From assembly GCA_937129365.1 (NCBI GenBank), contig CAKZNB010000033.1:4754-68753 (forward strand): a stretch of DNA of 64,000 nucleotides. Reading direction: 5' to 3'. The position numbers were made by a program, and so were the translations under genes. The notes under the pieces were generated by a model. It did no database searches, had not been told where the DNA came from, and worked only from the letters and a program-made list of their open reading frames with translations. The stretch comes from an uncultured Flavobacteriales bacterium (GTDB taxonomy: Bacteria > Bacteroidota > Bacteroidia > Flavobacteriales_D > CAJJDF01). Shown one piece after another: positions 1 through 64,000 of the stretch. Numbering within the stretch: the stretch's first letter is position 1; each line of letters begins with the position of its first letter.

Positions 1-810
1 AACTTTGAAGGAGGTTGCTACGCAAAAACAATTGACTTAACCGAAGAGCAAGAACCACAAATATATAACGCTATTAAATTTGGAGCTATTTTGGAAAACA
101 TTGGTTTCCAACCTGGAACTTCTGCTCCTGATTACAGTGATACTACGATTACTCAAAATACAAGAGTTTCTTATCCAATTCATCATATTGATAATATTAT
201 GGTTCCTTCAGCTGGAGGAGTTCCAAAAAACATCTTTTTCTTAACTGCAGATGCATTTGGAGTATTGCCTCCAATCTCTAAGTTAACTTCTGGGCAAGCT
301 ATGTACCACTTTATATCTGGATATACAGCAAAGGTTGCAGGAACAGAAGCTGGAGTTACGGAACCACAAACAGTATTTTCTGCTTGTTTTGGAGCACCTT
401 TCTTGCCACTTCATCCAACCAAATATGCTGAGATGCTAGGGGAGAAGATTGCTGAAACAAACGTAAATGTGTGGTTAATAAACACTGGATGGTCTGGTGG
501 AGAATATAGTGTAGGAAGCCGTATTAAATTGAAATACACAAGAGCCATGATTACTGCAGCTCTTGAAGGTAAGCTTGATAATGTAGAATTTACAACACAT
601 GAGGTTTTTGGATTATCCATGCCAACTGAATGTGAGAATGTACCTACTGAAATGCTTTCTCCTAAAAACACATGGGCAGATAAAGCTGCGTATGATGCAA
701 AAGCAAATAGCTTAGCTAGTAAGTTTGTAGAAAATTTCAAACAATTTGAATCTGCAGCTAATGATGAGATAATGGCTGCTGCTCCTAAAACGGATGCGGT
801 AACAGCTTAA
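1..810 (+). CDS. pckA: Phosphoenolpyruvate carboxykinase (ATP), C-terminal part (5' end lies outside the window)
   Basis: The frame is open from nt 1 ([13 protein letters not shown]...). It continues through [32 protein letters not shown] and [10 protein letters not shown], all typical of ATP-dependent PckA. The listed TTG at 91 is internal. Confidence 0.9.
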
Positions 811-833
811 GTTTATTTGAAATATTAAAGTTT

Positions 834-861
834 AAAAGCTCTCCTTTGGAGGGCTTTTTTT
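834..861 (+). terminator. Rho-independent terminator after pckA
   Basis: Stem AGCTCTCC / GGAGGGCT (one G-T pair) with a TTT loop, followed by a T-run. Confidence 0.6.
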
Positions 862-874
862 ATGAAAGTATTTA

Positions 875-1438
875 TTAATCATACGTTCTTAAAATAGGAG
901 TTAAACAAATTACTTCATTTAAAATACCTTTTTCATTATAATAATTAGATGCAGAAGAGAATTTCCAATCTTCTGGTTTTGCTACAAATTCTTCCTTAAC
1001 AGGATTCTCATGTATGTAGTTTATTTTGTCCCAAACAAATTTTTCGGTAAAAAGTTCAATAGCATGATTGCCTGTTTTCCAAAATTTTATTTTCTCATTG
1101 CTTTTGTACTGTTCACCTTTTTCGGCAAATAATTTAATCATCCATTCTCTTCGAGATTCTGGCTCATTTCTAATTTGAAACAATATTTGTTTTGCAACAT
1201 GTCTTTTAAAATCTCTAATAGTATCACTAAGTTTGTATGGTTCATTACAATTTACTATTAAATGTATGTGATTTGTCATTATACAATATGCAAACACATT
1301 AAGTCCTTTGTTTTGAATACAATATCGTAGTGAGTTTAAAACTGCATATTTATGATTCTTTCTTGTAAAAACATCAATCCAGTCAGCAACTGTAAGCGTA
1401 AGGTAATAACTGGCCTCTTTTTTTATGGTATGTTTTAT
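875..1438 (-). CDS. IS200/IS605-like HUH Y1 transposase (REP-associated tyrosine transposase type); start codon unclear, possibly frameshifted
   Basis: HUH motif in CIMTNHIHLIV and a C-terminal Tyr region (FSSASNYY). The frame stays open upstream of the listed GTG (1297) through IKHTIKKEASYYLTLTVADWIDVFTR, the conserved first strand. No ATG/GTG/TTG occurs in that frame. Confidence 0.75.
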   Translation of the reverse strand: MKHTIKKEASYYLTLTVADWIDVFTRKNHKYAVLNSLRYCIQNKGLNVFAYCIMTNHIHLIVNCNEPYKLSDTIRDFKRHVAKQILFQIRNEPESRREWMIKLFAEKGEQYKSNEKIKFWKTGNHAIELFTEKFVWDKINYIHENPVKEEFVAKPEDWKFSSASNYYNEKGILNEVICLTPILRTYD

Positions 1439-1500
1439 TCCTTGTTTGATAATTGAATTTACAAAAAATAAATAAGACAGAATGTATAACTTTTTTCATT

Positions 1501-1525
1501 GCTTCGCAGTAGCTAAGCTGCTGCG
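1501..1525 (-). repeat. REP-like hairpin element, copy A (inverted relative to copy B)
   Basis: GCTTCGCAGTAGC-TAA-GCTGCTGCG. Its reverse complement matches copy B apart from the loop. Confidence 0.7.
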
Positions 1526-1584
1526 TTTTCATTGAAATATTTCACGTTTATTACTTACGTTTGCTCTGTTATGTTAGCTCTGTG

Positions 1585-1613
1585 CCGCAGCAGCTCAGCT
1601 ACTGCGGAGCGGG
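1585..1613 (+). repeat. REP-like hairpin element, copy B
   Basis: CCGCAGCAGC-TCA-GCTACTGCGGAGCGGG. Preceded by the shared leader TTGCTCTGTTATGTTAGCTCTG. Confidence 0.7.
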
Positions 1614-1707
1614 TAGTAAGTAGAATTTTTCTTTATAGTTTGTTTTTCGCCTTGAACCATTTACAAAGGTAATTATTTTGTTGGCTTTGTTATGTTAACT
1701 CTGCTTT

Positions 1708-1737
1708 CCGCAGCAGTACAACTGCTTCGGAGCGGGG
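1708..1737 (+). repeat. REP-like hairpin element, copy C
   Basis: CCGCAGCAGT-ACA-ACTGCTTCGGAGCGGGG. Preceded by TTGGCTTTGTTATGTTAACTCTG, which is similar to the leader of copy B. Confidence 0.7.
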
Positions 1738-1830
1738 TGTATCTTTTCTCAAATTGAGACTTCGCGATGAAAAACTTTGGTAGAGTGATAAATAAGCTTA
1801 AATTTCAACCAACTAATAATTTAAAATTTT

Positions 1831-2169
1831 ATGAAAGATTATAAAAAAATGTTTGCTTTGAGTTTTTTTATTTGGGTGATTGGATTAATTATTCTTAATG
1901 TTCTTGCTAATAAGGTTTTATCAAGCTTATTGTTGATTGTAAGTTTTATATTGTTAATATTGGGAATAATAATTTGGATTAGAAAACATTCAAATATTAA
2001 AAAAACAATAGAATCGTTTAAGGAGAAAACTAAAACCCATAAAGGTATTTTTAAATACCATAGGAGTATATTGGATACTATAATTTCAAAATTCAAACAA
2101 ATAATTATAATCTATTATTTTATTATTTCTTTGATTGTTTTGATTCATTATGACATTTTAAAATTTTAA
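1831..2169 (+). CDS. Hypothetical small membrane protein (very AT-rich ORF between inverted REP copies C and D)
   Basis: 112-aa ORF with two or three hydrophobic segments. No recognisable family, so coding status is uncertain. Confidence 0.3.
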   Translation: MKDYKKMFALSFFIWVIGLIILNVLANKVLSSLLLIVSFILLILGIIIWIRKHSNIKKTIESFKEKTKTHKGIFKYHRSILDTIISKFKQIIIIYYFIISLIVLIHYDILKF

Positions 2170-2335
2170 AACTATCAATTATATCGAAAAATATAGGCTC
2201 GTATTCAGATATTTTTTTTCTTTCGGTAGTCTTAGAAACAATATATAATTTATTACTACTAATAAAAAGAGTTATAAAATGATATAGTCTAACATTTTTT
2301 TGTTAGGTTAAGTTTTATTATTGTGAAGTCATAAT

Positions 2336-2363
2336 CCGCTCCGAAGCAGTTGCACTGCTGCGG
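2336..2363 (-). repeat. REP-like hairpin element, copy D (inverted copy of C)
   Basis: CCGCTCCGAAGCAGTTGCACTGCTGCGG. Its reverse complement differs from copy C at one loop base. Confidence 0.7.
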
Positions 2364-2573
2364 TATTCATCAATATGTTTCTGCTGTGCTGGATTTGTAA
2401 CCCTGCACTTTTCACCAGGCTTTTAGGTGGATTTTATTGTTGGCTCTATGTTACGTCAGATTTGCAGAGAGTGATTGTTTGCATTATAACTCAAATATAA
2501 AGAAAAAACCATCTTTACTTTCATAAGTAATTACAACATTTCCTTTGGCATCTTATGTATTTATACTTTCCAT

Positions 2574-2607
2574 AAAAAAAGCCTTCCTGATATTTCGGGA
2601 AGGCTTT
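2574..2607 (-). terminator. Rho-independent terminator of the OmpA-family gene
   Basis: GCCTTCC ... GGAAGGC stem. On the minus strand it is followed by a T-run (A-run 2574-2580 on plus). Confidence 0.65.
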
Positions 2608-2629
2608 GAAAATTAATTAGTTTAGTTTC

Positions 2630-3805
2630 TTAGAAAGCAACCTTAAACTCAACTCTACGGTTAAGTGCTCTACCTTCAGCAGTGCTGTTTGTAGCTCTTG
2701 GGTTATCAATTCCATATCCTTCAGAAGATAGTCTTGAAGCATCAATTCCTTTTTTGATAAGGTATTTCTTGGCAGCAGCAGCTCTAGATTTTGATAATCT
2801 TAAGTTACCTGATTTGCTTCCTGTGTTATCAGTGTAACCACTAATTTGTAATTTATATTCAGGATGAGCTAACATAATTTTAGCTACGTTATCTAACACA
2901 ACATACGATTTTCTTTCAATAACAGAAGAACCAGTTTTAAAGAATAATCCTTCCATAGCTTGAGTAAGCACTTTTTCATCTTCTTCATTCACTTTTGGGC
3001 AACCACTATTGGCAGCAATACCAGCAACTTTAGGACACTTGTCCATGTTATCTGGAATCCCATCTCCATCCGTATCAGGACATCCATCAAACTTAGCTAA
3101 ACCAGCTACAGTAGGACATTTGTCTTTACTGTCAGCAATTCCGTCACCATCTTTGTCATCTGCTTTTTTAGGACAACCGTTTACAGTTCCTGCCACAGTT
3201 GGACATTTGTCTACGTTGTCAGCAAATCCATCTCCATCCGTATCAGGACATCCTTTGAATTTTGCTAATCCAGCAGTTGAAGGACATACATCATCGCTAT
3301 CTTTAATTCCGTCACCATCAGAATCTGGACAACCATTAAATGCTGCAAGACCTTTAACTGTAGGACAGTCATCTTTATCGTCAGCAATTCCATCGCCATC
3401 TTTATCTTGCATAGGTAATTTTGCACCAAAATCAGAATGAGAATCAATATCCCATTGGTCAAATCCTCTCCATTTGTTAGTATGATTATCAATCAATGCA
3501 GGAATCCATCCAAGAGCTCCAGCTCCAAGAGCAATATCACCTGCTACATATTTAGGAAGTATTTCCCCTTCAACAGTGTAGGATGTAGTTGGATAACCGT
3601 TTAATCTATATTCAATATTATGAGGTTCAGTAGTTTCTAGAGCTACTGTTACAGGAGATGTTCCAACTTTGTTTCCATCTACATACACATCAGCGTTTGG
3701 CGGATTTGTAGTGAATGTAACATCTTGTTTAGTGTTTTTTCTTAAGATTGTAGCACAGCTTGTAAAAAAGAATGCTGCTAGTAAAATAGGTATTAGTTTT
3801 TTCAT
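2630..3805 (-). CDS. OmpA-family lipoprotein with a PEGA-like N-terminal domain and thrombospondin type-3 (Asp-rich Ca-binding) repeats
   Basis: Lipobox FFFTSC. Contains repeated DxDGDGIxDxxDKCP units. The C-terminal OmpA_C region includes YTDNTGS...NLRLSKSRA and NRRVEF. Confidence 0.9.
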   Translation of the reverse strand: MKKLIPILLAAFFFTSCATILRKNTKQDVTFTTNPPNADVYVDGNKVGTSPVTVALETTEPHNIEYRLNGYPTTSYTVEGEILPKYVAGDIALGAGALGWIPALIDNHTNKWRGFDQWDIDSHSDFGAKLPMQDKDGDGIADDKDDCPTVKGLAAFNGCPDSDGDGIKDSDDVCPSTAGLAKFKGCPDTDGDGFADNVDKCPTVAGTVNGCPKKADDKDGDGIADSKDKCPTVAGLAKFDGCPDTDGDGIPDNMDKCPKVAGIAANSGCPKVNEEDEKVLTQAMEGLFFKTGSSVIERKSYVVLDNVAKIMLAHPEYKLQISGYTDNTGSKSGNLRLSKSRAAAAKKYLIKKGIDASRLSSEGYGIDNPRATNSTAEGRALNRRVEFKVAF

Positions 3806-3889
3806 GATTTCTTTTTGTTTGAGTTACATAGCAAACTTAATAAAAATTATTAAAGGCACAAAGTGATATTTTTTGTAATATTGTGAGTT

Positions 3890-4738
3890 ATGAACAGAGT
3901 CGTTAAAGTATTAGTTGTCTATTTTTTAGGGTTTTACCAGTTAGGTTATTCACAAGAAGAGACTAAGGGGAAAATTAAAAAAATTAGTTTTGGGATAGAT
4001 ATAGGTTTAAATATTCCAAATAACAAGCCTGCACAGTTTTTGGATGGGTCTCATCCTTTTGGTGTTTCGCGTATACTTTCCAACCCTCAAATAAGGCAAC
4101 AACTTGAAACAGAACTTGGATATCCAATTAAAAATTGGGAATATTCAAGAAACAACACTTATTCGCCTACAGTATATGCAGGCTTGTTTTTAGGGTTTGA
4201 TTTGAATGCTGATTGGGCAATGGTAATGAAAGTCAATTTTTCGGTACTCAGATTTTCTACTCCACTAGTAATAGCATTGGATAATCCTCAAAATTTTACT
4301 GGAGAATTTGAGCAAGCCACAGTTACCGCTCAAGAACAAAGATTTGGTTACGAATTAGGAATTCAAAGAAAATACAACATTCAACCAAAACTTGATTTTA
4401 GCATAATGGCTGGTGCAAGTTTTAATTACATACAATTAGAGCGGCAAGAATTTATTGTAAGAAGCAGACAATTTGTAATAACTCGAATTCAAAACCCTCA
4501 AATACTTAATTATCAACAAGTAGATGGGTTTGGATACGGATTTTTAGCGGAAATAGGTGTGAGTTATGAATTAAATGAAAAGTTTACTCTAGGGCTTTAT
4601 ATCCAGGGTTCGGCAATCAAAAACAAAGAGTATATCGAAGAACTTACAGAGGGAACAACATACCTAAAACAATCGGCTGAAGAAGCCAGTAAATTTCTAC
4701 CAAGTTTTAGTACTTGTTTCAGACTTATATGGAATTAA
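3890..4738 (+). CDS. Hypothetical secreted protein, probably an outer-membrane beta-barrel
   Basis: Signal peptide and alternating beta-strand-like pattern. No recognised family. Confidence 0.5.
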   Translation: MNRVVKVLVVYFLGFYQLGYSQEETKGKIKKISFGIDIGLNIPNNKPAQFLDGSHPFGVSRILSNPQIRQQLETELGYPIKNWEYSRNNTYSPTVYAGLFLGFDLNADWAMVMKVNFSVLRFSTPLVIALDNPQNFTGEFEQATVTAQEQRFGYELGIQRKYNIQPKLDFSIMAGASFNYIQLERQEFIVRSRQFVITRIQNPQILNYQQVDGFGYGFLAEIGVSYELNEKFTLGLYIQGSAIKNKEYIEELTEGTTYLKQSAEEASKFLPSFSTCFRLIWN

Positions 4739-4813
4739 AGGATTAGTCCGATTTACTTTGACTATTATTACGTATTTCACTAATTTTACTTATAATTTTA
4801 ATAGCATTTTTTT

Positions 4814-5395
4814 GTGAAATACAATTTAAGTGAAATAACAGAGGTAATTAAGAATAGAAGAACCATTTATCCTGAGCAATATTCATCTCGCAAGATACAT
4901 AGAGAGATAGTGGAAGATGTGTTGAACAATGCTATTTGGGCTCCAACACATGGCAAAACTCAACCCTGGCGATTTCAAGTTTTTATGGATGATGCTCGCA
5001 TTGAGCTTTCGGAATTTTTGTCTTCGCTTTATGCTTCAAAATTTGAAGGAGAAGATTTCAATGAAATGAAATTTAACAAATTAAAGAACAGACCGCTCCA
5101 AGCTTCAGTTGCCATAGCACTAATAATGACAAGAGAAGAAGATGGAGTAATACCAGAAATGGAAGAAATTGAGGCGGTAGCTTGTGCAGTTCAAAACATG
5201 TATCTTACTTGTACAGCTTATGGTATTGGAGGGTTTTGGTCTTCACCAAAATTGGGCTATACGCAAGAAATGAAAGATTTTTTGGGAATTGCTGACACAG
5301 ATAAATGTTTGGGAATTTTTTATATGGGATACCCAGAAATAGAATGGCCAAAGGGGCAAAGAAAACCAATTGAGTATGTAACTAAATGGAGATAA
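4814..5395 (+). CDS. Nitroreductase family protein
   Basis: RRTIYPEQY and NAIWAPTHGKTQPWRF motifs with a GTG start. Confidence 0.8.
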   Translation: MKYNLSEITEVIKNRRTIYPEQYSSRKIHREIVEDVLNNAIWAPTHGKTQPWRFQVFMDDARIELSEFLSSLYASKFEGEDFNEMKFNKLKNRPLQASVAIALIMTREEDGVIPEMEEIEAVACAVQNMYLTCTAYGIGGFWSSPKLGYTQEMKDFLGIADTDKCLGIFYMGYPEIEWPKGQRKPIEYVTKWR

Positions 5396-5398
5396 ACT

Positions 5399-5743
5399 AT
5401 GTATCATATTTTTCCCAGCTATCATTATTACGAGCATCCTACGGATTCTAATTATCTTATTTTTACTCTGAGAAGAGAAGACATGGCTGAATATTTTGCT
5501 CAGCAACTAACTGATGCAAATATTGGCTACGAAACTGATACGGATATAAATCCACAAAAAAAGAAATTATATCATTTTGCTATTTTGCAAAGCAATAGAC
5601 CAAAGGCTATGGAGATTTTTCTTGAAACTTGGGCAAAATTTAGAAAACCATTTTTTCATAATCCAACCATCAAATTTTTCCTTTTGTTGTTAACGGTATC
5701 TTTGATAACTTTAGCCATAATTGGTTTTATAAAAAGTAATTAA
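5399..5743 (+). CDS. Hypothetical protein with a C-terminal transmembrane anchor
   Basis: ORF tightly packed between neighbouring genes, with a hydrophobic C-terminus (FFLLLLTVSLITLAIIGF). Confidence 0.45.
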   Translation: MYHIFPSYHYYEHPTDSNYLIFTLRREDMAEYFAQQLTDANIGYETDTDINPQKKKLYHFAILQSNRPKAMEIFLETWAKFRKPFFHNPTIKFFLLLLTVSLITLAIIGFIKSN

Positions 5744-6693
5744 TGTCAAAAAAAATAAAGATTGTAGAAATAACCTCTGAACTGGGAGCAGGAACAAGAG
5801 GTGCAAGTTTAGGAGTAGGAGCTTTAAGAACAGCTGCTTATAATAAAAACTCTAATTTTTATAAAGAGTATGCTGCAATATCAGTACCTAACTATAATCA
5901 GTATTTATTTTCAGAAATAAATACACCTGGAGCTATAAGAATTGAATATATCGAAAAGCAATTTGAATTAATAGCCGATTCAATTAAACAAACACTTCAA
6001 TCAGATAATTTTCCTCTGATATTAGCGGGAGATCATTCAACTGCAGCAGCAACAATTGCTGGAATTCAGCAAACATATCCAGATAAAACATTGGGTGTTG
6101 TTTGGGTAGATGCTCATGGAGATTTACACTCTCCATACACTTCTCCCTCAGGAAATGTGCATGGAATGCCGCTTGCAATTGCCTGTGGAATAGATAATAA
6201 GGATTGTAGTGTAAGGGAAATATCTCAAAAAGCACTTACCCATTGGGAGAATGTAAAAAACATGTCGGGTAAAAATTTAAACCCTAATAATTTGGTTTTT
6301 GTGGGTGTTCGAGATACCGAAAAGCCCGAAGATGTTTTGATTGAGAGATTAGGAATCAAAAATTTTGAAGTAGCAGAAGTTAAAGAAAAAGGAGGAGAAA
6401 CTGTTGCAAAAGAAACACTTCAGTTATTGCAAGGATGTGATATGCTCTACGTTTCATTTGATGTAGATAGTATGGATCCGCAAGAAACTTCGCATGGAAC
6501 GGGAACTCCTGTTGACGATGGAATTCCTGTAATAGAAGTAACCCAATTACTATCAACTTTATGTTCAAGTCCAAAATTAGTTTGTTTTGAAACGGTAGAG
6601 GTAAACCCTACATTGGACGAAAAAAAGAACAAAATGGCAGAAGTAACAATATCTATATTGGATGAAGTTGCCAAAAAAATAGCTGACAGATAA
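5743..6693 (+). CDS. Arginase-family (ureohydrolase) protein: arginase, agmatinase or formiminoglutamase type
   Basis: Mn-binding motifs AGDHS, DAHGDLH and SFDVDSMDP. Confidence 0.8.
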   Translation: MSKKIKIVEITSELGAGTRGASLGVGALRTAAYNKNSNFYKEYAAISVPNYNQYLFSEINTPGAIRIEYIEKQFELIADSIKQTLQSDNFPLILAGDHSTAAATIAGIQQTYPDKTLGVVWVDAHGDLHSPYTSPSGNVHGMPLAIACGIDNKDCSVREISQKALTHWENVKNMSGKNLNPNNLVFVGVRDTEKPEDVLIERLGIKNFEVAEVKEKGGETVAKETLQLLQGCDMLYVSFDVDSMDPQETSHGTGTPVDDGIPVIEVTQLLSTLCSSPKLVCFETVEVNPTLDEKKNKMAEVTISILDEVAKKIADR

Positions 6694-6742
6694 TAACAAC
6701 CAAAACAAGCTTAGAATCGTATAATTCTTAAGAATAATAATA

Positions 6743-7273
6743 ATGAAAGAATACAAATTCAGAGTTTTAATTGATACATTAGAGGAAGAAAATGCCTTTA
6801 GGGACATTGCTATTAACAACGATTTCACATTTGATAAGTTGCACAAGGCAATAAATAAAGCATTTGATTTTAAAGGAGATCAAGTAGCTTCTTTTTACTT
6901 AAGTAACGAAGATTGGGACAAAGGAGAGGAGATTGGATTAATGGATATGACTGGCGAGAGTGCAGATTTTGTTGAAATGATTCACACTCCAATCAAAGAA
7001 AAAGTGGATGAGTTGAATCAGAAACTTTTATATGTTTATGATTTTCTCACGATGTGGTGTTTTTTTGTAGAGTTAATAGAGATTAATCCTATTGATAGCT
7101 CAAAAGAATACCCAACAATAGAGTTGGTTTTTGGAGAAGCTCCTGCAGAAGATTCAAAACAAATTGAAATGGTTGATAGTTTGGATTTTGACCTGGATGA
7201 TGAAGACGATCCATATGGAGACATTGAAGACGAATTTAATAGTTTTGAAAATATAGATGATTTAGATATATGA
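6743..7273 (+). CDS. Hypothetical protein, possibly with a pRiA4b ORF-3-like (MM3350-like) domain and an acidic tail
   Basis: YKFRVLIDT...FRDIAI...TFDKLHKAI pattern and a D/E-rich C-terminus. Overlaps the next gene by ATGA. Confidence 0.5.
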   Translation: MKEYKFRVLIDTLEEENAFRDIAINNDFTFDKLHKAINKAFDFKGDQVASFYLSNEDWDKGEEIGLMDMTGESADFVEMIHTPIKEKVDELNQKLLYVYDFLTMWCFFVELIEINPIDSSKEYPTIELVFGEAPAEDSKQIEMVDSLDFDLDDEDDPYGDIEDEFNSFENIDDLDI

Positions 7274-8985
7274 TAAAACACTTACACATAGTAGCATTTA
7301 TAGTCGCTATGACTATAAGTTCGGTTTTGTTTTCTCAAAGCGGAACCAATAACTATGTGCAAGGTGAATTATTAATAATGTTAGAATCTGAAGCCAGTAT
7401 TTTAGATTTTAATAAATCAATAAATAATAATTTTTCAAATTTGAATTGTGAAGTAAAAAGAAAAATTTCAAGAAAAATGAATCTCTGGCTTATTTCTTTT
7501 AATCAGTCAGCTTATTCAAATGCTGAAGCTCTTGAGTTTGTAAAATCCTCTTCTTTGGTTTTGGAATCACAATTTAATCATACTAATATAACTCTCAGAG
7601 GAGACACCTGTCCTGTAGATACTAATTTTAATATACAATGGGGTATGAAAAATACTGGTCAATCTGGAGGAACTGTAGGTTCAGATATTGATGCTTGCAA
7701 AGCATGGGGAATTGGAACTAACACCGTTACTTCAAAAGGAGATACAGTGGTAGTTGCAGTTATTGATGATGGTTTTTATTTGGATCATCAGGATATTAAT
7801 TATTTTATTAATTATCAAGAAATTCCCAATAATGGAATTGATGACGATGGAAACGGATACATTGATGATTATAAAGGTTGGAATTCAAGGCTTGATACAT
7901 CGCATGTTACCTCAAGAAGGCATGGAACTATGGTTTCAGGAATTATAGGTGCAAAAGCGGATTCAGTTGGTGTGGTAGGAGTAAACTGGGGAATGAAAAT
8001 TTTACCCATTCAAGGAAGTTCACAATTAGAATCTGATGTGTTAAGTGCTTATGATTATGTGTTAGAGATGCGTTCTCTTTACGATTCAACTAATGGAACA
8101 AATGGGGCTTATATAGTAGTTACAAATTCAAGTTTTGGAGTAGACTACGGAAACAGATCATCATATCCATTGTGGTGTGCTTTTTACGATACGCTGGGAG
8201 CTCATGGAATATTAAGTGCAGCAGCCACAGCAAACAGAAATGTAGATGTGGATGTAGTAGGAGACATACCAACAACTTGCCAGAGTGACTTTCTTATATC
8301 GGTAACTAACACAAATCGATATGACGGAAAATATGGGCAAGCAGCTTATGGAGATACCAATATTGATTTGGGAGCACCCGGAACTTCTATTCGTTCCACA
8401 GTCCCTTATTTATCTTTGCCTTATTCTACAAATTTCTCTTATGGAAATGATAACGGAACTTCATTCTCTACTCCCCATGTTGCTGGAGCAGTAGCTTTTT
8501 TATACGCCAATGCTTGTGATAATTTTTTAACCTATTATCAAGCAAGGCCTGATTCGATGGCACTCATAGTTAAGAAATATATACTTGAGCATGGCGATTC
8601 TATTTTTGCTCTTCAAGGCTTGTCAGTTACTGGAAAGAGATTGAATTTGTATAATTCAATGGTTGCATTATTAAATTCAGCATATTGTACTAATGTATCA
8701 ATTGATGAAAAAAAGATTGAAATTTCTCAATCAGTAAGTTTATTTCCAAATCCCAATAATGGAGATTTTTCTCTTAAATTTGAAAATATGATTGAGGGAG
8801 AATATCAACTAGCAATTATATCTATTGAAGGAAAATTGATTGAGAATAATGTGTTGCAATTATCCAATGGAAACCAAGAGCTTAGGATTGATTCAATCGG
8901 TAATCTTGACCAAGGTGTGTATTTTTTATGTTTAAAGTCATCTTTTGGTTTTACTAAAAACATTAAGTTTGTAGTAAGTAAATAA
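7270..8985 (+). CDS. Subtilisin-like S8 serine protease with a T9SS C-terminal sorting domain
   Basis: Catalytic triad contexts VAVIDDG, HGTMVSG and GTSFSTPHVAG. The C-terminus has LFPNPNNGDFSL...GVYFLCL, typical of a T9SS type-A CTD. Confidence 0.9.
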   Translation: MIKHLHIVAFIVAMTISSVLFSQSGTNNYVQGELLIMLESEASILDFNKSINNNFSNLNCEVKRKISRKMNLWLISFNQSAYSNAEALEFVKSSSLVLESQFNHTNITLRGDTCPVDTNFNIQWGMKNTGQSGGTVGSDIDACKAWGIGTNTVTSKGDTVVVAVIDDGFYLDHQDINYFINYQEIPNNGIDDDGNGYIDDYKGWNSRLDTSHVTSRRHGTMVSGIIGAKADSVGVVGVNWGMKILPIQGSSQLESDVLSAYDYVLEMRSLYDSTNGTNGAYIVVTNSSFGVDYGNRSSYPLWCAFYDTLGAHGILSAAATANRNVDVDVVGDIPTTCQSDFLISVTNTNRYDGKYGQAAYGDTNIDLGAPGTSIRSTVPYLSLPYSTNFSYGNDNGTSFSTPHVAGAVAFLYANACDNFLTYYQARPDSMALIVKKYILEHGDSIFALQGLSVTGKRLNLYNSMVALLNSAYCTNVSIDEKKIEISQSVSLFPNPNNGDFSLKFENMIEGEYQLAIISIEGKLIENNVLQLSNGNQELRIDSIGNLDQGVYFLCLKSSFGFTKNIKFVVSK

Positions 8986-8988
8986 GAT

Positions 8989-9381
8989 TTGAAAAATAAA
9001 TTTTTACATAAAACAATAGCTATTGCGTTTCTTTTTAGTTTCGTTGCGAATGTTTTATTGCCTTCAATTATCTTATTTCAATTCAAAGTAAATCAAGAGT
9101 ATATAGCTGCCAATTTATGTATAAATAAAGATATTGAAGAGTCTACCTGTAAAGGAAAATGTCAACTAAAAAAGTCTTTAGCAAAAGTGGAGAAAAGTAA
9201 TCCAAATAATGAAAACTTTACTATCACAGCAGAATCACACATTACTTCATTGTTTCTTGTAGAATCACCTCAATTTATTTTTTCTGAAAAAATAAACTTT
9301 CAAGATTTTATTAAAACAAAACAAGATGTATCTATTTGTGGATACGAGGAATCTTTGTTTCGACCTCCCATTTTATGCTAA
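8989..9381 (+). CDS. Hypothetical membrane-anchored protein with a CxNKD-x5-CKGKCQL cysteine motif
   Basis: TTG start, N-terminal TM helix and a Cys cluster CINKDIEESTCKGKCQL. Tightly linked to the downstream barrel gene. Confidence 0.5.
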   Translation: MKNKFLHKTIAIAFLFSFVANVLLPSIILFQFKVNQEYIAANLCINKDIEESTCKGKCQLKKSLAKVEKSNPNNENFTITAESHITSLFLVESPQFIFSEKINFQDFIKTKQDVSICGYEESLFRPPILC

Positions 9382-9443
9382 TTAAATCTGCACTTTAATT
9401 ACACGAGTAATTAAAATTAATTAGTAATAAAATATAAAAATTC

Positions 9444-10400
9444 ATGCAAAAAATTGTAGGAATTGGGATGCTATTTTTAGCATTCAATTCGCTTGCGTGC
9501 GACATATGTAATATGTCCGTAAGTTTAACACCGGATGATACCAAAAACAGTATCTCATTATTATATAGGCATAGGTTCGCTACCAAAACATTCACTTCCT
9601 TGGTTTATAAGCCAACTAATATTGATAATGGAAGCAGACACAGTGGAGTTATTTTACTCCCAGAAATGGAAGATCAAACTCACACTGAAACTTATACAGT
9701 GATTGATGTTAGGGGTGTTTATAATTTCTCAAATAGACTGAGGGTAATAGGCTCTATGCCTTACATTCAAAATGAAAGAATAATAAATGGAAAGCAACAG
9801 TTTACAATTCAAGGAATTGGAGATCCGTTTGTGATGGGGAAGTACAACTTGATAAGGACAAATTATGAAGATAAAAATAAATCTAATCATAGGGTTACTT
9901 TGGGAGGAGGAATAAAAATACCTCTTGGAAAGTATGATTTTTCTCAAAATGGAGAGCTAGTTCAGCATGATATTCAAGCTGGTACAGGTACATGGGATTT
10001 TCTATTGTCAATGGACTACATCTGGAAATACAACAAAATGGGAGCAATGTTTACTACTAATTATAAGATTAATACTCATAATAATGAAGCAAATTATATG
10101 TTTGGAAATACAAGTAACACAACGCTTAATTTGTTTTATGCTCAAACGATTAATAAAGTAACACTTATGCCTTATATAGGCGGTTATTTTGAGCAAGGAA
10201 ATAAAGACATAGAGAAATTTCATTATGAAGATAACACTGGTGGGAGTTTGTTGTTTGGAACAGCAGGATTCCAAGTTTTCTACAAAAACTTTCAAATTGA
10301 AACTTTGTATCAACAAACACTAGTAAATAAACTTAATGGAACATTGCAACTTAACACAAAAAACAGATTCCAAGTAGGAGTCACTTATTTATTTAATTAA
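9444..10400 (+). CDS. Putative outer-membrane beta-barrel protein with an N-terminal CDIC motif
   Basis: Signal peptide followed directly by ACDICNM. Alternating beta-strand pattern and a terminal aromatic residue (TYLFN). Confidence 0.55.
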   Translation: MQKIVGIGMLFLAFNSLACDICNMSVSLTPDDTKNSISLLYRHRFATKTFTSLVYKPTNIDNGSRHSGVILLPEMEDQTHTETYTVIDVRGVYNFSNRLRVIGSMPYIQNERIINGKQQFTIQGIGDPFVMGKYNLIRTNYEDKNKSNHRVTLGGGIKIPLGKYDFSQNGELVQHDIQAGTGTWDFLLSMDYIWKYNKMGAMFTTNYKINTHNNEANYMFGNTSNTTLNLFYAQTINKVTLMPYIGGYFEQGNKDIEKFHYEDNTGGSLLFGTAGFQVFYKNFQIETLYQQTLVNKLNGTLQLNTKNRFQVGVTYLFN

Positions 10401-10407
10401 AAATCAC

Positions 10408-10436
10408 TTCATGAAAAAAACATTATACTTCATGAA
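10408..10436 (+). promoter_or_regulatory. Bipartite TTCATGAAAAAAA-N8-TTCATGAA motif (copy 1 of 5)
   Basis: Exact TTCATGAA at 10408 and 10429, 21 bp apart, each followed by an A-run. Lies 56 bp upstream of the likely real start at 10492. Confidence 0.5.
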
Positions 10437-10491
10437 AAAAACCGATAATTCAATAAATAATACATTAAATTTAACAATAAAACCAAAAACC

Positions 10492-11304
10492 ATGAAAAAG
10501 ACACTCATCGCACTAAGTGCATTAACATTAATTTTTTCTTCTTGTAAGGAAGAAGAGCCTTTAACTCCTAAAACTACTGATACTTCTACTGATGTAAATT
10601 TTGTATTTAAACAATATTACGATGGATATGAAGTAACTGCCGCTGATTTTGGTGCAAAGCAATTTTTAAACGCTAAAGGAACTTCACATACTATATCTAA
10701 ATTACAATACTTAATCTCTGATATTACACTTCATAAAACAGATGGAAGTGAAGTAAATCTTGGAGGCTACAATTTAATAGATGTTTCACAACCTTTATCT
10801 CGTTTTTACACACCAGCTGTTCAGATTCCAGAAGGAAGCTACTCAGGAGTTTCTGTAACCTTTGGTTTTGACGGAAATGATAATAAAGATGGAGCTTACA
10901 CAGATTTGAACGCAGCTTCATGGTCTTGGCCAATGATGATTGGTGGAGGTTACCATTTTATGAAATTCGAAGGAATGTTTCTTGATAATACATCAACCAT
11001 GAAGGGATTTGCTTACCACAATGGTACTGCTTCAAAAATGAATCCGAATGGAACAAGAACTGCTGAAGAAAATCACTTTAGAGTAAGGCTTTGGGATGCA
11101 AATGGAGGATTTCAAGTAAAATCAGGAGAGAGAATGACAATTGATATTAACATGAATATTGCAGAATGGTTCAAGAACCCTATTTTATGGGATTTGGATC
11201 AATACCACATGATGTTAATGCCAAATTATACAGCTCAAAAAATGATTAACCAAAATGGTAGAAGTGTATTGTCACTAGGAAATGTAACTTCTCCTACGAA
11301 TTAG
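10492..11304 (+). CDS. MbnP-like lipoprotein (partner of the downstream di-haem peroxidase)
   Basis: The third in-frame ATG gives MKKTLIALSALTLIFSSC (lipobox). The body resembles Bacteroidota MbnP-family proteins (KLQYLISDITLHKTDGSEV, IPEGSYSGVSVTFGFD). The next gene starts 2 nt after its stop. Confidence 0.6.
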   Translation: MKKTLIALSALTLIFSSCKEEEPLTPKTTDTSTDVNFVFKQYYDGYEVTAADFGAKQFLNAKGTSHTISKLQYLISDITLHKTDGSEVNLGGYNLIDVSQPLSRFYTPAVQIPEGSYSGVSVTFGFDGNDNKDGAYTDLNAASWSWPMMIGGGYHFMKFEGMFLDNTSTMKGFAYHNGTASKMNPNGTRTAEENHFRVRLWDANGGFQVKSGERMTIDINMNIAEWFKNPILWDLDQYHMMLMPNYTAQKMINQNGRSVLSLGNVTSPTN

Positions 11305-11305
11305 A

Positions 11306-12427
11306 ATGAAAAAAATAGCTTTTCTTATATTATTGTCTGCTAGCATTATGTTGGTATCATCCTGCCGAAAGTCAGGATGTACCAACCCTGATGCAGTAAA
11401 TTATGACCCGGGAGCTAAGGTGGATGATGGCTCTTGTATTTGTACAAGCACAAGTGGGCCAACCCCTTATCAATTGCAAATACCTGCAACCTTTTCTCGT
11501 TTTTTACCACCGCCAACTATCCCTTCGGATAATCCATTGACAGTTGAAGGAGTGGCTCTGGGTAAGAAACTGTTTTTTGATAAAAGACTTTCAGATGATT
11601 TGACACAAGCTTGTGCAAGTTGTCATTTACCTTCTCAAGCTTTTGACGATACTAATAGATTTAGTATAGGAATTGATGGGCTTGCTGGAACGAGAAATGC
11701 AATGCCATTATTTAACCATGCTTGGAATACAAATAACAAGTTTTTTTGGGATGGCAGAGCAAATGGATTAGAAGAACAAGCTTTTGGTCCGGTTGTGAAC
11801 CCTATAGAAATGCATGACACCTGGCCAAATGTGGTAAGTAAACTACAAGCAGATGCTGTGTATCCAAGTATGTTTATGTCAGCGTTTGGAACCAGTACAA
11901 TTGATTCTGTTTTGGCTTCAAAAGCTCTAGCACAATATGAGCGAACATTAATTTCTGGAAACTCTCGTTTTGATAAATACTTACTAAGGCAAATTTCTTT
12001 GACTCCAAGTGAACTCAATGGTTTTTCATTATTTATGAGTGAATCAGGTGCAGATTGTTTTCATTGTCATGGAGATGCAAATAATCCACTCTGGACAGAT
12101 AATTTATTTCATGATAACGGGCTTGATTTAACCTATACAGATTTAGGGTTAGGGGCAATAACAGGAAACCCCTCTGATAATGGTAAGTTTAAAACCCCCA
12201 GTTTAAGAAATTTAGTTTTCACACCTCCTTACATGCACGATGGAAGATTTGCTACTCTAGACGAGGTAATAGACCATTACAGTTCTGGATTAAAAGCTTC
12301 GCCTAATGTTTCTCCTTTACTAAAGAATGTAGCTACTGGAGGAAATAATCTTACACCACAAGAAAAAGCTGATTTAAAAGCATTTTTGCTAACACTTACT
12401 GATTCTAGTTTTGTGCGGGGGCATTAA
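11306..12427 (+). CDS. Di-haem cytochrome c peroxidase family protein (MbnH/MauG/CCP-like)
   Basis: Two CxxCH haem motifs: CASCH (11612-11626) and CFHCH (12056-12070). Also carries FKTPSLRN and PPYMHDG, which are typical of the CCP/MauG family. Confidence 0.85.
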   Translation: MKKIAFLILLSASIMLVSSCRKSGCTNPDAVNYDPGAKVDDGSCICTSTSGPTPYQLQIPATFSRFLPPPTIPSDNPLTVEGVALGKKLFFDKRLSDDLTQACASCHLPSQAFDDTNRFSIGIDGLAGTRNAMPLFNHAWNTNNKFFWDGRANGLEEQAFGPVVNPIEMHDTWPNVVSKLQADAVYPSMFMSAFGTSTIDSVLASKALAQYERTLISGNSRFDKYLLRQISLTPSELNGFSLFMSESGADCFHCHGDANNPLWTDNLFHDNGLDLTYTDLGLGAITGNPSDNGKFKTPSLRNLVFTPPYMHDGRFATLDEVIDHYSSGLKASPNVSPLLKNVATGGNNLTPQEKADLKAFLLTLTDSSFVRGH

Positions 12428-13312
12428 TTATTTAGTTATAAATTTTAGTACTTTCTCACCATAATCTAGAAATCCCATAATCTTTGGAACATCCCCATGA
12501 TTAGCTCCAGAAATTCGATGAGCTTCTTTGTAACTTCCTCCATGTCTTTCGTAAATAACTTCTCCGTTTGAGATAGAAAGATAATCGTCAATTGTACCAT
12601 GAATCCACATGAGGGGTTGAGAAACGGATTTTATTTTTTCTACATTATCAAATTCTAAACTTGTAAAAAAAGTAGGAGAAACATCAATCAGCAAAGATTC
12701 TTCGGTTAGGTTTTCTGCAGAAGCTAAGGGTGCTTCCAAAATAAGTTTGTTAGGAGAAGCAGTTCCATAAAAGGCTGATAAATCAATTGCTGGTATGGTT
12801 CCCAAACTAAATCCATACATGACAACTCGCTGACTTGCCACTCCTTTTCCATTTAACCAATCCAAACAAACCTCCACATCTCTATACAGACTTGCTTCGG
12901 TTGATTTTCCTGTGGATAAGCCATACCCTCTGTAATCCATCATCAATACTCCATATCTATTTTTACTTCCAGTATTTGCAAGTAGTTTTGCTCTATTCCA
13001 ATAAGCATCCATGTGTTTGGATTGCCCATGGCAATAAACAATCACTGTATCTGTGCTTATTGTGTTCATGTTTCCAATGTAAACCGCATAGATTGTTTCT
13101 CCTGAATTTTCATTGGGAAGTTTTGAGGTTAAGCTTATCAGATTGATATTGCTATCTGGAATTCGATAACTACTTGGTAAATCTATTTCTTGATCACCTT
13201 CGTAATCTTCAAATTTATATTCAGTAATTTTTTCTCCTAAAAAAGGCAAATCATCCATTTTGAGACAACCAAATATGGAGAGCATAAGTGTTATGTAGAA
13301 TATGTTTTTCAT
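12428..13312 (-). CDS. Alpha/beta hydrolase
   Basis: Signal/lipoprotein N-terminus, a GFSLG nucleophile elbow, and later D and H residues (HGTIDD, GANHGD). Confidence 0.7.
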   Translation of the reverse strand: MKNIFYITLMLSIFGCLKMDDLPFLGEKITEYKFEDYEGDQEIDLPSSYRIPDSNINLISLTSKLPNENSGETIYAVYIGNMNTISTDTVIVYCHGQSKHMDAYWNRAKLLANTGSKNRYGVLMMDYRGYGLSTGKSTEASLYRDVEVCLDWLNGKGVASQRVVMYGFSLGTIPAIDLSAFYGTASPNKLILEAPLASAENLTEESLLIDVSPTFFTSLEFDNVEKIKSVSQPLMWIHGTIDDYLSISNGEVIYERHGGSYKEAHRISGANHGDVPKIMGFLDYGEKVLKFITK

Positions 13313-13358
13313 TTTTAAATATGTTTTTATAGAATCAAGAAATATTGCCGATTATCGG

Positions 13359-14024
13359 CTAGAATTTATAGCCAACTCCTAAATAAATTCCCGTAGCTCC
13401 TTTATCTCCCAATAAAGAAAAATAAGGAACAAAAGCATTTACATTATCATGACTTGGACCAAGCAGTTTCGTTTCAATAGAGTAGAACCAATTCTTTGAT
13501 TTGAATACTACTCCAAATTGTGGATTTACAAGCCATCTATCAAGTTGAGGTCTTCCTTGGGAGCGGACTCCAGCCAATTCCCACCAATTTTGAACTCCCA
13601 AATAAGCATAGTGATTTCTTTTACCAAAATTCCAATAAGCATTGATGTCAAGTTGCGGCCAAAACTTAAATTTAGCATCATTCATATCGTAAATAGCATT
13701 TCCGTTGATAGAAGTACTAAAAGATGGAACGAATTGATTTTTGGATTCATAAAAGCGATAGGTTGCCCCAAAGTCAGTCTGTAAATTGCTAAATAGAAGA
13801 GAGGTAATGTGCAAACTCCCAAATACAGTTAAATTTGTATCAATTCCTCGTGCATACACAACTGAACTGAGTGGAATAGGAATTACTGCCCCACCAAAAC
13901 CAATAGTTGGACCACCAATGTCTAAGGCTATTACTTGTTGCCCATTTTCAAGTGGTTCCACAAATCTGGAGGAAGCACAGGAGAAGAAAAAGATAATACT
14001 AAGACTATAAATTATTTTTTTCAA
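13359..14024 (-). CDS. Hypothetical lipoprotein or outer-membrane protein
   Basis: Lipobox FFFSC, beta-rich sequence and a C-terminal aromatic residue (GVGYKF). Confidence 0.5.
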   Translation of the reverse strand: MKKIIYSLSIIFFFSCASSRFVEPLENGQQVIALDIGGPTIGFGGAVIPIPLSSVVYARGIDTNLTVFGSLHITSLLFSNLQTDFGATYRFYESKNQFVPSFSTSINGNAIYDMNDAKFKFWPQLDINAYWNFGKRNHYAYLGVQNWWELAGVRSQGRPQLDRWLVNPQFGVVFKSKNWFYSIETKLLGPSHDNVNAFVPYFSLLGDKGATGIYLGVGYKF

Positions 14025-14099
14025 GTTGTTAAATTTTAATTGATATTAAATATAATTAAAAATTTCTCGTTAGTGGATTTATAATCAAAATCCGTAAAA

Positions 14100-14891
14100 A
14101 TGAAAAAGATACTTGTGTTACTAATTTTCCTGAGTTCTTCTATAGCTTACTCTCAAATAGAAGAAATTACAAAGACTAAAGTCTCTGTTAATTCTATTGG
14201 GTTAGATTATAGATTTGAAGGAGGGTTATCTCCTAACATAGGGATTACGTATCGAAGATTTTTTAAAGAATCAAAATACAATTTAAGAGCCAATCTTTCA
14301 TTAGGGGGTAATAATTTGTATTCTGATCAATCTTGGTATCCATACACTGGAGGTAATTTCTTGATTTATAATACAGGAGATTCTAATACTCCTATTATTG
14401 GAGTTACTGAAACTGTTTACCAAAACACTGCCTATCAAAGAATAGAAATTGGAGTAGAAAAAGAAACAAGGTTATGGAGACTAAATTTTATTAGCGGATT
14501 AGATTTTACAATTGGTCATAGGGTATCAAATAGATATGGAAGAATAACTGAAGTTGAACTTACAGAAGTTGAACAAAATGGATTTAAGTATAATCAATAT
14601 GGACCCAAAAGTTCTGATTCAACTTTTCCAAATGATGATTTGAATTATTTGAATTCAACTTATAATTCAATAACAGTGGGAGCAAATTTCAGAGGTGGTT
14701 TTAAAACAAACATATCTAGAAGGTTGTATGCAACAGCATTTATAGGAGTTAGAGCACAAGGGCAATTCCTGATTAGAGAAAAATTTGATTTTAAAAATGA
14801 ATCGTACAAAGATCATCTTCCAATTAAGCAAGGTGGCAATTCTTTTAATTTCGATACATTTGCTTCATTAGGATTACATTACAGATTTTAA
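14100..14891 (+). CDS. Hypothetical outer-membrane beta-barrel-like protein
   Basis: Signal peptide, beta-strand periodicity and C-terminal GLHYRF. Confidence 0.5.
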   Translation: MKKILVLLIFLSSSIAYSQIEEITKTKVSVNSIGLDYRFEGGLSPNIGITYRRFFKESKYNLRANLSLGGNNLYSDQSWYPYTGGNFLIYNTGDSNTPIIGVTETVYQNTAYQRIEIGVEKETRLWRLNFISGLDFTIGHRVSNRYGRITEVELTEVEQNGFKYNQYGPKSSDSTFPNDDLNYLNSTYNSITVGANFRGGFKTNISRRLYATAFIGVRAQGQFLIREKFDFKNESYKDHLPIKQGGNSFNFDTFASLGLHYRF

Positions 14892-14913
14892 AATTATATC
14901 ATACTATTTAATC

Positions 14914-14949
14914 AAAATCCCAAAGAAATTAATTTTTTGGGATTTTTTA
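14914..14949 (+). terminator. Rho-independent terminator
   Basis: AAATCCCAA ... TTGGGATTT stem followed by a T-run. Confidence 0.65.
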
Positions 14950-15063
14950 TTGAACCAAATTCTTGTTGAGGTGTATTAGGTTATGTAATTCGCATCCCTT
15001 AATTTTATATCTAAGGTTGTGTATTGAAGTGATTACACTTTTGAAAGACCAAAATATTGAAAT

Positions 15064-18000
15064 ATGAAATCAACTAATTATATCGTAGTAGGAGCAATTG
15101 TTCTGCTAGTATCATGCTCTATGTTCGGAAAGAAAAAAAATAAAGAAGTAACAGATTATCAGCAAAAGGAATATCCTGTGGGTGATAATTATGAGGCACT
15201 TTGGAAACAAGTTCAAGAACATGAAAGCAATGGGTTGCCAAAATCTGCATTAAAAGTTGTAGAAGAGATTTATACGCTGGCTACTAAAGAGAAAAACGTC
15301 AACCAGATTGTAAAATCATCGATGTATAAGATAAAGTACAGCCATACGCTAGAAGAGGAAAGTTATGTAAGTGCTGTGTATCAAATGGATAGTATGATTG
15401 CTACTTCTGAAGCTCCACAAAAACAAATTTTGCACAGCATACTTGCCGAAATGTACTGGAGTTACTACACCAGAAACAGATGGAAATTTAATAACAGAAC
15501 CGAAACGATAAATTTTCAAAAGCAAGACATCAGAACCTGGTCATTGGAAGATATTGTGAGAGAAACAAATACACATTATAAACTTTCTTTAACAGATGAA
15601 AATCAATTACAAGAATATTCCTTATTAAGTTTTAAAGAGCTGTTAACCAATGGGCAAAATACAGATTCACTTCGTCCTACTTTGTATGATTTTTTGGGAC
15701 ATAGAGCTTTGGCTTATTTTAGAAATACTGAGCCAGATATTACCAAACCAGCTTACTATTTTCAATTAGAAGAGGAAAAATGGTTTTTACCAGCAGAAGA
15801 GTTTGTAGAACTTCCAGTTAGCCATAAAGACACGAGTTCAACTAAGTTACAAGCTCTTAAAATATACCAGTTCCTCACAGGATTACACTTATATAAAACT
15901 AAAAACCTTGAGGCTTTAGCGGATTTAGAGTTAGATAGATTGCAGTTTATCAAAAGCTATAATTCAGTAGATAACGGAGATGAATTATACGTGAAGGGTT
16001 TAGAGGCTTTATCTACAAAAACAAAAAAAAGTGCATACTACTCTCAAGTTAGGTTTGTGTTAGCTCAATATTATTCAGGACAATCTTCTAATTACAAAAA
16101 AGAGTTGAAAAATGATGCTAAAAATGAATTATATAAAGCTTCTAAAAAGAAAGCCATTGAAATTGCTGAAGAAGCAATAAAAGCCTATCCAAATTCTTAT
16201 GGTGCAATTAATTGCCAAAATTTAATTAATACGATAAAATCTAAACGAATAGATTTTGTAAATGAAGAAGCAGTGATTCCTAATCAGTTATCAAAAGCGA
16301 AATTGTCTTTTACCAATTTAACTAAAGTATATTTCAAAGTAATAAAATTGGATTTTGATGATTACAGAGATAAGCGATTTAAAAATACAGAGGAAAGAGT
16401 AAAGTATTTCAATTCAAAAACAACTGTAAACACTTGGGAAATAAATTTACCAAATGATGGGATGTATAATCCTCATGATGTGGAGTTTGAAGTACCTAAA
16501 ATGCCAGCTGGGTATTACGCGATAGTAGCAGGGACAGATAAGAACTTCAGTTACCAAGATAATGCTATTTCTATTTCTCCATTTTGGTCTACTAACATTA
16601 GTTACATCACAAGAAGTGGAAATGGAGGCGCTGAAATCACAGTACTTGATAGAAAAACAGGAGAACCCATTGAAGGAGTAAAAGGAGAATTTTTTACAAG
16701 AAATTGGGATTATAATAAACGTAAATACATTACCAGAAAAGTAGCTACTAAATTTTCTGACAAAGAGGGGTATATCAAATTAAACAGTCCTTCAAAAAGC
16801 CAAAGCGTTACAGTTAATTTAACTAAAGATGGAGATAGGTTTGATAATGGAAATTCCATGTATCAGTATAGAAGTTATGGAAGCAAAATTAAAACTCAAA
16901 ATAGAGGAACATTATTTACGGATAGGGCTATTTACCGTCCAAACCAAAAAGTATATTTTAAAGGATTAGCTTTTTCTCAAAGAGTGAATGAAGCTAAAGT
17001 ATTGGCTGGTAAAAAAGTTATTGTTACATTTTTTGATGTAAACTGGCAAAAAGTTGATAGTAAAATACTAACTACCAATGAATTTGGAACAGTTTCAGGA
17101 GAATTTTTAACTCCACAAGGTTTGATTAATGGGAGAATGACCATTACTATGACTTTAGACAAAAAACAACTTGGGACTAAATCATTTTCTGTAGAGGAAT
17201 ACAAACGTCCGAAGTTTGAGGTAAATATTGATCCAATTGAAGGAGAATATAAATTGGATGAGAAAATAAAAGCAACTGGAATTGCCAAAGCGTTTGCGGG
17301 AAATATGATTGATGGTGCTAAAGTACAATACCGAGTTTCTCGAAGAGCTTCTTTCTCTTGGTGGTGTTGGTACTATTATGGATACAGACCAAATTCTACT
17401 GAGGTAGAAATTACAAATGGAACCACTGTAACGGATGAAAACGGAAAATTTGAAGTTGATTTTACAGCCATAGCAGATAAATCGGTTAATCAAAAATATA
17501 AACCTACTTATACTTACCAAATTGATGCAGATGTTACGGATTTGAATGGTGAAACAAGAAGCACCACTCAATATGTTTCGGTTGGGTATAATTCGTTGAT
17601 GATGAGTATTTCGGTTCCTAATGAATTGAATAGAAATAATAGCGAGAAATTTACTATTACTACAACAAATCTTAACGGACAAAAAATTGAAGCAAAAGGA
17701 AGAGTGGATGTGTATTTATTGAAAGAGAAAAAACGCCTAGAATTAAATAACAAATGGGAAAATCCAGATTTATTTTTAATGACAAAAGAGGAGCATGATA
17801 GAAAGTTTCCTTTTGAAGAGTACGGAAACAAATCTGACTATGAATTACAAGAGGAAGGAAAAGAAGAAACCTATTCGATAGGGTTTGATACCAAAGAATC
17901 GAATGAAGTAAGTTTTGATAGATTAAAAAGATGGAAAGTAGGTAGGTATCAAATCGAATTGATTTCTGAGGATAAATTCGGAAATGAAGTGAAGCAAATT

Positions 18001-21000
18001 CAAACAATGACTATCTATGACGATAAATCTAGAAAGATTCCAATGAATGAATTTTTCTGGACAAAAGGAGAAAAAGTGAGTGGTGAGCCAGGTGAAACTG
18101 CAGTAGTTCTTGTAGGCTCAAAAGCCAAGAATGTAAAGATGATGTATGAAATAGAACATCAAGGGAAGATTGTAGAAAAGAAATGGATTACACTAAACGA
18201 TGAATTAAAAAGAATTGAATTTCCTATTAAGGAAAAACACAGAGGAAATGTGTCTATTCATCTGGTTTTTGTAAAAGAAAATCATGTGTTTATGAAAAAC
18301 TACACGATTAGTGTGCCTTTCACTAATAAAGCATTAGAGGTAACTTTTGAGACTTTCAGGAATAAATTACTGCCAGGACAAAAAGAGAAATGGAAAGTAA
18401 ATATAAAGGGAAAGAAAGGAGACAAAGTACTTTCTGAAATGCTTGCAAGCATGTATGATGCTTCGTTAGATGAATTTGCTTCAAATTATTATGGATTAAA
18501 TATTTACAGTAGGTATTACGCTCAAAGAAGCTATAATTATAACCAAGGTTTCGGGTTAAACAACGCTTTTTTAATTCAAGAAGATTGGTATCCGGATTAC
18601 ATTCATGTTCCAAATAAAAGTTACTACACTCTCAATAATTTTGGGATGTACAATTACCGCTATTATGGAAATGGATTGCGTTATTCTAGAAGAAGTAAAA
18701 GCTATGCTCCAGTAATGGAATCTGTTGCAATGGAAGAAGCGGATGATGAACCAGGAAGTATAGATAAAATGGAGAAAAAGGATATTGCCAAAATGCCAGG
18801 AAGAAGTGCTGGTGATATTGCAGCTCAGGTTGGAGAAGGAAAAGTTTCTGTTGGTAATTCTAAGAATAAAGAATCAAATAACAGTTCAGGCTCAGATTTA
18901 TCCCAAGTAAAAGCTAGAAAAAACTTTAATGAAACCGCTTTTTTCTTTCCGCATTTAACGACTAATGCAAATGGAGATATTTCTTTTGAGTTTGAAATGC
19001 CAGAAGCCCTTACCAAATGGAAATTTATGGGATTGGCTCACACCAAAGACATGCGTATTGGGACCATCCAAAAAGAAATCATTACCCAAAAAGATTTGAT
19101 GGTTGTGCCTAATGTTCCTAGATTTTTAAGAGAAGGGGATAAGATTACTATTTCGAGTAAGATTAGCAATATATCTAAAAGATTATTAACTGGAGAAGCA
19201 CAATTGTTTTTATATGATGCTTTGACGAATGAGCCGATTGATGTTAAATTAAAAAATGTTTCCAAAAAAGGACTTTTAATTCATAGTGGTCATCATAATG
19301 ATGAAAAATCTATTGAACTGGAAATGAAAGCCAATAATACGATTTCTGGGGCTAAGAAAAAATTTATTGTAAAAGCTAAACAAAGCACATCCATAGAATG
19401 GCAAATTGAAATTCCATTTGGCATCCAAGCAGTGAAATACAAAATTGTAGCTCAAGCAGGAAACTTTACCGATGGAGAAGAAAATGCGTTACCAGTATTG
19501 ACAAACAGAATGTTGGTAACAGAATCCATGCCTTTGCCCGTGAAAAAAGCGGGAACGCATACTTTCAATTTTGATAAACTGAAAAACTCAGGTTCTTCAA
19601 CCAGTTTGAAACATCACAAAGTTTCGTTGGAATATACAAGTAATCCAGCTTGGTATGTGGTTCAGGCAATGCCTTACATGATGGAATATCCGTACGATTG
19701 TGCAGAGCAAACGTTTACACGATTTTATGCAAATTCGTTAGCCACTCACATCATGAATGGAAACCCAAAAATTAAAGAAATAGTTTCTGCTTGGCAAAAC
19801 GAATCGCCAGAGGCTTTCTTATCTAATTTGGAGAAAAACCAAGAATTGAAAGCGGTGATTTTGGAACAAACTCCTTGGGTGTTGGATGCTAAAAATGAAA
19901 CTGAAAACAAAAAGCGAATTGCTCAATTATTTGATTTAAATAAAATGAGTGGTCAGCTTTCCAGGGCGATGAACAAACTCCAAAAAATGCAAAAATCAAG
20001 TGGAGGTTGGCCTTGGTTTGAGGGAATGAAAGAAAGCAGATACATCACTCAGCATGTTGCCACAGGAATGGGACATTTGGATTTCTTAGGAGTAAAGAAT
20101 GTACGAGAAAATGCCAAAACATGGAGAATGGTAAAGCAAGCCATCAAATTTTTGGATAGAGAAATCAAAGAAGATTTGGAGAGAGTGAAGCGTTACGATA
20201 AAAATTACAAAGAGAACCAGCACATTAATAATTTGCAAGTGCAGTATTTGTATGCGCGTAGTTTCTTTAAGGACATTCCAATCCCTTCGGCTTCGCGAGA
20301 GGCTTACGACTATTATTTAGGTCAATCGAAAACTTATTGGTTAAAGTTTAATAACTACCAGCAAGGAATGATTGGATTGGCTAATTTCCGAATTGATAAA
20401 AACGCTGAAGTAACCAAAAAAATAATGGCTTCGCTAAAAGAACGTTCTATCGTTCATCCAGAACTAGGAATGTATTGGAAAGGAATGATGGATGGTGGAT
20501 ATTATTGGTACCAAGCTCCAATTGAAACACAAGCCTTGATGATTGAGTTATTTGATGTAGCAGGAAACGACCAAGAAACAGTAAATGAATTGAAAACTTG
20601 GCTCTTGAAACAAAAGCAAACTACCAATTGGAAAACGACCAAAGCTACTACTGAAGCGTGTTATGCTTTGTTACTTAACGGAACAGATATTTTGGCGAAT
20701 GATGACTTGGCTCAAATAAAAGTCGGAAATATCAATATTGCTTATTCTGGAAAAGAAACAGCTACAAATAGGGTAGTTAAATCAGAAAAAGGAACTGGGT
20801 ATTTTAAAACTGCTTGGAGTGGAGAAGAGGTGAAGCCTGAAATGGGAACCGTAACCGTAACCAAAAAACAAGATGGAGTTTCTTGGGGAGCTTTGTACTG
20901 GCAATACTTTGAGGATTTAGATAAAATTACTCCACACGTAACACCACTTAAGATTAAGAAAAAACTCTTTATCGAAAAGAATACAGAGAAAGGAAAAGTG

Positions 21001-21363
21001 TTGGATCCAATTACTGAAAAAAATGTCTTGAATGTAGGCGATAAAATAATCGTCCGAATAGAAATTGAGGTTGACCGAAACATGGAGTACATCCATATGA
21101 AAGATATGCGAGCTTCTGGTTTTGAACCGATTAATGTAATTTCTCGTTACAAATGGCAAGATGGTTTGGGCTATTACGAAAGCACAAAAGACGCATCTAC
21201 CGATTTCTTTATGGATTACTTACCAAGAGGAACTTATGTGTTTGAATATCCTCTGAGAGCTTCTCAAAAAGGAAATTTCTCGAATGGAATTACGAGTATT
21301 CAATGTATGTATGCTCCAGAGTTTGGAAGTCATAGTGAAGGAATAAGGGTTGAGGTTAAGTAA
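15064..21363 (+). CDS. Alpha-2-macroglobulin family lipoprotein (thioester-containing, 2099 aa)
   Basis: Lipobox LLVSCS. Thioester CxEQ motif YPYDCAEQTF (CAEQ at 19699-19710). Long run of MG-type beta-sandwich modules plus a C-terminal receptor-binding-like region. Confidence 0.85.
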   Translation: MKSTNYIVVGAIVLLVSCSMFGKKKNKEVTDYQQKEYPVGDNYEALWKQVQEHESNGLPKSALKVVEEIYTLATKEKNVNQIVKSSMYKIKYSHTLEEESYVSAVYQMDSMIATSEAPQKQILHSILAEMYWSYYTRNRWKFNNRTETINFQKQDIRTWSLEDIVRETNTHYKLSLTDENQLQEYSLLSFKELLTNGQNTDSLRPTLYDFLGHRALAYFRNTEPDITKPAYYFQLEEEKWFLPAEEFVELPVSHKDTSSTKLQALKIYQFLTGLHLYKTKNLEALADLELDRLQFIKSYNSVDNGDELYVKGLEALSTKTKKSAYYSQVRFVLAQYYSGQSSNYKKELKNDAKNELYKASKKKAIEIAEEAIKAYPNSYGAINCQNLINTIKSKRIDFVNEEAVIPNQLSKAKLSFTNLTKVYFKVIKLDFDDYRDKRFKNTEERVKYFNSKTTVNTWEINLPNDGMYNPHDVEFEVPKMPAGYYAIVAGTDKNFSYQDNAISISPFWSTNISYITRSGNGGAEITVLDRKTGEPIEGVKGEFFTRNWDYNKRKYITRKVATKFSDKEGYIKLNSPSKSQSVTVNLTKDGDRFDNGNSMYQYRSYGSKIKTQNRGTLFTDRAIYRPNQKVYFKGLAFSQRVNEAKVLAGKKVIVTFFDVNWQKVDSKILTTNEFGTVSGEFLTPQGLINGRMTITMTLDKKQLGTKSFSVEEYKRPKFEVNIDPIEGEYKLDEKIKATGIAKAFAGNMIDGAKVQYRVSRRASFSWWCWYYYGYRPNSTEVEITNGTTVTDENGKFEVDFTAIADKSVNQKYKPTYTYQIDADVTDLNGETRSTTQYVSVGYNSLMMSISVPNELNRNNSEKFTITTTNLNGQKIEAKGRVDVYLLKEKKRLELNNKWENPDLFLMTKEEHDRKFPFEEYGNKSDYELQEEGKEETYSIGFDTKESNEVSFDRLKRWKVGRYQIELISEDKFGNEVKQIQTMTIYDDKSRKIPMNEFFWTKGEKVSGEPGETAVVLVGSKAKNVKMMYEIEHQGKIVEKKWITLNDELKRIEFPIKEKHRGNVSIHLVFVKENHVFMKNYTISVPFTNKALEVTFETFRNKLLPGQKEKWKVNIKGKKGDKVLSEMLASMYDASLDEFASNYYGLNIYSRYYAQRSYNYNQGFGLNNAFLIQEDWYPDYIHVPNKSYYTLNNFGMYNYRYYGNGLRYSRRSKSYAPVMESVAMEEADDEPGSIDKMEKKDIAKMPGRSAGDIAAQVGEGKVSVGNSKNKESNNSSGSDLSQVKARKNFNETAFFFPHLTTNANGDISFEFEMPEALTKWKFMGLAHTKDMRIGTIQKEIITQKDLMVVPNVPRFLREGDKITISSKISNISKRLLTGEAQLFLYDALTNEPIDVKLKNVSKKGLLIHSGHHNDEKSIELEMKANNTISGAKKKFIVKAKQSTSIEWQIEIPFGIQAVKYKIVAQAGNFTDGEENALPVLTNRMLVTESMPLPVKKAGTHTFNFDKLKNSGSSTSLKHHKVSLEYTSNPAWYVVQAMPYMMEYPYDCAEQTFTRFYANSLATHIMNGNPKIKEIVSAWQNESPEAFLSNLEKNQELKAVILEQTPWVLDAKNETENKKRIAQLFDLNKMSGQLSRAMNKLQKMQKSSGGWPWFEGMKESRYITQHVATGMGHLDFLGVKNVRENAKTWRMVKQAIKFLDREIKEDLERVKRYDKNYKENQHINNLQVQYLYARSFFKDIPIPSASREAYDYYLGQSKTYWLKFNNYQQGMIGLANFRIDKNAEVTKKIMASLKERSIVHPELGMYWKGMMDGGYYWYQAPIETQALMIELFDVAGNDQETVNELKTWLLKQKQTTNWKTTKATTEACYALLLNGTDILANDDLAQIKVGNINIAYSGKETATNRVVKSEKGTGYFKTAWSGEEVKPEMGTVTVTKKQDGVSWGALYWQYFEDLDKITPHVTPLKIKKKLFIEKNTEKGKVLDPITEKNVLNVGDKIIVRIEIEVDRNMEYIHMKDMRASGFEPINVISRYKWQDGLGYYESTKDASTDFFMDYLPRGTYVFEYPLRASQKGNFSNGITSIQCMYAPEFGSHSEGIRVEVK

Positions 21364-21400
21364 AATCTAAGTTCTAACTTCTAAAACAAAACAATTATCT

Positions 21401-21408
21401 TATTTTTG
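21401..21408 (+). promoter_or_regulatory. Candidate Bacteroidota -7 promoter box (TAnnTTTG) for alaS
   Basis: TATTTTTG lies 15 nt upstream of the alaS ATG. Confidence 0.4.
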
Positions 21409-21422
21409 TTCATTATTAGTAA

Positions 21423-24092
21423 ATGACAAGAATGACTGCAAAGGAAATACGCCAGCAATACAAAGATTTTTTTGAATCGAAAGGACATAAAATAGTGGAT
21501 TCTGCCCCAATCGTGGTAAAGAATGACCCTACTTTGATGTTCAATAATGCAGGGATGAATCAATTCAAAGATTTGTTTTTGGGGAACAAAGAAATCAAAG
21601 ATGCTCGTGTTGCCAATTCTCAAAAATGTTTGAGAGTTTCTGGAAAACATAACGATTTAGAAGAAGTAGGTGTAGATACTTATCACCATACTATGTTTGA
21701 AATGTTAGGAAATTGGTCGTTTGGAGATTATTTTAAAAAAGAAGCAATTGAGTGGGCTTGGGAATTATTGACCGAAGTATATAAATTAGATAAAAACAGA
21801 TTATACGTAACGGTTTTTGAAGGAGATAAAGGAGACAACTTAGGATTAGATCAAGAAGCAAAAGATATTTGGAGTGGAATAGTTGAGGACGACAAAATTA
21901 TTTTAGCTGATAAAAAAGATAATTTTTGGGAGATGGGAGAAGTAGGCCCTTGTGGACCTTGCTCAGAAATCCATATTGATTTACGTGACCAAGAAGAAAT
22001 TGATAAAGTAGGAGGAAGAGAATTGGTAAATGAAGATCATCCGCAAGTGGTGGAAATTTGGAATTTAGTATTCATGCAATACAACCGTATCAAAGATGGT
22101 TCTTTGCATCCGTTGCCGGCTCAGCATGTTGATACCGGTATGGGATTTGAGCGATTGGCAATGGCAATGCAAGGCAAAAAATCGAATTATGATACTGATG
22201 TGTTTTCTCCATTGATTCAAGAAATAGAAAAAATTGCAGAAAAGAAATACCTTGAAGGCGAGGGACATTCGGAAGAACAAACCAAAACTAATATAGCGAT
22301 TCGTGTAATTGCTGATCACATCAGAACATTGGCTTTTGCTATAGCAGATGGACAATTGCCATCTAATACTGGAGCAGGTTATGTAATTCGTAGAATACTG
22401 AGAAGAGCTGTGCGATATGGTTACCAAGTTTTGGGATTAAAAGAACCATTTTTTCATAAATTGGTTGAGGTGTTGGCAAATGAAATGGGAGATGCTTTTC
22501 CAGAATTAATTGCTCAAAAGGATTTGTGTACCAAAGTGATAAAAGAAGAGGAAATTTCTTTTTATAGAACGCTTGAGCAAGGAATTAAGCGAATGGATGA
22601 CTTGATGAGAACTCATAAGTCAACCAAAAAAATAGATTGTAAAGATACGTTTGAACTCTACGATACTTATGGATTTCCTTTTGATTTAACGGCTTTGATT
22701 GCTCATGAAAATGGATTTGAAGTAAGCGAAGAAGAATTTGAAGTATGCCTACAAGAGCAAAAAGACAGAAGTAAAAGTGCTTCTAAAATGGATACTTCGG
22801 ATTGGGTAGTGTTAAAAGATGATGATGTACAAGAGTTTATTGGATATGATACTACCGATACGAGTGTGTACATAACCCGTTACCGAAAAGTAAAAGCCAA
22901 GAATAAAGAGTTTTATCAGTTGGTTTTTAATTTCACTCCTTTTTATGCCGAAGGAGGAGGACAAGTGGGTGATACAGGATTTATTGAATCGGAAAAGGAA
23001 AAAGTGTTTATTACAAACACTAAACAAGAAGATGGATTAATTCTTCATTATTCTGATAAATTACCTGAACAGCTAACTCTGATGTTTCATGCAGTGGTAG
23101 ATGCAAAAAAACGTGAGTTGACGGCTAATAATCATTCTGCTACGCACTTGCTTCATAAGGCTTTGCAAGATGTATTTGGTGAGCATGTAGAACAAAAAGG
23201 TTCGTTGGTAAATGAAAAACATTTACGATTCGATTTTTCACATTTTAGTAAAGTAACGGATGAAGAATTGGGTGAAATAGAAGCGAGAGTAAATGCAGAA
23301 ATTAGAAAAGACATTCACTTGAATGAAATGCGAAATACTCCTATGAAAAAAGCCCAAGAATTAGGAGCAAAAGCTCTTTTTGGAGAAAAATATGGAGATT
23401 TGGTAAGAGTGATTCAATTTGGAGATTCTATCGAATTATGTGGAGGAATTCATGCTACTTCTACAGGTAAAATTGGTTTGTTCAAAGTGATTTCTGAAAG
23501 CTCAATTGCATCAGGGATTAGAAGAATTGAAGCTATAACTTCTGAGGCAGCGGACAAATTTGTGAATGATAAAATAGAGTTGGTTCATGAATTGAATGTA
23601 ATGCTAAAAGCTCCTAAAGATTTGAAACTGGCTGTAGAAGAATTATTAAAGAAAAATTCAGCCCAAGCTAAAGAAATTGAGAAACTCAAAGCTGCTCAGG
23701 CTGGAAACTTGAAGGATGATTTAAAAAAGGAAATCACTGAAGTTAACGGAGTTAATTTCTTAGCGAAGAAAGTAGATTTGGATCCAAAAGGAATTAAAAC
23801 TATTGCTTTTCAGTTAAAGGCTGAAATGGATAATCTATTTTTGGTTTTGTGCAATGAGGCGAATGGAAAAGCTAATATTACCATTTTAGTTTCTGAAGAA
23901 TTATCAAAAGCCAAAGACCTACACGCAGGAAACATTGTGCGAGAACTAGCCAAAGAAATAAACGGAGGAGGAGGAGGACAACCTTTCTTTGCTTCTGCGG
24001 GGGGTAGAAATCCTAGTGGGATTGGGAAGGTATTAGAAATCGCGAAAAATTATATAAAAATTAAACAATCTAATAATGAAAAACCTAATTAA
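21423..24092 (+). CDS. alaS: Alanine--tRNA ligase
   Basis: Class II AlaRS motifs ([31 protein letters not shown]), editing-domain HSATHLL and C-terminal DHHA1 [14 protein letters not shown]. The 3' tail overlaps the next gene by 17 nt. Confidence 0.95.
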
Positions 24093-26817
24093 CATACTAT
24101 TGATTTTGGTAACATCTATGTTATTTACTAAATCTTTTTCACAGAACACCTATGTTCCAGATGATAACTTTGAACAAGCACTCATTAATTTAGGCTATGA
24201 TACTTTACCTTTGAATGATTCGGTACCTACTGCTAATATCAGTACCATCAAAAGATTATTTGTTTCCTATCGAGGGATTGTTAATTTTACTGGGATTGAA
24301 GATTTTACTGTCTTAGATACACTAATTTGCACTAGTCCAAATGATACTATATTGAAGTTAGATTTATCGAGTAATTTGGCATTACTCTATTTGAGATTAG
24401 GAGGAAGTCATCTTGACAGTTTGGATATAACTAATAATACTTCACTTAAATACCTTAATATCCAGTCTACTAAACTGAAAAGTATTAATTTATCCAACAA
24501 TACCGCATTACAATACTTATATATTGATAATAATTTTTTAGATAGTATAGACTTATCTAATAATATTAATTTGACTCATTTAAATATTGCTAATAATATA
24601 TTGCTTGATAGTTTGGATGTTTCAAATAATACTAATCTGATTTACCTAAAATGTACAAATGACTCTTTAAAATCACTAAATATTTCAAATAATTTGTTGC
24701 TAAGAGAATTATATTGTGATAGAAATAATTTGGATACTTTAGATTTATCTAATAATGATTCATTACGTAAAATTGCTTGTCAACTAAACCAATTGACTTC
24801 TTTAAATACAAGCAATTTATTAAAATTACAATCTTTTAATTGCTCACATAATCAAATAAATAATCTTGATGTGTCGCAAAACAATAATTTGATAACGATA
24901 TTTTGTGCTTATAACTCATTAAGTGATTTAAATTTAGCAAATAGCAATAATATAAATATAGTTAGTTTTAATAGTTTTGGAAATCCATCACTTAGATGTA
25001 TAAAGGTTGATAGCGTGAGGCATTCAGCAGCAAATTGGTTTAGCAAGGATTCTTTATCATATTTTTCAATTGATTGTTCAATACCCTTAGGATCAAAAAC
25101 ATATATACCAGACAATAATTTTGAATTGTACTTAAATCAAATTGGCTTAGATAATGGAGGTATGGATGATAGTATAGTAACTGCAGCTATTGATACTGTA
25201 ACTTATCTAACTATTATTTATAAAAATATTAGTTCTTTAAAAGGAATAGAAGATTTTGATTCTCTTGAATATCTAAATTGTACAAGAAACCTTTTAACTG
25301 ATTTAGATGTAACTCAAAATACTAAGTTGACTTATTTAAATTTTATGTGGCAACAAATTGATAGCATAGATTTATCAAATAATGTATTAATTGATACATT
25401 AATTTGTAGATGGAATCAATTAACTGAGTTAGATTTATCTGCTAATGTAAATCTTGAGTACCTTGACTGTGGAGGTAATTTAATTGACACATTAGATTTA
25501 GTAAACAATCCTCAACTATCATATTTAAAAATTAATGATAATCAAATTGATGGACTTTTAGATTTATCAAATAATAATAAAATTAATTTTATTTGGGGCG
25601 ATAATAATTTAATAGATAGTATCAATCTTCAAAACTGTACTGATATAGATTGGATTCAATTTAATTGGAATGAATTAACAAGTTTAAATGTATCAAATAA
25701 TTCTAAACTTAGAATTCTCACTTGTCACAGTAATGATATAGTTCATTTAGACGTTTCAAAAAATCCTCTTTTGACTCAATTAAGTTGTATAGGGAATCAA
25801 CTTGTTAGCTTGAATGCCAATAACGGAAATAAAAACTTTAATGCGATGTCAGCTCATTCTAATCCAAGCTTAAGTTGTATTCAAGTAAATGATACAAGTT
25901 TTGCAAGAGCAAATTGGTCTCATTTAATGAGTCCATCGGTTTTCAATTTAAACTGTGGATTTGTAAGAAGAAATACAGTTGATTCGACAAGTTGTAATAA
26001 CTACATACTTCCTTCTGGATTAGTATTAACAAATGATACTATTTTCTACTTGGATACAATAAAAACCTCAAGTGGACTAAATGATAGCATTATCGATGTA
26101 TTAAACTTTACTAAAGACACGATTCGGGATACTCTTAACCAAGTTTCTTTTCTTACTTATATTTCACCAAGCGGAATAGTATTAACTTCAGACTCTACAG
26201 GTTTTATGGATACAATAGTTAATTCAAGTGGATGTGTGACAATTAGCACAATTAATTTAACTATCAATACTTGCAGAGCAGAATACAGTAAAACTCAACC
26301 TACACCCGGACAAGTTACTCTTATTGATTCTACAGTTGGAAATAATTTAAAATACACTTGGTATTTTGGGGATGGTGATAGCTCAACAACAATGCTTCCG
26401 ACTCATAATTACGCCTCAGCAGGAACTTATAATGTTTGCTTAAAAATTATAGATATAGTTGGTGGCTGTACAGATATTTATTGTGATTCTATCACAGTAG
26501 ATTCATTGGGGATTTTAAGAAACGCTTGGGTGTTAAAAGTGATAAGAAATTATGTTTCTGTGGATAAACCAGAACAAATAATAGATAATGTTAGAGTATA
26601 TCCAAACCCAAACAACGGTAGCTTTACATTATACCTAGACAAAGAAATTTTGTTGAATCAAATTTTTATTACTGATATTAACGGAAGAATAGTAAAAGAA
26701 ATAATCCCTCAAAACATTCCTAAACAGAAAATTAATTTTGATGGAAGTAGTGGGGTTTATTTTATAAGATTGATTACCTCCGAAGGAAATAGAGCCTTAA
26801 GATTAATTAAACAATAG
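24076..26817 (+). CDS. Leucine-rich-repeat protein with a PKD domain and a T9SS C-terminal sorting domain
   Basis: Two LRR blocks, each opening with TY[VI]PD[DN]NFE and containing many LDLSNN-type repeats. PKD signature WYFGDGDSS...[13 protein letters not shown]. The CTD has [12 protein letters not shown]...GVYFIRL. Confidence 0.85.
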
Positions 26818-26987
26818 TTTCCGAAGAATTATCAAAAGCTAAAGACCTACACGCAGGAAATATAGTTCGAGAACTTGCCAAAGAAATCAACGGAGGAGGA
26901 GGACAGCCTTTCTTTGCTTCTGCTGGTGGTAGTAATCCAAGTGGGATTGGGAAGGTGTTGGAGTTGGCTGGAGGGTATATTTCATAG
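26817..26987 (+). pseudogene. Orphan duplicate of the alaS 3' end (56 codons plus stop, frame intact, no start)
   Basis: Translates to [56 protein letters not shown]. About 85-90% nucleotide identity by eye to alaS 23889-24056. Confidence 0.8.
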
Positions 26988-27071
26988 ATCTATTGTTAAC
27001 AACCCAAAATCAACCTTTGTAAGTTAAGTTGTATTTCTTCGTATAATTAGTAAATCAAAAAACTAACACTT

Positions 27072-27455
27072 ATGAAAACACTTACATTAGTATTAAGAAT
27101 TTTATTGGGAGCAGGAATGTTATTTTTCGGGCTCAACAAATTTTTCCATTGGTTTGATCCAAATGACGGAGCAATGCCACCTGAAGAAATGATAACCTTT
27201 TTTAAGGGAATGGAAGCTTCACAATATTTAATGCCCTTAGTTGCAATAGTTGAAATCGTAACAGGAATACTACTTTTAGTAAATAAATTCGTTCCTTTGG
27301 CCTTAGTAATTTTATTGCCTGTAATGCTTAACGCAATGCTGGTTCATGCATTTATGGATCCTGCACATATTGTAGGAGCTGGAGTATTTTTATTCTTGAA
27401 TATCTTTCTGATGTTTCAGAACAGAGAGGCTTATAAAGGAATGCTGAAAGCTTAA
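27072..27455 (+). CDS. DoxX-family membrane protein
   Basis: Four hydrophobic helices and the N-terminal pattern RILLGAGMLFFGLNKF. Confidence 0.65.
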   Translation: MKTLTLVLRILLGAGMLFFGLNKFFHWFDPNDGAMPPEEMITFFKGMEASQYLMPLVAIVEIVTGILLLVNKFVPLALVILLPVMLNAMLVHAFMDPAHIVGAGVFLFLNIFLMFQNREAYKGMLKA

Positions 27456-27474
27456 ACCGTTTTAATTTATATCA

Positions 27475-27508
27475 AAGCCGTTTTAACAATTTGTTGGAAC
27501 GGCTTTTT
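27475..27508. terminator. Bidirectional hairpin terminator between convergent genes
   Basis: AAAGCCGTT ... AACGGCTTT stem flanked by a T-run on plus and an A-run on minus. Confidence 0.6.
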
Positions 27509-27803
27509 ATAGTTCAAACTTCCTCTGCATACTCCAAGCCTCAGCCTTGGCAGAGAAGAGAGGTTTCACTGTTTTCCAAACTTTAATGAATAATTCAGAA
27601 TCTCTGTAGGCAGCTAAATCTTCTTCTGATTGCCAATAACTATAGGTCATTACCACATTAGAATATCTTCCTTTTTCTTGTAAAAGTTCCAGTTTTTCAC
27701 ATCCTTTTCTTTCACGGATTAACTCCATGTGAGATTCGTAAATTGATTTAAATTCATCAATTTTATCTGGATGTATAGTTAGCTTTACAATACGAATTAG
27801 CAT
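27507..27803 (-). CDS. Antibiotic-biosynthesis-monooxygenase (ABM/Dabb) domain protein
   Basis: About 98 aa with a ferredoxin-like pattern: IRIVKLTIHPDKIDEF ... WQSEEDLAAYRDSELF. Confidence 0.55.
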   Translation of the reverse strand: MLIRIVKLTIHPDKIDEFKSIYESHMELIRERKGCEKLELLQEKGRYSNVVMTYSYWQSEEDLAAYRDSELFIKVWKTVKPLFSAKAEAWSMQRKFEL

Positions 27804-27808
27804 GGAGA

Positions 27809-28606
27809 TTATTTATTAAAGGTAACTGTTACAATTTCATCTTCTTTCAATCCCAAAAGTTGTGAAGCACTTCCTCCATAGCCTTCAACACCTCTGTTAA
27901 TGGCTATTTCGAGATTTCCCATTGTGTTAAATAAAGCTAATTTTATTCCGTCTCCTACATCCGAATAGGTTTGGCTCAATTCATTTACTTCGTAGTTTCT
28001 GAAACCAATACTGAACCTTCTGTTTTTACCAATTTCTTTAAATAATTTTTTTGTAATATTGGTTATTGCGTTCCCATAAGAATCTATATGAACCACAGAT
28101 CCACGAATAAAGAATTCTTGAGTTTGTGGAATTGGTTTTTGGAAAGAAGCAATTTTATCAATTTTTCTTCCAATAATTTCAGGAGTTCCACCTCTAGCTA
28201 TATGACAAGCAGCTTTTGCAAAAATATCACGAGTAGGAAAAGTCAATACATTGGTGTCAATATCGATATTAAGCTCGTAAAAATTGTTAGGAGGAATATC
28301 ATAAATCAGAGAAAACAATCCATTATCAGACCCAATAAAATAATGCCCTCTGTATTCCATTAAAATAGCTTGCCTAGAAGTAGAAATACCAGAGTCTACA
28401 CTAACAATGTGTATTGTGCCAGCAGGAAAGTTTTCGAAAGTATTTTTTAGAGTATAAGCCGCATTTCTGATGTCAAAAATCTTAATCTGATTAGTGATGT
28501 CAACAATGGTTACATCGTCATTCAATGCACTAATAATACTGCCTTTTACTGCCGAAACGTAATAATCCTCTATTCCAAGGTCGGTTGTTAAAGTAATTAT
28601 AGCCAT
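27809..28606 (-). CDS. SAM hydrolase / SAM-dependent halogenase family protein (DUF62, S-adenosyl-L-methionine hydroxide adenosyltransferase)
   Basis: N-terminal ITLTTDLGIEDYYVSAVKG, plus DSYGNAITNI and the overall length. Confidence 0.75.
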   Translation of the reverse strand: MAIITLTTDLGIEDYYVSAVKGSIISALNDDVTIVDITNQIKIFDIRNAAYTLKNTFENFPAGTIHIVSVDSGISTSRQAILMEYRGHYFIGSDNGLFSLIYDIPPNNFYELNIDIDTNVLTFPTRDIFAKAACHIARGGTPEIIGRKIDKIASFQKPIPQTQEFFIRGSVVHIDSYGNAITNITKKLFKEIGKNRRFSIGFRNYEVNELSQTYSDVGDGIKLALFNTMGNLEIAINRGVEGYGGSASQLLGLKEDEIVTVTFNK

Positions 28607-28724
28607 TGTATGATTGTCTCCTTTTCTTACTCAAAATTAAGAATTAAATAGAGGTTTTAGATAATTTATCTCGAAATTATTTATATTTATTAAACGAACT
28701 ACTTATCTATTAATAAAAGAACAT

Positions 28725-29660
28725 TTGACAGAAAGAACTTACACAATTTCCGATATAGAACCTCTTGATTTACTTGGAGTTAACAACAGTATCCTAAAAG
28801 TACTAAAAGAAAGATTTCCGCAATTGAAAATTGTTTCAAGAGGAAGAACACTAAAATTTATTGGCGAAGAAGCTGACTTAGATTTATTTGAAGAAAAAAT
28901 AAATTTGATGGTTACCTATTTTCTTAAATACAATTCTTTATCAGAAGGAGATTTGGAAAATATATTAGGAGAAAATGGAAAGGATACAGTCAAAGACACC
29001 AAAGGTGATACAGTAATTGTTCATTCAAATACGGGTAAAAAAATTGTTGCTCGTACTCATAATCAACGAAAATTAGTTGAGGCTAGTTTCAAAAATGATA
29101 TTGTTTTTTCGGTTGGCCCAGCAGGAACAGGAAAAACCTATACGGCTGTTGCTTTGGCAGTTAGAGCATTAAAAAACAAAGAAGTTCGTAAAATTATATT
29201 GACGCGTCCTGCAGTAGAGGCAGGGGAGAACCTTGGGTTTTTACCAGGAGATTTAAAAGAAAAATTAGATCCGTATTTGCAACCTCTGTATGATGCATTA
29301 CGAGATATGATTCCTGCAGAAAAATTGGAAGATTATATAGAAAATAATGTAGTTCAAATTGCTCCCATTGCATTTATGAGAGGGCGAACCTTAGACAATG
29401 CTTTTGTGATATTGGATGAAGCTCAAAATGCTACCGAAGGACAAATAAAAATGTTTCTTACCCGAATGGGGAAGAGTGCAAAGTTCATTATAAATGGCGA
29501 TCCATCACAAGTAGATTTACCTCGAAATCAGAATTCTGGATTGATAAAATGTTTGGCAGTTTTAAGAGGTATTGAAGGAATTGCTATTGTAGAATTGGAT
29601 GAAAATGACGTAATTCGCCACCGATTAGTGAAGAAAATTATCAAAGCATTTAAACAATAA
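28725..29660 (+). CDS. phoH: PhoH-family ATPase
   Basis: Walker A GPAGTGKTY, ILTRPAVEAGENLGFLPGD and Walker B FVILDEAQN. TTG start. Confidence 0.9.
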   Translation: MTERTYTISDIEPLDLLGVNNSILKVLKERFPQLKIVSRGRTLKFIGEEADLDLFEEKINLMVTYFLKYNSLSEGDLENILGENGKDTVKDTKGDTVIVHSNTGKKIVARTHNQRKLVEASFKNDIVFSVGPAGTGKTYTAVALAVRALKNKEVRKIILTRPAVEAGENLGFLPGDLKEKLDPYLQPLYDALRDMIPAEKLEDYIENNVVQIAPIAFMRGRTLDNAFVILDEAQNATEGQIKMFLTRMGKSAKFIINGDPSQVDLPRNQNSGLIKCLAVLRGIEGIAIVELDENDVIRHRLVKKIIKAFKQ

Positions 29661-29666
29661 AGTCAA

Positions 29667-30065
29667 ATGAATATAGAAAGCACAAAAACTCAAATTTCTT
29701 ACAATCAGAAAGATGTATACAATTATTTGATGGATTTGAATAATGTGGAACATTTGCTTCCTGAAGGAAAATTTACTGAATGGAAAGGAGAATACGATAG
29801 TTGTTCGTTCAAGATGCAAGGTTTTAGTCTTACATTAAATAAAGATACCTCTGAACCTCACAATGAGATTAAGTTAGTTTCTGGAGCTGATTCACCAATT
29901 GATTTTGATTTGAATATTTACATATCAGAAGTTTCTGAGAAAGAGTCTGAGGCTTTTTTAATTTGTGAAGCACGGGTAAATTCATTTCTTAAAATGATGA
30001 TAGAAAAGCCATTAACGAGTCTTTTTAATCACATGAGTGAGAAATTGAGTAGAGTAGATATGTAA
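29667..30065 (+). CDS. Hypothetical protein (possible SRPBCC-like fold)
   Basis: 132-aa ORF tightly following phoH. No firm motif. Confidence 0.45.
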   Translation: MNIESTKTQISYNQKDVYNYLMDLNNVEHLLPEGKFTEWKGEYDSCSFKMQGFSLTLNKDTSEPHNEIKLVSGADSPIDFDLNIYISEVSEKESEAFLICEARVNSFLKMMIEKPLTSLFNHMSEKLSRVDM

Positions 30066-30734
30066 TTATTTTTTGAGAATAAAATGTGTTTTGTGCTCAG
30101 TGTCTGGCACAAATTTTTTATATTTTTTGTCATAAGTCCTAAATACTTTATCCCATATTGTGATAGTGTTTCCGTAGTTTTTATTCCAATTTCTGTAATG
30201 ATGATAGAGATGGAATTTCTGTATTTTATGTAAATATCCTTTTTTATATTCCTTGTAATGAATTAAATAGTGGATATTTTCGTAGAAAAAATAATAGGTA
30301 ATTGCCCCGAAACTAATCCATGCAGTATAAGTTAAATCCAAAGTAATCAGGAAGAAAAATCCGCTAAACAAAAAGAACAAAGGATAAATCATTAGTAATC
30401 CTGCATTGAGAACTCGATAATCTTTTGGTACAGTGTGGTGATACAAATGAAAAGTTTCAAAAAACCATTTAACTCGTCTGTTTTTAAAATTAATGTGATA
30501 AATCCATCTATGGGTTACGTATTCAAATAAGCTCCAAAAACCTATTCCTATTGATAATAATAGGATTGAAGTCAGCCAGTTAGCATCACCTATTATCAAT
30601 AGCCAAGTTAATAACCCTATAATAGGAAGTAACTTTATTAATACATGAAAAGGATTTTTTGAAGCAAAAAACTGCAATAAAACTGGGCTGGTTGTGGCTA
30701 TATTATGTAATTCACTCTTCTTCATCGCTCTCAA
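30066..30734 (-). CDS. Fatty acid hydroxylase / sterol desaturase superfamily membrane protein
   Basis: Histidine boxes HRWIYH, HLYHH and HLYHHYRN, with multiple TM helices. Confidence 0.75.
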   Translation of the reverse strand: MRAMKKSELHNIATTSPVLLQFFASKNPFHVLIKLLPIIGLLTWLLIIGDANWLTSILLLSIGIGFWSLFEYVTHRWIYHINFKNRRVKWFFETFHLYHHTVPKDYRVLNAGLLMIYPLFFLFSGFFFLITLDLTYTAWISFGAITYYFFYENIHYLIHYKEYKKGYLHKIQKFHLYHHYRNWNKNYGNTITIWDKVFRTYDKKYKKFVPDTEHKTHFILKK

Positions 30735-31521
30735 TTAATTTTGGGTTTTTAAAATACCTTGAAAGACAATTAAAAAATTCAGCAAAGTGAATTCCGTCCA
30801 TAATTCTATGGTCAAAAGTAAAGCCAAGAGTCAACATTTTTTTGATATGTACTTTGGCATCTACCACCACAGGTTTGCAATCTATTTTTCCTACTGAAAC
30901 TACCATTGGTACTTTAGTGTAAGGGGCAATAGGACAAAAAGCTCTTGTGATTCCAATACTTCCTACTGATGTCAGCATGATGCTTCCGAATGCATTAGGC
31001 TTTGATTTAAAAGCTTTTACATTCTTGTTGAATCGATATGAAATATAACTATATAGTTTTAGTAGAGGCTTTACCATAAATGATGGAGTTTTCTTTACTA
31101 CTTCTTTTGATTCAGAAAAATCGGTAATGCCTTCTTTACTATCCTTTATTTTTTCTAAAAACTCTGAGTTTATTTCGTTTACACTTTTATCTTGCCCTTC
31201 TCTAATTACAATTCCGCTCAAATCATCAGATTGAGCATCAATAATAGTATGGAAAAACACACTTATATCCTCTCTCGAAAATATTTTTCGACCTCTAATT
31301 GTACTATTTATTTTGGGTTGTAGCTTAAGTGTATTAGAAAATGCTTTTATCAAGAAACTATTTATACTAATCAAGTTACGCTTGCAATACACAAGAATTT
31401 CATCAATTATCACATCTTCAAAACAATAACAAGAGGAATCTCCTGTTGGTTTCCAGGTTGCTACAGAAGTTTTTCTCCAAGGAGTCATCTTCTGGTAAGG
31501 TTTGTATGTTATATTCTTCAT
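30712..31521 (-). CDS. 2-oxoacid dehydrogenase acyltransferase catalytic-domain protein (stand-alone, no lipoyl domain)
   Basis: Catalytic motif FDHRIMDG near the C-terminus. Overlaps the downstream hydroxylase gene by 23 nt. Confidence 0.75.
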   Translation of the reverse strand: MKNITYKPYQKMTPWRKTSVATWKPTGDSSCYCFEDVIIDEILVYCKRNLISINSFLIKAFSNTLKLQPKINSTIRGRKIFSREDISVFFHTIIDAQSDDLSGIVIREGQDKSVNEINSEFLEKIKDSKEGITDFSESKEVVKKTPSFMVKPLLKLYSYISYRFNKNVKAFKSKPNAFGSIMLTSVGSIGITRAFCPIAPYTKVPMVVSVGKIDCKPVVVDAKVHIKKMLTLGFTFDHRIMDGIHFAEFFNCLSRYFKNPKLIESDEEE

Positions 31522-31695
31522 GGTCGTTTTATTTTCTATTTATGAAAACAAATTTGGACTAATTAAAAATAAAGGTAAAGTAGTTTTTTGGTTGAAACAG
31601 ACTGTTTATACTGTGTGTTTACACGGTGAATTATATTTTTTTAATTGATTTTCAGTTTATTAAGTAGTATAAACTTGATTAATAACTGACATAAT

Positions 31696-32400
31696 TTACA
31701 GTACTTCTTTGTCATTAAAACTATAGTAATTGCTATCACCTACAATAATATGGTCTAGAATTTTGATATCGAAGAGCTGTCCTGCGTTTTTTATTTTTTT
31801 GGTTAAATTAAGGTCACTTTGGCTAGGTTTTAAATTCCCAGAAGGATGGTTGTGAGCCAAAATAATAGCCGAAGAAAGGCTTTCAATTGCTTTTTTGAAT
31901 ATCAGTTTGATATCTGCAGTAGTTTCTGAGATTCCACCTCTTCCTATTAGTTGTTTGCCAATAATTTTATTGGCTCTGCTTAGTAAAATTATCCAAAACT
32001 CTTCGTGAGGCAAATCTTCCAAAACTGGGCGGATATACTCATAAGCTGCTTGGCTTGAGGTTACCTGTACCTTATCCAAAACCTCTTCGCTTTTCCTTCT
32101 TCTTCCAATCTCAAGAGCAGCTACAATACTAATTGCTTTTGCTTCACCAATTCCTTTGAATTTTATCAAATCATTTACCGAAAGTTTTGCTAGTTGGTTC
32201 AAATTGTTATCCGATTCATTGAGAATTCGTTTGCACAATTCAATAGCACTTTCTTGACGATTTCCACTGCCAATAAGTATGGCAATCAACTCAGCATCAG
32301 AGAGTACTTGGCGGCCTTGAGCCATCAATTTTTCTCTGGGTTGGTCTTCTTCCGACCAGTTTTTAATGGAGAGCTTTTCTATTTTATCTGAGGAATTCAT
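31696..32400 (-). CDS. radC: RadC-family JAB-domain protein
   Basis: HhH region LIKFKGIGEAKA and JAMM motif AHNHPSGNLKPSQSD. Confidence 0.9.
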   Translation of the reverse strand: MNSSDKIEKLSIKNWSEEDQPREKLMAQGRQVLSDAELIAILIGSGNRQESAIELCKRILNESDNNLNQLAKLSVNDLIKFKGIGEAKAISIVAALEIGRRRKSEEVLDKVQVTSSQAAYEYIRPVLEDLPHEEFWIILLSRANKIIGKQLIGRGGISETTADIKLIFKKAIESLSSAIILAHNHPSGNLKPSQSDLNLTKKIKNAGQLFDIKILDHIIVGDSNYYSFNDKEVL

Positions 32401-32402
32401 TG

Positions 32403-33638
32403 TTATGAAGCAACTCTTAATTTGCTCAATTTCGATTTACTGAATTTACTTTTTGCGTAAGCCTCAGTAATTTTTAACTTTTTTATCTCTTTGTCAGAAG
32501 GTATTTCGAACATAGCATCTGTAAGAATTGCCTCACAAATAGAACGCAATCCACGAGCCCCTAATTTGTATTCCATTGCTTTTTCGGTGATAAAATCTAA
32601 CGCTTTTTTATCAAATGAAAGTTGCACATTATCTAGCTCAAATAACTTAGTATATTGCTTTACCAAAGAATTTTTTGGTTCAGTAAGTATTCTTTTCAAT
32701 GCTTCTTTATCTAATGGGTTTAAATGAGTTAAAATTGGAAAACGCCCAATTAATTCTGGTATTAATCCGAATGATTTCACATCTTGGGGACTCAAGAAAT
32801 CTAACAAATTATCTTCACCAATATCCTCGTTTGTAGCACCAAAACCAAGAGGTTGAGTTTTTATTCTTCGTTCAATTAATTTTTCAATCCCATCAAAAGC
32901 ACCACCTGAAATAAACAAAATATTTCTTGTATCAATTTCTACCATTTTTTGGTCAGGATGTTTTCTTCCGCCTTGTGGTGGCACTCGCACATCGGTACCT
33001 TCAAGCAGCTTAAGAAGAGCTTGTTGCGTTCCTTCAGAAGTTACATCTCTTGTGATAGAAGGACTATCTCCTTTTCTTCCTATTTTATCAATTTCATCCA
33101 AAAATACAATTCCTTTTTGAGCTGCCTCCACATCATAATCTGCGGCTTGAAGTAGTCTTGTTAGTAAACTTTCTACATCCTCCCCAACATATCCTGCTTG
33201 TGTAAATACGGTTGCATCTGCAATAGTAAAAGGTACGTTTAGCATTTTAGCTATTGTTTTGGCTAATAATGTTTTACCAGTTCCAGTTCTTCCAACTAAA
33301 AGAATATTTGATTTTTCTAATTCTATTTCTTCCTCGTCACTTCCAGGATTTAATAATCGCTTGTAATGATTGTAAACGGCTACCGAAAGGATTTTTTTAG
33401 CATCTTCTTGTCCAATTACATAATCATCTAGTCTTTTCTTAATTTCAAGAGGTTTCAAGAATTTTATGTCTTCTTGTAAATCTATATTGTGTTTATGCTC
33501 CTGATCTTGGGTTACCAATTCATTTGCCTGACTGATACAGTTTTCACAAATATGTCCTTCAAGTCCAGCAATAAGCATCTGAACATCGTCTCTATTTCTG
33601 CCACAAAATGAGCAAGTTGATTGTTGATTTTTAGCCAT
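32403..33638 (-). CDS. clpX: ATP-dependent Clp protease ATP-binding subunit ClpX
   Basis: N-terminal zinc finger CSFCGR...CENC, Walker A GRTGTGKT, Walker B FLDEIDK and the IGF-loop variant LGF. Confidence 0.95.
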
Positions 33639-33752
33639 TATTAATAATTTATCAACAAATATACGGAAGTTATGAGAGATTATGGCTCAAATCACAGTGT
33701 GTATCTATTTTATCCCTACATTTAATCTTATATTAATTTTAAACAAAAAATC

Positions 33753-33953
33753 ATGAAAAAAAACATCTTAACAATCCTAAGTGTAGGAGCTTTGTTGTTG
33801 TTTTCTTGTGGAGAGGAAAGTAATCCTGCTGAAACAGAAACAATGGTAAATGAAATTGAAAATGCTACTGCTGTAACTGACTCGTTGAACAATGAAATAG
33901 AAGCAATAGAGGCAGAGACTAATGAATTAGACGAATTAGTAGAGGATTTATAA
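33753..33953 (+). CDS. Small acidic lipoprotein, hypothetical
   Basis: Lipobox LLFSC followed by an E/N-rich helical segment. Confidence 0.45.
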   Translation: MKKNILTILSVGALLLFSCGEESNPAETETMVNEIENATAVTDSLNNEIEAIEAETNELDELVEDL

Positions 33954-33975
33954 ACGAGTTTAAAAAATAAATAAA

Positions 33976-34686
33976 ATGAAAAAAATAATCATATTAGGAT
34001 GTGCATTGGCTTTTGCTTTTAGCGGAGTTGCACAAGATTTGAATGCGGTAAAAGGTAAGGCCGAAAAAGAAGTGAACGAGGTAAAAGTTAAAAACCAAGA
34101 GGTAAAGCAAGATATTAAAGAAAAAAGAGCCGAAAAGAAACAAATCCGTGAAGAAATAAAAGCTAAAAAATCTGAGAATAAAGCGGAAATGAAGGAGCTT
34201 AGAGAAGAGAAAAAAGGGGAGATGAAAGAGAAGCGTGCAGAATTGAAGGAGGAAATGAAAGCTAAAAAAGAGGAGTTGAAAGCTAAATATGGTGAAGACA
34301 CTGCTGCATACAAAGCTGAAGTAATGAGACTTAAAGAGGAGAAAAAAGCTACTATGAAAGCTGAAAGAGAAGCTAAAAAAGCTGAAATGAAAGAAGAGAG
34401 AGCAAAGAAAATGGAGGAGATAAAGGGAGATAAAGAAAAATTAGCTGAGAAAAAAGAAGAGGTAGCAAAACTTAAAGAAGAGAGAAAAGAAGTGCTTGCT
34501 GAAAGAAAAGGAAAAGCTGCGGAAAGAATTGCAAATGCTGAAGAAAAAATAGCTGCTGCAAAAGCAAAAGTAGAAGCTGCAAAGACTGATGGTTCTATGA
34601 CAGCTGAAGAAATCACAGCAAAAGAAGCTAAGATTGCAAAAGCTGAAGCTAAAATTGCTGCACTAAAAACTAAAATTGGACAGTAA
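33976..34686 (+). CDS. Secreted Lys/Glu-rich coiled-coil repeat protein, hypothetical
   Basis: Signal peptide followed by about 200 aa of KAKK/EEMK/KAEMKE-type repeats. The purine-rich sense strand matches the neighbouring gene orientation. Confidence 0.6.
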   Translation: MKKIIILGCALAFAFSGVAQDLNAVKGKAEKEVNEVKVKNQEVKQDIKEKRAEKKQIREEIKAKKSENKAEMKELREEKKGEMKEKRAELKEEMKAKKEELKAKYGEDTAAYKAEVMRLKEEKKATMKAEREAKKAEMKEERAKKMEEIKGDKEKLAEKKEEVAKLKEERKEVLAERKGKAAERIANAEEKIAAAKAKVEAAKTDGSMTAEEITAKEAKIAKAEAKIAALKTKIGQ

Positions 34687-34711
34687 TTAGCCTGTTATTT
34701 TAATAAAATTA

Positions 34712-34740
34712 AAGCGATATTTAAAGATATCGCTTTTTTT
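34712..34740 (+). terminator. Rho-independent terminator
   Basis: AGCGATAT ... ATATCGCT stem followed by T7. Confidence 0.65.
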
Positions 34741-34938
34741 ATGTCTGTAAAACAGGGATTTAAAAAACAGTTTGTTTTTTTTGATAAAATGTGGCAACCC
34801 TTTAGTTTTAGATTGCGTTTTAATAATAGAATAGTGAAATACTATCTCTTTTTTCTTTTTTACGGCAATTGCAGAATCTATTTTTAGGAATAGGTTCTGT
34901 TTTTGTTTTTAGCCATTTTTTTTGGTTAATTTTAGCCA

Positions 34939-35994
34939 ATGAATACTCACAAAATATTTATGACCCGATGTCTAGAATTGGCATCAAAAGGATTGCCAAG
35001 TGCAATGCCAAACCCATCGGTGGGAGCAGTACTAATTTTCGATAATAAAATTATTGGTGAGGGTTACACAAGCCCTTTCGGAGGTTCACATGGAGAAGTC
35101 AATTGCATTAATTCTGTAAACGAAGAGAATAAAAAATTTATTTCTGACTCAACTTTGTATGTGAGTTTAGAGCCTTGCTCTCATTTTGGAAAAACACCAC
35201 CTTGTGCAGATTTAATTATAAGAAATAAGATTAAAAAAGTAGTGATTGGTTGCACAGATACATTTTCTGAAGTGGCAGGAAAAGGGAGTGAGAGATTAAA
35301 AACTGCTGGAATTGAAGTTGTAACTGGTGTTTTAGAAAAAGAGTGTAGAGAATTAAACAAACGATTTTTTACTTTTCACGAAAAAAAGAGACCATATTTT
35401 TTGTTGAAATGGGCGCAAACTCAAGATGGATTTATTGCTCCTGAATCTGAAAAACATAACAAAGAGAGATGGATTACTGGTGATAAAACAAGTCAGTTTG
35501 TGCACAAAATGCGGAGTAATGAAATGGCGATTTTGGTTGGTACAAATACTGTTTTGGCAGACAATCCAAGTTTAACAACTCGCAACTACCCTGGTGAAAA
35601 CCCTGTGAGAATTTTGTTGGATAGAGAATTGAAACTTTGGAATCAAAAAGAAAACTTTTCCATTTTTGATGAATCTGCTAGAACATTGATTCTAAATGGA
35701 GAATTAGATTTTGAATCTGAATCAAATCAAGCGATTAAGGTAGATTTTAGTAAAAATTTACCCGAACAAATTTCCAAAATCCTTTACAAAAAAGGAATTC
35801 AATCATTGATTGTGGAGGGAGGTAGTAGAACACTTCAAACATTTATTGATGCTAATTTCTGGGATGAAATGATTGTATTAGAAGGGGATAAAAATTTTGA
35901 AAAAGGAATAAAAGCCCCAATTCATAATCTAAGGTATGGAAATGAATTTATGCTTGGAAAAGACAAAGTCACAATATTTAAAAACAAGAAATAA
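34939..35994 (+). CDS. ribD: Bifunctional riboflavin biosynthesis protein RibD (deaminase/reductase)
   Basis: Deaminase zinc motifs HGEVNCI and PCSHFGKTPPC. The C-terminal reductase domain carries GGSRTLQTF. Confidence 0.9.
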   Translation: MNTHKIFMTRCLELASKGLPSAMPNPSVGAVLIFDNKIIGEGYTSPFGGSHGEVNCINSVNEENKKFISDSTLYVSLEPCSHFGKTPPCADLIIRNKIKKVVIGCTDTFSEVAGKGSERLKTAGIEVVTGVLEKECRELNKRFFTFHEKKRPYFLLKWAQTQDGFIAPESEKHNKERWITGDKTSQFVHKMRSNEMAILVGTNTVLADNPSLTTRNYPGENPVRILLDRELKLWNQKENFSIFDESARTLILNGELDFESESNQAIKVDFSKNLPEQISKILYKKGIQSLIVEGGSRTLQTFIDANFWDEMIVLEGDKNFEKGIKAPIHNLRYGNEFMLGKDKVTIFKNKK

Positions 35995-36845
35995 TGAGTA
36001 TTTCGATAATTCTTGCTATTGTTTTTCCAGTTATTTCTGTATTGCTATTCAAAGAATTTGAGAAAAAAAATATTGAAGCTTTGCCTGCTATTGTATTTAA
36101 TTATTTGGGAGCAATAGTCATTGGTCTGTTTTTATTCGTAACACCCGTTCAACTTACAGAAATTCATCAGCAAGATTGGTTTTATTCTTCCTTGATAGTT
36201 GGTTTTTTCTTTATTCTTAATTTTTATTTAATCGCAAAAACAGCAATCTCTCATGGAGTATCTATAGCTACTTTTTCTAATAAAATTAGTTTAGTTTTTC
36301 CTGTAGTTTTTACCATTTTATATTTTCAAGAGCCAAGTAATTGGTCAAAAATCATCGGAATTATTTTAGCGCTTATCTCTATTTATCTGTTGACTTTTAA
36401 AAGATTAAATAAATCAAAAAATAAATTTTTCTTGTTTCCAATTTTCATTTTTGTGTGTACAGGTATTTTAGAGTCAGTAATTAATTACACTCAAAAAGTT
36501 CATTTCGTACAAGAAAATGAAATAGGTTATTTTGTTATTTCAGCATTTTTTGTTTCTTTTTTGCTTGGTATAGGTTTGTTGTTTTTCAAAAAAGGAGCTT
36601 TTCAAATAAAAAATATTCTCGGAGGATTGATATTATCAATTTCTAATACATTTGGGTTGTATTTTTTTGTAAAATCTTTGAATGAAAACCAAGACTCTAC
36701 TTCAGTATTACCTATTATGAATATTGGAACTTTGCTTTTAGCAGTTTTGGTTGGTTTCTTTTTGTACAAAGAAAAACTAACCGCAAGAAATTGGGTAGGT
36801 GTTTTTCTCTCAATAGTTGCTATTTTTTTACTTACTTCATTTTGA
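35994..36845 (+). CDS. DMT/EamA-like integral membrane protein
   Basis: About ten hydrophobic helices in two halves. Its start overlaps the ribD stop. Confidence 0.5.
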   Translation: MSISIILAIVFPVISVLLFKEFEKKNIEALPAIVFNYLGAIVIGLFLFVTPVQLTEIHQQDWFYSSLIVGFFFILNFYLIAKTAISHGVSIATFSNKISLVFPVVFTILYFQEPSNWSKIIGIILALISIYLLTFKRLNKSKNKFFLFPIFIFVCTGILESVINYTQKVHFVQENEIGYFVISAFFVSFLLGIGLLFFKKGAFQIKNILGGLILSISNTFGLYFFVKSLNENQDSTSVLPIMNIGTLLLAVLVGFFLYKEKLTARNWVGVFLSIVAIFLLTSF

Positions 36846-37459
36846 ATAGTTTATTTACATATCAAACCTTAGAGTCTTCTTCTGAAAGTCTTTACAAAGA
36901 GAAAGGAAGTAAGTTTTATAGCTATGCTTTTCAAGTAAGAAGCGAAGAAGAAGTAAAAGAAAAACTAGAAAAAATAAGAGTTAAACATAATGACGCCAGA
37001 CATCATTGCTATGCCTACAGATTAGGAATAGGAACCGAAGAACGATATAGAGCCAATGACGATGGAGAGCCTTCTAATTCAGCAGGAAAACCTATTTATG
37101 GACAATTATTATCAGCTGAAATTACTAATGTGTTGGTGGTTGTAGTCCGTTATTTTGGTGGAGTAAAATTGGGAGTTGGCGGATTAATTTCTGCCTACAA
37201 AATCAGTGCAAGAAACACCATTGAAGCAGGTGAAATAATTGAAAAAGAAGAGCTCAATTATTATAGAATTAAGTTTGAATACCCACAAATGAGCGAAGTG
37301 ATGAATTTTGTGAAATCGAATAGGCTAGAGGTGGTAAATCAGGTTTTTGAAACCACTTGCGAAATAGAATTTTCTCATTCTATCTCAAGTTCGGAGTCCA
37401 TAGTTTCTCAATTAGAAGAGATTGAAAATGTGGAAGTTGAGTTTTTATACAAACGGTGA
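36842..37459 (+). CDS. YigZ / IMPACT-family protein
   Basis: KGSKFYSYAF, HHCYAYRLG and DDGEPSNSAGKPI motifs. The likely start is TTG 36842, overlapping the upstream stop as TTGA. The listed 36791 start would overlap the previous gene by 55 nt. Confidence 0.75.
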   Translation: MNSLFTYQTLESSSESLYKEKGSKFYSYAFQVRSEEEVKEKLEKIRVKHNDARHHCYAYRLGIGTEERYRANDDGEPSNSAGKPIYGQLLSAEITNVLVVVVRYFGGVKLGVGGLISAYKISARNTIEAGEIIEKEELNYYRIKFEYPQMSEVMNFVKSNRLEVVNQVFETTCEIEFSHSISSSESIVSQLEEIENVEVEFLYKR

Positions 37460-37462
37460 ATT

Positions 37463-37681
37463 TTAATCTGGAAAAACTTCACAATTATATCCAGCATTAG
37501 AGATTAACTGAATAATTTCATTATCAATCAACTGATTGTCTGACTCTATTCTCAACACATTATCCACATCTTTGGTATCAACATGCCAATCTTTAATTCC
37601 TGAAAAGGAATTAAAGATTGGAGAAAGCTGTTTTGCCTTTTTCTGAGAAGTAATATTTGTTTTATAGATTAAAATTTCCAT
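37463..37681 (-). CDS. Hypothetical small protein (ferredoxin-like, HMA-like without Cys)
   Basis: 72-aa ORF at the end of the ECF sigma operon. Confidence 0.4.
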   Translation of the reverse strand: MEILIYKTNITSQKKAKQLSPIFNSFSGIKDWHVDTKDVDNVLRIESDNQLIDNEIIQLISNAGYNCEVFPD

Positions 37682-37683
37682 AC

Positions 37684-38106
37684 TTATTCTTCGGCAGGTT
37701 TTTCAATAAGTTCTATGTTTTCATTGACTTCTCCACCTTCTTTTTCTTTTATGTATTCTTCATATAAATCTTCTCCTTTTTCTTCCCAAAATTTCCCATA
37801 ATGTTTCCATCTTGAAAACTCATTTTTATTAGAATCATCTTTACAGTCTTTGTTCTTTTTTGATGAACCACCACCACTACCACAGCCTCCAATAAAAATT
37901 TTAGAAATAATAAATAAACCAACTGCTTGCCAATAAGTTATAAATGGTAATCCAAAAATTTCGGGCATCAGCCAATTCCAAAGCCACATTAATATAAATC
38001 CAAATAATATGGCAAGTCCTGTGATGGCAATTATTCCGAAGAATACCATGGCTACTATTTCTAGTGGAGATCTTTTTCTGAGTTTGTGATTAAAAAAGTT
38101 TTTCAT
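37684..38106 (-). CDS. Hypothetical membrane protein (candidate anti-sigma partner)
   Basis: Two TM helices, a Gly/Ser linker and a charged C-terminus. Lies immediately downstream of the ECF sigma gene. Confidence 0.45.
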   Translation of the reverse strand: MKNFFNHKLRKRSPLEIVAMVFFGIIAITGLAILFGFILMWLWNWLMPEIFGLPFITYWQAVGLFIISKIFIGGCGSGGGSSKKNKDCKDDSNKNEFSRWKHYGKFWEEKGEDLYEEYIKEKEGGEVNENIELIEKPAEE

Positions 38107-38125
38107 TGTTGTGTATTTTAAAAAG

Positions 38126-38656
38126 TTATTGTTTGTTTTCTAATTGTTTATAAAGTTGTGAAATTGCTCTGTGCCTCTGCGACATTAGAGTTCCTTCGGG
38201 TATTCCAGTTTCTTCAGAGATTTCTTTGTAGGTATATCCTTCAAAATCTATAGCTATCAATATTTCTCTGTACATGGGTTTTAATTCATTCATGCAGGTT
38301 TTTAATTTTTGTTTTAGTTCATCAGAGTAGTTGTTGTCAGCATTTCCATATATTTCATCCAATACCTCTTGTAGCTTATATTCACTTTCATTTTCAATAG
38401 AATTGGTTTTTTTACCGTTTCTCATAATGTCAATAATTTTGTTTCTTATTGAGCGATATACAAATCCTGCAACATTATTTATTGGTCCATATCTATCCAC
38501 ACTTGAGAACATTTTTAAAGCTACATCCTGAATAATATCCTCGGCATCTCTATCCGCACTCTCTTTTATCCTATATTTTACATAAGATTTAAGTGACTGA
38601 TATTCCTCGCTAAAGAAATCTTGTAGTTTTTTATTGTTATCAGGTTTTTGGCTCAT
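38126..38656 (-). CDS. RNA polymerase ECF-type sigma-70 factor
   Basis: Region 2 (DAEDIIQDVALKMF, FVYRSIRNKIIDIMR) and region 4 HTH (YTYKEISEETGIPEGTLMSQRHRA). Confidence 0.85.
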   Translation of the reverse strand: MSQKPDNNKKLQDFFSEEYQSLKSYVKYRIKESADRDAEDIIQDVALKMFSSVDRYGPINNVAGFVYRSIRNKIIDIMRNGKKTNSIENESEYKLQEVLDEIYGNADNNYSDELKQKLKTCMNELKPMYREILIAIDFEGYTYKEISEETGIPEGTLMSQRHRAISQLYKQLENKQ

Positions 38657-38663
38657 ATATTTT

Positions 38664-39077
38664 CTACATAAAACCTAATTGTTTTATTACAGTTGCTCTG
38701 TCAAAAATTTGTGTGTGACCATTAATCAGTCCATCTTTAAAATGATAAACGGTAATTCCTTTAGTCCTAATTTTTTTATTTGTCGCAGAATATTCTCCTA
38801 TCATACCAAGATTAGTACCAGTAAGAACCCAAGTTATTCCCACATGATTTTCCTCGGTAATTGCAGAATTTATTTCAAAGTGCATATCTGGAAATGAGTC
38901 AAAAGAAAATCTCAATCTTTCTTTAAATTCACTATGAGATAGAGTTTTTCCCTCCCAAGGGTCAGAAGTGTCTAAGTGAACGGTATATTCTTTATGAACG
39001 TATTGTTCAACTTTGTCAAAATTCTTTTTATTCCAAATGTTGGTCATAAATTCTCGAAGGAAAAATTCTTTGTTCAT
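38664..39077 (-). CDS. SnoaL-like / ester cyclase (NTF2-fold) protein
   Basis: FMTNIWNKKNFDKVEQYVHKEYTVH pattern, and GITVYHFKDGLI. Confidence 0.6.
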   Translation of the reverse strand: MNKEFFLREFMTNIWNKKNFDKVEQYVHKEYTVHLDTSDPWEGKTLSHSEFKERLRFSFDSFPDMHFEINSAITEENHVGITWVLTGTNLGMIGEYSATNKKIRTKGITVYHFKDGLINGHTQIFDRATVIKQLGFM

Positions 39078-39085
39078 AATTTCAT

Positions 39086-39727
39086 TTATTGTGAAAAAAT
39101 CAATGGTGATTTTTTAATGTATCTTGATTTGGAAAATTGCCCAATAACAAAGTTAGCCAAGTCATCTTTTGTTATTGCAATATTAAAGCCTTTTTGATTT
39201 GATAAGTCCACCTTGACTTTTCCTGTTCCTTTTTTATCTATAAATTTTCCTGCTCTAATAACTGTCCAGTCAGTTTGAGAATGAGCGATAACATCATATT
39301 GTGCTTTATTACTTTTGACCATTTGAGGAACTAATTTTGGGATTAACCAACGCATAAATTGTAAATAGAAGCCAACATTATCTCTATCTACTTTTGTCAA
39401 TGCACCATTTATTGATATTAGTCGTTTTATAGAATTATCGTTCATTATTTCGATAATGTTTCCCATTCCCTTTTTAAATAACTCAATTTGGCCAGGTGAG
39501 TTATCCATTGCACCTACACAAGAAACTACGATTTCAACTCCTTGTATTGCCTTTGAAAGAGAGCCAACATCCAAAATGTCTCCTTTTATAATTTCAATAT
39601 TACCAACTAAACCTTTTAGCTTATCAGGGTTTCTTACCAGAGCAACTAACTCATAGCTGTTTGAAAGAGCTTTTTTCGTAATAGCCATTCCCGCTGTTCC
39701 TGTTGCGCCAATAATTAATACTTTCAT
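39086..39727 (-). CDS. NAD(P)H-binding (atypical SDR, NmrA-like) protein
   Basis: N-terminal Rossmann motif MKVLIIGATGTAG. Confidence 0.7.
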   Translation of the reverse strand: MKVLIIGATGTAGMAITKKALSNSYELVALVRNPDKLKGLVGNIEIIKGDILDVGSLSKAIQGVEIVVSCVGAMDNSPGQIELFKKGMGNIIEIMNDNSIKRLISINGALTKVDRDNVGFYLQFMRWLIPKLVPQMVKSNKAQYDVIAHSQTDWTVIRAGKFIDKKGTGKVKVDLSNQKGFNIAITKDDLANFVIGQFSKSRYIKKSPLIFSQ

Positions 39728-39928
39728 TCCTTTTGACTTTTTCTTCTTCGTAAACTCATTGTTTTTCTTAATTGCAGTTAACCGTTTTTTTAACGGGTCT
39801 TCACTAAATAAGACGAAAGTTTTTTATTCTATTGCGTTTTTAGGAAAAAAAGTTAGAATTATTTGTAAAATCAGCATAAAGCCTAAAAAAGACCGAATAA
39901 AAATCAAATAATTTATTTTCAATTTCAT

Positions 39929-39936
39929 TATGTTTG
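39929..39936 (+). promoter_or_regulatory. Candidate -7 promoter box (TAnnTTTG) for the aminotransferase gene
   Basis: TATGTTTG lies 20 nt upstream of the ATG at 39956. Confidence 0.4.
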
Positions 39937-39955
39937 CAACCTAATATATTGAATT

Positions 39956-41143
39956 ATGCCACAAATTTCTGATAAAGCGATTCAGATGCCTGAATCTCCA
40001 ATTCGTAAACTAGTTCCTTATGCTGAAGCAGCAAAAAAAAGAGGAACTAATGTGTTTCATTTGAATATTGGTCAACCTGATATTAAGACTCCTGAAGTGG
40101 TAATCGAAAAGATTAAAAGCATTGATAGAACTGTAATAGAATACAGCCATTCAGCAGGTTATGAATCATACAGAAATAAATTAGCGGCTTACTATACCAA
40201 TAATAATATTCCAGTTTCTCCTGAACATATTATGATTACAACAGGTGGCTCAGAGGCTTTACTTTTTGGAATGCAGGTGTGTCTAAATCCTGGAGATGAG
40301 GTAATTATTCCTGAGCCTTTTTACGCAAATTACAATGGCTTTGCAACTGCGAGTGGAGTAAATGTGAAACCAATTACTGCCAGAATAGAAGATGGTTTTG
40401 CTTTGCCTCCAGCACAAGATTTTGAAAAATTAATTACAGCAAAAACTAAAGCAATTGTTATTTGTAACCCTGCTAATCCAACAGGTTATGTTTACTCTAA
40501 AAAAGAGTTACAAGTACTAAGAGATCTAGTAAAAAAGCATGATTTGTTTTTGTTTGCTGATGAAGTGTATCGTGAATTTTGTTATGGATCTACTCCTTTT
40601 TCGGTATTAAATTTAGAAGGGATTGAGGATAACGTAATTATGATTGACTCAGTATCAAAACGATACAGCATGTGTGGGGCAAGAATTGGAGCAATTGTTA
40701 CAAAGAATAAATCTTTGATGGCAAATGCACTAAAATTTGGACAAGCCAGATTAAGTCCACCGACTTTGGGACAAATTGCTGGTGAAGCTGCTTTAGAAAC
40801 ACCAAAATCATATTTTGACGAAGTAGAAGCAGAGTATGTGAAAAGAAGAAACTTGGTAGTTGAAAGACTGAATAACATTGAAGGGGTAATTTGCCCAATG
40901 CCAAAAGGAGCTTTTTATGCCATTGCACAATTGCCAGTGGATGATGCAGAGAAATTTTGCCAATGGTTGTTAGAGGATTTTTCTCACGAAGGAAATACAG
41001 TGATGTTTGCTCCAGCAGCAGGTTTTTATTCTACCAAAGGAATGGGAACTAAAGAAATCAGAATTGCTTATGTGCTGAATGAAAATGATTTACATAAAGC
41101 TATGGACTGTTTGGAAATTGCTTTGAAGGAGTATAATTCATAA
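39956..41143 (+). CDS. PLP-dependent aminotransferase, class I (aspartate/aromatic type)
   Basis: NPANPTG, and the PLP lysine context SVSKRYSMCGARIG. Confidence 0.85.
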   Translation: MPQISDKAIQMPESPIRKLVPYAEAAKKRGTNVFHLNIGQPDIKTPEVVIEKIKSIDRTVIEYSHSAGYESYRNKLAAYYTNNNIPVSPEHIMITTGGSEALLFGMQVCLNPGDEVIIPEPFYANYNGFATASGVNVKPITARIEDGFALPPAQDFEKLITAKTKAIVICNPANPTGYVYSKKELQVLRDLVKKHDLFLFADEVYREFCYGSTPFSVLNLEGIEDNVIMIDSVSKRYSMCGARIGAIVTKNKSLMANALKFGQARLSPPTLGQIAGEAALETPKSYFDEVEAEYVKRRNLVVERLNNIEGVICPMPKGAFYAIAQLPVDDAEKFCQWLLEDFSHEGNTVMFAPAAGFYSTKGMGTKEIRIAYVLNENDLHKAMDCLEIALKEYNS

Positions 41144-41160
41144 TTACGGTACTTTTTATT

Positions 41161-41184
41161 GTCATTCCTGGGAAAGCAGGAATC
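41161..41184. repeat. Palindromic GTCATTCCTG-GGAAAGCAGGAATC element (single copy of a dispersed repeat family)
   Basis: Hairpin ATTCCTG..CAGGAAT followed by a T-rich tract. Near-identical to the arms at 61913-61989. Confidence 0.65.
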
Positions 41185-41254
41185 TATTTTGCATTAATAA
41201 TAGCTTTGTAAGAAATATATTCTTTCTCCGTTTAAAAAGAAAAACTTAAACACA

Positions 41255-41521
41255 ATGATAGAGAAATTAATAGCTTTTTTTAAAAGACCATTTTCAGATA
41301 CAAAAACCGAAACTCCTGAAGAATTTTGTCCTAATTGTTGGGGAAAACAAGAATATGATAAAGTAATTAGGGATTTATATGAAGATCATCAGATTGATGT
41401 AAATAATGGACAGGCCAATCACAATTTTATCCAAAATGTGGTGGTAAATAAGATTGAAGGAATTCGTTTAAGAAAGGGAAATACTGGAATAGAATGTCCT
41501 ACTTGCAAGGTGAATTACTAG
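41255..41521 (+). CDS. Hypothetical zinc-ribbon-like protein
   Basis: CPNCWG ... CPTCK cysteine pairs. Confidence 0.5.
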   Translation: MIEKLIAFFKRPFSDTKTETPEEFCPNCWGKQEYDKVIRDLYEDHQIDVNNGQANHNFIQNVVVNKIEGIRLRKGNTGIECPTCKVNY

Positions 41522-41523
41522 TT

Positions 41524-41552
41524 TTTATGAAAAAAAGTGGGTGTTTCATGAA
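41524..41552 (+). promoter_or_regulatory. Bipartite TTTATGAAAAAAA-N8-TTCATGAA motif (copy 2 of 5)
   Basis: Half-sites at 41524 and 41545, 21 bp apart, 42 bp upstream of the ATG at 41594. Confidence 0.5.
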
Positions 41553-41593
41553 TTATTAAATAGCATTTTCAAAGTTTTTGTTTAAACTTAGAT

Positions 41594-42490
41594 ATGAAAA
41601 AGTTACTGATAATACTCGCCCTACTTAATTTAAGTTTATTTTCTCAATCTCAATCTTACATCCCTATGGTGGAAGATAGCATGATTGTGGTGAATGGTAA
41701 TTGGGGATATGATTTTGATATTCCAATAGTTTATAAATACTTAGGTGATACTAATATAAATTCGACAACATATTTTAGAGTTTTTAAATGTTCTTCATTA
41801 GAAGACTCTAGTTATTCTTTAAATTCTAATACAAGCTATTTTGGAGCCATAAGAGAAGTAAATAAAAAAGTATATTTTCTTCATAAAGATAGTTCTCAAG
41901 AGAATAAAATTTATGATTTTAGTTTGTCAGTAAATGATTCAACAGATTTATTTTTTTCTACTATTTATACAAGTGGTTTAGTAAAAGTAAAATTGAATAG
42001 AATTGATTCTATCACTAAGTTTTATGGTAGAAATATTCGTTACCATGATATGTTTACTACAGGATTTTTTCCATCTCATATCACAGTAGAAGGTTTTGGA
42101 AATATAGATTTATGTGCGAATGAAATAGAAACAGATAATAGAGCTCGAAAACTATGCTCAATAAAAAAGAACAATTCCTCCCACAATATTCCAGCAGATT
42201 ATACAAAATGCTATTGGCAAATTAAAAATTCTTTTATCTCACTAGATGAAATTGGATTAAATGAAATTGAGGTTTTTCCTAACCCTACGGTTGGGGAGAT
42301 AACCATAAAATCAATAGACTCAAAAATAAAATCAGTTTCTGTTTTTGATGTAAACGGTAAGTTTATCGATCAGTTTTCTGTATCAGAAAATAAAAAAGTA
42401 GTTGATTTAAAAATCTATGAATCGGGTATTTACATGCTGAGAATTGTAACTAATAAAGGGATTGTAACAAAGAAAATTATAAAAAAATAA
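41594..42490 (+). CDS. Hypothetical secreted protein with a T9SS C-terminal sorting domain
   Basis: Signal peptide. The C-terminus has VFPNPTVGEITI...GIYMLRIVT. Confidence 0.7.
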   Translation: MKKLLIILALLNLSLFSQSQSYIPMVEDSMIVVNGNWGYDFDIPIVYKYLGDTNINSTTYFRVFKCSSLEDSSYSLNSNTSYFGAIREVNKKVYFLHKDSSQENKIYDFSLSVNDSTDLFFSTIYTSGLVKVKLNRIDSITKFYGRNIRYHDMFTTGFFPSHITVEGFGNIDLCANEIETDNRARKLCSIKKNNSSHNIPADYTKCYWQIKNSFISLDEIGLNEIEVFPNPTVGEITIKSIDSKIKSVSVFDVNGKFIDQFSVSENKKVVDLKIYESGIYMLRIVTNKGIVTKKIIKK

Positions 42491-42492
42491 CT

Positions 42493-43257
42493 TTATAACT
42501 TCCATTTATTAATCTGGCTTATGGCATGGTGTGCAGTCATATCAAACTGAACGGGTACAATTGAAACAAACCCATTTTTAAGAGCAGCCATATCCGTATC
42601 ATCTGCTTGTTCTTGGTCTTTAAATTCACCTGTGAGCCAGTAATATTTTTTACCAAGTGGGTCTAGCCTTTCATCAAATCTATCTTCCCAAAAAGCATTT
42701 GCTTGTCGGCAAACTTTCATTCCTTTCAGTTCTTCGAGAGGGAGTTTTGGCACATTTACATTCAAACATACATTACTAGGAAAGTGATTGTTTAATGCTT
42801 TTTCAATTAATTTTTCAGCAAAATTTTGGGTGGGTTTAAAATCTGCTTTGTGTGAAAAATCATCCAAAGAAAAACCAATGGAGGGAATGCTTTCCATTGA
42901 ACCCTCTACAGCTGCAGACATTGTACCTGAGTAAATTACATTACTTGCCGCATTGGAACCATGATTTATACCCGAGATAATTAAATCTGGTTTTCTTTTC
43001 AAAATATGAAAAATTCCAACCTTAACACAGTCAACAGGAGTTCCAGAACAAGTATAGCTTTCAATTTCACCAAAAACTTCACTTTCATCAATTCTTATTG
43101 GATTATTTACAGTAATTGCATGCCCCATTCCCGATTGCGGACTGTCAGGAGCAATCACCACTACTTTTCCAATTTTGGTAGCAACTTCTACCAATGCTTT
43201 TAGTCCAGGAGCGGTTATCCCGTCATCATTGGTTACTAATATTAAAGGTTTACTCAT
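42493..43257 (-). CDS. surE: 5'/3'-nucleotidase SurE
   Basis: N-terminal ILVTNDDGITAPG, plus GINHGSN and YSGTMSAA. Confidence 0.92.
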   Translation of the reverse strand: MSKPLILVTNDDGITAPGLKALVEVATKIGKVVVIAPDSPQSGMGHAITVNNPIRIDESEVFGEIESYTCSGTPVDCVKVGIFHILKRKPDLIISGINHGSNAASNVIYSGTMSAAVEGSMESIPSIGFSLDDFSHKADFKPTQNFAEKLIEKALNNHFPSNVCLNVNVPKLPLEELKGMKVCRQANAFWEDRFDERLDPLGKKYYWLTGEFKDQEQADDTDMAALKNGFVSIVPVQFDMTAHHAISQINKWKL

Positions 43258-43355
43258 AAAATACTTTTTTAAGTTAATTGCCGTTAATGACTTTTAGTAA
43301 AGTTAAACTATCTTTACTTTTATAAAAATGATAAAAAATCACATACAATACAACT

Positions 43356-44963
43356 ATGAAACAAATAAACTTATTCTTAATTATTTCTTTATTTATTCCC
43401 GCTTCTTTTTTTAGCCAAATTATGGTAAAATCAGAAGTGAAAGAAGCAACGGTATTTTCTAATAAAGCACAAATTACTAGGGTGGAATCTGTAAAACTTG
43501 ACAAAGGAAATAATATGGTGAAATTCTTAGGGTTAGAAAACTCTATATCAAGTAATACTATTCAAGTTTCTGGTACTAATGGCATTACGGTATTATCTAA
43601 TGTTGTGAAAACTGAGACTACATTGAAATCTCAACAGCCTCGAAATATAAGAATTTTGTTAGATAGTATAGCTGTTATAAAGAGATCTGAAGCACTTTTG
43701 TACAAGGAAGTAAAAAATCTTGAGTTTGAGAAAAACGCCATTTTGTATAATAAAAGTGCAAATGGAACTAATAGTGGATTCAATTTAGATAATATGATTG
43801 ATTTGGCTGAATATTATCGTAATAATCTGAATAAATTGGATGCTATGATATATGATAAAAATATTGAGGTTACAAAAGCCCGAGAGGTAAAGAGAGAACT
43901 AAATGTAAGGTTGAATAAATTGGGATACAAAGCTAGAACTACCGTAATGACTATTGAAGTTATTTCTGATAAAGTACAAACTGTTTCCATGAAATTGGTG
44001 TATGTTGCTAACAATATAGGTTGGACTCCTTTTTATGAAATAAAAACAAATGGTATTGGTAGTAATGTAAAGGCTATATGTAAAGCTAAAATCTATCAAA
44101 ACTCAACGGTAGATTGGAAAAACGTAGCACTAACTCTTTCTACAACTAGCCCAACCAATGTAGGTACATTGCCAACGGTTCATCCTTGGGTATTGAGGTT
44201 CCAATCTGATAGAAGAAAATATAAATCGAAAGGGAAAAGTCAAAATCAATATTTTAATGCAAGTCCTCAATCTAACAGAGCTTACACTCAAAGTGTTGAG
44301 ACAGCAGCTTATGATTCAAAATCAATGTCAAACTACACAGTTGCAACTGATAATATGGTAAGCAGGGAGTTTAATATTTCATTGCCTTATTCTATCAATG
44401 GAAGTAATGGAAAAGCTGCTGTTGAGCTTGAAACATTTGATATGCCTGCAAACTATTTGTATTACGCGGCTCCAAAGTATAATTGCAATGTGTTTTTGAT
44501 AGCTAATATTACTAAATGGGAACAATATAATTTCTTGCCGGGTTCAGCAAATTTATTTCTTGAAGGTACTTTTGTAGGAACTACTTTTATCAACCCGAAC
44601 GCCACTGAAGATACAATGAGTTTGGTATTAGGTATTGATAAAAACATTGTGATTACAAGAGAAAAAATAAAGGATTTTAGTAGAAATGCACTATTAGGAG
44701 GGAAGAAGAAAGTAGATATGGGAATTCAGATTACTGTGAAGAACAAAAAGAATGTAGAGATTGAATTAATGATGGAAGATCAAGTGCCAATCTCTAGTGA
44801 TGATGCTATAGAGATAAGTATCAAAGATATTTCTGGTGCCAAAAAAGAAGATGATACAGGAAAACTTACTTGGAAAACTAAGTTGAAAGCTGGTGATAGT
44901 AAGATTTACAAAATAAAATATGAGGTAAAATACCCTAAGAATAAACCTCTCTCTAATTTTTAA
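43356..44963 (+). CDS. DUF4140/DUF4139 (MuiA-like) domain protein
   Basis: Signal peptide, N-terminal EATVFSNKAQITR pattern, a central coiled coil and a C-terminal beta-rich domain. Confidence 0.6.
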   Translation: MKQINLFLIISLFIPASFFSQIMVKSEVKEATVFSNKAQITRVESVKLDKGNNMVKFLGLENSISSNTIQVSGTNGITVLSNVVKTETTLKSQQPRNIRILLDSIAVIKRSEALLYKEVKNLEFEKNAILYNKSANGTNSGFNLDNMIDLAEYYRNNLNKLDAMIYDKNIEVTKAREVKRELNVRLNKLGYKARTTVMTIEVISDKVQTVSMKLVYVANNIGWTPFYEIKTNGIGSNVKAICKAKIYQNSTVDWKNVALTLSTTSPTNVGTLPTVHPWVLRFQSDRRKYKSKGKSQNQYFNASPQSNRAYTQSVETAAYDSKSMSNYTVATDNMVSREFNISLPYSINGSNGKAAVELETFDMPANYLYYAAPKYNCNVFLIANITKWEQYNFLPGSANLFLEGTFVGTTFINPNATEDTMSLVLGIDKNIVITREKIKDFSRNALLGGKKKVDMGIQITVKNKKNVEIELMMEDQVPISSDDAIEISIKDISGAKKEDDTGKLTWKTKLKAGDSKIYKIKYEVKYPKNKPLSNF

Positions 44964-44975
44964 ATCAATAATTAA

Positions 44976-45422
44976 TTGAAATTAACAGAATTAAATCTTC
45001 CCTCTTATGAGGCAAAAATTACCACAAAGGGAGGGAAGCATTTTATTTATGATGAAATAAGGAAAAAAGAAATTGTGCTTACTCCAGAAGAATGGGTTAG
45101 GCAGAATTTCATTCATTTTTTAATTAATCATCACAATTACTCAAAAAATTACATAAAAATTGAAAAACAAATTAAAGTAAATGATAGGCAAAAACGCTTT
45201 GATGGGCTTGTCTATGATAAAAATGGTAATCCAATTGTATTGATTGAGTGTAAAGCTCCAGAAGTAAAAATTTCACAGAATACATTTAGTCAAATTGCTA
45301 CTTACAATATGACTTTGAGAGTTCCATATTTAATTGTCACCAATGGATTGAGCCACTTTATTTGTGAGATTGATTTTGAGAATAATTCCTATAACTACCT
45401 CAAAGAAATTCCAAAGATTTAA
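44976..45422 (+). CDS. HsdR N-terminal-domain-like (restriction-endonuclease fold) stand-alone protein
   Basis: LTPEEWVRQNFIHFL and LIECKAP motifs. TTG start. Confidence 0.55.
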   Translation: MKLTELNLPSYEAKITTKGGKHFIYDEIRKKEIVLTPEEWVRQNFIHFLINHHNYSKNYIKIEKQIKVNDRQKRFDGLVYDKNGNPIVLIECKAPEVKISQNTFSQIATYNMTLRVPYLIVTNGLSHFICEIDFENNSYNYLKEIPKI

Positions 45423-46132
45423 TTTCTGAGCAATCTTTTATACCCTCTTTGTAGTCGCTGCGGAGAAGCACCTAGTTTGTATAAAAGGAAAACATAGCCG
45501 TTAATTAAACTCACTTTTAGCCAAGAATTTTTCTCGTATTTACGAGAACTTACAATTACTGGAGTTTTAATAATAGAATACGGAATATTTAGTTTTTCAA
45601 CACGGTCAATCATTTCAAAATCTTCCATTATTATATATTCCTCATTGTAGCCTTCAAGCTTTGTAAAGGTTTCTTTGTCAAAGAAATGACATTGATCTCC
45701 ACCGCCAGTAAAAGTTCCTTTTTCTTTAACAAAAGAGGCGTTAAATCGCATCCAAAAACCTGGTTTGTCAAATTCGTAATTAAAAAAACCAACTTTGTTT
45801 TGTTTTAATTCTTCTCTAATTAAAACATCAAAATTATCTGGTATAGTTACATCTGCATGAACAAAAAGCAAAATTGAACCAGTTGCCAATTTTGCCCCAT
45901 AATTCATCTGAAAAGCTCTTCCAGCTTCATCTCCATTTGTATAAGTTAAATGAGGAAGGCTTTTACAAACCTCTTCACTGTTATCAGTTGATTTAGGAGA
46001 GTTAACAACAATAATTTCGGTGTTATTGGCTTCTGCTAATTTGGATAATCGAGGGAGCTTTGTCGCAAGATTTTCTTCCTCATTATAGCAAGGAATAATT
46101 ACGCTTATTTTCTCTTTTTTATCCATTTTCAA
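45419..46132 (-). CDS. Family 2 glycosyltransferase
   Basis: ISVIIPCYNEEENL and the HADV acidic motif region. Confidence 0.75.
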   Translation of the reverse strand: MKMDKKEKISVIIPCYNEEENLATKLPRLSKLAEANNTEIIVVNSPKSTDNSEEVCKSLPHLTYTNGDEAGRAFQMNYGAKLATGSILLFVHADVTIPDNFDVLIREELKQNKVGFFNYEFDKPGFWMRFNASFVKEKGTFTGGGDQCHFFDKETFTKLEGYNEEYIIMEDFEMIDRVEKLNIPYSIIKTPVIVSSRKYEKNSWLKVSLINGYVFLLYKLGASPQRLQRGYKRLLRN

Positions 46133-46230
46133 ATTTATAAATCTTTTATTGCATTTGATGCGTAAATATAGTTGAATTCGGCTTTGTAGTCGATAAGTTT
46201 ATATATTTACCAAACCCATAAATAAATACG

Positions 46231-47007
46231 ATGAAAAAACTAATTCAGATTTTCGCACTTACATTTTTAGTTGTTGGAATAACTTCCTCTGCTATTTCTC
46301 AAGAAAAATATACAATGATTGAAGCTTCTAAGCAACTACTTCAATTGCAAAAAGATGGGAAATCAGCCCAGAAAGTGGTTGATTTTTTTGCTAAAGCCTC
46401 TCTCGAAGATATTCAAGCAGAGATAAAAACAAATTACCAAAAATTGGCTTTTTGGGTAAATGTGTACAATGGATTTATTCAATATCATTTGACTAAAAGT
46501 CCTGGATTATACGAAGATAGAAGAAAGTTTTTTAACGAAGAAAGAATTAAAATTGCTGGAGAGGTATTGTCTTTTTCGGATATAGAGCATGGGATTATTC
46601 GTAAATCTCAATCGCCAATTGGTGCAGGGTACATCCGTAGAATTTTTAGACCAAGATGGGAGAGAAAACTGAGAGTAAATCACAAAGATTGGAGAATACA
46701 TTTTGCATTAAATTGTGGAGCAAAAGGATGTCCGCCTGTTGCTATTTATGATCCTGTGTTATTAGATAAGCAGTTTGATTTTATGACAAAAACTTATTTA
46801 GATGAGCAAACAACTTATGATAAAAAGACTAAAACAGCTAAGTCTGTTTCTTTATTTTCTTGGTTTAGAGGAGATTTTGGTGGAAAAAGAGGGGCAAGAA
46901 AAATCCTGAAAAAATATGAGATTACTCCTGAAAAACCCAAAAAAATTGAATTTACTAATTACGATTGGACACTGGCTTTGAATAATTATAGAGAGATAGA
47001 GTTATAA
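46231..47007 (+). CDS. DUF547 domain protein
   Basis: Signal peptide, FWVNVYNGF, IHFALNCGAKGCPP. Confidence 0.65.
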   Translation: MKKLIQIFALTFLVVGITSSAISQEKYTMIEASKQLLQLQKDGKSAQKVVDFFAKASLEDIQAEIKTNYQKLAFWVNVYNGFIQYHLTKSPGLYEDRRKFFNEERIKIAGEVLSFSDIEHGIIRKSQSPIGAGYIRRIFRPRWERKLRVNHKDWRIHFALNCGAKGCPPVAIYDPVLLDKQFDFMTKTYLDEQTTYDKKTKTAKSVSLFSWFRGDFGGKRGARKILKKYEITPEKPKKIEFTNYDWTLALNNYREIEL

Positions 47008-47008
47008 T

Positions 47009-50000
47009 TTATCGTATAATATTCACATGTCCAATTACTTCTTTTTTAGAAGTGTTTACATCTGAATACACTATTTTCCAAACATAGGTGTCTACTTGAG
47101 AAAGTTTACCTTTATATTTTCCGTCCCATTCTGCATCCTTTGATCTTGATTCAAATAGCAATTCTCCCCATCTGTTAAAAATCATGATTTCAAATTGTGT
47201 TAAATCTTCGGTATACACTCTAAATACATCATTAATTCCATCCCCATTTGGACTAAAAGAGTTAGGAACAAATATACTTCCATCGAGAGAGATGATTACT
47301 GTATCCGATACTAAACAACCGTAATCATCTAATAAATTTGCAATATATAAAGTTGTATTAGAGGGTTGAGCAATAGTTGCTTTAGAGGTAGTACTTGATA
47401 AGCTAGTATTTGGACTCCAATAAAAACTACCTGCCGAAGATGTTGCAAATAGATTAGCAATTTCTCCAAAGTTTATAATTTGATCTGGACCAGCATTCAC
47501 AAAAGGAATAGGGGAGAAGCTAATGTTTGTATAAGCTGTATCTGTACATCCTACTGCATCAGTAACCACTACCCAAAACTCAGTAGGAGTAGGAGGATTA
47601 GCAAAAGTAGTATCACTTGTAGGATTCGAAACATAAGCAGAAGGTCTCCAACTATATGAAACTCCACCGCTTGCCCACAATTGAATAGATTGATTAAAAC
47701 AAACCGTATCATCTGGCGAAGAAAATGCTTGAGGTGTGACTACAGTAATGGTAACACTATCAACAAGTGTTGCACACTGATTGGAAAAATCGACATAAAA
47801 AGTGGTTGTAGTAACTGGGTTTGCGGTAACAGTTGGGCCAGAACTTATATTCAAATCTTTGGAAGGATACCACAAATAAGAAGTTGCACCAGAGGCATTA
47901 AGTGTAATTAAATCTCCATAACAAATTGAATCATCAGGTGACAATACAGGTCTCGGAATATCAATTACAGTAATATTTACTGTATCTGAGGCTGGACATC
48001 CTTCTGGTGTAACAACTGAAACTATATATTGAGTTGTTGCAGTTGGAAAAACCCTTGGTGTTGCAGTACTTGGATTAATAATATTTGTAAAAGGGCTCCA
48101 TGAATAAGTTCCTCCTCCTGTGGCATAAATTTGAGCTGTATCACCTACACATATTGTAGTATCATTGCTTGTAGTGGTTGTAATGGTATGAAAACCAATA
48201 TTTACATAACTTGTATCTGATCCGCAAGGATTTGTAACAATCACCATATAGGTTGTGGGAACAGTTGGTGTAGCAATTGGGTTTGCGATTGTTGCATTAC
48301 TTAGAGTAGCAGCAGGACTCCAAATGTAGGTTGTTCCTCCTGTAGCATTGAGTTGAATACTATTTCCTTGGCAAATGTTTGTATCTGGGGTTACTACAGC
48401 AGATGCAGGGTCAAATACGGTAATAGTAATATTAGCAGTATCTGGGAGTATACAACCCGTAGAATCTGAAACTGTGAGAACTACATTGTAGATTCCTGCA
48501 GAGGCATAATTATGTGTAGGTGCAAAAACGGAGCTTGTATTTCCATCTCCAAAATCCCAATGAAAAGTGTTTCCATTTCGGCTATTATTACCAAAAATTG
48601 CAGCTGCTGGATAGCAAATTGTTACGGTAGGTACACTTGCACTTGCTTTTATTTCATTGATATTAAATTTGAAAACTCCTAAATTACAGTTGGTGCTTCC
48701 ATTTGTTGTTGACCAAGCACTGGTAGAGGTAGGGAAATCATTTCTTCCTCCACATCCAGCACAAACAGCTTGATATACATTTCCTTTTTTATCAAATCTG
48801 CTAGTTCCTCCATCTACATGTTCAGCAGATATTGAACCTCCAAAAAATGTGGCATAATTCAATCCAGTTGCATTTTTATCCAAAACCATCAAATAAAAAT
48901 CACTTCCTGTTGTGGTAGTTTGATAGGCTCCAGTTGTAGTTGGTAAACCTGTTGTTGTGGAACCAGAACCATTTACAGTTCCTCCCCATCCACTCATATA
49001 TATGAGTCCACAATCATTTACCAAAAATGCTGATGGAGAAATATCTATGTTAGTCCCTCCAGTACCAAATACAGTACTAAAATTTAATATATTAATTCCA
49101 TTATTATATTTCTGAATAAACTGATGACTTCCAGCATTATTGTATTTACCTGCAGTAACAGGCATTGCACCAAGTGATTGACCAAATACATACACTGAAT
49201 CTGCAATATCAATTTGAACAAAGTAAATTTGGTCATAAGAACTTGTACCAATATATCTTGTTGTTAACAATGCATTGGCAGGACTGTATTTAGCAAGAAA
49301 TCCATCAATACCTCCAGCATTAGTGTTTTGAGCAGAAGTTAAATTTGTACTCGTGGTACCACCAGTTACAAAAGTGTTACCAGTAGCATCTTGCTGAAGT
49401 CCGTATGCTGCGTCATTTCCAGAACCTCCAATATGAGTACTCCAAATAAGAGTGGTTAATGTTGGATTTAGTTTAAAAACTATTCCGTCAGAAGTTCCAC
49501 CACGACTACCTAATCCATTCACAACGGGAAAATTTGTTGAGTTTGTAGTTGTTGCAACATAACAGTTGTTACTCCTATCTACTATTATTTCTCCTCTAAA
49601 TTCATCTCCGTAGTTTCTATTAAGTCCGCCACCAATATTTATTGCGTCATTTCCTGAACCGCCTATATAGGTAGAAGATAGAAGAGCAGTTCCTGTTGTG
49701 TTAAGTTTTGCCACAAACGCATCAGAACCTCCGGCATATTGCATTCCTGTTCCAGCCAAAGAAAATGCGAGTGTTGCTCCACCAGCAAAAGTACTATCAT
49801 AACAACCAACCGTAGTTGGAAAGTTATTGGAGCCAGTACTTCCAAATACGTAAAGTTCTCCTGCGTCATTTGTTACCATACTATGAGGTGCATCATCTGC
49901 ACTTCCTCCCAAATATGTAGAGTACATTAATGCTGTACCATTCAAATTAAATTTTGATATTCCAATATCAACAGGGGTTGTTGTTAATCCAGCAAATGTT

Positions 50001-50875
50001 GTGTCATAAGCACCAGTTGTAGTCCTGTAACCTGTGCCAAAAACATTTCCTGCTCCGTAAGTAAAGCCTAAAGTATCATAAGTAGCTGTAAATCCAAAAT
50101 TATCTGCCGTAGAGCCAGAATAAGAACTAAACACCAAAAAAGGATCAATTATTAACTCATAGTTTTTATCATAACCATCAGGAAATACAAAAGACACTTT
50201 GTTTTTTCTTAATCTAAATTTACAAGGAACAGTTACTGTTTCACCATTAATTATTTGATAAGAAAAAGGTTTGTTTTCAATAATATCAGTTAATGAAGTT
50301 TTTACATAAAGAATACCGTTTTCAATATACATTTCATCAGCACCAGTATATTCGATTTCGATATTTTTTGTTTTTCCTCCGGGCCTCACAACAAAATCAT
50401 ATTTCATGTTGGTTTGTGATTCATAAATTTTAAAATCTATGTTGTTATACATGTTTTTATAAATCACTTGGTTGTATATACCTACATTAGAAGCCCATTT
50501 TGACCGATCATTGCCAATAAAGTAATTTTCATAATGTGGAGCTTTTCTATCTTGAATAATTGTAGAGTTTGGGTTTGAACCATTAAAACTTACCCGCACA
50601 ACATGCCCATGAATAGTCTCTGGCTTTGGAATATTTTTTTTACCATGGCTTTCTCTAATCCATGATTTATCTTGAAAATGATAAGTAATTCCTTGTCTTT
50701 CGAGGAACATAGCTCCTTCGGCTAGGTTGGTTTTGAAAAGGATATTACTGTTCCATTGTCCTTTGTTTTGTTTAAAAAAATAGGTATTGTGAGAGTTTTC
50801 TGTATGCTGAGAAATAGCACCTGACAGGATGCAGGTGTTAAGAAATAATATTATAAGAAATCTTATTCTCTTCAT
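47009..50875 (-). CDS. Very large surface protein with SBBP beta-propeller repeats, a PKD domain, tandem Ig-like modules and a T9SS type-B (gliding-motility-associated) C-terminal domain
   Basis: Repeated YSTYLGGSxxD units, PKD FHWDFGDGNTS...HNYASAGIYNVVL and six or seven similar modules of about 75 aa. The C-terminus has PNSFSPNGDGINDVF...FNRWGELLFES...WDGKYKG. Confidence 0.85.
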   Translation of the reverse strand: MKRIRFLIILFLNTCILSGAISQHTENSHNTYFFKQNKGQWNSNILFKTNLAEGAMFLERQGITYHFQDKSWIRESHGKKNIPKPETIHGHVVRVSFNGSNPNSTIIQDRKAPHYENYFIGNDRSKWASNVGIYNQVIYKNMYNNIDFKIYESQTNMKYDFVVRPGGKTKNIEIEYTGADEMYIENGILYVKTSLTDIIENKPFSYQIINGETVTVPCKFRLRKNKVSFVFPDGYDKNYELIIDPFLVFSSYSGSTADNFGFTATYDTLGFTYGAGNVFGTGYRTTTGAYDTTFAGLTTTPVDIGISKFNLNGTALMYSTYLGGSADDAPHSMVTNDAGELYVFGSTGSNNFPTTVGCYDSTFAGGATLAFSLAGTGMQYAGGSDAFVAKLNTTGTALLSSTYIGGSGNDAINIGGGLNRNYGDEFRGEIIVDRSNNCYVATTTNSTNFPVVNGLGSRGGTSDGIVFKLNPTLTTLIWSTHIGGSGNDAAYGLQQDATGNTFVTGGTTSTNLTSAQNTNAGGIDGFLAKYSPANALLTTRYIGTSSYDQIYFVQIDIADSVYVFGQSLGAMPVTAGKYNNAGSHQFIQKYNNGINILNFSTVFGTGGTNIDISPSAFLVNDCGLIYMSGWGGTVNGSGSTTTGLPTTTGAYQTTTTGSDFYLMVLDKNATGLNYATFFGGSISAEHVDGGTSRFDKKGNVYQAVCAGCGGRNDFPTSTSAWSTTNGSTNCNLGVFKFNINEIKASASVPTVTICYPAAAIFGNNSRNGNTFHWDFGDGNTSSVFAPTHNYASAGIYNVVLTVSDSTGCILPDTANITITVFDPASAVVTPDTNICQGNSIQLNATGGTTYIWSPAATLSNATIANPIATPTVPTTYMVIVTNPCGSDTSYVNIGFHTITTTTSNDTTICVGDTAQIYATGGGTYSWSPFTNIINPSTATPRVFPTATTQYIVSVVTPEGCPASDTVNITVIDIPRPVLSPDDSICYGDLITLNASGATSYLWYPSKDLNISSGPTVTANPVTTTTFYVDFSNQCATLVDSVTITVVTPQAFSSPDDTVCFNQSIQLWASGGVSYSWRPSAYVSNPTSDTTFANPPTPTEFWVVVTDAVGCTDTAYTNISFSPIPFVNAGPDQIINFGEIANLFATSSAGSFYWSPNTSLSSTTSKATIAQPSNTTLYIANLLDDYGCLVSDTVIISLDGSIFVPNSFSPNGDGINDVFRVYTEDLTQFEIMIFNRWGELLFESRSKDAEWDGKYKGKLSQVDTYVWKIVYSDVNTSKKEVIGHVNIIR

Positions 50876-50979
50876 TACTTAGCTAATTCTTCTTTTAGTA
50901 AACGACTCTATCTTCTTTTTGGATGCTTTTTTTGATAAAAAAAACGCTATTTTTATCCATCCTATAAAAATACAATAAA

Positions 50980-51999
50980 TTGGTCAATATCGAATATAAT
51001 AAATCTATCACAGAGTATACAACTTTTGGAGTTCCAGTTTCCTCAAATTATTTTTTTGCATTTAGCTCTGTACAAGAGTTAAAAAGCGTTCTAGCTAATA
51101 ATTTAGTAAAAGATGAAAAGAAATTAATTTTGGGTGGAGGGAGCAATATGCTTTTCACTAAAAATTTTGACGGAATAGTTTTAAAAAATGAAATAAACGG
51201 GATTGAAATAATTAGTGAAAATAATGCAGAAGTAATACTGAAAGTTGGTGCAGGTGAAAATTGGCACGATTTTGTAATTTATTGTGTAGAAAAAGGATGG
51301 GGAGGAATAGAAAATTTATCTCTTATACCTGGAAGTGTAGGAGCAAGTCCAATGCAAAATATTGGAGCTTACGGAGTAGAAATTAAAGATGTTTTTGTAG
51401 AGCTTGAAGCTTTTAACTTAGAGACCAAAAAAATAGAAATTTTTGATAATACAACCTGCAAGTTTGGCTACAGAGAAAGTATCTTCAAAAACTCCCATAA
51501 GGACAAATACATCATTACATCTGTAACTTATAAATTAAGCAAAAATCCTGTTTTTAATACCTCTTATGGTGCTATAGAAAATCAACTTAATGAGATGGGG
51601 ATTTCAGAATTATCTGTAAAAGCAATAAGTGATGCTGTAATAGCTATAAGATCCTCTAAACTTCCGGACCCTAAAGAGATAGGGAATGCTGGAAGTTTTT
51701 TTAAAAATCCCATTATTACTAAAGAAAAATTTGAAAAATTGCAGGCTAAATTTTCTAACATAGCTAATTATCCTCAAGCTGATGGGACTGTAAAAATTGC
51801 TGCTGGTTGGCTAATTGATCAATTAGGGTGGAAGGGAAAAACCTATGACGGATATGGAGTGCATAAAAATCAAGCTTTAGTATTAGTAAATTATAGTAAA
51901 AGTAATGGAAAAGATATTTATGATTTATCTACAAATATTTTGAATTCGGTCAAAGAAAAGTATAATATTGAATTAGAAAGAGAAGTTAATATATACTGA
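50980..51999 (+). CDS. murB: UDP-N-acetylenolpyruvoylglucosamine reductase
   Basis: FAD-binding region ILGGGSNMLF and GIENLSLIPGSVGASPMQNIGAYG, plus FGYRESIFK and NAGSFFKNP. TTG start. Confidence 0.9.
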   Translation: MVNIEYNKSITEYTTFGVPVSSNYFFAFSSVQELKSVLANNLVKDEKKLILGGGSNMLFTKNFDGIVLKNEINGIEIISENNAEVILKVGAGENWHDFVIYCVEKGWGGIENLSLIPGSVGASPMQNIGAYGVEIKDVFVELEAFNLETKKIEIFDNTTCKFGYRESIFKNSHKDKYIITSVTYKLSKNPVFNTSYGAIENQLNEMGISELSVKAISDAVIAIRSSKLPDPKEIGNAGSFFKNPIITKEKFEKLQAKFSNIANYPQADGTVKIAAGWLIDQLGWKGKTYDGYGVHKNQALVLVNYSKSNGKDIYDLSTNILNSVKEKYNIELEREVNIY

Positions 52000-52020
52000 T
52001 TGTTATTTTATGGATTTTAT

Positions 52021-52049
52021 TTCATGAAAAAAATAGACTAATTCATGAA
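52021..52049 (+). promoter_or_regulatory. Bipartite TTCATGAAAAAAA-N8-TTCATGAAAAAAA motif (copy 3 of 5)
   Basis: Exact half-sites at 52021 and 52042, 21 bp apart, 88 bp upstream of the ATG at 52137. Confidence 0.5.
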
Positions 52050-52136
52050 AAAAATACCGCATTTCATTCTTACACTTATAGAAATAAGTAGTTAATATGT
52101 ATATTTATATAATATTTAAACACAAAAAATAAACAA

Positions 52137-53684
52137 ATGAAAAAAATACTATCCCTACTCATTCTAGTATTGTGTATGAGTTATTCGTCAAATGCCTCAC
52201 ACATTGTAGGAGGTGATACAAGATTTGAACAAACTGGAGCAAACTCATTCGATGTTAATGTTAGAATGTTTAGATTTTGTTCAGGTATTCCTTATCCTAA
52301 CTCTATCTCAATGAGAGTTTTTGATAATGTAACTAATGCTAGTGTTTCAACGATACCAATGGCGCAAGATTCATTTGAAGTACTTTCATTTGGAGATGAA
52401 TGTTATACTCCTCCAGGTTTATGTGTTGAGGTATACTATTATTCAGGCTCAGGAAACTTAGCAAATAATCCAAACGGATATTATTGTACCTATACTACAG
52501 GCGGAAGAAATGCTGGGTTAATAAATTTAGTAAGTGGTAGTAGTACTTGGACTTGTCAAATTCCGGATCCTGCTCTTACAGGAGGTAATGATAGTCCGAA
52601 ATTCGTAGATTATCCTTCCGATGGATATTTCTGTGTAGGATTTAATAAAATTATTGACTTTTCTTGTACTGATGCTGATGGCGATAGTTTAGTCTATTCA
52701 TTAGAACAACCTTATAATACCCCTACTGGACCAGGTGGAGCAAGGCCTATTGGTCTAGCTACTTACAAAGCAGGATTTAACTTGGCAAATATTCTTGGAC
52801 CTGGAAGTTCATGTACTATTGATCCAGCAACAGGGTTTGTATCTGCTCGTCCTGCACAATTAGGAATTTATGTAGTAGCCGTAAAATGTGTGGAGTATAG
52901 AAATGGAGTAAAAATCGGTGAGGTTTTTAGAGATATTCAATATGCAGCCCTAAACTGTACTTTTAATATATTACCAACTTTTAAAAATTTCCCAACTCAA
53001 CAAGAATTTTCTTTTGATGACGAAGGTTGTTTTGATATTGTAGCAACGGATCAAAATGCAGGAGATACATTCTTTATTGAAGTAAAATCAAATGCTTATG
53101 ATTTTGGTGCAATAGCTACTTTGCCTACACCAAATACATCAGGAACTTATGACTTTAAATGGAAAGATGCTACAACTGGTGCAACTGATACAGTAAATAA
53201 TGTGCAAGTAAGAAAATTAACAGCAACAACTTTTGAAGGAGTTGGAACTGTTGGAGTTAAATTTTGTTGGGACTTAGATAATTGTGAATTATTATCAGTA
53301 GATAGTTTTTACTTAGAAGCCTTAGGTTATTCACTTGGATGTGACGGAAGTAAGGATACAGTTAGTAAAAGAATATCAATACCCGTTAAGAAAGCAACAT
53401 ACGATTATAATATACCTAACGTATTCTCTCCTAATGGAGATGGAGTTAATGACGAGTTTTACCTTAAGAAAGATGCTTTTGACCGTTGTTATGATGCACT
53501 AAACATTAGAGTGTATAACAGATGGGGACAAAAAGTATACGAATCTGACGATGCTAAATTCTCTTGGAATGGTAGAGATGATTCAGGAAATGAATTATCA
53601 GAAGGAACATATTATGTTGTAATTCAAGGTTTTTATGGAGGTAAGGAAGTAACACAAAACTATCCATTGACTTTGTTTAGATAA
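52137..53684 (+). CDS. T9SS type-B sorting-domain protein, tandem paralogue 1
   Basis: Signal peptide, then SHIVGGD. Conserved FGDECYTPPGLCV, PDPALTGGN, DADGDSLVY and EYRNGVKIGE. The C-terminus has PNVFSPNGDGVNDEF...YNRWGQKVYES...WNGRDDSGNELSEGTYY. Confidence 0.85.
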   Translation: MKKILSLLILVLCMSYSSNASHIVGGDTRFEQTGANSFDVNVRMFRFCSGIPYPNSISMRVFDNVTNASVSTIPMAQDSFEVLSFGDECYTPPGLCVEVYYYSGSGNLANNPNGYYCTYTTGGRNAGLINLVSGSSTWTCQIPDPALTGGNDSPKFVDYPSDGYFCVGFNKIIDFSCTDADGDSLVYSLEQPYNTPTGPGGARPIGLATYKAGFNLANILGPGSSCTIDPATGFVSARPAQLGIYVVAVKCVEYRNGVKIGEVFRDIQYAALNCTFNILPTFKNFPTQQEFSFDDEGCFDIVATDQNAGDTFFIEVKSNAYDFGAIATLPTPNTSGTYDFKWKDATTGATDTVNNVQVRKLTATTFEGVGTVGVKFCWDLDNCELLSVDSFYLEALGYSLGCDGSKDTVSKRISIPVKKATYDYNIPNVFSPNGDGVNDEFYLKKDAFDRCYDALNIRVYNRWGQKVYESDDAKFSWNGRDDSGNELSEGTYYVVIQGFYGGKEVTQNYPLTLFR

Positions 53685-53705
53685 ACCTAAAATAAACTAA
53701 TATTG

Positions 53706-53741
53706 AAAAAACTCTCATTTGTTTAAATGAGAGTTTTTTTT
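53706..53741 (+). terminator. Rho-independent terminator of paralogue 1
   Basis: ACTCTCATTT ... AAATGAGAGT stem followed by T8. Confidence 0.7.
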
Positions 53742-53743
53742 AT

Positions 53744-53772
53744 TTCATGAAAAAAAATACTAGTTTCATGAA
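53744..53772 (+). promoter_or_regulatory. Bipartite TTCATGAAAAAAAA-N-TTCATGAA motif (copy 4 of 5)
   Basis: Exact half-sites at 53744 and 53765, 21 bp apart, 68 bp upstream of the ATG at 53840. Confidence 0.5.
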
Positions 53773-53839
53773 GTCAATAAAAATTTATACTTTTATAATT
53801 GTACTTTAGCATTATAATAAACCCATAATCATAACAATC

Positions 53840-55375
53840 ATGAAAAAAATACTTTTAATACTTATAGTCCTTGCAGGATTTTCATTTAATGCAAAATCTT
53901 CGCATGCAGTTGGTGGAGACATCCACTTTCAACAAACTGGACCAAATTCTTATATAGTTACAATGCGTTTATTTAGGTATTGTACAGGTGCAGGTTTAGG
54001 GGCAACATACACAATTAGATTAGCAGACCAAGTAACTTGTGCGTCAGCAGCTAATGTAACAGTAAATAGAACAGGTCAAATAAATATTCCTTTTGGTGAT
54101 GAATGTTATACTCCACCAGGATTATGTGTTCAAGAACATACGTACAGAGGAACAATAGCTTCCTTGCCAAATAATCCAAATGGATATAAAGCCACTTGGT
54201 CATTATGTTGTAGAAATGCAATTGACAATATGGTTTCAAGTAGCTTAGGACTATATACAAACCTACCAGATCCTGCTTTAACTGGAGGGAATAGCACACC
54301 AAAATTTGTTGATTACCCAAGAGATGGTTATTTTTGTATCAATGAATTAAAATGTATTGATTTTTCTGCTTCAGATACAAATGGTGATAGTTTGGTTTAT
54401 ACATTAGTAAATCCAATTAATACTTTCACAGGATGTACACCAAATTTATTAGGATTCCAGCCAAGTTTTAATATGGCAAATATATTAGGGCCAGGAAGTT
54501 CATGTACAATTGATTCAAGAACTGGATGTGTATGGGCAAGACCTGCACAATTAGGTATTTATGTGATATCTGTAAGGATAGATGAATACCGAAATGGAGT
54601 TAAAATAGGGGAGACAGTAAGAGATATTCAATATTCAGCACTTAATTGTAATACCAATGAGTTGCCAGATTATTATAACTTTAAGGATATTCAAGTATTA
54701 CAATTTGATAAAGATGGGTGTTTTGATGTAGCAGCTTTTGATAGAGATCCAGAAGATACATTCTTTATTGATGTAGTATCAAATGCATTTGATTTTGGAG
54801 CAATAGCAACTTTGCCTCCTGCAAATACCTCTGGTACTTATAATTTCTCTTGGACGAATTCAATAACAGGAGGAACTGATACTATTAACAATGTGAACAT
54901 GAAAAAACTTACTGCAACTAAATTTGAAGGTGTAGGAAGAATTGGTGTACGTTTTTGTTGGACACCAGACCAATGTGATATTTTAGCTATCGATACTTTT
55001 GACCTTACTATGTATGGGTACTCCTTAGGGTGTGATGGTTCAGTTGATTCTATTGAAAACAATACGAAAATTGTAATTGATAAGCCACAGAGTAGTTATG
55101 TTGTACCAAACGTATTCTCACCAAATGAGGATGGAATTAATGATGAGTACAAATTAGAGCAAGGAGCTTTTGATAGATGTTTGGATAATTTAACTGTAAA
55201 AATTTATAACAGATGGGGGCAGAAGGTATTTGAATCTGATAATGCTCAATTCAAATGGAATGGTAGAGACGATAGTGGTAATGAACTTTCAGAAGGAACC
55301 TATTTTGTAATTCTACAGGGATTCTATGGAGGAAAAGAAGTGACTGAAAACTTCCCAGTTACGTTGTTTAGATAA
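53840..55375 (+). CDS. T9SS type-B sorting-domain protein, tandem paralogue 2
   Basis: Same architecture as paralogue 1 (SHAVGGD, FGDECYTPPGLCV, type-B CTD). Confidence 0.85.
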   Translation: MKKILLILIVLAGFSFNAKSSHAVGGDIHFQQTGPNSYIVTMRLFRYCTGAGLGATYTIRLADQVTCASAANVTVNRTGQINIPFGDECYTPPGLCVQEHTYRGTIASLPNNPNGYKATWSLCCRNAIDNMVSSSLGLYTNLPDPALTGGNSTPKFVDYPRDGYFCINELKCIDFSASDTNGDSLVYTLVNPINTFTGCTPNLLGFQPSFNMANILGPGSSCTIDSRTGCVWARPAQLGIYVISVRIDEYRNGVKIGETVRDIQYSALNCNTNELPDYYNFKDIQVLQFDKDGCFDVAAFDRDPEDTFFIDVVSNAFDFGAIATLPPANTSGTYNFSWTNSITGGTDTINNVNMKKLTATKFEGVGRIGVRFCWTPDQCDILAIDTFDLTMYGYSLGCDGSVDSIENNTKIVIDKPQSSYVVPNVFSPNEDGINDEYKLEQGAFDRCLDNLTVKIYNRWGQKVFESDNAQFKWNGRDDSGNELSEGTYFVILQGFYGGKEVTENFPVTLFR

Positions 55376-55396
55376 CATAAATTTCAATTAACTTTT

Positions 55397-55434
55397 AAAA
55401 ATCTCTCTTGATTATTCAGGAGAGATTTTTTTTT
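55397..55434 (+). terminator. Rho-independent terminator of paralogue 2
   Basis: ATCTCTC ... GAGAGAT stem followed by T9. Confidence 0.65.
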
Positions 55435-55443
55435 GAAAAGTAC

Positions 55444-55472
55444 TTTATGAAAAAAATAAACCCATTCATGAA
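55444..55472 (+). promoter_or_regulatory. Bipartite TTTATGAAAAAAA-N8-TTCATGAAAA motif (copy 5 of 5)
   Basis: Half-sites at 55444 and 55465, 21 bp apart, 108 bp upstream of the ATG at 55580. Confidence 0.5.
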
Positions 55473-55579
55473 AATCAATTTCCCAATAATAAAAAAAACA
55501 TAACAGCCCGTAAACTCTCTCGATATTAGTTAGTTATAAGGATTAGTTTAGTACTGTATTAATCTAAAAACTAATTATT

Positions 55580-57121
55580 ATGAAAAACTTTTTTTTAGTA
55601 TGCTTAATCCTAATAGGATTTTCATACACAGCAAAATCCTCTCACGCAGTAGGAGGAGATATACAATTTATGCAAACAGGCTCTAACTCTTACGATGTTA
55701 GAATGACCTTATTCAGGTTTTGTTCAGGAATAAATTACAGCAATTCTTATTCAATAAGATTAGCCAATCAATCAGGTTGCACATTTGCCCAAAATGTCTC
55801 TGTTAATTTGGATTCTATTTTTAATATTCCATTTGGAGATGAATGTTACACTCCGCCAGGACTTTGTGTTCAGCAGTACGAATATTCTGGTACAATTACT
55901 TCATTGCCAAATAACCCTGCCGGATATATAGGAACAATATCAATCAGTGCAAGAAACTCAGGACTAATAAATATTGGTTCCTCTAGCATGGGATTGTATA
56001 CAAAAATACCAGATCCAGCTTTAGCAGGTGGCAATAGTACTCCCCGTTTTGTTGACTATCCAAGAGATGGCTATTTTTGTGTTAACAATGAAAAATGCAT
56101 TGATTTTTCAGCAACAGATCCCGATGGCGATAGTTTGGTTTATAACCTCGTTAATCCAATAGCTTCTTTCACAGCTAGCTGTGGTTATAATTACAGTCCA
56201 TGGAATCCAACATTTAATTTAGCTAATTATTTAGGATCAGGAAGTAGATGTATTATAGACTCAAAAACGGGATGTGTTATGGCGCTTCCAAGAAGGTTAG
56301 GGAAATATGTTATTTCCGTAAGAGTGGATGAATATAGAAATGGAGTTAAAATAGGCGAAACTGTAAGAGATTTACAATATGAAGCACTGAATTGCAGCTT
56401 TAATACTCTTCCAGAATTTTATGAAACGGAAGAAGTTAAAACTCTAAAATTTGATCAAAATGGATGTTTTGATTTGGCAGCATTTGATAATAATACAGGC
56501 GACACTTTTTATATTGATGTAATCTCTGATGCATTTAATTATGGAGCCATAGCTACTTTGCCAAATAAAAATGCTAATAGCAAATATGATTTTAGTTGGA
56601 AAAATGCAACAACTGGAACAACTCAAACTATAACAGATGTAGAAGTTAAGAAATTGACAGCTACTAAATTTGAAGGTGTAGGGAAAGTAGGGATTAGATT
56701 TTGTTGGACTCCAGACCAATGCGAAATATTAGCAACAGATACTTTTAATTTAACTATGCATGGCTATTCATTAGGGTGCGATGGATCAGTTGATTCAGTG
56801 GAAAAAGTTACCAAAATAGTAATTGATAAACCACAAAGTAGTTATTTAGTTCCTAATGTTTTTTCGCCTAATGAAGATGGAATAAATGACATATACAGAC
56901 TTGAGCAAGGTGCATTTGATAGATGTTTAGATAATTTAACTGTAAAAATATATAACAGATGGGGACAACAAGTATTTGAATCTGATGATGCTCAATTCAA
57001 ATGGAATGGTAGAGATGAAAGTGGAGATGAATTATCTGAAGGAACCTATTTTGTAATTCTACAGGGATTCTATGGAGGAAAAGAAGTGACTGAAAACTTC
57101 CCAGTGACTCTGTTTAGATAG
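55580..57121 (+). CDS. T9SS type-B sorting-domain protein, tandem paralogue 3
   Basis: Same architecture as the other two. The 3' part is nearly identical in DNA to paralogue 2. Confidence 0.85.
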   Translation: MKNFFLVCLILIGFSYTAKSSHAVGGDIQFMQTGSNSYDVRMTLFRFCSGINYSNSYSIRLANQSGCTFAQNVSVNLDSIFNIPFGDECYTPPGLCVQQYEYSGTITSLPNNPAGYIGTISISARNSGLINIGSSSMGLYTKIPDPALAGGNSTPRFVDYPRDGYFCVNNEKCIDFSATDPDGDSLVYNLVNPIASFTASCGYNYSPWNPTFNLANYLGSGSRCIIDSKTGCVMALPRRLGKYVISVRVDEYRNGVKIGETVRDLQYEALNCSFNTLPEFYETEEVKTLKFDQNGCFDLAAFDNNTGDTFYIDVISDAFNYGAIATLPNKNANSKYDFSWKNATTGTTQTITDVEVKKLTATKFEGVGKVGIRFCWTPDQCEILATDTFNLTMHGYSLGCDGSVDSVEKVTKIVIDKPQSSYLVPNVFSPNEDGINDIYRLEQGAFDRCLDNLTVKIYNRWGQQVFESDDAQFKWNGRDESGDELSEGTYFVILQGFYGGKEVTENFPVTLFR

Positions 57122-57144
57122 TTTGTATTGCTAAAAATTATAAG

Positions 57145-57178
57145 AAACTCCCAGTATTTAGTTGTTGGGAGTTTTTTT
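57145..57178 (+). terminator. Rho-independent terminator of paralogue 3
   Basis: AACTCCCA ... TGGGAGTT stem followed by T7. Confidence 0.65.
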
Positions 57179-57223
57179 ATTAAATCTATTGAAAGTAACC
57201 TCTCCATTTTCCTATACAAATTG

Positions 57224-57231
57224 TATCTTTG
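57224..57231 (+). promoter_or_regulatory. Candidate -7 promoter box (TAnnTTTG) for argS
   Basis: TATCTTTG lies 25 nt upstream of the ATG at 57256. Confidence 0.4.
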
Positions 57232-57255
57232 TGGTTCTAAAAACAAAGAAATTCT

Positions 57256-59013
57256 ATGCAAGAGCAAATAGGAAATAAACTCAAGGAATTATTCCCTGAA
57301 ATTACTGATAATCTTATCCAAGTTCAGAAAACAAGAGCTGAATTTGAAGGGGATGTTACGTTAGTAGTATTTCCATTATTGAGGATTACCAAAAAGAACC
57401 CAGAAGAATCTGGGAAAATGATTGGTGAGTTTTTGACTCAAGAAATTGATTTTGTAAAAGGTTTTAATGTGGTAAAAGGTTTTTTGAACTTAGAAATATT
57501 TTCAGCCTATTGGTTAGGAGAATTTCAACGAATTTTGGCAGATGAAAATTACGGTCAACTACCCGCAACCGATAAAACTTATATTGTAGAATATTCTTCG
57601 CCAAACACCAATAAACCCTTACACCTTGGGCATTTGAGAAATATATTCTTGGGATACTCAGTAGCTAATATTTTGAAAGCCAACGGACATGATGTGGTGA
57701 AAACTCAAATCATTAATGATAGAGGAATTCATATTTGTAAATCTATGTTGGCTTGGCAGAAGTTTGGAAATGGTGAAACTCCAGAGACTTCTGGATTGAA
57801 AGGAGATAAGCTTGTTGGGAAATATTATGTAGCTTTTGACAAAGAATATAAAAAGCAAATTGCTGAACTCGTTGAAAGTGGAACAGACAAAGAAACCGCA
57901 GAAAGACAAGCACCATTTTTATTAGAAGCCCAAGAAATGCTCCAAAAATGGGAGCAAGGAGATACTGAAGTTGTAAAGCTCTGGGAAATTATGAACTCTT
58001 GGGTGTATGCAGGGTTTGATGTGACTTACAACACAATGGGAGTTGATTTCGATTCTTTGTATTTCGAAAGTGATACGTATATTCTAGGAAAAGATATTGT
58101 GGAAGAAGGATTGTCAAAAGGATTGTTGTATAAAAAAGAAGATAATTCTGTTTGGTGCGATTTATCTTCAGAGAAAATGGATGACAAATTGCTGTTGAGA
58201 GGAGATGGAACTTCGGTGTATATGACTCAAGATGTGGGAACTGCAGTAAAACGATTTGAAGATTACCCAAAAACTGTTGGGATGATTTATACAGTTGGAA
58301 ATGAGCAAGAACATCATTTCAAAGTATTGTTTACTATCCTGAAAAAACTGGGGTATCCTTTTGCTGATGAGTGTTTTCATTTGTCTTACGGAATGGTGAA
58401 TTTACCAACAGGTAAAATGAAATCGAGAGAAGGAACTGTGGTAGATGCTGATGATTTGATGGCGGAAGTAATCAATGATGCGAAAGCAATTACTGAGGAA
58501 AGAGGGCACATTGAAAGTTTAAATGCGAAGCAAGTAGAAAAACTCTACGAACAAATAGGATTGGGAGGATTAAAATATTATTTATTAAAAGTAGATCCTA
58601 AAAAATCCATGATGTTCAACCCAGAGGAATCTATTGATTTGAATGGAAATACAGGACCTTTTATTCAATATACATTTGCACGAACGCAATCTATTTTGAA
58701 CAAAGAAAAAGGAGATACTAAAACTGTAAACACAACTGCAGAAGTTGAGTCAGTTGAATTGGATATTGTAAAGCATTTGGTGGATTTACCAGATATGATA
58801 AAAGAAGCAGGTAAAAACTACAGTCCTGCTTTGGTTGCTAACTACACTTATGAATTGGTTAAGTTGTATAACTCATTCTATCAGTCGGTTTCCATATTCA
58901 AAGAAGAAGACAAAGAAAAACAAAATATACGCTTGCTATTAACTGAAAAAGTTGCTGAAATAGTTGAGTTTACAATGAGTTTATTAGGAATTGAGGTTCC
59001 TTCTAAGATGTAG
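57256..59013 (+). CDS. argS: Arginine--tRNA ligase
   Basis: Class I HIGH variant PNTNKPLHLGHLRN, the KMSKS-like region GKMKSREG, and a C-terminal anticodon-binding DALR domain ending in M. Confidence 0.93.
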   Translation: MQEQIGNKLKELFPEITDNLIQVQKTRAEFEGDVTLVVFPLLRITKKNPEESGKMIGEFLTQEIDFVKGFNVVKGFLNLEIFSAYWLGEFQRILADENYGQLPATDKTYIVEYSSPNTNKPLHLGHLRNIFLGYSVANILKANGHDVVKTQIINDRGIHICKSMLAWQKFGNGETPETSGLKGDKLVGKYYVAFDKEYKKQIAELVESGTDKETAERQAPFLLEAQEMLQKWEQGDTEVVKLWEIMNSWVYAGFDVTYNTMGVDFDSLYFESDTYILGKDIVEEGLSKGLLYKKEDNSVWCDLSSEKMDDKLLLRGDGTSVYMTQDVGTAVKRFEDYPKTVGMIYTVGNEQEHHFKVLFTILKKLGYPFADECFHLSYGMVNLPTGKMKSREGTVVDADDLMAEVINDAKAITEERGHIESLNAKQVEKLYEQIGLGGLKYYLLKVDPKKSMMFNPEESIDLNGNTGPFIQYTFARTQSILNKEKGDTKTVNTTAEVESVELDIVKHLVDLPDMIKEAGKNYSPALVANYTYELVKLYNSFYQSVSIFKEEDKEKQNIRLLLTEKVAEIVEFTMSLLGIEVPSKM

Positions 59014-59022
59014 TAAGTATCA

Positions 59023-59030
59023 TTATATTT
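59023..59030 (+). promoter_or_regulatory. Candidate -7 promoter box (TAnnTTTG) for ffh
   Basis: TATATTTG lies 42 nt upstream of the ATG at 59072. Confidence 0.35.
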
Positions 59031-59071
59031 GTATAAGAGATAATTAATTTAGAAAAAGTAAAGAAAAAAAC

Positions 59072-60415
59072 ATGTTTGATAATTTATCCGATAAGTTAGA
59101 AAGAGCCTTTAAAGTATTAAAAGGGCAGGGGCAGATTACAGAAATTAATGTTGCCGAAACGGTAAAAGAAATCCGTAGAGCATTGGTTGATGCTGATGTA
59201 AATTACAAAACAGCAAAGGAATTTACCAATACCATTAAGGAAAAAGCTCTTGGAGCTAATGTATTAAAATCTATTTCTCCAGGGCAGTTGATGATTAAAA
59301 TCACCAATGAAGAACTTACCAAATTAATGGGAAGTGAAAATGAGGCATTAGATGTTTCAGGAAAGCCAGGTATCATTTTGATGGCAGGTTTGCAGGGTTC
59401 TGGTAAAACAACTCATTCTGGGAAATTAGCTAAATTTTTAACTGATAAGAAAAAGAAAAAAGTATTGTTGGTAGCTTGTGATGTGTATCGTCCTGCTGCA
59501 ATTGACCAATTACATGTATTGGGAGACCAATTAGGTATTGAAGTTTATTCCAATAAAGAAGAGAAAAATCCGGTAAAAATTGCTGAAGCAGCAATTGCAC
59601 ATGCAAAAACTGGAGGTTTCAATACCATTATTGTCGATACAGCTGGGCGTTTAGCTGTGGATGAAAAAATGATGGGTGAGATTGAGGATATCAAAAAAGC
59701 AATTAATCCTCAGGAGATATTGTTTGTGGTGGATGCTATGACAGGTCAAGATGCTGTAAATACAGCAAAGACTTTTAATGAAAGATTAGATTTTACAGGT
59801 GTTATCCTTACTAAATTAGATGGGGATACGAGAGGTGGAGCTGCAATTTCGATTAAAGCTGTGGTGAACAAACCAATTAAATTTATTGGTACTGGGGAGA
59901 AAATGGATGCATTGGATGTCTTTCACCCAAGTAGAATGGCTGATAGAATCCTTGGAATGGGAGATGTTGTGTCTTTAGTAGAAAAAGTTCAACAACAGTT
60001 TGATGAAGAAGAAGCAAAAAAGCTTCAGGCCAAGATTGCCAAAAACAAATTTGATTTCAATGATTTTCTTGGTCAGTTACAGCAGATAAAGAAGATGGGA
60101 AATGTAAAAGATTTAATGGGAATGATTCCTGGAGTTGGTAAACAAATAAAAGACGCAGATATTGATGAAGATGCGTTTAAGGGAGTGGAAGCCATTATTT
60201 TATCTATGACTCCACACGAAAGAGAAAACCCATCGGTACTTAACGGAACGAGAAAGCAAAGATTGGCAAAAGGAAGTGGACAAAGCATACAAGAAGTAAA
60301 CAAATTGCTAAAACAGTTTAAGGATACAAGCAAGATGATGCAGATGATGAATAATAAAAAAGGGATGATGGGAATGATGAAGCAAATGAAACAAATGCAG
60401 AGAGGGAAAATGTAG
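59072..60415 (+). CDS. ffh: Signal recognition particle protein Ffh
   Basis: NG domain GLQGSGKTT, DTAGR and TKLDGDTRGGAA, with a Met-rich M domain. Confidence 0.95.
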   Translation: MFDNLSDKLERAFKVLKGQGQITEINVAETVKEIRRALVDADVNYKTAKEFTNTIKEKALGANVLKSISPGQLMIKITNEELTKLMGSENEALDVSGKPGIILMAGLQGSGKTTHSGKLAKFLTDKKKKKVLLVACDVYRPAAIDQLHVLGDQLGIEVYSNKEEKNPVKIAEAAIAHAKTGGFNTIIVDTAGRLAVDEKMMGEIEDIKKAINPQEILFVVDAMTGQDAVNTAKTFNERLDFTGVILTKLDGDTRGGAAISIKAVVNKPIKFIGTGEKMDALDVFHPSRMADRILGMGDVVSLVEKVQQQFDEEEAKKLQAKIAKNKFDFNDFLGQLQQIKKMGNVKDLMGMIPGVGKQIKDADIDEDAFKGVEAIILSMTPHERENPSVLNGTRKQRLAKGSGQSIQEVNKLLKQFKDTSKMMQMMNNKKGMMGMMKQMKQMQRGKM

Positions 60416-60443
60416 TATTAACATTACTAATTACTAAGAAAAT

Positions 60444-61316
60444 ATGATACTAATAGACGGTAAAAAAACTTCGCTCGAAATACAAGACGAGATAAAAGAA
60501 GAAGTAACGTATTTAAAATCCAAAGGGAAGAAAATTCCTCATTTGGCTGCCGTTCTTGTTGGAAATAATGGGGCTAGTAAAACTTATGTTAATGCTAAGG
60601 TTGTTGCTTGTGAGAGAGTTGGGTTTGAAAGTACTTTAGTAAGATTACCTGATACCATTTCGGAAGATGAGTTACTTCATAAAATAGAGAAATTAAACCA
60701 AAATGAAGAGATTGATGGATTTATCGTTCAATTACCTTTACCGGATCACATTAGCGAGAAAAAAGTAACTCAAGCCATTAGTGCCAAAAAAGATGTAGAT
60801 GGTTTTCACCCAGAAAACATTGGAAGAACTGCTTTAAATCTCCCAGCATTTTTGCCTGCAACACCTTTTGGGATTTTACAATTATTAGAAAGGTACAACA
60901 TTGAAACTTCAGGGAAACACTGTGTGGTAGTGGGAAGAAGTAACATTGTAGGAGCACCAATAAGCATTATGATGGGAAGAAATGCTTACCCAGGAAATAG
61001 TACAGTAACTTTAACCCATAGTCGAACGGTTAATTTAAAAGAATTAACTTTAATGGCTGATATATTGATTGTTGCACTCGGTAAACCAGAATTTATAACA
61101 GCCGATATGGTGAAAGAAAATGCTGTAGTAATTGATGTAGGAATTACAAGAATTGCTGATAAAACTAAAAAGAACGGGTATCGATTAGTTGGAGATGTGA
61201 AATTTGATGAAGTAGCTGAAAAATCATCTTTTATTACCCCAGTTCCAGGTGGAGTGGGTCCAATGACGATAGCTTCGTTATTGAAGAATACATTGTTAGC
61301 TTCTAAAAGAAAATAA
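60444..61316 (+). CDS. folD: Bifunctional methylenetetrahydrofolate dehydrogenase / methenyl-THF cyclohydrolase
   Basis: YVNAKVVACERVG, VQLPLP, VVGRSNIVGAP and PVPGGVGPMT. Confidence 0.93.
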   Translation: MILIDGKKTSLEIQDEIKEEVTYLKSKGKKIPHLAAVLVGNNGASKTYVNAKVVACERVGFESTLVRLPDTISEDELLHKIEKLNQNEEIDGFIVQLPLPDHISEKKVTQAISAKKDVDGFHPENIGRTALNLPAFLPATPFGILQLLERYNIETSGKHCVVVGRSNIVGAPISIMMGRNAYPGNSTVTLTHSRTVNLKELTLMADILIVALGKPEFITADMVKENAVVIDVGITRIADKTKKNGYRLVGDVKFDEVAEKSSFITPVPGGVGPMTIASLLKNTLLASKRK

Positions 61317-61894
61317 TGGAAAAGTCTAGATGTTCTTGGTGTGGTACTGACCTAATTTATGTGAAATACCATGATGAGTTATGGGGCGTTCCGGTTTATG
61401 ACAGTAAAGATTTATTTGCCAAATTAATTTTAGATGGAGCCCAAGCGGGATTGAGTTGGATTACGATTCTTAAAAAATGGGACGGATATTACAGAGCTTT
61501 TGATGGACTAGATCCTGATATAATGGCAACCTATGACGAAGCCAAAATCCAAGAATTAATTGTGGATGAAGGGATTGTAAGAAATAAACTAAAAATACGA
61601 GCAGCTGTAACCAATGCTCAAGCCTATTTGAAAATAGAAGAAGAGAAAGGTAGTTTTTCTGAGTATCTGTGGAGTTTTGTAAATGGAAAAGTAATTACCA
61701 ATTCATTAAAAGATATGAGTGAAGCACCAGCTACTTCTCCAGAATCGGATGCGATGAGTAAAGATTTGAAAAAGAGAGGGTTTAAGTTTGTTGGGTCAAC
61801 TATTTGTTATGCATTTATGCAAGCAGTGGGAATGGTTAATGATCATTTTACGGATTGTTTTAGGTATGAGGAGGTTAAAAAACTGGCAAAATAG
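61316..61894 (+). CDS. tag: DNA-3-methyladenine glycosylase I
   Basis: RCSWCGTDLIYVKYHDELWGVP, GLSWITIL and the C-terminal HFTDCF zinc-site pattern. Confidence 0.9.
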   Translation: MEKSRCSWCGTDLIYVKYHDELWGVPVYDSKDLFAKLILDGAQAGLSWITILKKWDGYYRAFDGLDPDIMATYDEAKIQELIVDEGIVRNKLKIRAAVTNAQAYLKIEEEKGSFSEYLWSFVNGKVITNSLKDMSEAPATSPESDAMSKDLKKRGFKFVGSTICYAFMQAVGMVNDHFTDCFRYEEVKKLAK

Positions 61895-61912
61895 TTCAAG
61901 TCTTATTAAATT

Positions 61913-61989
61913 GTCATTCCTGCGAAGGCAGGAATCTATAACACGAGTATATTGCCATTAACGAAGATTCCTGCCTTCGCAGGAATGAC
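61913..61989. repeat. Inverted pair of the palindromic GTCATTCCTGCGAAGGCAGGAATC element
   Basis: Arms at 61913-61936 and 61966-61989 are exact reverse complements. Each arm is also its own hairpin (ATTCCTGC-GAA-GGCAGGAAT). Sits between tag and rnz. Confidence 0.75.
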
Positions 61990-62015
61990 AGTAAAAGATA
62001 TAGGTAGTTGATAAA

Positions 62016-62936
62016 ATGAACAAATTCGAAGTAATCATATTAGGAAGCGGAAGTGCATTGCCCACTCTCAAAAAGAGACCAACTTCTCAATTGGTACATT
62101 ATTCTAATAAATACTTTTTGATTGATTGTGGGGAAGGAACTCAAGTACAATTGCGAAAAGCAAAAGTGAGTTTTCTTAAAATTAATAATATTTTTATTTC
62201 CCATTTGCATGGCGATCATTATTTTGGATTGGTTGGATTAATTTCTTCTATGCATTTGTTGGGACGAGTAGCTGATTTAAATGTGTATGCCCCAGCTGAA
62301 CTCAAAGAAATTATTTACATCCAATTACGGGCTTCTTATACACAATTGAGATTTAAGTTGGTGTTTCACGAATTAGCAAGCAAGGAAACCGAACAAATTT
62401 TTGAAGATAAAAATCTGAAGGTTCATACTATTCCTTTGAAACACAAGATTTATACAAATGGTTTTTTACTCAAAGAAAAACCGAGGACAAGAAAAATGAA
62501 AGCCGAAAAGCTGAAGTTTTACGAAATACCTCATTACAAAATTGATGGAATAAAACAGGGAGACGATTTTGTAACTGAAAATGGCGAAACTATCGATAAT
62601 AATAAACTTACTTTTCCGCCAGAAGAGTCTAGAAGCTATGCTTTTTGTTCTGACACAGCTTATAGAGAAAAGATAATTCCTATTATTAAGGGAGTAACCA
62701 TGTTGTACCACGAAACTACTTTTTTGGAAAAGGACAGTGAATTGGCTAAAAAAACATTACACTCAACAGCCAAACAAGCTGGAAGTATTGCCAAGCAGGC
62801 AGAAGTTGGAAAATTATTGATTGGTCATTTCTCTGCTCGTTACAACGAAGAAGATTACCCTAGTTTTATTGAAGAAGTGAAACAGGAGTTTGAAAATGTA
62901 GAAGTTGCTGTAGAACAGAGTGTTTATAAGGTTTAA
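62016..62936 (+). CDS. rnz: Ribonuclease Z
   Basis: Metallo-beta-lactamase motif ISHLHGDHYFGL, N-terminal ILGSGSALPT and C-terminal LLIGHFSARY. Confidence 0.9.
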   Translation: MNKFEVIILGSGSALPTLKKRPTSQLVHYSNKYFLIDCGEGTQVQLRKAKVSFLKINNIFISHLHGDHYFGLVGLISSMHLLGRVADLNVYAPAELKEIIYIQLRASYTQLRFKLVFHELASKETEQIFEDKNLKVHTIPLKHKIYTNGFLLKEKPRTRKMKAEKLKFYEIPHYKIDGIKQGDDFVTENGETIDNNKLTFPPEESRSYAFCSDTAYREKIIPIIKGVTMLYHETTFLEKDSELAKKTLHSTAKQAGSIAKQAEVGKLLIGHFSARYNEEDYPSFIEEVKQEFENVEVAVEQSVYKV

Positions 62937-62953
62937 AGACTAATGATAAACTT

Positions 62954-63385
62954 TTACAATTCATGAAGTTTACCAATTTCTTTATAAACGTTCATATGAT
63001 GTTTAACAAAAGGTCTGTGAGTATTGATTTCATTTTCACTATAAATAGTGAAAATATTATTCTTAAAAACTATACTGTCACCTACTTTAGTAGTAAAACA
63101 ACTTAATACAATTTCTGCTTTTTTATTTTTTATAACACAGAAATAAGCTTTTAAAGATTTTCTTATGTCATATTCTTTAATTGAAGAATAATTTAATTTT
63201 GCTTCAATTAAACAGTTTGATCCAGTTGCAAATTTCTTATTAGTTACAATTCCAGAAAATTCTATATGACCAAAATCTTTTATGTTTTGATTAATTGTGT
63301 CTCTCTTACATTTTTCAACTAAAAGACCTGTTAGGACTAATAATATGATAAATATTGAAATAAGTTTTACAATTCGAATTGTCAT
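62954..63385 (-). CDS. Hypothetical membrane-anchored protein
   Basis: N-terminal TM helix. No recognisable family. Confidence 0.4.
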   Translation of the reverse strand: MTIRIVKLISIFIILLVLTGLLVEKCKRDTINQNIKDFGHIEFSGIVTNKKFATGSNCLIEAKLNYSSIKEYDIRKSLKAYFCVIKNKKAEIVLSCFTTKVGDSIVFKNNIFTIYSENEINTHRPFVKHHMNVYKEIGKLHEL

Positions 63386-63398
63386 TTAAAATATTTTA

Positions 63399-63950
63399 TC
63401 AACTATTCTCCCCAACATAAACCTTATAATCCTCCATACTCTGGCGAATTATCTGCTTAGCCGTTTTAGCATCTTGAAACTCTTCAACTTGCACTTCTTT
63501 ATTTTCAAGTTTCTTGTAGTCTTCAAAGAAGTTACGCAATTCTTTAATCCAAAATTCGGGTAAATCTGTTATATCATTCATGTGGTTCACACTCATGTCA
63601 TTTTCTGCAACGGCAATTATTTTATCGTCCATTTCACCTCCATCAATCATGCGCATTACTCCAATTACTTTTGCCGATACAATACACATAGGTACAACCG
63701 CAATTTGTGAAAGCACCATAATATCCAATGGATCTTTATCGTCACAATACGTTTGAGGGATAAATCCATAATTAGCAGGGTAGTGCATGGAAGAGAAAAT
63801 AACTCTATCCATCAATAGCATTCCTGATTCTTTGTCAAGCTCGTATTTTGCTCTAGTATTTTTAGGAATCTCAATGATTCCATTTACAATATCTGGAGTG
63901 TTGTTTCCAATATTTACTTTATGCCAAGGGTTAGTTTTGTCAATATTCAT
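63399..63950 (-). CDS. ppa: Inorganic diphosphatase (family I)
   Basis: [30 protein letters not shown]-like [10 protein letters not shown] and DDKIIAV. Confidence 0.93.
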
Positions 63951-64000
63951 TTTTAGAAATTATTTTTTAGTTTTTCTTTTCTAATCATATGAACTTCAAA

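Follow-up and report, generated by a model that had tools for sequence, protein, structure and literature searches.

How a single gene for a secreted protein came to lie between the end of a housekeeping gene and a second copy of that end is the question raised by a 64,000-nucleotide stretch of DNA (the window) from an uncultured Flavobacteriales bacterium with a marine-type genome. The housekeeping gene is alaS, which encodes alanine-tRNA ligase, and the interposed gene encodes an LRR/PKD/T9SS protein. The preferred answer, with a probability of about 0.62, is that the LRR gene entered together with a foreign alaS end in one gene-gain event, leaving the original alaS end behind as a scar.

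Layout of the locus

All features lie on the forward strand. The intact alaS gene (21423–24092) is an 889-aa open reading frame, called as 886 aa in public assemblies, with the Pfam domains tRNA-synt_2c, tRNA_SAD, and DHHA1. Its tail in present use (23887–24056), termed here the left tail, has lost its own stop codon and runs into a C-terminal extension (24057–24092) that overlaps the start of the LRR gene by 17 nt, as the earlier note had seen. The LRR gene (24076–26817) is followed by the right tail (26815–26987), an untranslated alaS fragment of 56 codons that stays open in the alaS frame up to TAG at 26985–26987 and has no in-frame start codon. The first three bases of this fragment, also TAG, double as the LRR stop codon. 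Downstream lie a spacer (26988–27071) and a DoxX-family membrane protein gene (27072–27455; Pfam DoxX). The insert is tight around its reading frame: 19 nt precede the ATG, and 0 nt follow the stop.

The LRR gene encodes a 913-aa secreted protein (Pfam LRR_4, PKD, and Por_Secre_tail) composed of a signal peptide, LRR modules, a PKD domain, and a T9SS type-A C-terminal sorting domain that ends in RLIKQ. Both of its termini agree with those of full-length homologues and resident paralogues, and no homologue above 42% identity was found in a protein search. A comparison of composition, proposed in the earlier note, sets 24076–26817 apart at a GC content of 27.5% (3rd percentile of genome ORFs) and a GC3 at the 7th percentile. 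The gene also lacks the paired TTYATGAA boxes that precede resident T9SS cargo genes. Ahead of it there is no terminator or separate promoter signal. It is probably co-transcribed with alaS, and its product is probably exported by T9SS as a surface adhesin-like protein.

Reality of the junction and the empty site

The second alaS tail is not an assembly artefact, an outcome that would have undone the earlier reading. The junction of LRR end, orphan tail, and DoxX is base-for-base identical in four other independent metagenome assemblies of PRJEB22134 (ERZ650160, ERR2094168, ERZ650164, and ERR2094166), and the LRR end and the alaS context have just 7 nt in common, which is too short for a k-mer mis-join.

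The empty site that had been predicted, with alaS followed directly by DoxX, is present in genomes G005, G007, and G011 and in contigs L052 and L053. In L053 the shared context extends further, to A2M upstream and to ABM, SAM_HAT, and PhoH downstream. Adjacency of alaS and DoxX is the state of most relatives, and DoxX, the ancestral downstream neighbor of alaS, neighbors it in G005, L052, L053, G003, and G011. The gap between the two genes is variable within the genus, with giant PKD/CHU_C cargo genes located there in G003 and G010. The LRR gene has no counterpart at the relatives' empty sites, and the insert's homology with the recipient is one-sided (left tail to resident tail), as in homology-anchored import. 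The LRR insert was found in one population only; all recovered contigs with the LRR gene or an identical DoxX protein carry it, and none is empty.

The spacer downstream of the orphan is collinear with the alaS-DoxX spacer of relatives (L053 and G005), and the downstream copy is therefore read as the resident tail, now orphaned. The working alaS gene would thus carry an imported tail, which agrees with the earlier proposal that the insert brought its own copy of the target 3′ end.

Separate origin of the two tails

The repeat noticed by eye is borne out by alignment: 23887–24056 recurs after the LRR stop at 26815–26981, over ~165 nt. Positions 23887–23975 and 26815–26903 are 92% identical, 23967–24037 and 26892–26962 are 90% identical, and one 3-nt indel (a Gly codon) separates the two aligned segments. 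Identity is 133/147 (90.5%) up to the residues VLE and 141/164 (86%) up to 24053. Homology stops at ~24056, past which local alignments are at shuffle level (p 0.36–0.51). Chance cannot account for a 165-nt match at 90%, and a self-BLAST of the 3.0-Mb genome returns the tail pair as one of two local direct repeats above 86% identity. Mismatches are spread throughout, the longest identical block being 20 nt and the left edge being identical over only 7 nt.

The codon positions of these mismatches distinguish an imported allele from a duplicate. All 15 substitutions between the tails in the first 50 codons are at third positions (0/0/15), with a dS of 0.56, a dN of 0.009, and an omega of 0.016. 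Had one copy drifted as non-coding DNA, 15 of 15 would occur with a P of ~3e-5. Both tails therefore evolved as working alaS in separate lineages, which upholds the separate origin on which the earlier reading depended and is the signature of the imported allele in homology-anchored import. This separate evolution disfavors a duplication of the alaS tail in place at insertion, which is highly improbable even though the literature describes long target duplications that lack mobility genes (PMC2853133) and G270 contains the alaS tail in a perfect 258-nt tandem duplication. An untranslated copy formed in this way should gather changes at all codon positions, whereas every derived change in the orphan itself is either synonymous or in frame.

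The two tails are mutually closest, at 90.5% identity versus 81–88% to nine other species, and they differ in how far they depart from the genus. The left tail has the derived residues R, I, and N where relatives have S, L, and G and end in GYIS; the right tail keeps the genus-typical GGYIS ending of relatives. The alaS C-terminus is ~10 residues longer than in every relative. The best 120 database homologues of AlaS are 875–881 aa long and cover only 96% of the C-terminal query, and the extension is matched in no other AlaS in a search of 5.8 billion proteins.

These differences also bear on polarity. The lineage could already have had the left-type alaS and the LRR gene, with the orphan tail and the downstream block being foreign; sister-lineage DNA comprising an alaS tail, spacer, DoxX, and beyond would then have recombined homologously on the right and been joined illegitimately at the LRR stop on the left. 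The structure is symmetrical, the codon-position signature says only that the two tails represent two lineages, and the identity of the flanks to relatives does not discriminate on either side (75–82% left, 75–78% right). This reversed order of events is nevertheless unlikely, as it requires two events, an earlier LRR gain and then an import, and conflicts with the alaS-DoxX adjacency of most relatives. The confinement of derived residues and the aberrant extension to the left tail, next to a genus-typical right tail, and the outlying composition of the LRR gene likewise speak against it.

Mobility genes, site specificity, and analogous loci

Within ±10 kb of the locus there is no integrase, transposase, or tRNA, and no Pfam recombinase is encoded in any ORF from 12.4 to 36.8 kb, the insert itself being a single ORF. 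The earlier note was thus correct that no integrase or other mobility gene is present. Its suggestion of an island-like, site-specific insertion is not supported, given this absence, the mismatched 165-nt repeat, and the varying breakpoints at analogous loci.

Order- and class-wide scans of ~750 other Bacteroidia genomes revealed three analogous alaS-tail loci, all in other families. In G220, alaS is followed by a 1177-aa PKD/CHU_C cargo gene and an orphan tail 99% identical over 245 nt that starts at −112 codons. G599 carries a 4.25-kb insert and an orphan 89% identical that starts at ~−57/−60 codons, and G680 carries a 166-aa ORF and an orphan 87% identical that starts at ~−72 codons. Tail differences at codon positions 1/2/3 are mostly third (0/0/3 in G220, 3/1/16 in G599, and 7/2/17 in G680), and none of the three inserts contains an integrase. 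Cargo is unrelated across the four loci, and handle lengths differ in every one. A control scan of guaA yielded one short orphan, which indicates that alaS is not special. Nor is acquisition at an aminoacyl-tRNA synthetase gene as unusual as had been supposed: in addition to these loci, lysS is a known ICE target, and Streptococcus ICEs integrate at the 3′ ends of lysS, rplL, rpsI, and guaA (PMC4701971).

The locus resembles ICEs, IMEs, and prophages at housekeeping-gene 3′ ends in that a replacement end arrives with the incoming DNA, so the target gene stays intact while its native end remains at the far junction. With ICEs at lysS it shares an aminoacyl-tRNA synthetase gene as target. It differs from these elements in having no integrase, excisionase, or transfer gene and in an insert that is one ORF without spare DNA. 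The repeat, 165 nt at 90% identity, is also unlike a short identical att core (2–60 bp) or the 12–54-bp att repeats of streptococcal ICEs (PMC4701971).

A related possibility is an integrase-less remnant or cis-mobilizable element. A recombinase acting in trans would have used TAGTTTC (23887–23893 and 26815–26821) as an att core, with the left tail as surrogate alaS 3′ end, like the surrogate ends of ICEs and islands at tRNA, lysS, or guaA genes. The order of gene 5′ part, core, surrogate tail, cargo, core, and native tail fits attL/attR logic, ICEs target housekeeping-gene 3′ ends, including lysS (PMC4701971), and this locus (~−57 codons) and G599 break alaS at nearly one codon. Such an element is distinctly unlikely, however: integrase and excisionase genes are absent from and near the insert and from the inserts of G220, G599, and G680, the putative core is just 7 nt, and there is no space for attP arms because the LRR coding sequence reaches the junction. 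The G680 and G220 breakpoints also speak against a fixed core, and the cargo of the four loci is unrelated.

Proposed origin by ordinary recombination

The preferred reading is an import anchored by homology in alaS, which would involve ordinary recombination and no new mobile element or system. Besides the empty site, the separate origin of the tails, and the absence of mobility genes, it is favored by the low GC of the LRR gene, by its lack of close homologues and of TTYATGAA boxes, by the three analogous loci, and by the variable alaS/DoxX gap of the genus. The donor would be a sister lineage within the genus that has not been sampled, and its DNA would contain an alaS end followed directly by the LRR/PKD/T9SS gene. 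This adjacency in the donor is assumed, since searches of proteins, metagenome contigs, and genome contigs recovered neither the left tail nor the extension nor any close homologue of the LRR gene. Homology in alaS would have anchored recombination with the resident chromosome, while the other end, with no homologue in the recipient, would have been joined illegitimately at a 3–7-nt microhomology that coincides with the LRR stop codon and lies ~170 nt upstream of the resident alaS end. The joint falls inside TAGTTTC (26815–26821) and would comprise TAG or up to that whole heptamer. As a result, the working alaS gene would end in an imported tail followed by the LRR gene, and the resident tail would have been pushed downstream, where it would stand untranslated ahead of the native spacer and DoxX.

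The import may have involved linear DNA, as in homology-facilitated illegitimate recombination (HFIR), or a circularized fragment that entered by one crossover in the tail. The Campbell-type half of the earlier note's "Campbell-type or site-specific" proposal is thus retained as a possible route, while the site-specific half is not. Natural transformation is a candidate uptake route, as the genome encodes homologues of ComEC and DprA; 10 of 14 control genomes have them as well, some of these being non-competent. Several points count against the proposed import. Besides the donor that the searches did not recover and the 11-mer described below, a random illegitimate joint would rarely produce so tight a fit of insert to ORF, and the near-identical alaS break codon in this locus and G599 is not favorable to it.

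This import most closely resembles HFIR and "insertion with long target duplication". HFIR has been described by de Vries & Wackernagel 2002, Prudhomme et al. 2002, and Meier & Wackernagel 2003, as summarized in PMC6382021. There, as proposed here, foreign DNA enters via one homologous anchor (in this case, conserved alaS) without an element-encoded recombinase, and the short microhomology invoked above would correspond to the 3–10 bp of HFIR joints (PMC6382021). HFIR is defined in laboratory transformation of competent species and usually deletes recipient DNA, whereas the joint of the present locus lies upstream of the anchor end, so that the recipient tail persists as an orphan.

Mobility-gene-free insertions with flanking direct repeats of 30–420 bp are known, mostly from competent species (PMC2853133). 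[quoted passage not shown] 2000; Furuta et al. 2010; PMC2853133), with repeats of, for example, 417/423 and 384/412 bp. Such units are likewise small and free of mobility genes. Their flanking direct repeats, tens to hundreds of bp long, correspond to one copy in a genome with the empty site and often reach into the 3′ end of a neighboring gene. The features used by Furuta/Kobayashi (repeats >30 bp, a single copy at the empty site, and no mobility genes) are all found here. In contrast to those cases, the cargo is a T9SS surface protein and not an R-M system, and the repeats are two alleles of different lineages and not a target duplication.

A further parallel concerns the fate of the displaced end. 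At Rhs, CDI, and T6SS effector loci, a new 3′ allele displaces the resident 3′ end, which stays downstream untranslated, as the orphan tail does here. At those loci the exchanged 3′ end is the payload (the toxin tip), whereas the two alaS tails are equivalent to each other and the extra gene between them forms the payload.

The repeated 11-mer and a possible portable cassette

The earlier note had reported a 10-mer at both junctions. The repeated word is present at both; it is, however, an 11-mer, AATTAAACAAT, located within the alaS extension (24059–24069) and at the end of the LRR gene (26805–26815), where it codes for the IKQ end of the sorting domain and adjoins the orphan tail. AATTAAACAAT occurs 11 times in 6 Mb (both strands), and the chance of its presence at both junctions is ~0.005 by a rough post hoc estimate. 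The IKQ ending is common among sorting domains in this genome. The occurrence of the 11-mer at both junctions is unaccounted for by the proposed import and counts against it.

The direct repeats would allow scar-less excision that restores an intact alaS. On this basis, the left tail and the LRR gene could form a portable cassette, with the alaS tail as its handle, that is released as a circle via RecA between the tails and re-inserted by a single crossover into the alaS of a new host. Campbell re-insertion gives exactly the observed structure, and similar alaS-tail loci exist in three other Bacteroidia. The two junction copies of AATTAAACAAT would then mark where the original circle had closed. 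This cassette is improbable, given its occurrence in one population only with no empty-site contig recovered from it, a longest identical block of 20 nt that makes a poor RecA substrate, cargo genes and handle lengths that differ at every locus, and the orphan at guaA. It is similarly doubtful that the conserved 3′ ends of essential genes, alaS among them, serve as portable homology handles by which single-gene cassettes without a recombinase move in Bacteroidia and perhaps in further phyla.

Implications for surface-protein gain

Under the preferred import of the LRR gene with a foreign alaS end, the locus documents with unusual clarity how, in nature, a bacterium lacking obvious mobile elements acquires one surface-protein gene; the anchor, illegitimate joint, empty site, and foreign replacement tail can all be recognized in the DNA. 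The codon position of differences between copies provides a simple diagnostic that separates an imported allele from an in-place duplication. The alaS/DoxX gap in this genus has repeatedly received T9SS cargo genes, and the alaS scar recurs in distant Bacteroidia with different cargo. These observations lend support to a role for homology-anchored illegitimate recombination in shaping natural cell-surface repertoires.

Layout of the alaS Locus

The alaS gene (21423-24092) is intact, contains tRNA-synt_2c, tRNA_SAD, and DHHA1 domains, and overlaps by 17 nt a 913-aa ORF (24076-26817) with LRR, PKD, and T9SS type-A sorting domains, referred to here as the LRR gene. The final ~165 nt of alaS (23887-24056, the LEFT tail, which is in use) are repeated at 26815-26981, immediately 3′ of the LRR coding sequence (the RIGHT, or orphan, tail), which reproduces the duplicated alaS tail around the LRR gene described in an earlier note. 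The copies align in two blocks of 92% and 90% identity on either side of a single-codon indel that lies in a run of GGA, and agree at 133 of 147 positions as far as ...VLE. The TAG at 26815-26817 serves both as the start of the downstream copy and as the LRR stop codon. The downstream copy can be read for 56 residues in the alaS frame but lacks a start codon, lies in a different frame from the LRR gene, and is followed by a spacer (26988-27071) and the DoxX gene (27072-27455). A continuation of the homology from the end of alaS into the beginning of the LRR gene is ruled out, as Smith-Waterman scores past ~24056 are no better than those of shuffles.

An assembly artefact is likewise ruled out. 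Contigs from four further assemblies, all belonging to one ENA project (ERZ650160, ERR2094168, ERZ650164, and ERR2094166), carry the exact LRR and DoxX proteins, and a 601-nt stretch reaching from the end of the LRR gene through the orphan tail and spacer into the start of DoxX is the same in every one. At the joint, only 7 nt are common to the end of the LRR gene and the alaS context, too few for an assembler to mis-join them. The LRR gene is present on all six contigs with an identical DoxX, with no empty-site variant in the same population.

Self-BLAST of the genome (G000) detects no further footprints of this kind. Apart from the alaS tails, a single local direct repeat exceeds 86% identity; it lies outside the window (G000:C48:39123-39463) and consists of two 158-nt copies, 92% identical and 183 nt apart start to start. 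The genome measures 3.0 Mb, compared to 2.2-2.9 Mb in 12 other species of the genus, which fits additional accessory genes such as the LRR gene.

Origin of the Two Tails

AlaS proteins of same-genus species and of the closest database relatives are 875-881 aa long and end in ...KVLELA(K/E)GYIS* or close variants. The 10-residue C-terminal extension of the working AlaS occurs in none of the 120 best matches, all of which cover 96% of the C-terminal query. An empty site, as foreseen in the earlier note, does exist among relatives: alaS is followed directly by DoxX, with no insert, in three genomes (G005, G007, and G011) and two contigs (L052 and L053). L053 additionally shares the upstream A2M gene and the downstream ABM, SAM_HAT, and PhoH genes with the window, and the spacer at 26988-27071 is alignable to the alaS-DoxX spacer in L053 and G005. 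The AlaS ends of the relatives, the alaS-DoxX adjacency, and the spacer alignment together indicate that the downstream copy is the tail of the resident alaS, still in its native surroundings, and that the LRR gene and the tail in use are the added part. The phylogenetic affinity of the flanks was uninformative for polarising the transfer.

Farther downstream, DoxX and ABM adjoin in the window with no gene between them (27456-27506). In relatives, DoxX and the ABM monooxygenase gene are separated by a gene for a multi-pass membrane protein of ~300 aa (L004 2653-3555, L052 7340-8245, and L053 7152-8789), and L053 has an acetyltransferase gene there as well.

Identity between LEFT and RIGHT (90.5%) exceeds that of either copy to nine other species (81-88%), a closeness that on its own would fit duplication or a closely related donor. 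The codon positions of the differences discriminate between the two. Over the 50 codons from V to E, all 15 substitutions fall at third positions; 14 are synonymous and one is R/S (dS 0.56, dN 0.009, omega 0.016). If the orphan had stopped coding when the copies split, first and second positions would be expected to hold about half of the differences (P ~3e-5 for 0/15). Outgroup polarisation places derived changes on both LEFT and RIGHT, with the orphan's own being either synonymous or in-frame. This pattern excludes an in-place duplication with decay, or a simple target duplication, and supports the proposal that the insert carried its own copy of the alaS end. From the third-position differences and the polarised changes, it follows that both tails evolved within working alaS genes of different lineages and were united recently.

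The Inserted LRR Gene

In the LRR protein, the signal peptide is normal and the module start, including (N/D)LGYD, is as in full-length Flavobacteriia homologues. It ends in ...LRLIKQ*, a canonical T9SS sorting-domain end comparable to ...VKLIKQ* and ...TKFIKQ* of resident paralogues. Judging from these termini, the ORF is complete, with the joint coinciding with the natural stop of the gene. Its GC content (27.5%) and GC3 (18.3%) rank at the 3rd and 7th percentiles, respectively, of 1442 long ORFs.

No homologue above 42% identity was found among 5.8 billion protein clusters, and 15 genomes of the family contain neither a full-length relative nor a match above that value. The exact LEFT-tail pattern occurs in no JGI metagenome contigs and no GTDB genome contigs, and the exact RIGHT-tail pattern in no JGI metagenome contigs; none of the collections searched (protein clusters, JGI metagenome contigs, and GTDB genome contigs) yielded the donor.

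Paired TTYATGAA boxes, which lie ahead of resident T9SS cargo genes in the window (10408/10429, 41524/41545, 52021/52042, 53744/53765, and 55444/55465), are absent ahead of the LRR gene. A lone TTCATGAA palindrome with no partner 21 nt away is located inside alaS at 23584-23591, ~490 nt before the LRR start. A promoter/terminator scan yielded nothing useful, with no terminator-like sites between alaS, the LRR gene, and DoxX; together with the 17-nt overlap, this suggests that the LRR gene may be co-transcribed with alaS.

Analogous Loci in Other Genomes

AlaS-tail queries were used in an order scan (56 aa, 401 genomes) and a class scan (107 aa, 401 genomes, each at least 90% complete). Three genomes have an orphan alaS tail, one from the order scan (G220) and two from the class scan (G599 and G680). 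In G220, which belongs to another family, alaS is followed by a 1177-aa PKD/CHU_C T9SS cargo gene and then by an orphan that begins 112 codons ahead of the stop; the 245 nt of it that precede the end of the contig match the alaS tail at 99% identity. The complete genome G599 has a 4.25-kb insert with two opposite-strand genes (DUF7948 and DUF5122/Kelch) and an orphan of ~185 nt that begins at V-S-L-G, about the same codon as in the window. In the complete genome G680, a 166-aa ORF is present, and the orphan, ~200 nt long, begins ~15 codons further upstream. Differences between tail and orphan at codon positions 1/2/3 are mostly at the third, namely 0/0/3, 3/1/16, and 7/2/17 for G220, G599, and G680, respectively. 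The cargo genes are mutually unrelated, and none of the inserts contains an integrase.

Two further candidates, both from the order scan, are false positives: G094 is a contig-end overlap and G270 a perfect tandem duplication. The latter (L070, G270:C6:80000-87500, 4245-4760) spans 258 nt, comprising the last ~215 nt of alaS and 40 nt downstream, includes the start codon of the lipocalin-like gene that follows, and either arose very recently or stems from the assembly. In the class scan, G509 has alternative alaS ends, ...KDFLN* and ...KDFLATN*, at contig borders (L081, G509:C70, 1-120; L082, G509:C111, 780-900), with 120 identical nt in common followed by different downstream DNA; this is ambiguous between a strain polymorphism at the alaS end and another tail duplication.

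As a control, the same 401 genomes were scanned with the tail of GuaA; guaA is a known island target. This returned one true orphan, one frameshift, one contig split, and one paralogue. The true orphan (G583:C51:59017-60017) is a 66-nt copy of the last 22 guaA codons, 615 nt downstream of guaA, and represents a scar of broadly similar type but smaller size. True orphans therefore number one for GuaA versus three for alaS, counts too small to claim specificity. Because the control also yields an orphan, alaS is not demonstrably special as an insertion target.

Mechanism of Acquisition

The earlier note read the locus as a Campbell-type or site-specific insertion that brought its own gene end. 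That the insert brought its own gene end is supported, while site-specific insertion is not, given the missing recombinase and the mismatched 165-nt repeat. No tRNA genes are present in the window, and the noted lack of an integrase or other mobility gene is borne out for the ORFs from 12.4 to 36.8 kb. These are all housekeeping or unknown, with no integrase or transposase, and include hydrolase, A2M, alaS, DoxX, ABM, SAM_HAT, PhoH, fatty-acid hydroxylase, E2 catalytic domain, RadC, ClpX, and RibD genes. A site-specific route with the integrase supplied in trans is disfavoured because (i) no recombinase was found, (ii) the repeat is 165 nt long with mismatches, compared to att repeats of 12-54 bp (PMC4701971), (iii) the insert has 19 nt ahead of the ATG and 0 nt after the stop, which leaves no space for recombinase-binding att arms, and (iv) breakpoints are scattered among the analogous loci.

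Most simply, the locus would result from a homology-anchored import. DNA of a sister lineage, with alaS followed by the LRR gene, would recombine within the resident alaS, and its non-homologous far end would be attached by an illegitimate joint at TAG, or at as much as TAGTTTC, ~170 nt before the resident alaS end. Such a homologous anchor with an illegitimate joint resembles homology-facilitated illegitimate recombination, whose joints span 3-10 bp (PMC6382021). Alternatively, a circularised fragment could have entered by a single crossover in the alaS tail. By either route, the locus can be described as an "insertion with long target duplication," a class that has repeats of 30-420 bp and no mobility genes and occurs mostly in competent species (PMC2853133), although the repeats of the window are two alleles and not a duplication. 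ComEC and DprA are present in the genome but are not diagnostic of competence.

Homology-anchored import explains neither why the insert fits the ORF so exactly nor why both junctions share a short sequence. This sequence, previously reported as a 10-mer, is indeed at both junctions but is an 11-mer, AATTAAACAAT, at 24059-24069 and 26805-26815. It occurs 11 times in 6 Mb (both strands) and codes for IKQ in identical codon phase in the alaS extension and the LRR end. Chance alone would seldom place it at both (~0.005, a rough post-hoc estimate). Speculatively, a donor alaS may have ended in ...YIKIKQ*, with the LRR unit first entering via a crossover on AATTAAACAAT, or AATTAAACAAT may be the closure point of a circular form. 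That gene-tail handles constitute a recombinase-free cassette system is improbable; an excisable cassette would, speculatively, have a circle junction of ...TTAATTAAACAA joined to TAGTTTC... running into the LEFT tail.

The locus is a well-resolved recombination scar, in which one gene for a T9SS surface protein was gained along with an alaS tail of foreign origin.

Two species of the same genus, G003 and G010, have giant PKD/CHU_C cargo genes right 3′ of alaS with no orphan. These are PKD-rich CHU_C (T9SS type-B) genes of 2073 and 2603 aa (L055, G003:C16:97600-106400, 459-6680; L056, G010:C29, 1303-9114), and that of G003 is located between alaS and DoxX. On the basis of these neighbors, the alaS/DoxX gap is a variable spot in which genes for secreted surface proteins have landed repeatedly.

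Follow-up and report, generated by a model that had tools for sequence, protein, structure and literature searches.

Phased direct repeats upstream of T9SS cargo and lipoprotein genes in Bacteroidota: a probable LytTR-type activating site

The window analysed here, a stretch of 64,000 nucleotides from an uncultured Flavobacteriales bacterium, contains five sites of the form TTYATGAAAAAAA-N8-TTCATGAA. Every one of them points towards a downstream gene for an exported protein (Table 1). As the first-pass annotation had recognized, these are four T9SS cargo genes and one lipoprotein gene; their products are an MbnP lipoprotein, a Por_Secre_tail protein and three CHU_C paralogues. The paired copies that it listed were all recovered at the same positions, and so were the only two unpaired copies of TTCATGAA, at 23584 (within alaS) and 62960. 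The CHU_C paralogues are mutually only 55% identical and therefore old duplicates; their intergenic regions have just the repeat units in common. The terminator-like hairpin behind the second paralogue was not flagged by the terminator scanner because its loop exceeds 8 nt. Box 2 begins 2 nt past the stop codon of an 88-aa CxxC ORF. Three T9SS genes in the window (at 7270, 24076 and 47009 on the minus strand) do not carry the box.

Table 1. Boxes, predicted promoter elements, target genes and terminators in the 64-kb window
Feature	Position	Strand	Details
Box 1	10408..10437	+	units at 10408/10429; distal TTCATGAAAAAAA (10408-10420), spacer, proximal TTCATGAAA (10429-10437); 31.8 bits
Predicted -7 box, box 1	10466..10473	+	TAAATTTA; offset 37; 18 nt before ATG 10492
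MbnP-family lipoprotein gene (box 1 target)	10492-11304	+	signal peptide ends in Cys
MbnH-like di-haem cytochrome c peroxidase gene	11306-12427	+	second in box 1 operon (10492..12427)
Box 2	41524..41553	+	units at 41524/41545; TTTATGAAAAAAA-GTGGGTGT-TTCATGAAT; 28.9 bits
Weak -7 candidate, box 2	41583-41590	+	TAAACTTA; offset 38
T9SS cargo gene (box 2 target)	41594..42490	+	Por_Secre_tail, 298 aa
Box 3	52021..52070	+	units at 52021/52042; TTCATGAAAAAAA-TAGACTAA-TTCATGAAA plus degenerate third unit TTCATTCT at 52063; 35.0 bits
Predicted -7 box, box 3	52100..52107	+	TATATTTA; offset 58 (37+21); 37 bp after third unit
CHU_C paralogue 1 (box 3 target)	52137..53684	+	type-B T9SS C-terminal domain; 515 aa
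Intrinsic terminator of CHU_C paralogue 1	53705..53740	+	abuts box 4 directly
Box 4	53744..53773	+	units at 53744/53765; TTCATGAAAAAAA-ATACTAGT-TTCATGAAG; 31.3 bits
Predicted -7 box, box 4	53802..53809	+	TACTTTAG; offset 37; 30 nt before ATG
CHU_C paralogue 2 (box 4 target)	53840..55375	+	511 aa
Terminator-like hairpin after CHU_C paralogue 2	55401..55434	+	ATCTCTC...GAGAGAT then T-run; read from sequence
Box 5	55444..55473	+	units at 55444/55465; TTTATGAAAAAAA-TAAACCCA-TTCATGAAA; 33.7 bits
Predicted -7 box, box 5	55544..55551	+	TAGTTTAG; offset 79 (37+42); 28 nt before ATG
CHU_C paralogue 3 (box 5 target)	55580..57121	+	513 aa

The pairing of the units exceeds chance, as had been proposed. 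The pattern TTYATGAA-N13-TTCATGAA matches the window eight times, corresponding to the five sites with three symmetric ones scored on both strands, and is absent from 100 dinucleotide-preserving shuffles of the window. The octamer TTCATGAA alone occurs 10 times in the window against 3.9 expected. A position-weight scan assigns 29–35 bits to the five sites and at most 17 to the next independent matches, against a shuffle maximum of 16.3. The 13 nt of the distal unit TTYATGAAAAAAA are kept in all five window sites, while the N8 spacers and the flanks vary; in the proximal unit, conservation spans 8–9 bp. Column counts over 28 instances that were not ascertained by the pattern give the consensus TTYATGAAA for the distal and TTCRTGAAR for the proximal unit. 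Weak third units are present at 10450 (TTCAATAA) and in box 3.

The same units recur in relatives. At syntenic murB-paralogue-argS loci (54–79% protein identity) both the units and the 21-bp register are kept and the remaining intergenic DNA is unalignable, which argues for selection on the repeats and their register, as the first-pass annotation had suggested. The A-run that it described after the first unit is not always kept in the relatives, and one orthologous promoter (L050/L051, paralogue 1) is without the box. Arrays of three units occur at three loci (L049, L014 and L035). Given these arrays, the asymmetric flanks with their A-run, and the different variation of distal and proximal units, the proposed dimer of dimers on paired palindromes is a poorer fit than direct repeats of about 9 bp (TTCATGAAA), two or at times three of them, in 21-bp register. 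The broader notion of an operator is supported: the element looks like a selected cis-regulatory site that a protein would bind.

The box also stands in a fixed phase to a predicted promoter element. Measured from the start of the proximal repeat, a -7-like box (TAnnTTTG) lies at an offset of 37, 37+21 or 37+42 bp: 22 of 27 promoters have one at 36–38, 57–59 or 78–80 bp (null mean 2.2), as do 15 of the 19 promoters in a conservative independent set (1.7 expected). None of 5000 shuffles equalled either value. This phasing would place the repeats near -45 and -66. The -7 box of Flavobacterium spans -12 to -5 (PMC9723704), so that the 9-bp proximal repeat would end about 5–8 bp before the -33 position. 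A TTG in the -33 region is found in only about 1 of 13 offset-37 promoters. For box 2, no convincing -7 box stands at this distance; the weak candidate there would imply a near-leaderless mRNA, which is uncertain.

Among the Bacteroidota genome matches, 9 of the 10 genes downstream of the box encode a T9SS C-terminal domain. Across three Bacteroidota classes the box also precedes unrelated genes, among them those for MbnP, FG-GAP, LamG and lipocalin-like lipoproteins. The 44 ORFs neighbouring it at motif-found loci include five REC+LytTR regulators and five PF06580 kinases; in a control drawn from unrelated hit classes, the families that at least two of the 76 neighbours had in common did not include LytTR. 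In these other Bacteroidota the box is genetically linked to the LytTR regulator, at or beside the regulator's own operon. The order is box-cargo-RR-HK at L006 and box-cargo-HK-RR at three Kordia loci (L027, L029, L036), whereas at the related L042 box and cargo are followed by a 595-aa ORF. At L026 an HK-RR pair adjoins two box-bearing cargo genes, and in Chitinophaga (L035) a three-unit box occupies a divergent region with cargo on one side and RR on the other.

We tested the prediction that follows from this linkage with six regulator homologues fetched by protein similarity alone, each within a locus of 16–20 kb. Phased repeats stand beside the two-component system in five of the six loci, L176 not being among them. 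At L172, L173, L174 and L175 the top-scoring box of the whole locus adjoins the two-component system, and at L177 two cargo genes are preceded by phased three-unit boxes; all five loci have a -7 box at offset 37–38. The box-linked LytTR regulators share a mutual identity of only 30–42%. The 64-kb window contains neither a LytTR nor a PF06580 gene, and the same holds for the 20-kb syntenic loci from close relatives; the regulator proposed for this genome is therefore an extrapolation from other genera.

The architecture of the box resembles that of known LytTR sites. The site of the LytTR regulator ComE comprises two direct repeats of 9 bp, joined by a linker of 12 bp (PMC4005675). LytTR sites lie 4–11 bp upstream of the -35 region, and their repeat length, spacing and location are conserved but not their sequence (PMC6193735). 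The units described here are likewise imperfect direct repeats of about 9 bp, at least two per site. Their starts are exactly 21 bp apart, both in relatives and in each of the five window sites, which leaves a 12-bp spacer (LytTR range, 11–13 bp) and keeps both units on one face of the helix, as had been noted. Judged from the predicted -7 boxes, the repeats also fall within the 4–11 bp interval. The likeness extends to the boxes of ComE, AgrA, BlpR, PlnC/D and the HdrR/BrsR systems, which share the ~9-bp repeats, the 12-bp separation and the place just upstream of -35. These Gram-positive boxes are activator sites, and the operon of the system often bears the box itself (PMC4005675, PMC6193735), a layout that the box-cargo-HK-RR cassettes of Kordia and Flavobacterium reproduce. 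The differences concern the repeat TTCATGAAA with its palindromic core, the A-tract after the distal unit, the Bacteroidota -33/-7 promoter and the three-unit arrays, which are common here. The first cassette gene encodes a T9SS cargo protein or lipoprotein instead of a peptide pheromone, and in place of HPK10 peptide receptors there are PF06580 kinases whose sensor portions are of the TPR or beta-propeller/Y_Y_Y kind. The unit also differs from the firmicute ACCNCTTAN-type repeats tabulated in PMC6193735, but this mismatch is a weak feature because repeat sequence is poorly conserved across the LytTR family (PMC6193735). The first-pass annotation had recognized no described element. The literature searched did indeed not contain this box sequence; LytTR sites nevertheless match it in repeat length, spacer and position. 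The box would most likely be a Bacteroidota-wide version, seemingly undescribed, of a well-known type of site. A palindromic core is unusual for the LytTR family.

The BtsS/BtsR (YehU/YehT) and YpdA/YpdB pairs of E. coli likewise consist of a PF06580-type kinase and a REC-LytTR regulator of the direct-repeat-binding kind. Unlike the box described here, these systems have single transporter targets, other repeat sequences and no link to secretion cargo. For YpdB, the repeats that it binds lie in the promoters of its targets (PMC4847170). Expression related to the T9SS is also known to be under two-component control in Bacteroidota, where a cascade acts on the T9SS machinery genes by way of an ECF sigma factor and a regulator with a PglZ domain (PMC4800418, PMC8050853). 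That cascade leads to machinery genes, whereas the LytTR-linked box precedes cargo and lipoprotein genes.

Together these observations make it quite probable that each box is an upstream activating site for a REC-LytTR response regulator partnered with a PF06580-type sensor kinase. The two 9-bp repeats with their 12-bp spacer, the distal one lengthened by the A-tract, would be centred near -66 and -45 relative to the predicted transcription start. The promoter would be of the sigma-A type, with a -7 box (TAnnTTTG) and no recognisable -33 TTG. We infer that the phosphorylated regulator, which in this genome would be encoded outside the window, binds the repeats in tandem on one helix face and activates rather than represses by recruiting RNA polymerase. 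A signal sensed by the kinase would thereby switch on the T9SS cargo and lipoprotein genes.

The box could instead serve another regulator family, either AraC/XylS-type proteins or a tetrameric ribbon-helix-helix (RHH) protein with one dimer per TTCATGAA palindrome, but we consider this unlikely. The 21-bp direct-repeat register is typical of AraC/XylS sites such as araI1-I2 and the XylS site at Pm, which are activating and have the proximal site next to or overlapping -35. The core of the unit is an 8-bp palindrome, and the window is devoid of a LytTR gene. However, AraC-type half-sites measure about 15–17 bp and contain two sub-boxes, unlike the 8–9 bp conserved in the proximal unit here, which disfavours an AraC/XylS-type site. 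Linked regulators of this type are missing as well: the 25 families tabulated for the 44 box-gene neighbours, which cover all families found in at least two, include neither AraC-type/HTH_18 nor RHH proteins. What recurs among these neighbours is a REC-LytTR regulator together with a PF06580 kinase. The presence of the box at five of six loci chosen by LytTR-regulator homology points the same way. As for RHH proteins, metagenome loci (L059-L161, FitAB-like) carry TTCATGAA-N13-TTCATGAA, with the same half-site and the same 21-bp spacing, 29–42 nt upstream of RHH-like genes of ~90 aa. These operators, from hosts of 32–65% GC, are fully symmetric (TTCATGAAAAA-N7-TTTTTCATGAA, an A-run and then a T-run), abut the RHH gene and probably follow an autorepression logic. 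In contrast, the flanks in the window are asymmetric, three-unit arrays exist and the downstream genes encode exported proteins, which disfavours an RHH antitoxin-type operator.

An element acting in RNA, in which the two octamers form an 8-bp leader hairpin or the in-frame ATGAAA motifs start uORFs or serve as decoy starts, is very improbable. The predicted hairpins reach -3.7 to -8.5 kcal/mol (z-scores -1.6 to -5.6), the C-to-T variant of the distal unit retains a G-U pair, and the two ATGs, 7 codons apart, resemble real MKK starts. Such a hairpin is nevertheless trivial because the palindrome is repeated. The 28 instances mentioned above contain 46 changed pairs, with 1 compensatory change against 23 G-U pairs and 22 broken ones, and three-unit arrays are hard to reconcile with a hairpin. 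The predicted -7 box, at least 37 bp downstream, would place the element upstream of the transcript, and two copies sit directly behind terminators. The uORF peptides, which the first-pass annotation had entertained, are unconserved, and one ends after 5 codons (MKKID-stop, 52024). A structured RNA or known RNA family is likewise disfavoured: covariation gave no support and no Rfam family matched in the window. The notion of an alternative, ECF-type sigma promoter, with the two units serving as its -35 and -10 elements, fares a little worse still. An ECF sigma gene does lie at 38126-38656 (minus strand), 21 bp from start to start comes near the -35/-10 geometry, and the varying distance to the ATG would suit a 5' UTR. 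However, sigma regions 4 and 2 recognize different sequences, whereas the two elements are identical and can be three; a canonical sigma-A -7 box follows at fixed phase, and the linkage is to LytTR systems, not to sigma/anti-sigma pairs. Hardly credible, finally, is a mobile or recently duplicated block, or chance in AT-rich DNA. Tandem paralogues do account for three of the five targets, but conserved spacers and flanks are absent, even between these diverged paralogues; the box precedes unrelated genes in three classes, and the shuffles yielded no match.

Beyond the LytTR-type activating site itself, one may picture a phylum-wide Bacteroidota module, although we regard this as rather doubtful. 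A T9SS-secreted protein or lipoprotein would head a self-activating box-cargo-kinase-regulator cassette, its exported product forming part of the signal or sensor for the TPR or beta-propeller domain of the kinase. Several paralogous LytTR regulators would recognize a single common box (TTCATGAAA-N12-TTCATGAAA), so that scattered cargo genes, including the five here, would form a common secretome regulon. Such a module would be a protein-based analogue of Gram-positive peptide autoinduction.

For annotation, the ATG within each unit misleads gene calls into spurious N-terminal extensions: the mechanical ORF call for the MbnP gene starts wrongly at the motif ATG (10411), and the 546-aa public protein of L010 is a further case. 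The regulation of T9SS cargo genes, as opposed to the secretion machinery, is poorly covered. The literature found gives no binding site or regulon for any of the many Bacteroidota LytTR two-component systems. A conserved, scannable box fixed relative to the -7 element would allow LytTR regulons to be predicted across Flavobacteriia, Chitinophagia and Sphingobacteriia, and orphan sensor kinases to be linked to the surface and secreted proteins under their control. It would also allow the design of inducible promoters in organisms where standard genetic tools work poorly.

Pattern matching recovered all five paired copies of the box TTYATGAAAAAAA-N8-TTCATGAA that the first-pass annotation had reported, each pointing to a gene on the + strand (see table). 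The claim that such phased pairs exceed chance was borne out by 100 dinucleotide-preserving shuffles, which gave 0 pattern matches. TTCATGAA alone occurs 10 times in the window (3.9 expected), and its unpaired copies are indeed limited to two positions. In a position-weight matrix built from the window and related instances, the five sites score 29–35 bits, values that are somewhat flattering because the matrix was trained in part on these sites, compared with ≤17 for the next independent matches and ≤16.3 for shuffles. Despite this part-training, the gap between the five sites and background is clear.

As also claimed initially, an exported-protein gene follows every box. The three CHU_C paralogues are 55% identical, and their upstream regions share nothing but the units. 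Searched against PDB sequences, paralogue 1 gave a single marginal match, to a YjgF protein, which we judged spurious. At the first box and in the comparison locus L010, the gene behind the box can be read in frame from the ATG of a motif unit, so longest-ORF gene calls begin at the motif; such calls gain 27–31 spurious residues before the real MKK signal peptide.

Coordinates of boxes, isolated units and genes (in the window unless a locus is named)
Feature	Position	Strand	Remarks
Box	10408	faces + gene	MbnP-family lipoprotein gene, then di-haem peroxidase gene; weak third unit at 10450
Box	41524	faces + gene	Por_Secre_tail protein, 298 aa
Box	52021	faces + gene	CHU_C paralogue; weak third unit at 52063
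Box	53744	faces + gene	CHU_C paralogue
Box	55444	faces + gene	CHU_C paralogue
Unpaired TTCATGAA	23584		
Unpaired TTCATGAA	62960		
Motif ATG in frame with gene	10411-10491		call starts at 10411
Motif ATG in frame with gene, L010	3019-4677		public protein P0038, 546 aa
T9SS gene behind second box	41594-42490		stretch compared with relatives: 41255-42490
CHU_C paralogues between murB and argS	52137-57121		
ECF sigma factor gene	38126-38656	minus	
ECF sigma gene plus following ORF	37684-38656	minus	ORF of 140 aa without family match, possibly an anti-sigma factor
140-aa ORF	875-1297	minus	weak partial match to IS200-like Y1 transposase family; probably a transposase remnant
Alpha-2-macroglobulin-like gene (bacterial)	15064-21363		2099 aa; MG2 + A2M + bMG10 domains
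Two paralogous lipoprotein genes, L174	12735-14053		160-163 aa each; Pedobacter glucosidilyticus

Homologues of the paralogues (54–79% protein identity) led to syntenic loci in relatives, composed of murB, one to three paralogues (L043–L051) and argS. The third CHU_C copy of L043 and L044 is either short or without a normal start. Most paralogue promoters in these loci retain two units at a spacing of exactly 21 bp in otherwise unalignable DNA, as predicted for selection on the half-sites rather than the spacer. The expectation that orthologous promoters retain the element holds for this majority and fails for one promoter, that of paralogue 1 in L050/L051. Distal units read TTYATGAA, TTCATAAA, TTAATGAA or TTTATGTA and proximal units TTCATGAA, TTGATGAA, TTGGTGAA or TTCGTGAA. 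The A-run behind the distal unit is common but not invariant, and promoters in L049, L014 and the Chitinophaga locus L035 carry three units in the same register. A mobile or duplicated block is rejected, in agreement with the initial reading, because spacers and flanks are unalignable among copies and relatives. Judged from these comparisons, the box is a selected element. The T9SS gene behind the second box is missing together with its box from the syntenic loci L049, L050 and L051, where surE comes immediately after a conserved CxxC...CxxC ORF of 88–89 aa; apparently, gain or loss involved box and cargo gene together.

The strict pattern, TTYATGAA-N13-second unit, matched only 42 loci in 185,579 species genomes, the source genome not among them; about 14 came from Flavobacteriales or other Bacteroidota. 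Among the Bacteroidota loci examined, the match lies 24–150 nt upstream of the start of a signal-peptide gene in 13 of 15, and nine of the ten such genes tested encode a T9SS C-terminal domain. The metagenome matches listed belong mostly to unrelated classes (ribbon-helix-helix operators, Prevotella arrays, tandem arrays and coding matches). Among them, ~90-aa ribbon-helix-helix-like genes (MANLQIKGIDD.LY...NRS.SQQV; L059, L060, L065, L068, L072, L087, L097, L108, L128, L136, L157, L161) follow a fully palindromic TTCATGAAAAA-N7-TTTTTCATGAA at a distance of 29–42 nt, in organisms of 32 to 65% GC. This element resembles the window box in half-site and 21-bp spacing but is symmetric in arrangement, and is probably an antitoxin-type autoregulatory operator. 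The Prevotella-type element, GAATTATT followed by 3–4 units TTCATGAAAAAAATATTTCTT at 21–22 bp (L005, L020, L028, L054, L069, L092, L094, L107, L124, L127, L130, L153-L155, L160, L162, L165, L168, L169), recurs at numerous sites across Prevotella contigs from rumen and gut. A further class (L019 with 10 units, L117, L141, L126, L139) consists of long tandem arrays built on a TTCATGAAAAA core, with units of 21 bp or alternating 42 bp and partly conserved spacers; these arrays resemble iterons or satellites.

The box holds a regular position relative to the predicted promoter. We searched 27 promoters for the Bacteroidota -7 box TAnnTTTG (≤1 mismatch) between proximal unit and start codon. In 13 promoters it begins 36–38 bp after the first base of the proximal unit; in seven more the distance is 57–59 bp (37+21), and in another two it is 79 bp (37+42). 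This phasing (22/27) compares with a null mean of 2.2, and 0 of 5000 shuffles scored as high; a conservative set of independent promoters gave 15/19 versus 1.7, again with 0/5000. The end of the -7 box is 16–33 nt from the ATG. Since the -7 box of Flavobacterium psychrophilum spans -12 to -5 (PMC9723704), the units would have their centres at about -45 and -66, or farther upstream by one or two steps of 21 bp; shifts of this size keep them on one helix face. A -33 TTG is almost never seen. With transcription starts as predicted, the layout is that of an activator-dependent promoter. For the second window box the only -7 candidate is weak and stands at offset 38; an mRNA made from it would be nearly leaderless.

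This layout is familiar from LytTR-type regulators. ComE sites consist of two 9-bp repeats with a 12-mer linker (PMC4005675), and in LytTR regulatory systems the repeats lie 4–11 bp upstream of -35, with length, spacing and location conserved but not sequence (PMC6193735). The box resembles published LytTR-family sites in its 9-bp direct repeats, 12-bp spacer and place a few bp upstream of -35. A Pfam scan of 44 ORFs neighbouring boxes in motif-bearing Bacteroidota loci found five REC+LytTR regulators and five PF06580 histidine kinases. The Flavobacterium locus L006 has the order box, cargo, regulator, kinase; three Kordia loci have box, FG-GAP cargo, beta-propeller kinase, regulator. The related L042 has box and cargo, its downstream ORF having been left out of the Pfam scan. 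In L026 a kinase-regulator pair adjoins two box-bearing LamG cargo genes, and in L035 a cargo gene and a LytTR regulator gene diverge from each other with the three-unit box between them. In a control set of 76 ORFs neighbouring the unrelated match classes, including the Prevotella-type element, the families common to at least two ORFs did not include LytTR.

A prediction test in the reverse direction agrees in five of six loci. Six homologues of the L006 regulator were fetched by protein similarity alone, and each 16–20 kb locus was scanned with the matrix. In F. pectinovorum, F. magnum, P. glucosidilyticus and another Flavobacterium, the best match of the locus adjoins the two-component system; it precedes a neighbouring T9SS cargo gene, except in Pedobacter, where two lipoprotein genes follow it. 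In a fifth locus, L177, two cargo genes are preceded by phased three-unit boxes. The -7 box stands at offset 37–38 in each of these five positive loci (L176 is the sixth fetched), and the units drift with regulator divergence (TTCGTGAA, TTCACAAA, TTCGTAAA). In the Pedobacter locus, L174, the regulator-kinase pair is immediately followed by both lipoprotein genes, and a separate three-unit box plus a -7 box at offset 37 stands before each of them. This locus offers a compact model of the predicted circuit, one that is probably tractable.

We therefore consider the boxes likely to be activator sites of a putative LytTR-family regulator. That a regulator of another family reads them is improbable, even though a palindromic core is unusual among LytTR sites, the symmetric form with the same half-site and spacing precedes ribbon-helix-helix genes in metagenomes, and neither the window nor the syntenic stretches of close relatives contain LytTR or PF06580 genes. 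The only regulator gene found in the window encodes the ECF sigma factor; upstream of it are genes of SnoaL-like and NAD(P)H-binding type, with no link to the boxes seen. An alternative-sigma -35/-10 promoter is rejected, because both units have the same sequence and a sigma-A -7 box follows downstream in fixed phase. Because transcription is predicted to start downstream of the box, the element would lie outside the transcript, which counts against both an RNA hairpin and the decoy starts or short uORFs that the first-pass annotation had offered. The upstream peptides are, in addition, not conserved, and one contains an early stop. A hairpin is further contradicted by the three-unit arrays and by 46 changed pairs, of which 1 is compensatory, 23 are G-U and 22 are broken; the predicted folding energies are trivial, because a repeated palindrome folds anyway, and an Rfam scan of the window found no family match.

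The first-pass annotation had not recognised the element as a described one. This holds for the specific box, which the literature searched on TTCATGAA / TTCATGAAAAAAA, LytTR in Flavobacterium or Bacteroidetes and T9SS regulons does not describe, but not for its architecture, which is of a known, LytTR-type kind. A transcriptome paper on F. psychrophilum reports sigma motifs only (PMC9723704), and a 2026 preprint on F. johnsoniae zorbing is unrelated. Neither the box sequence, its conservation across three Bacteroidota classes, the fixed -7 phase nor the association with T9SS cargo and lipoprotein genes was found in this literature. A putative LytTR-family regulator would read the boxes and activate the exported-protein genes behind them. 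The PorXY-SigP route controls the secretion machinery, and the box, found at T9SS cargo and lipoprotein genes, is distinct from it.
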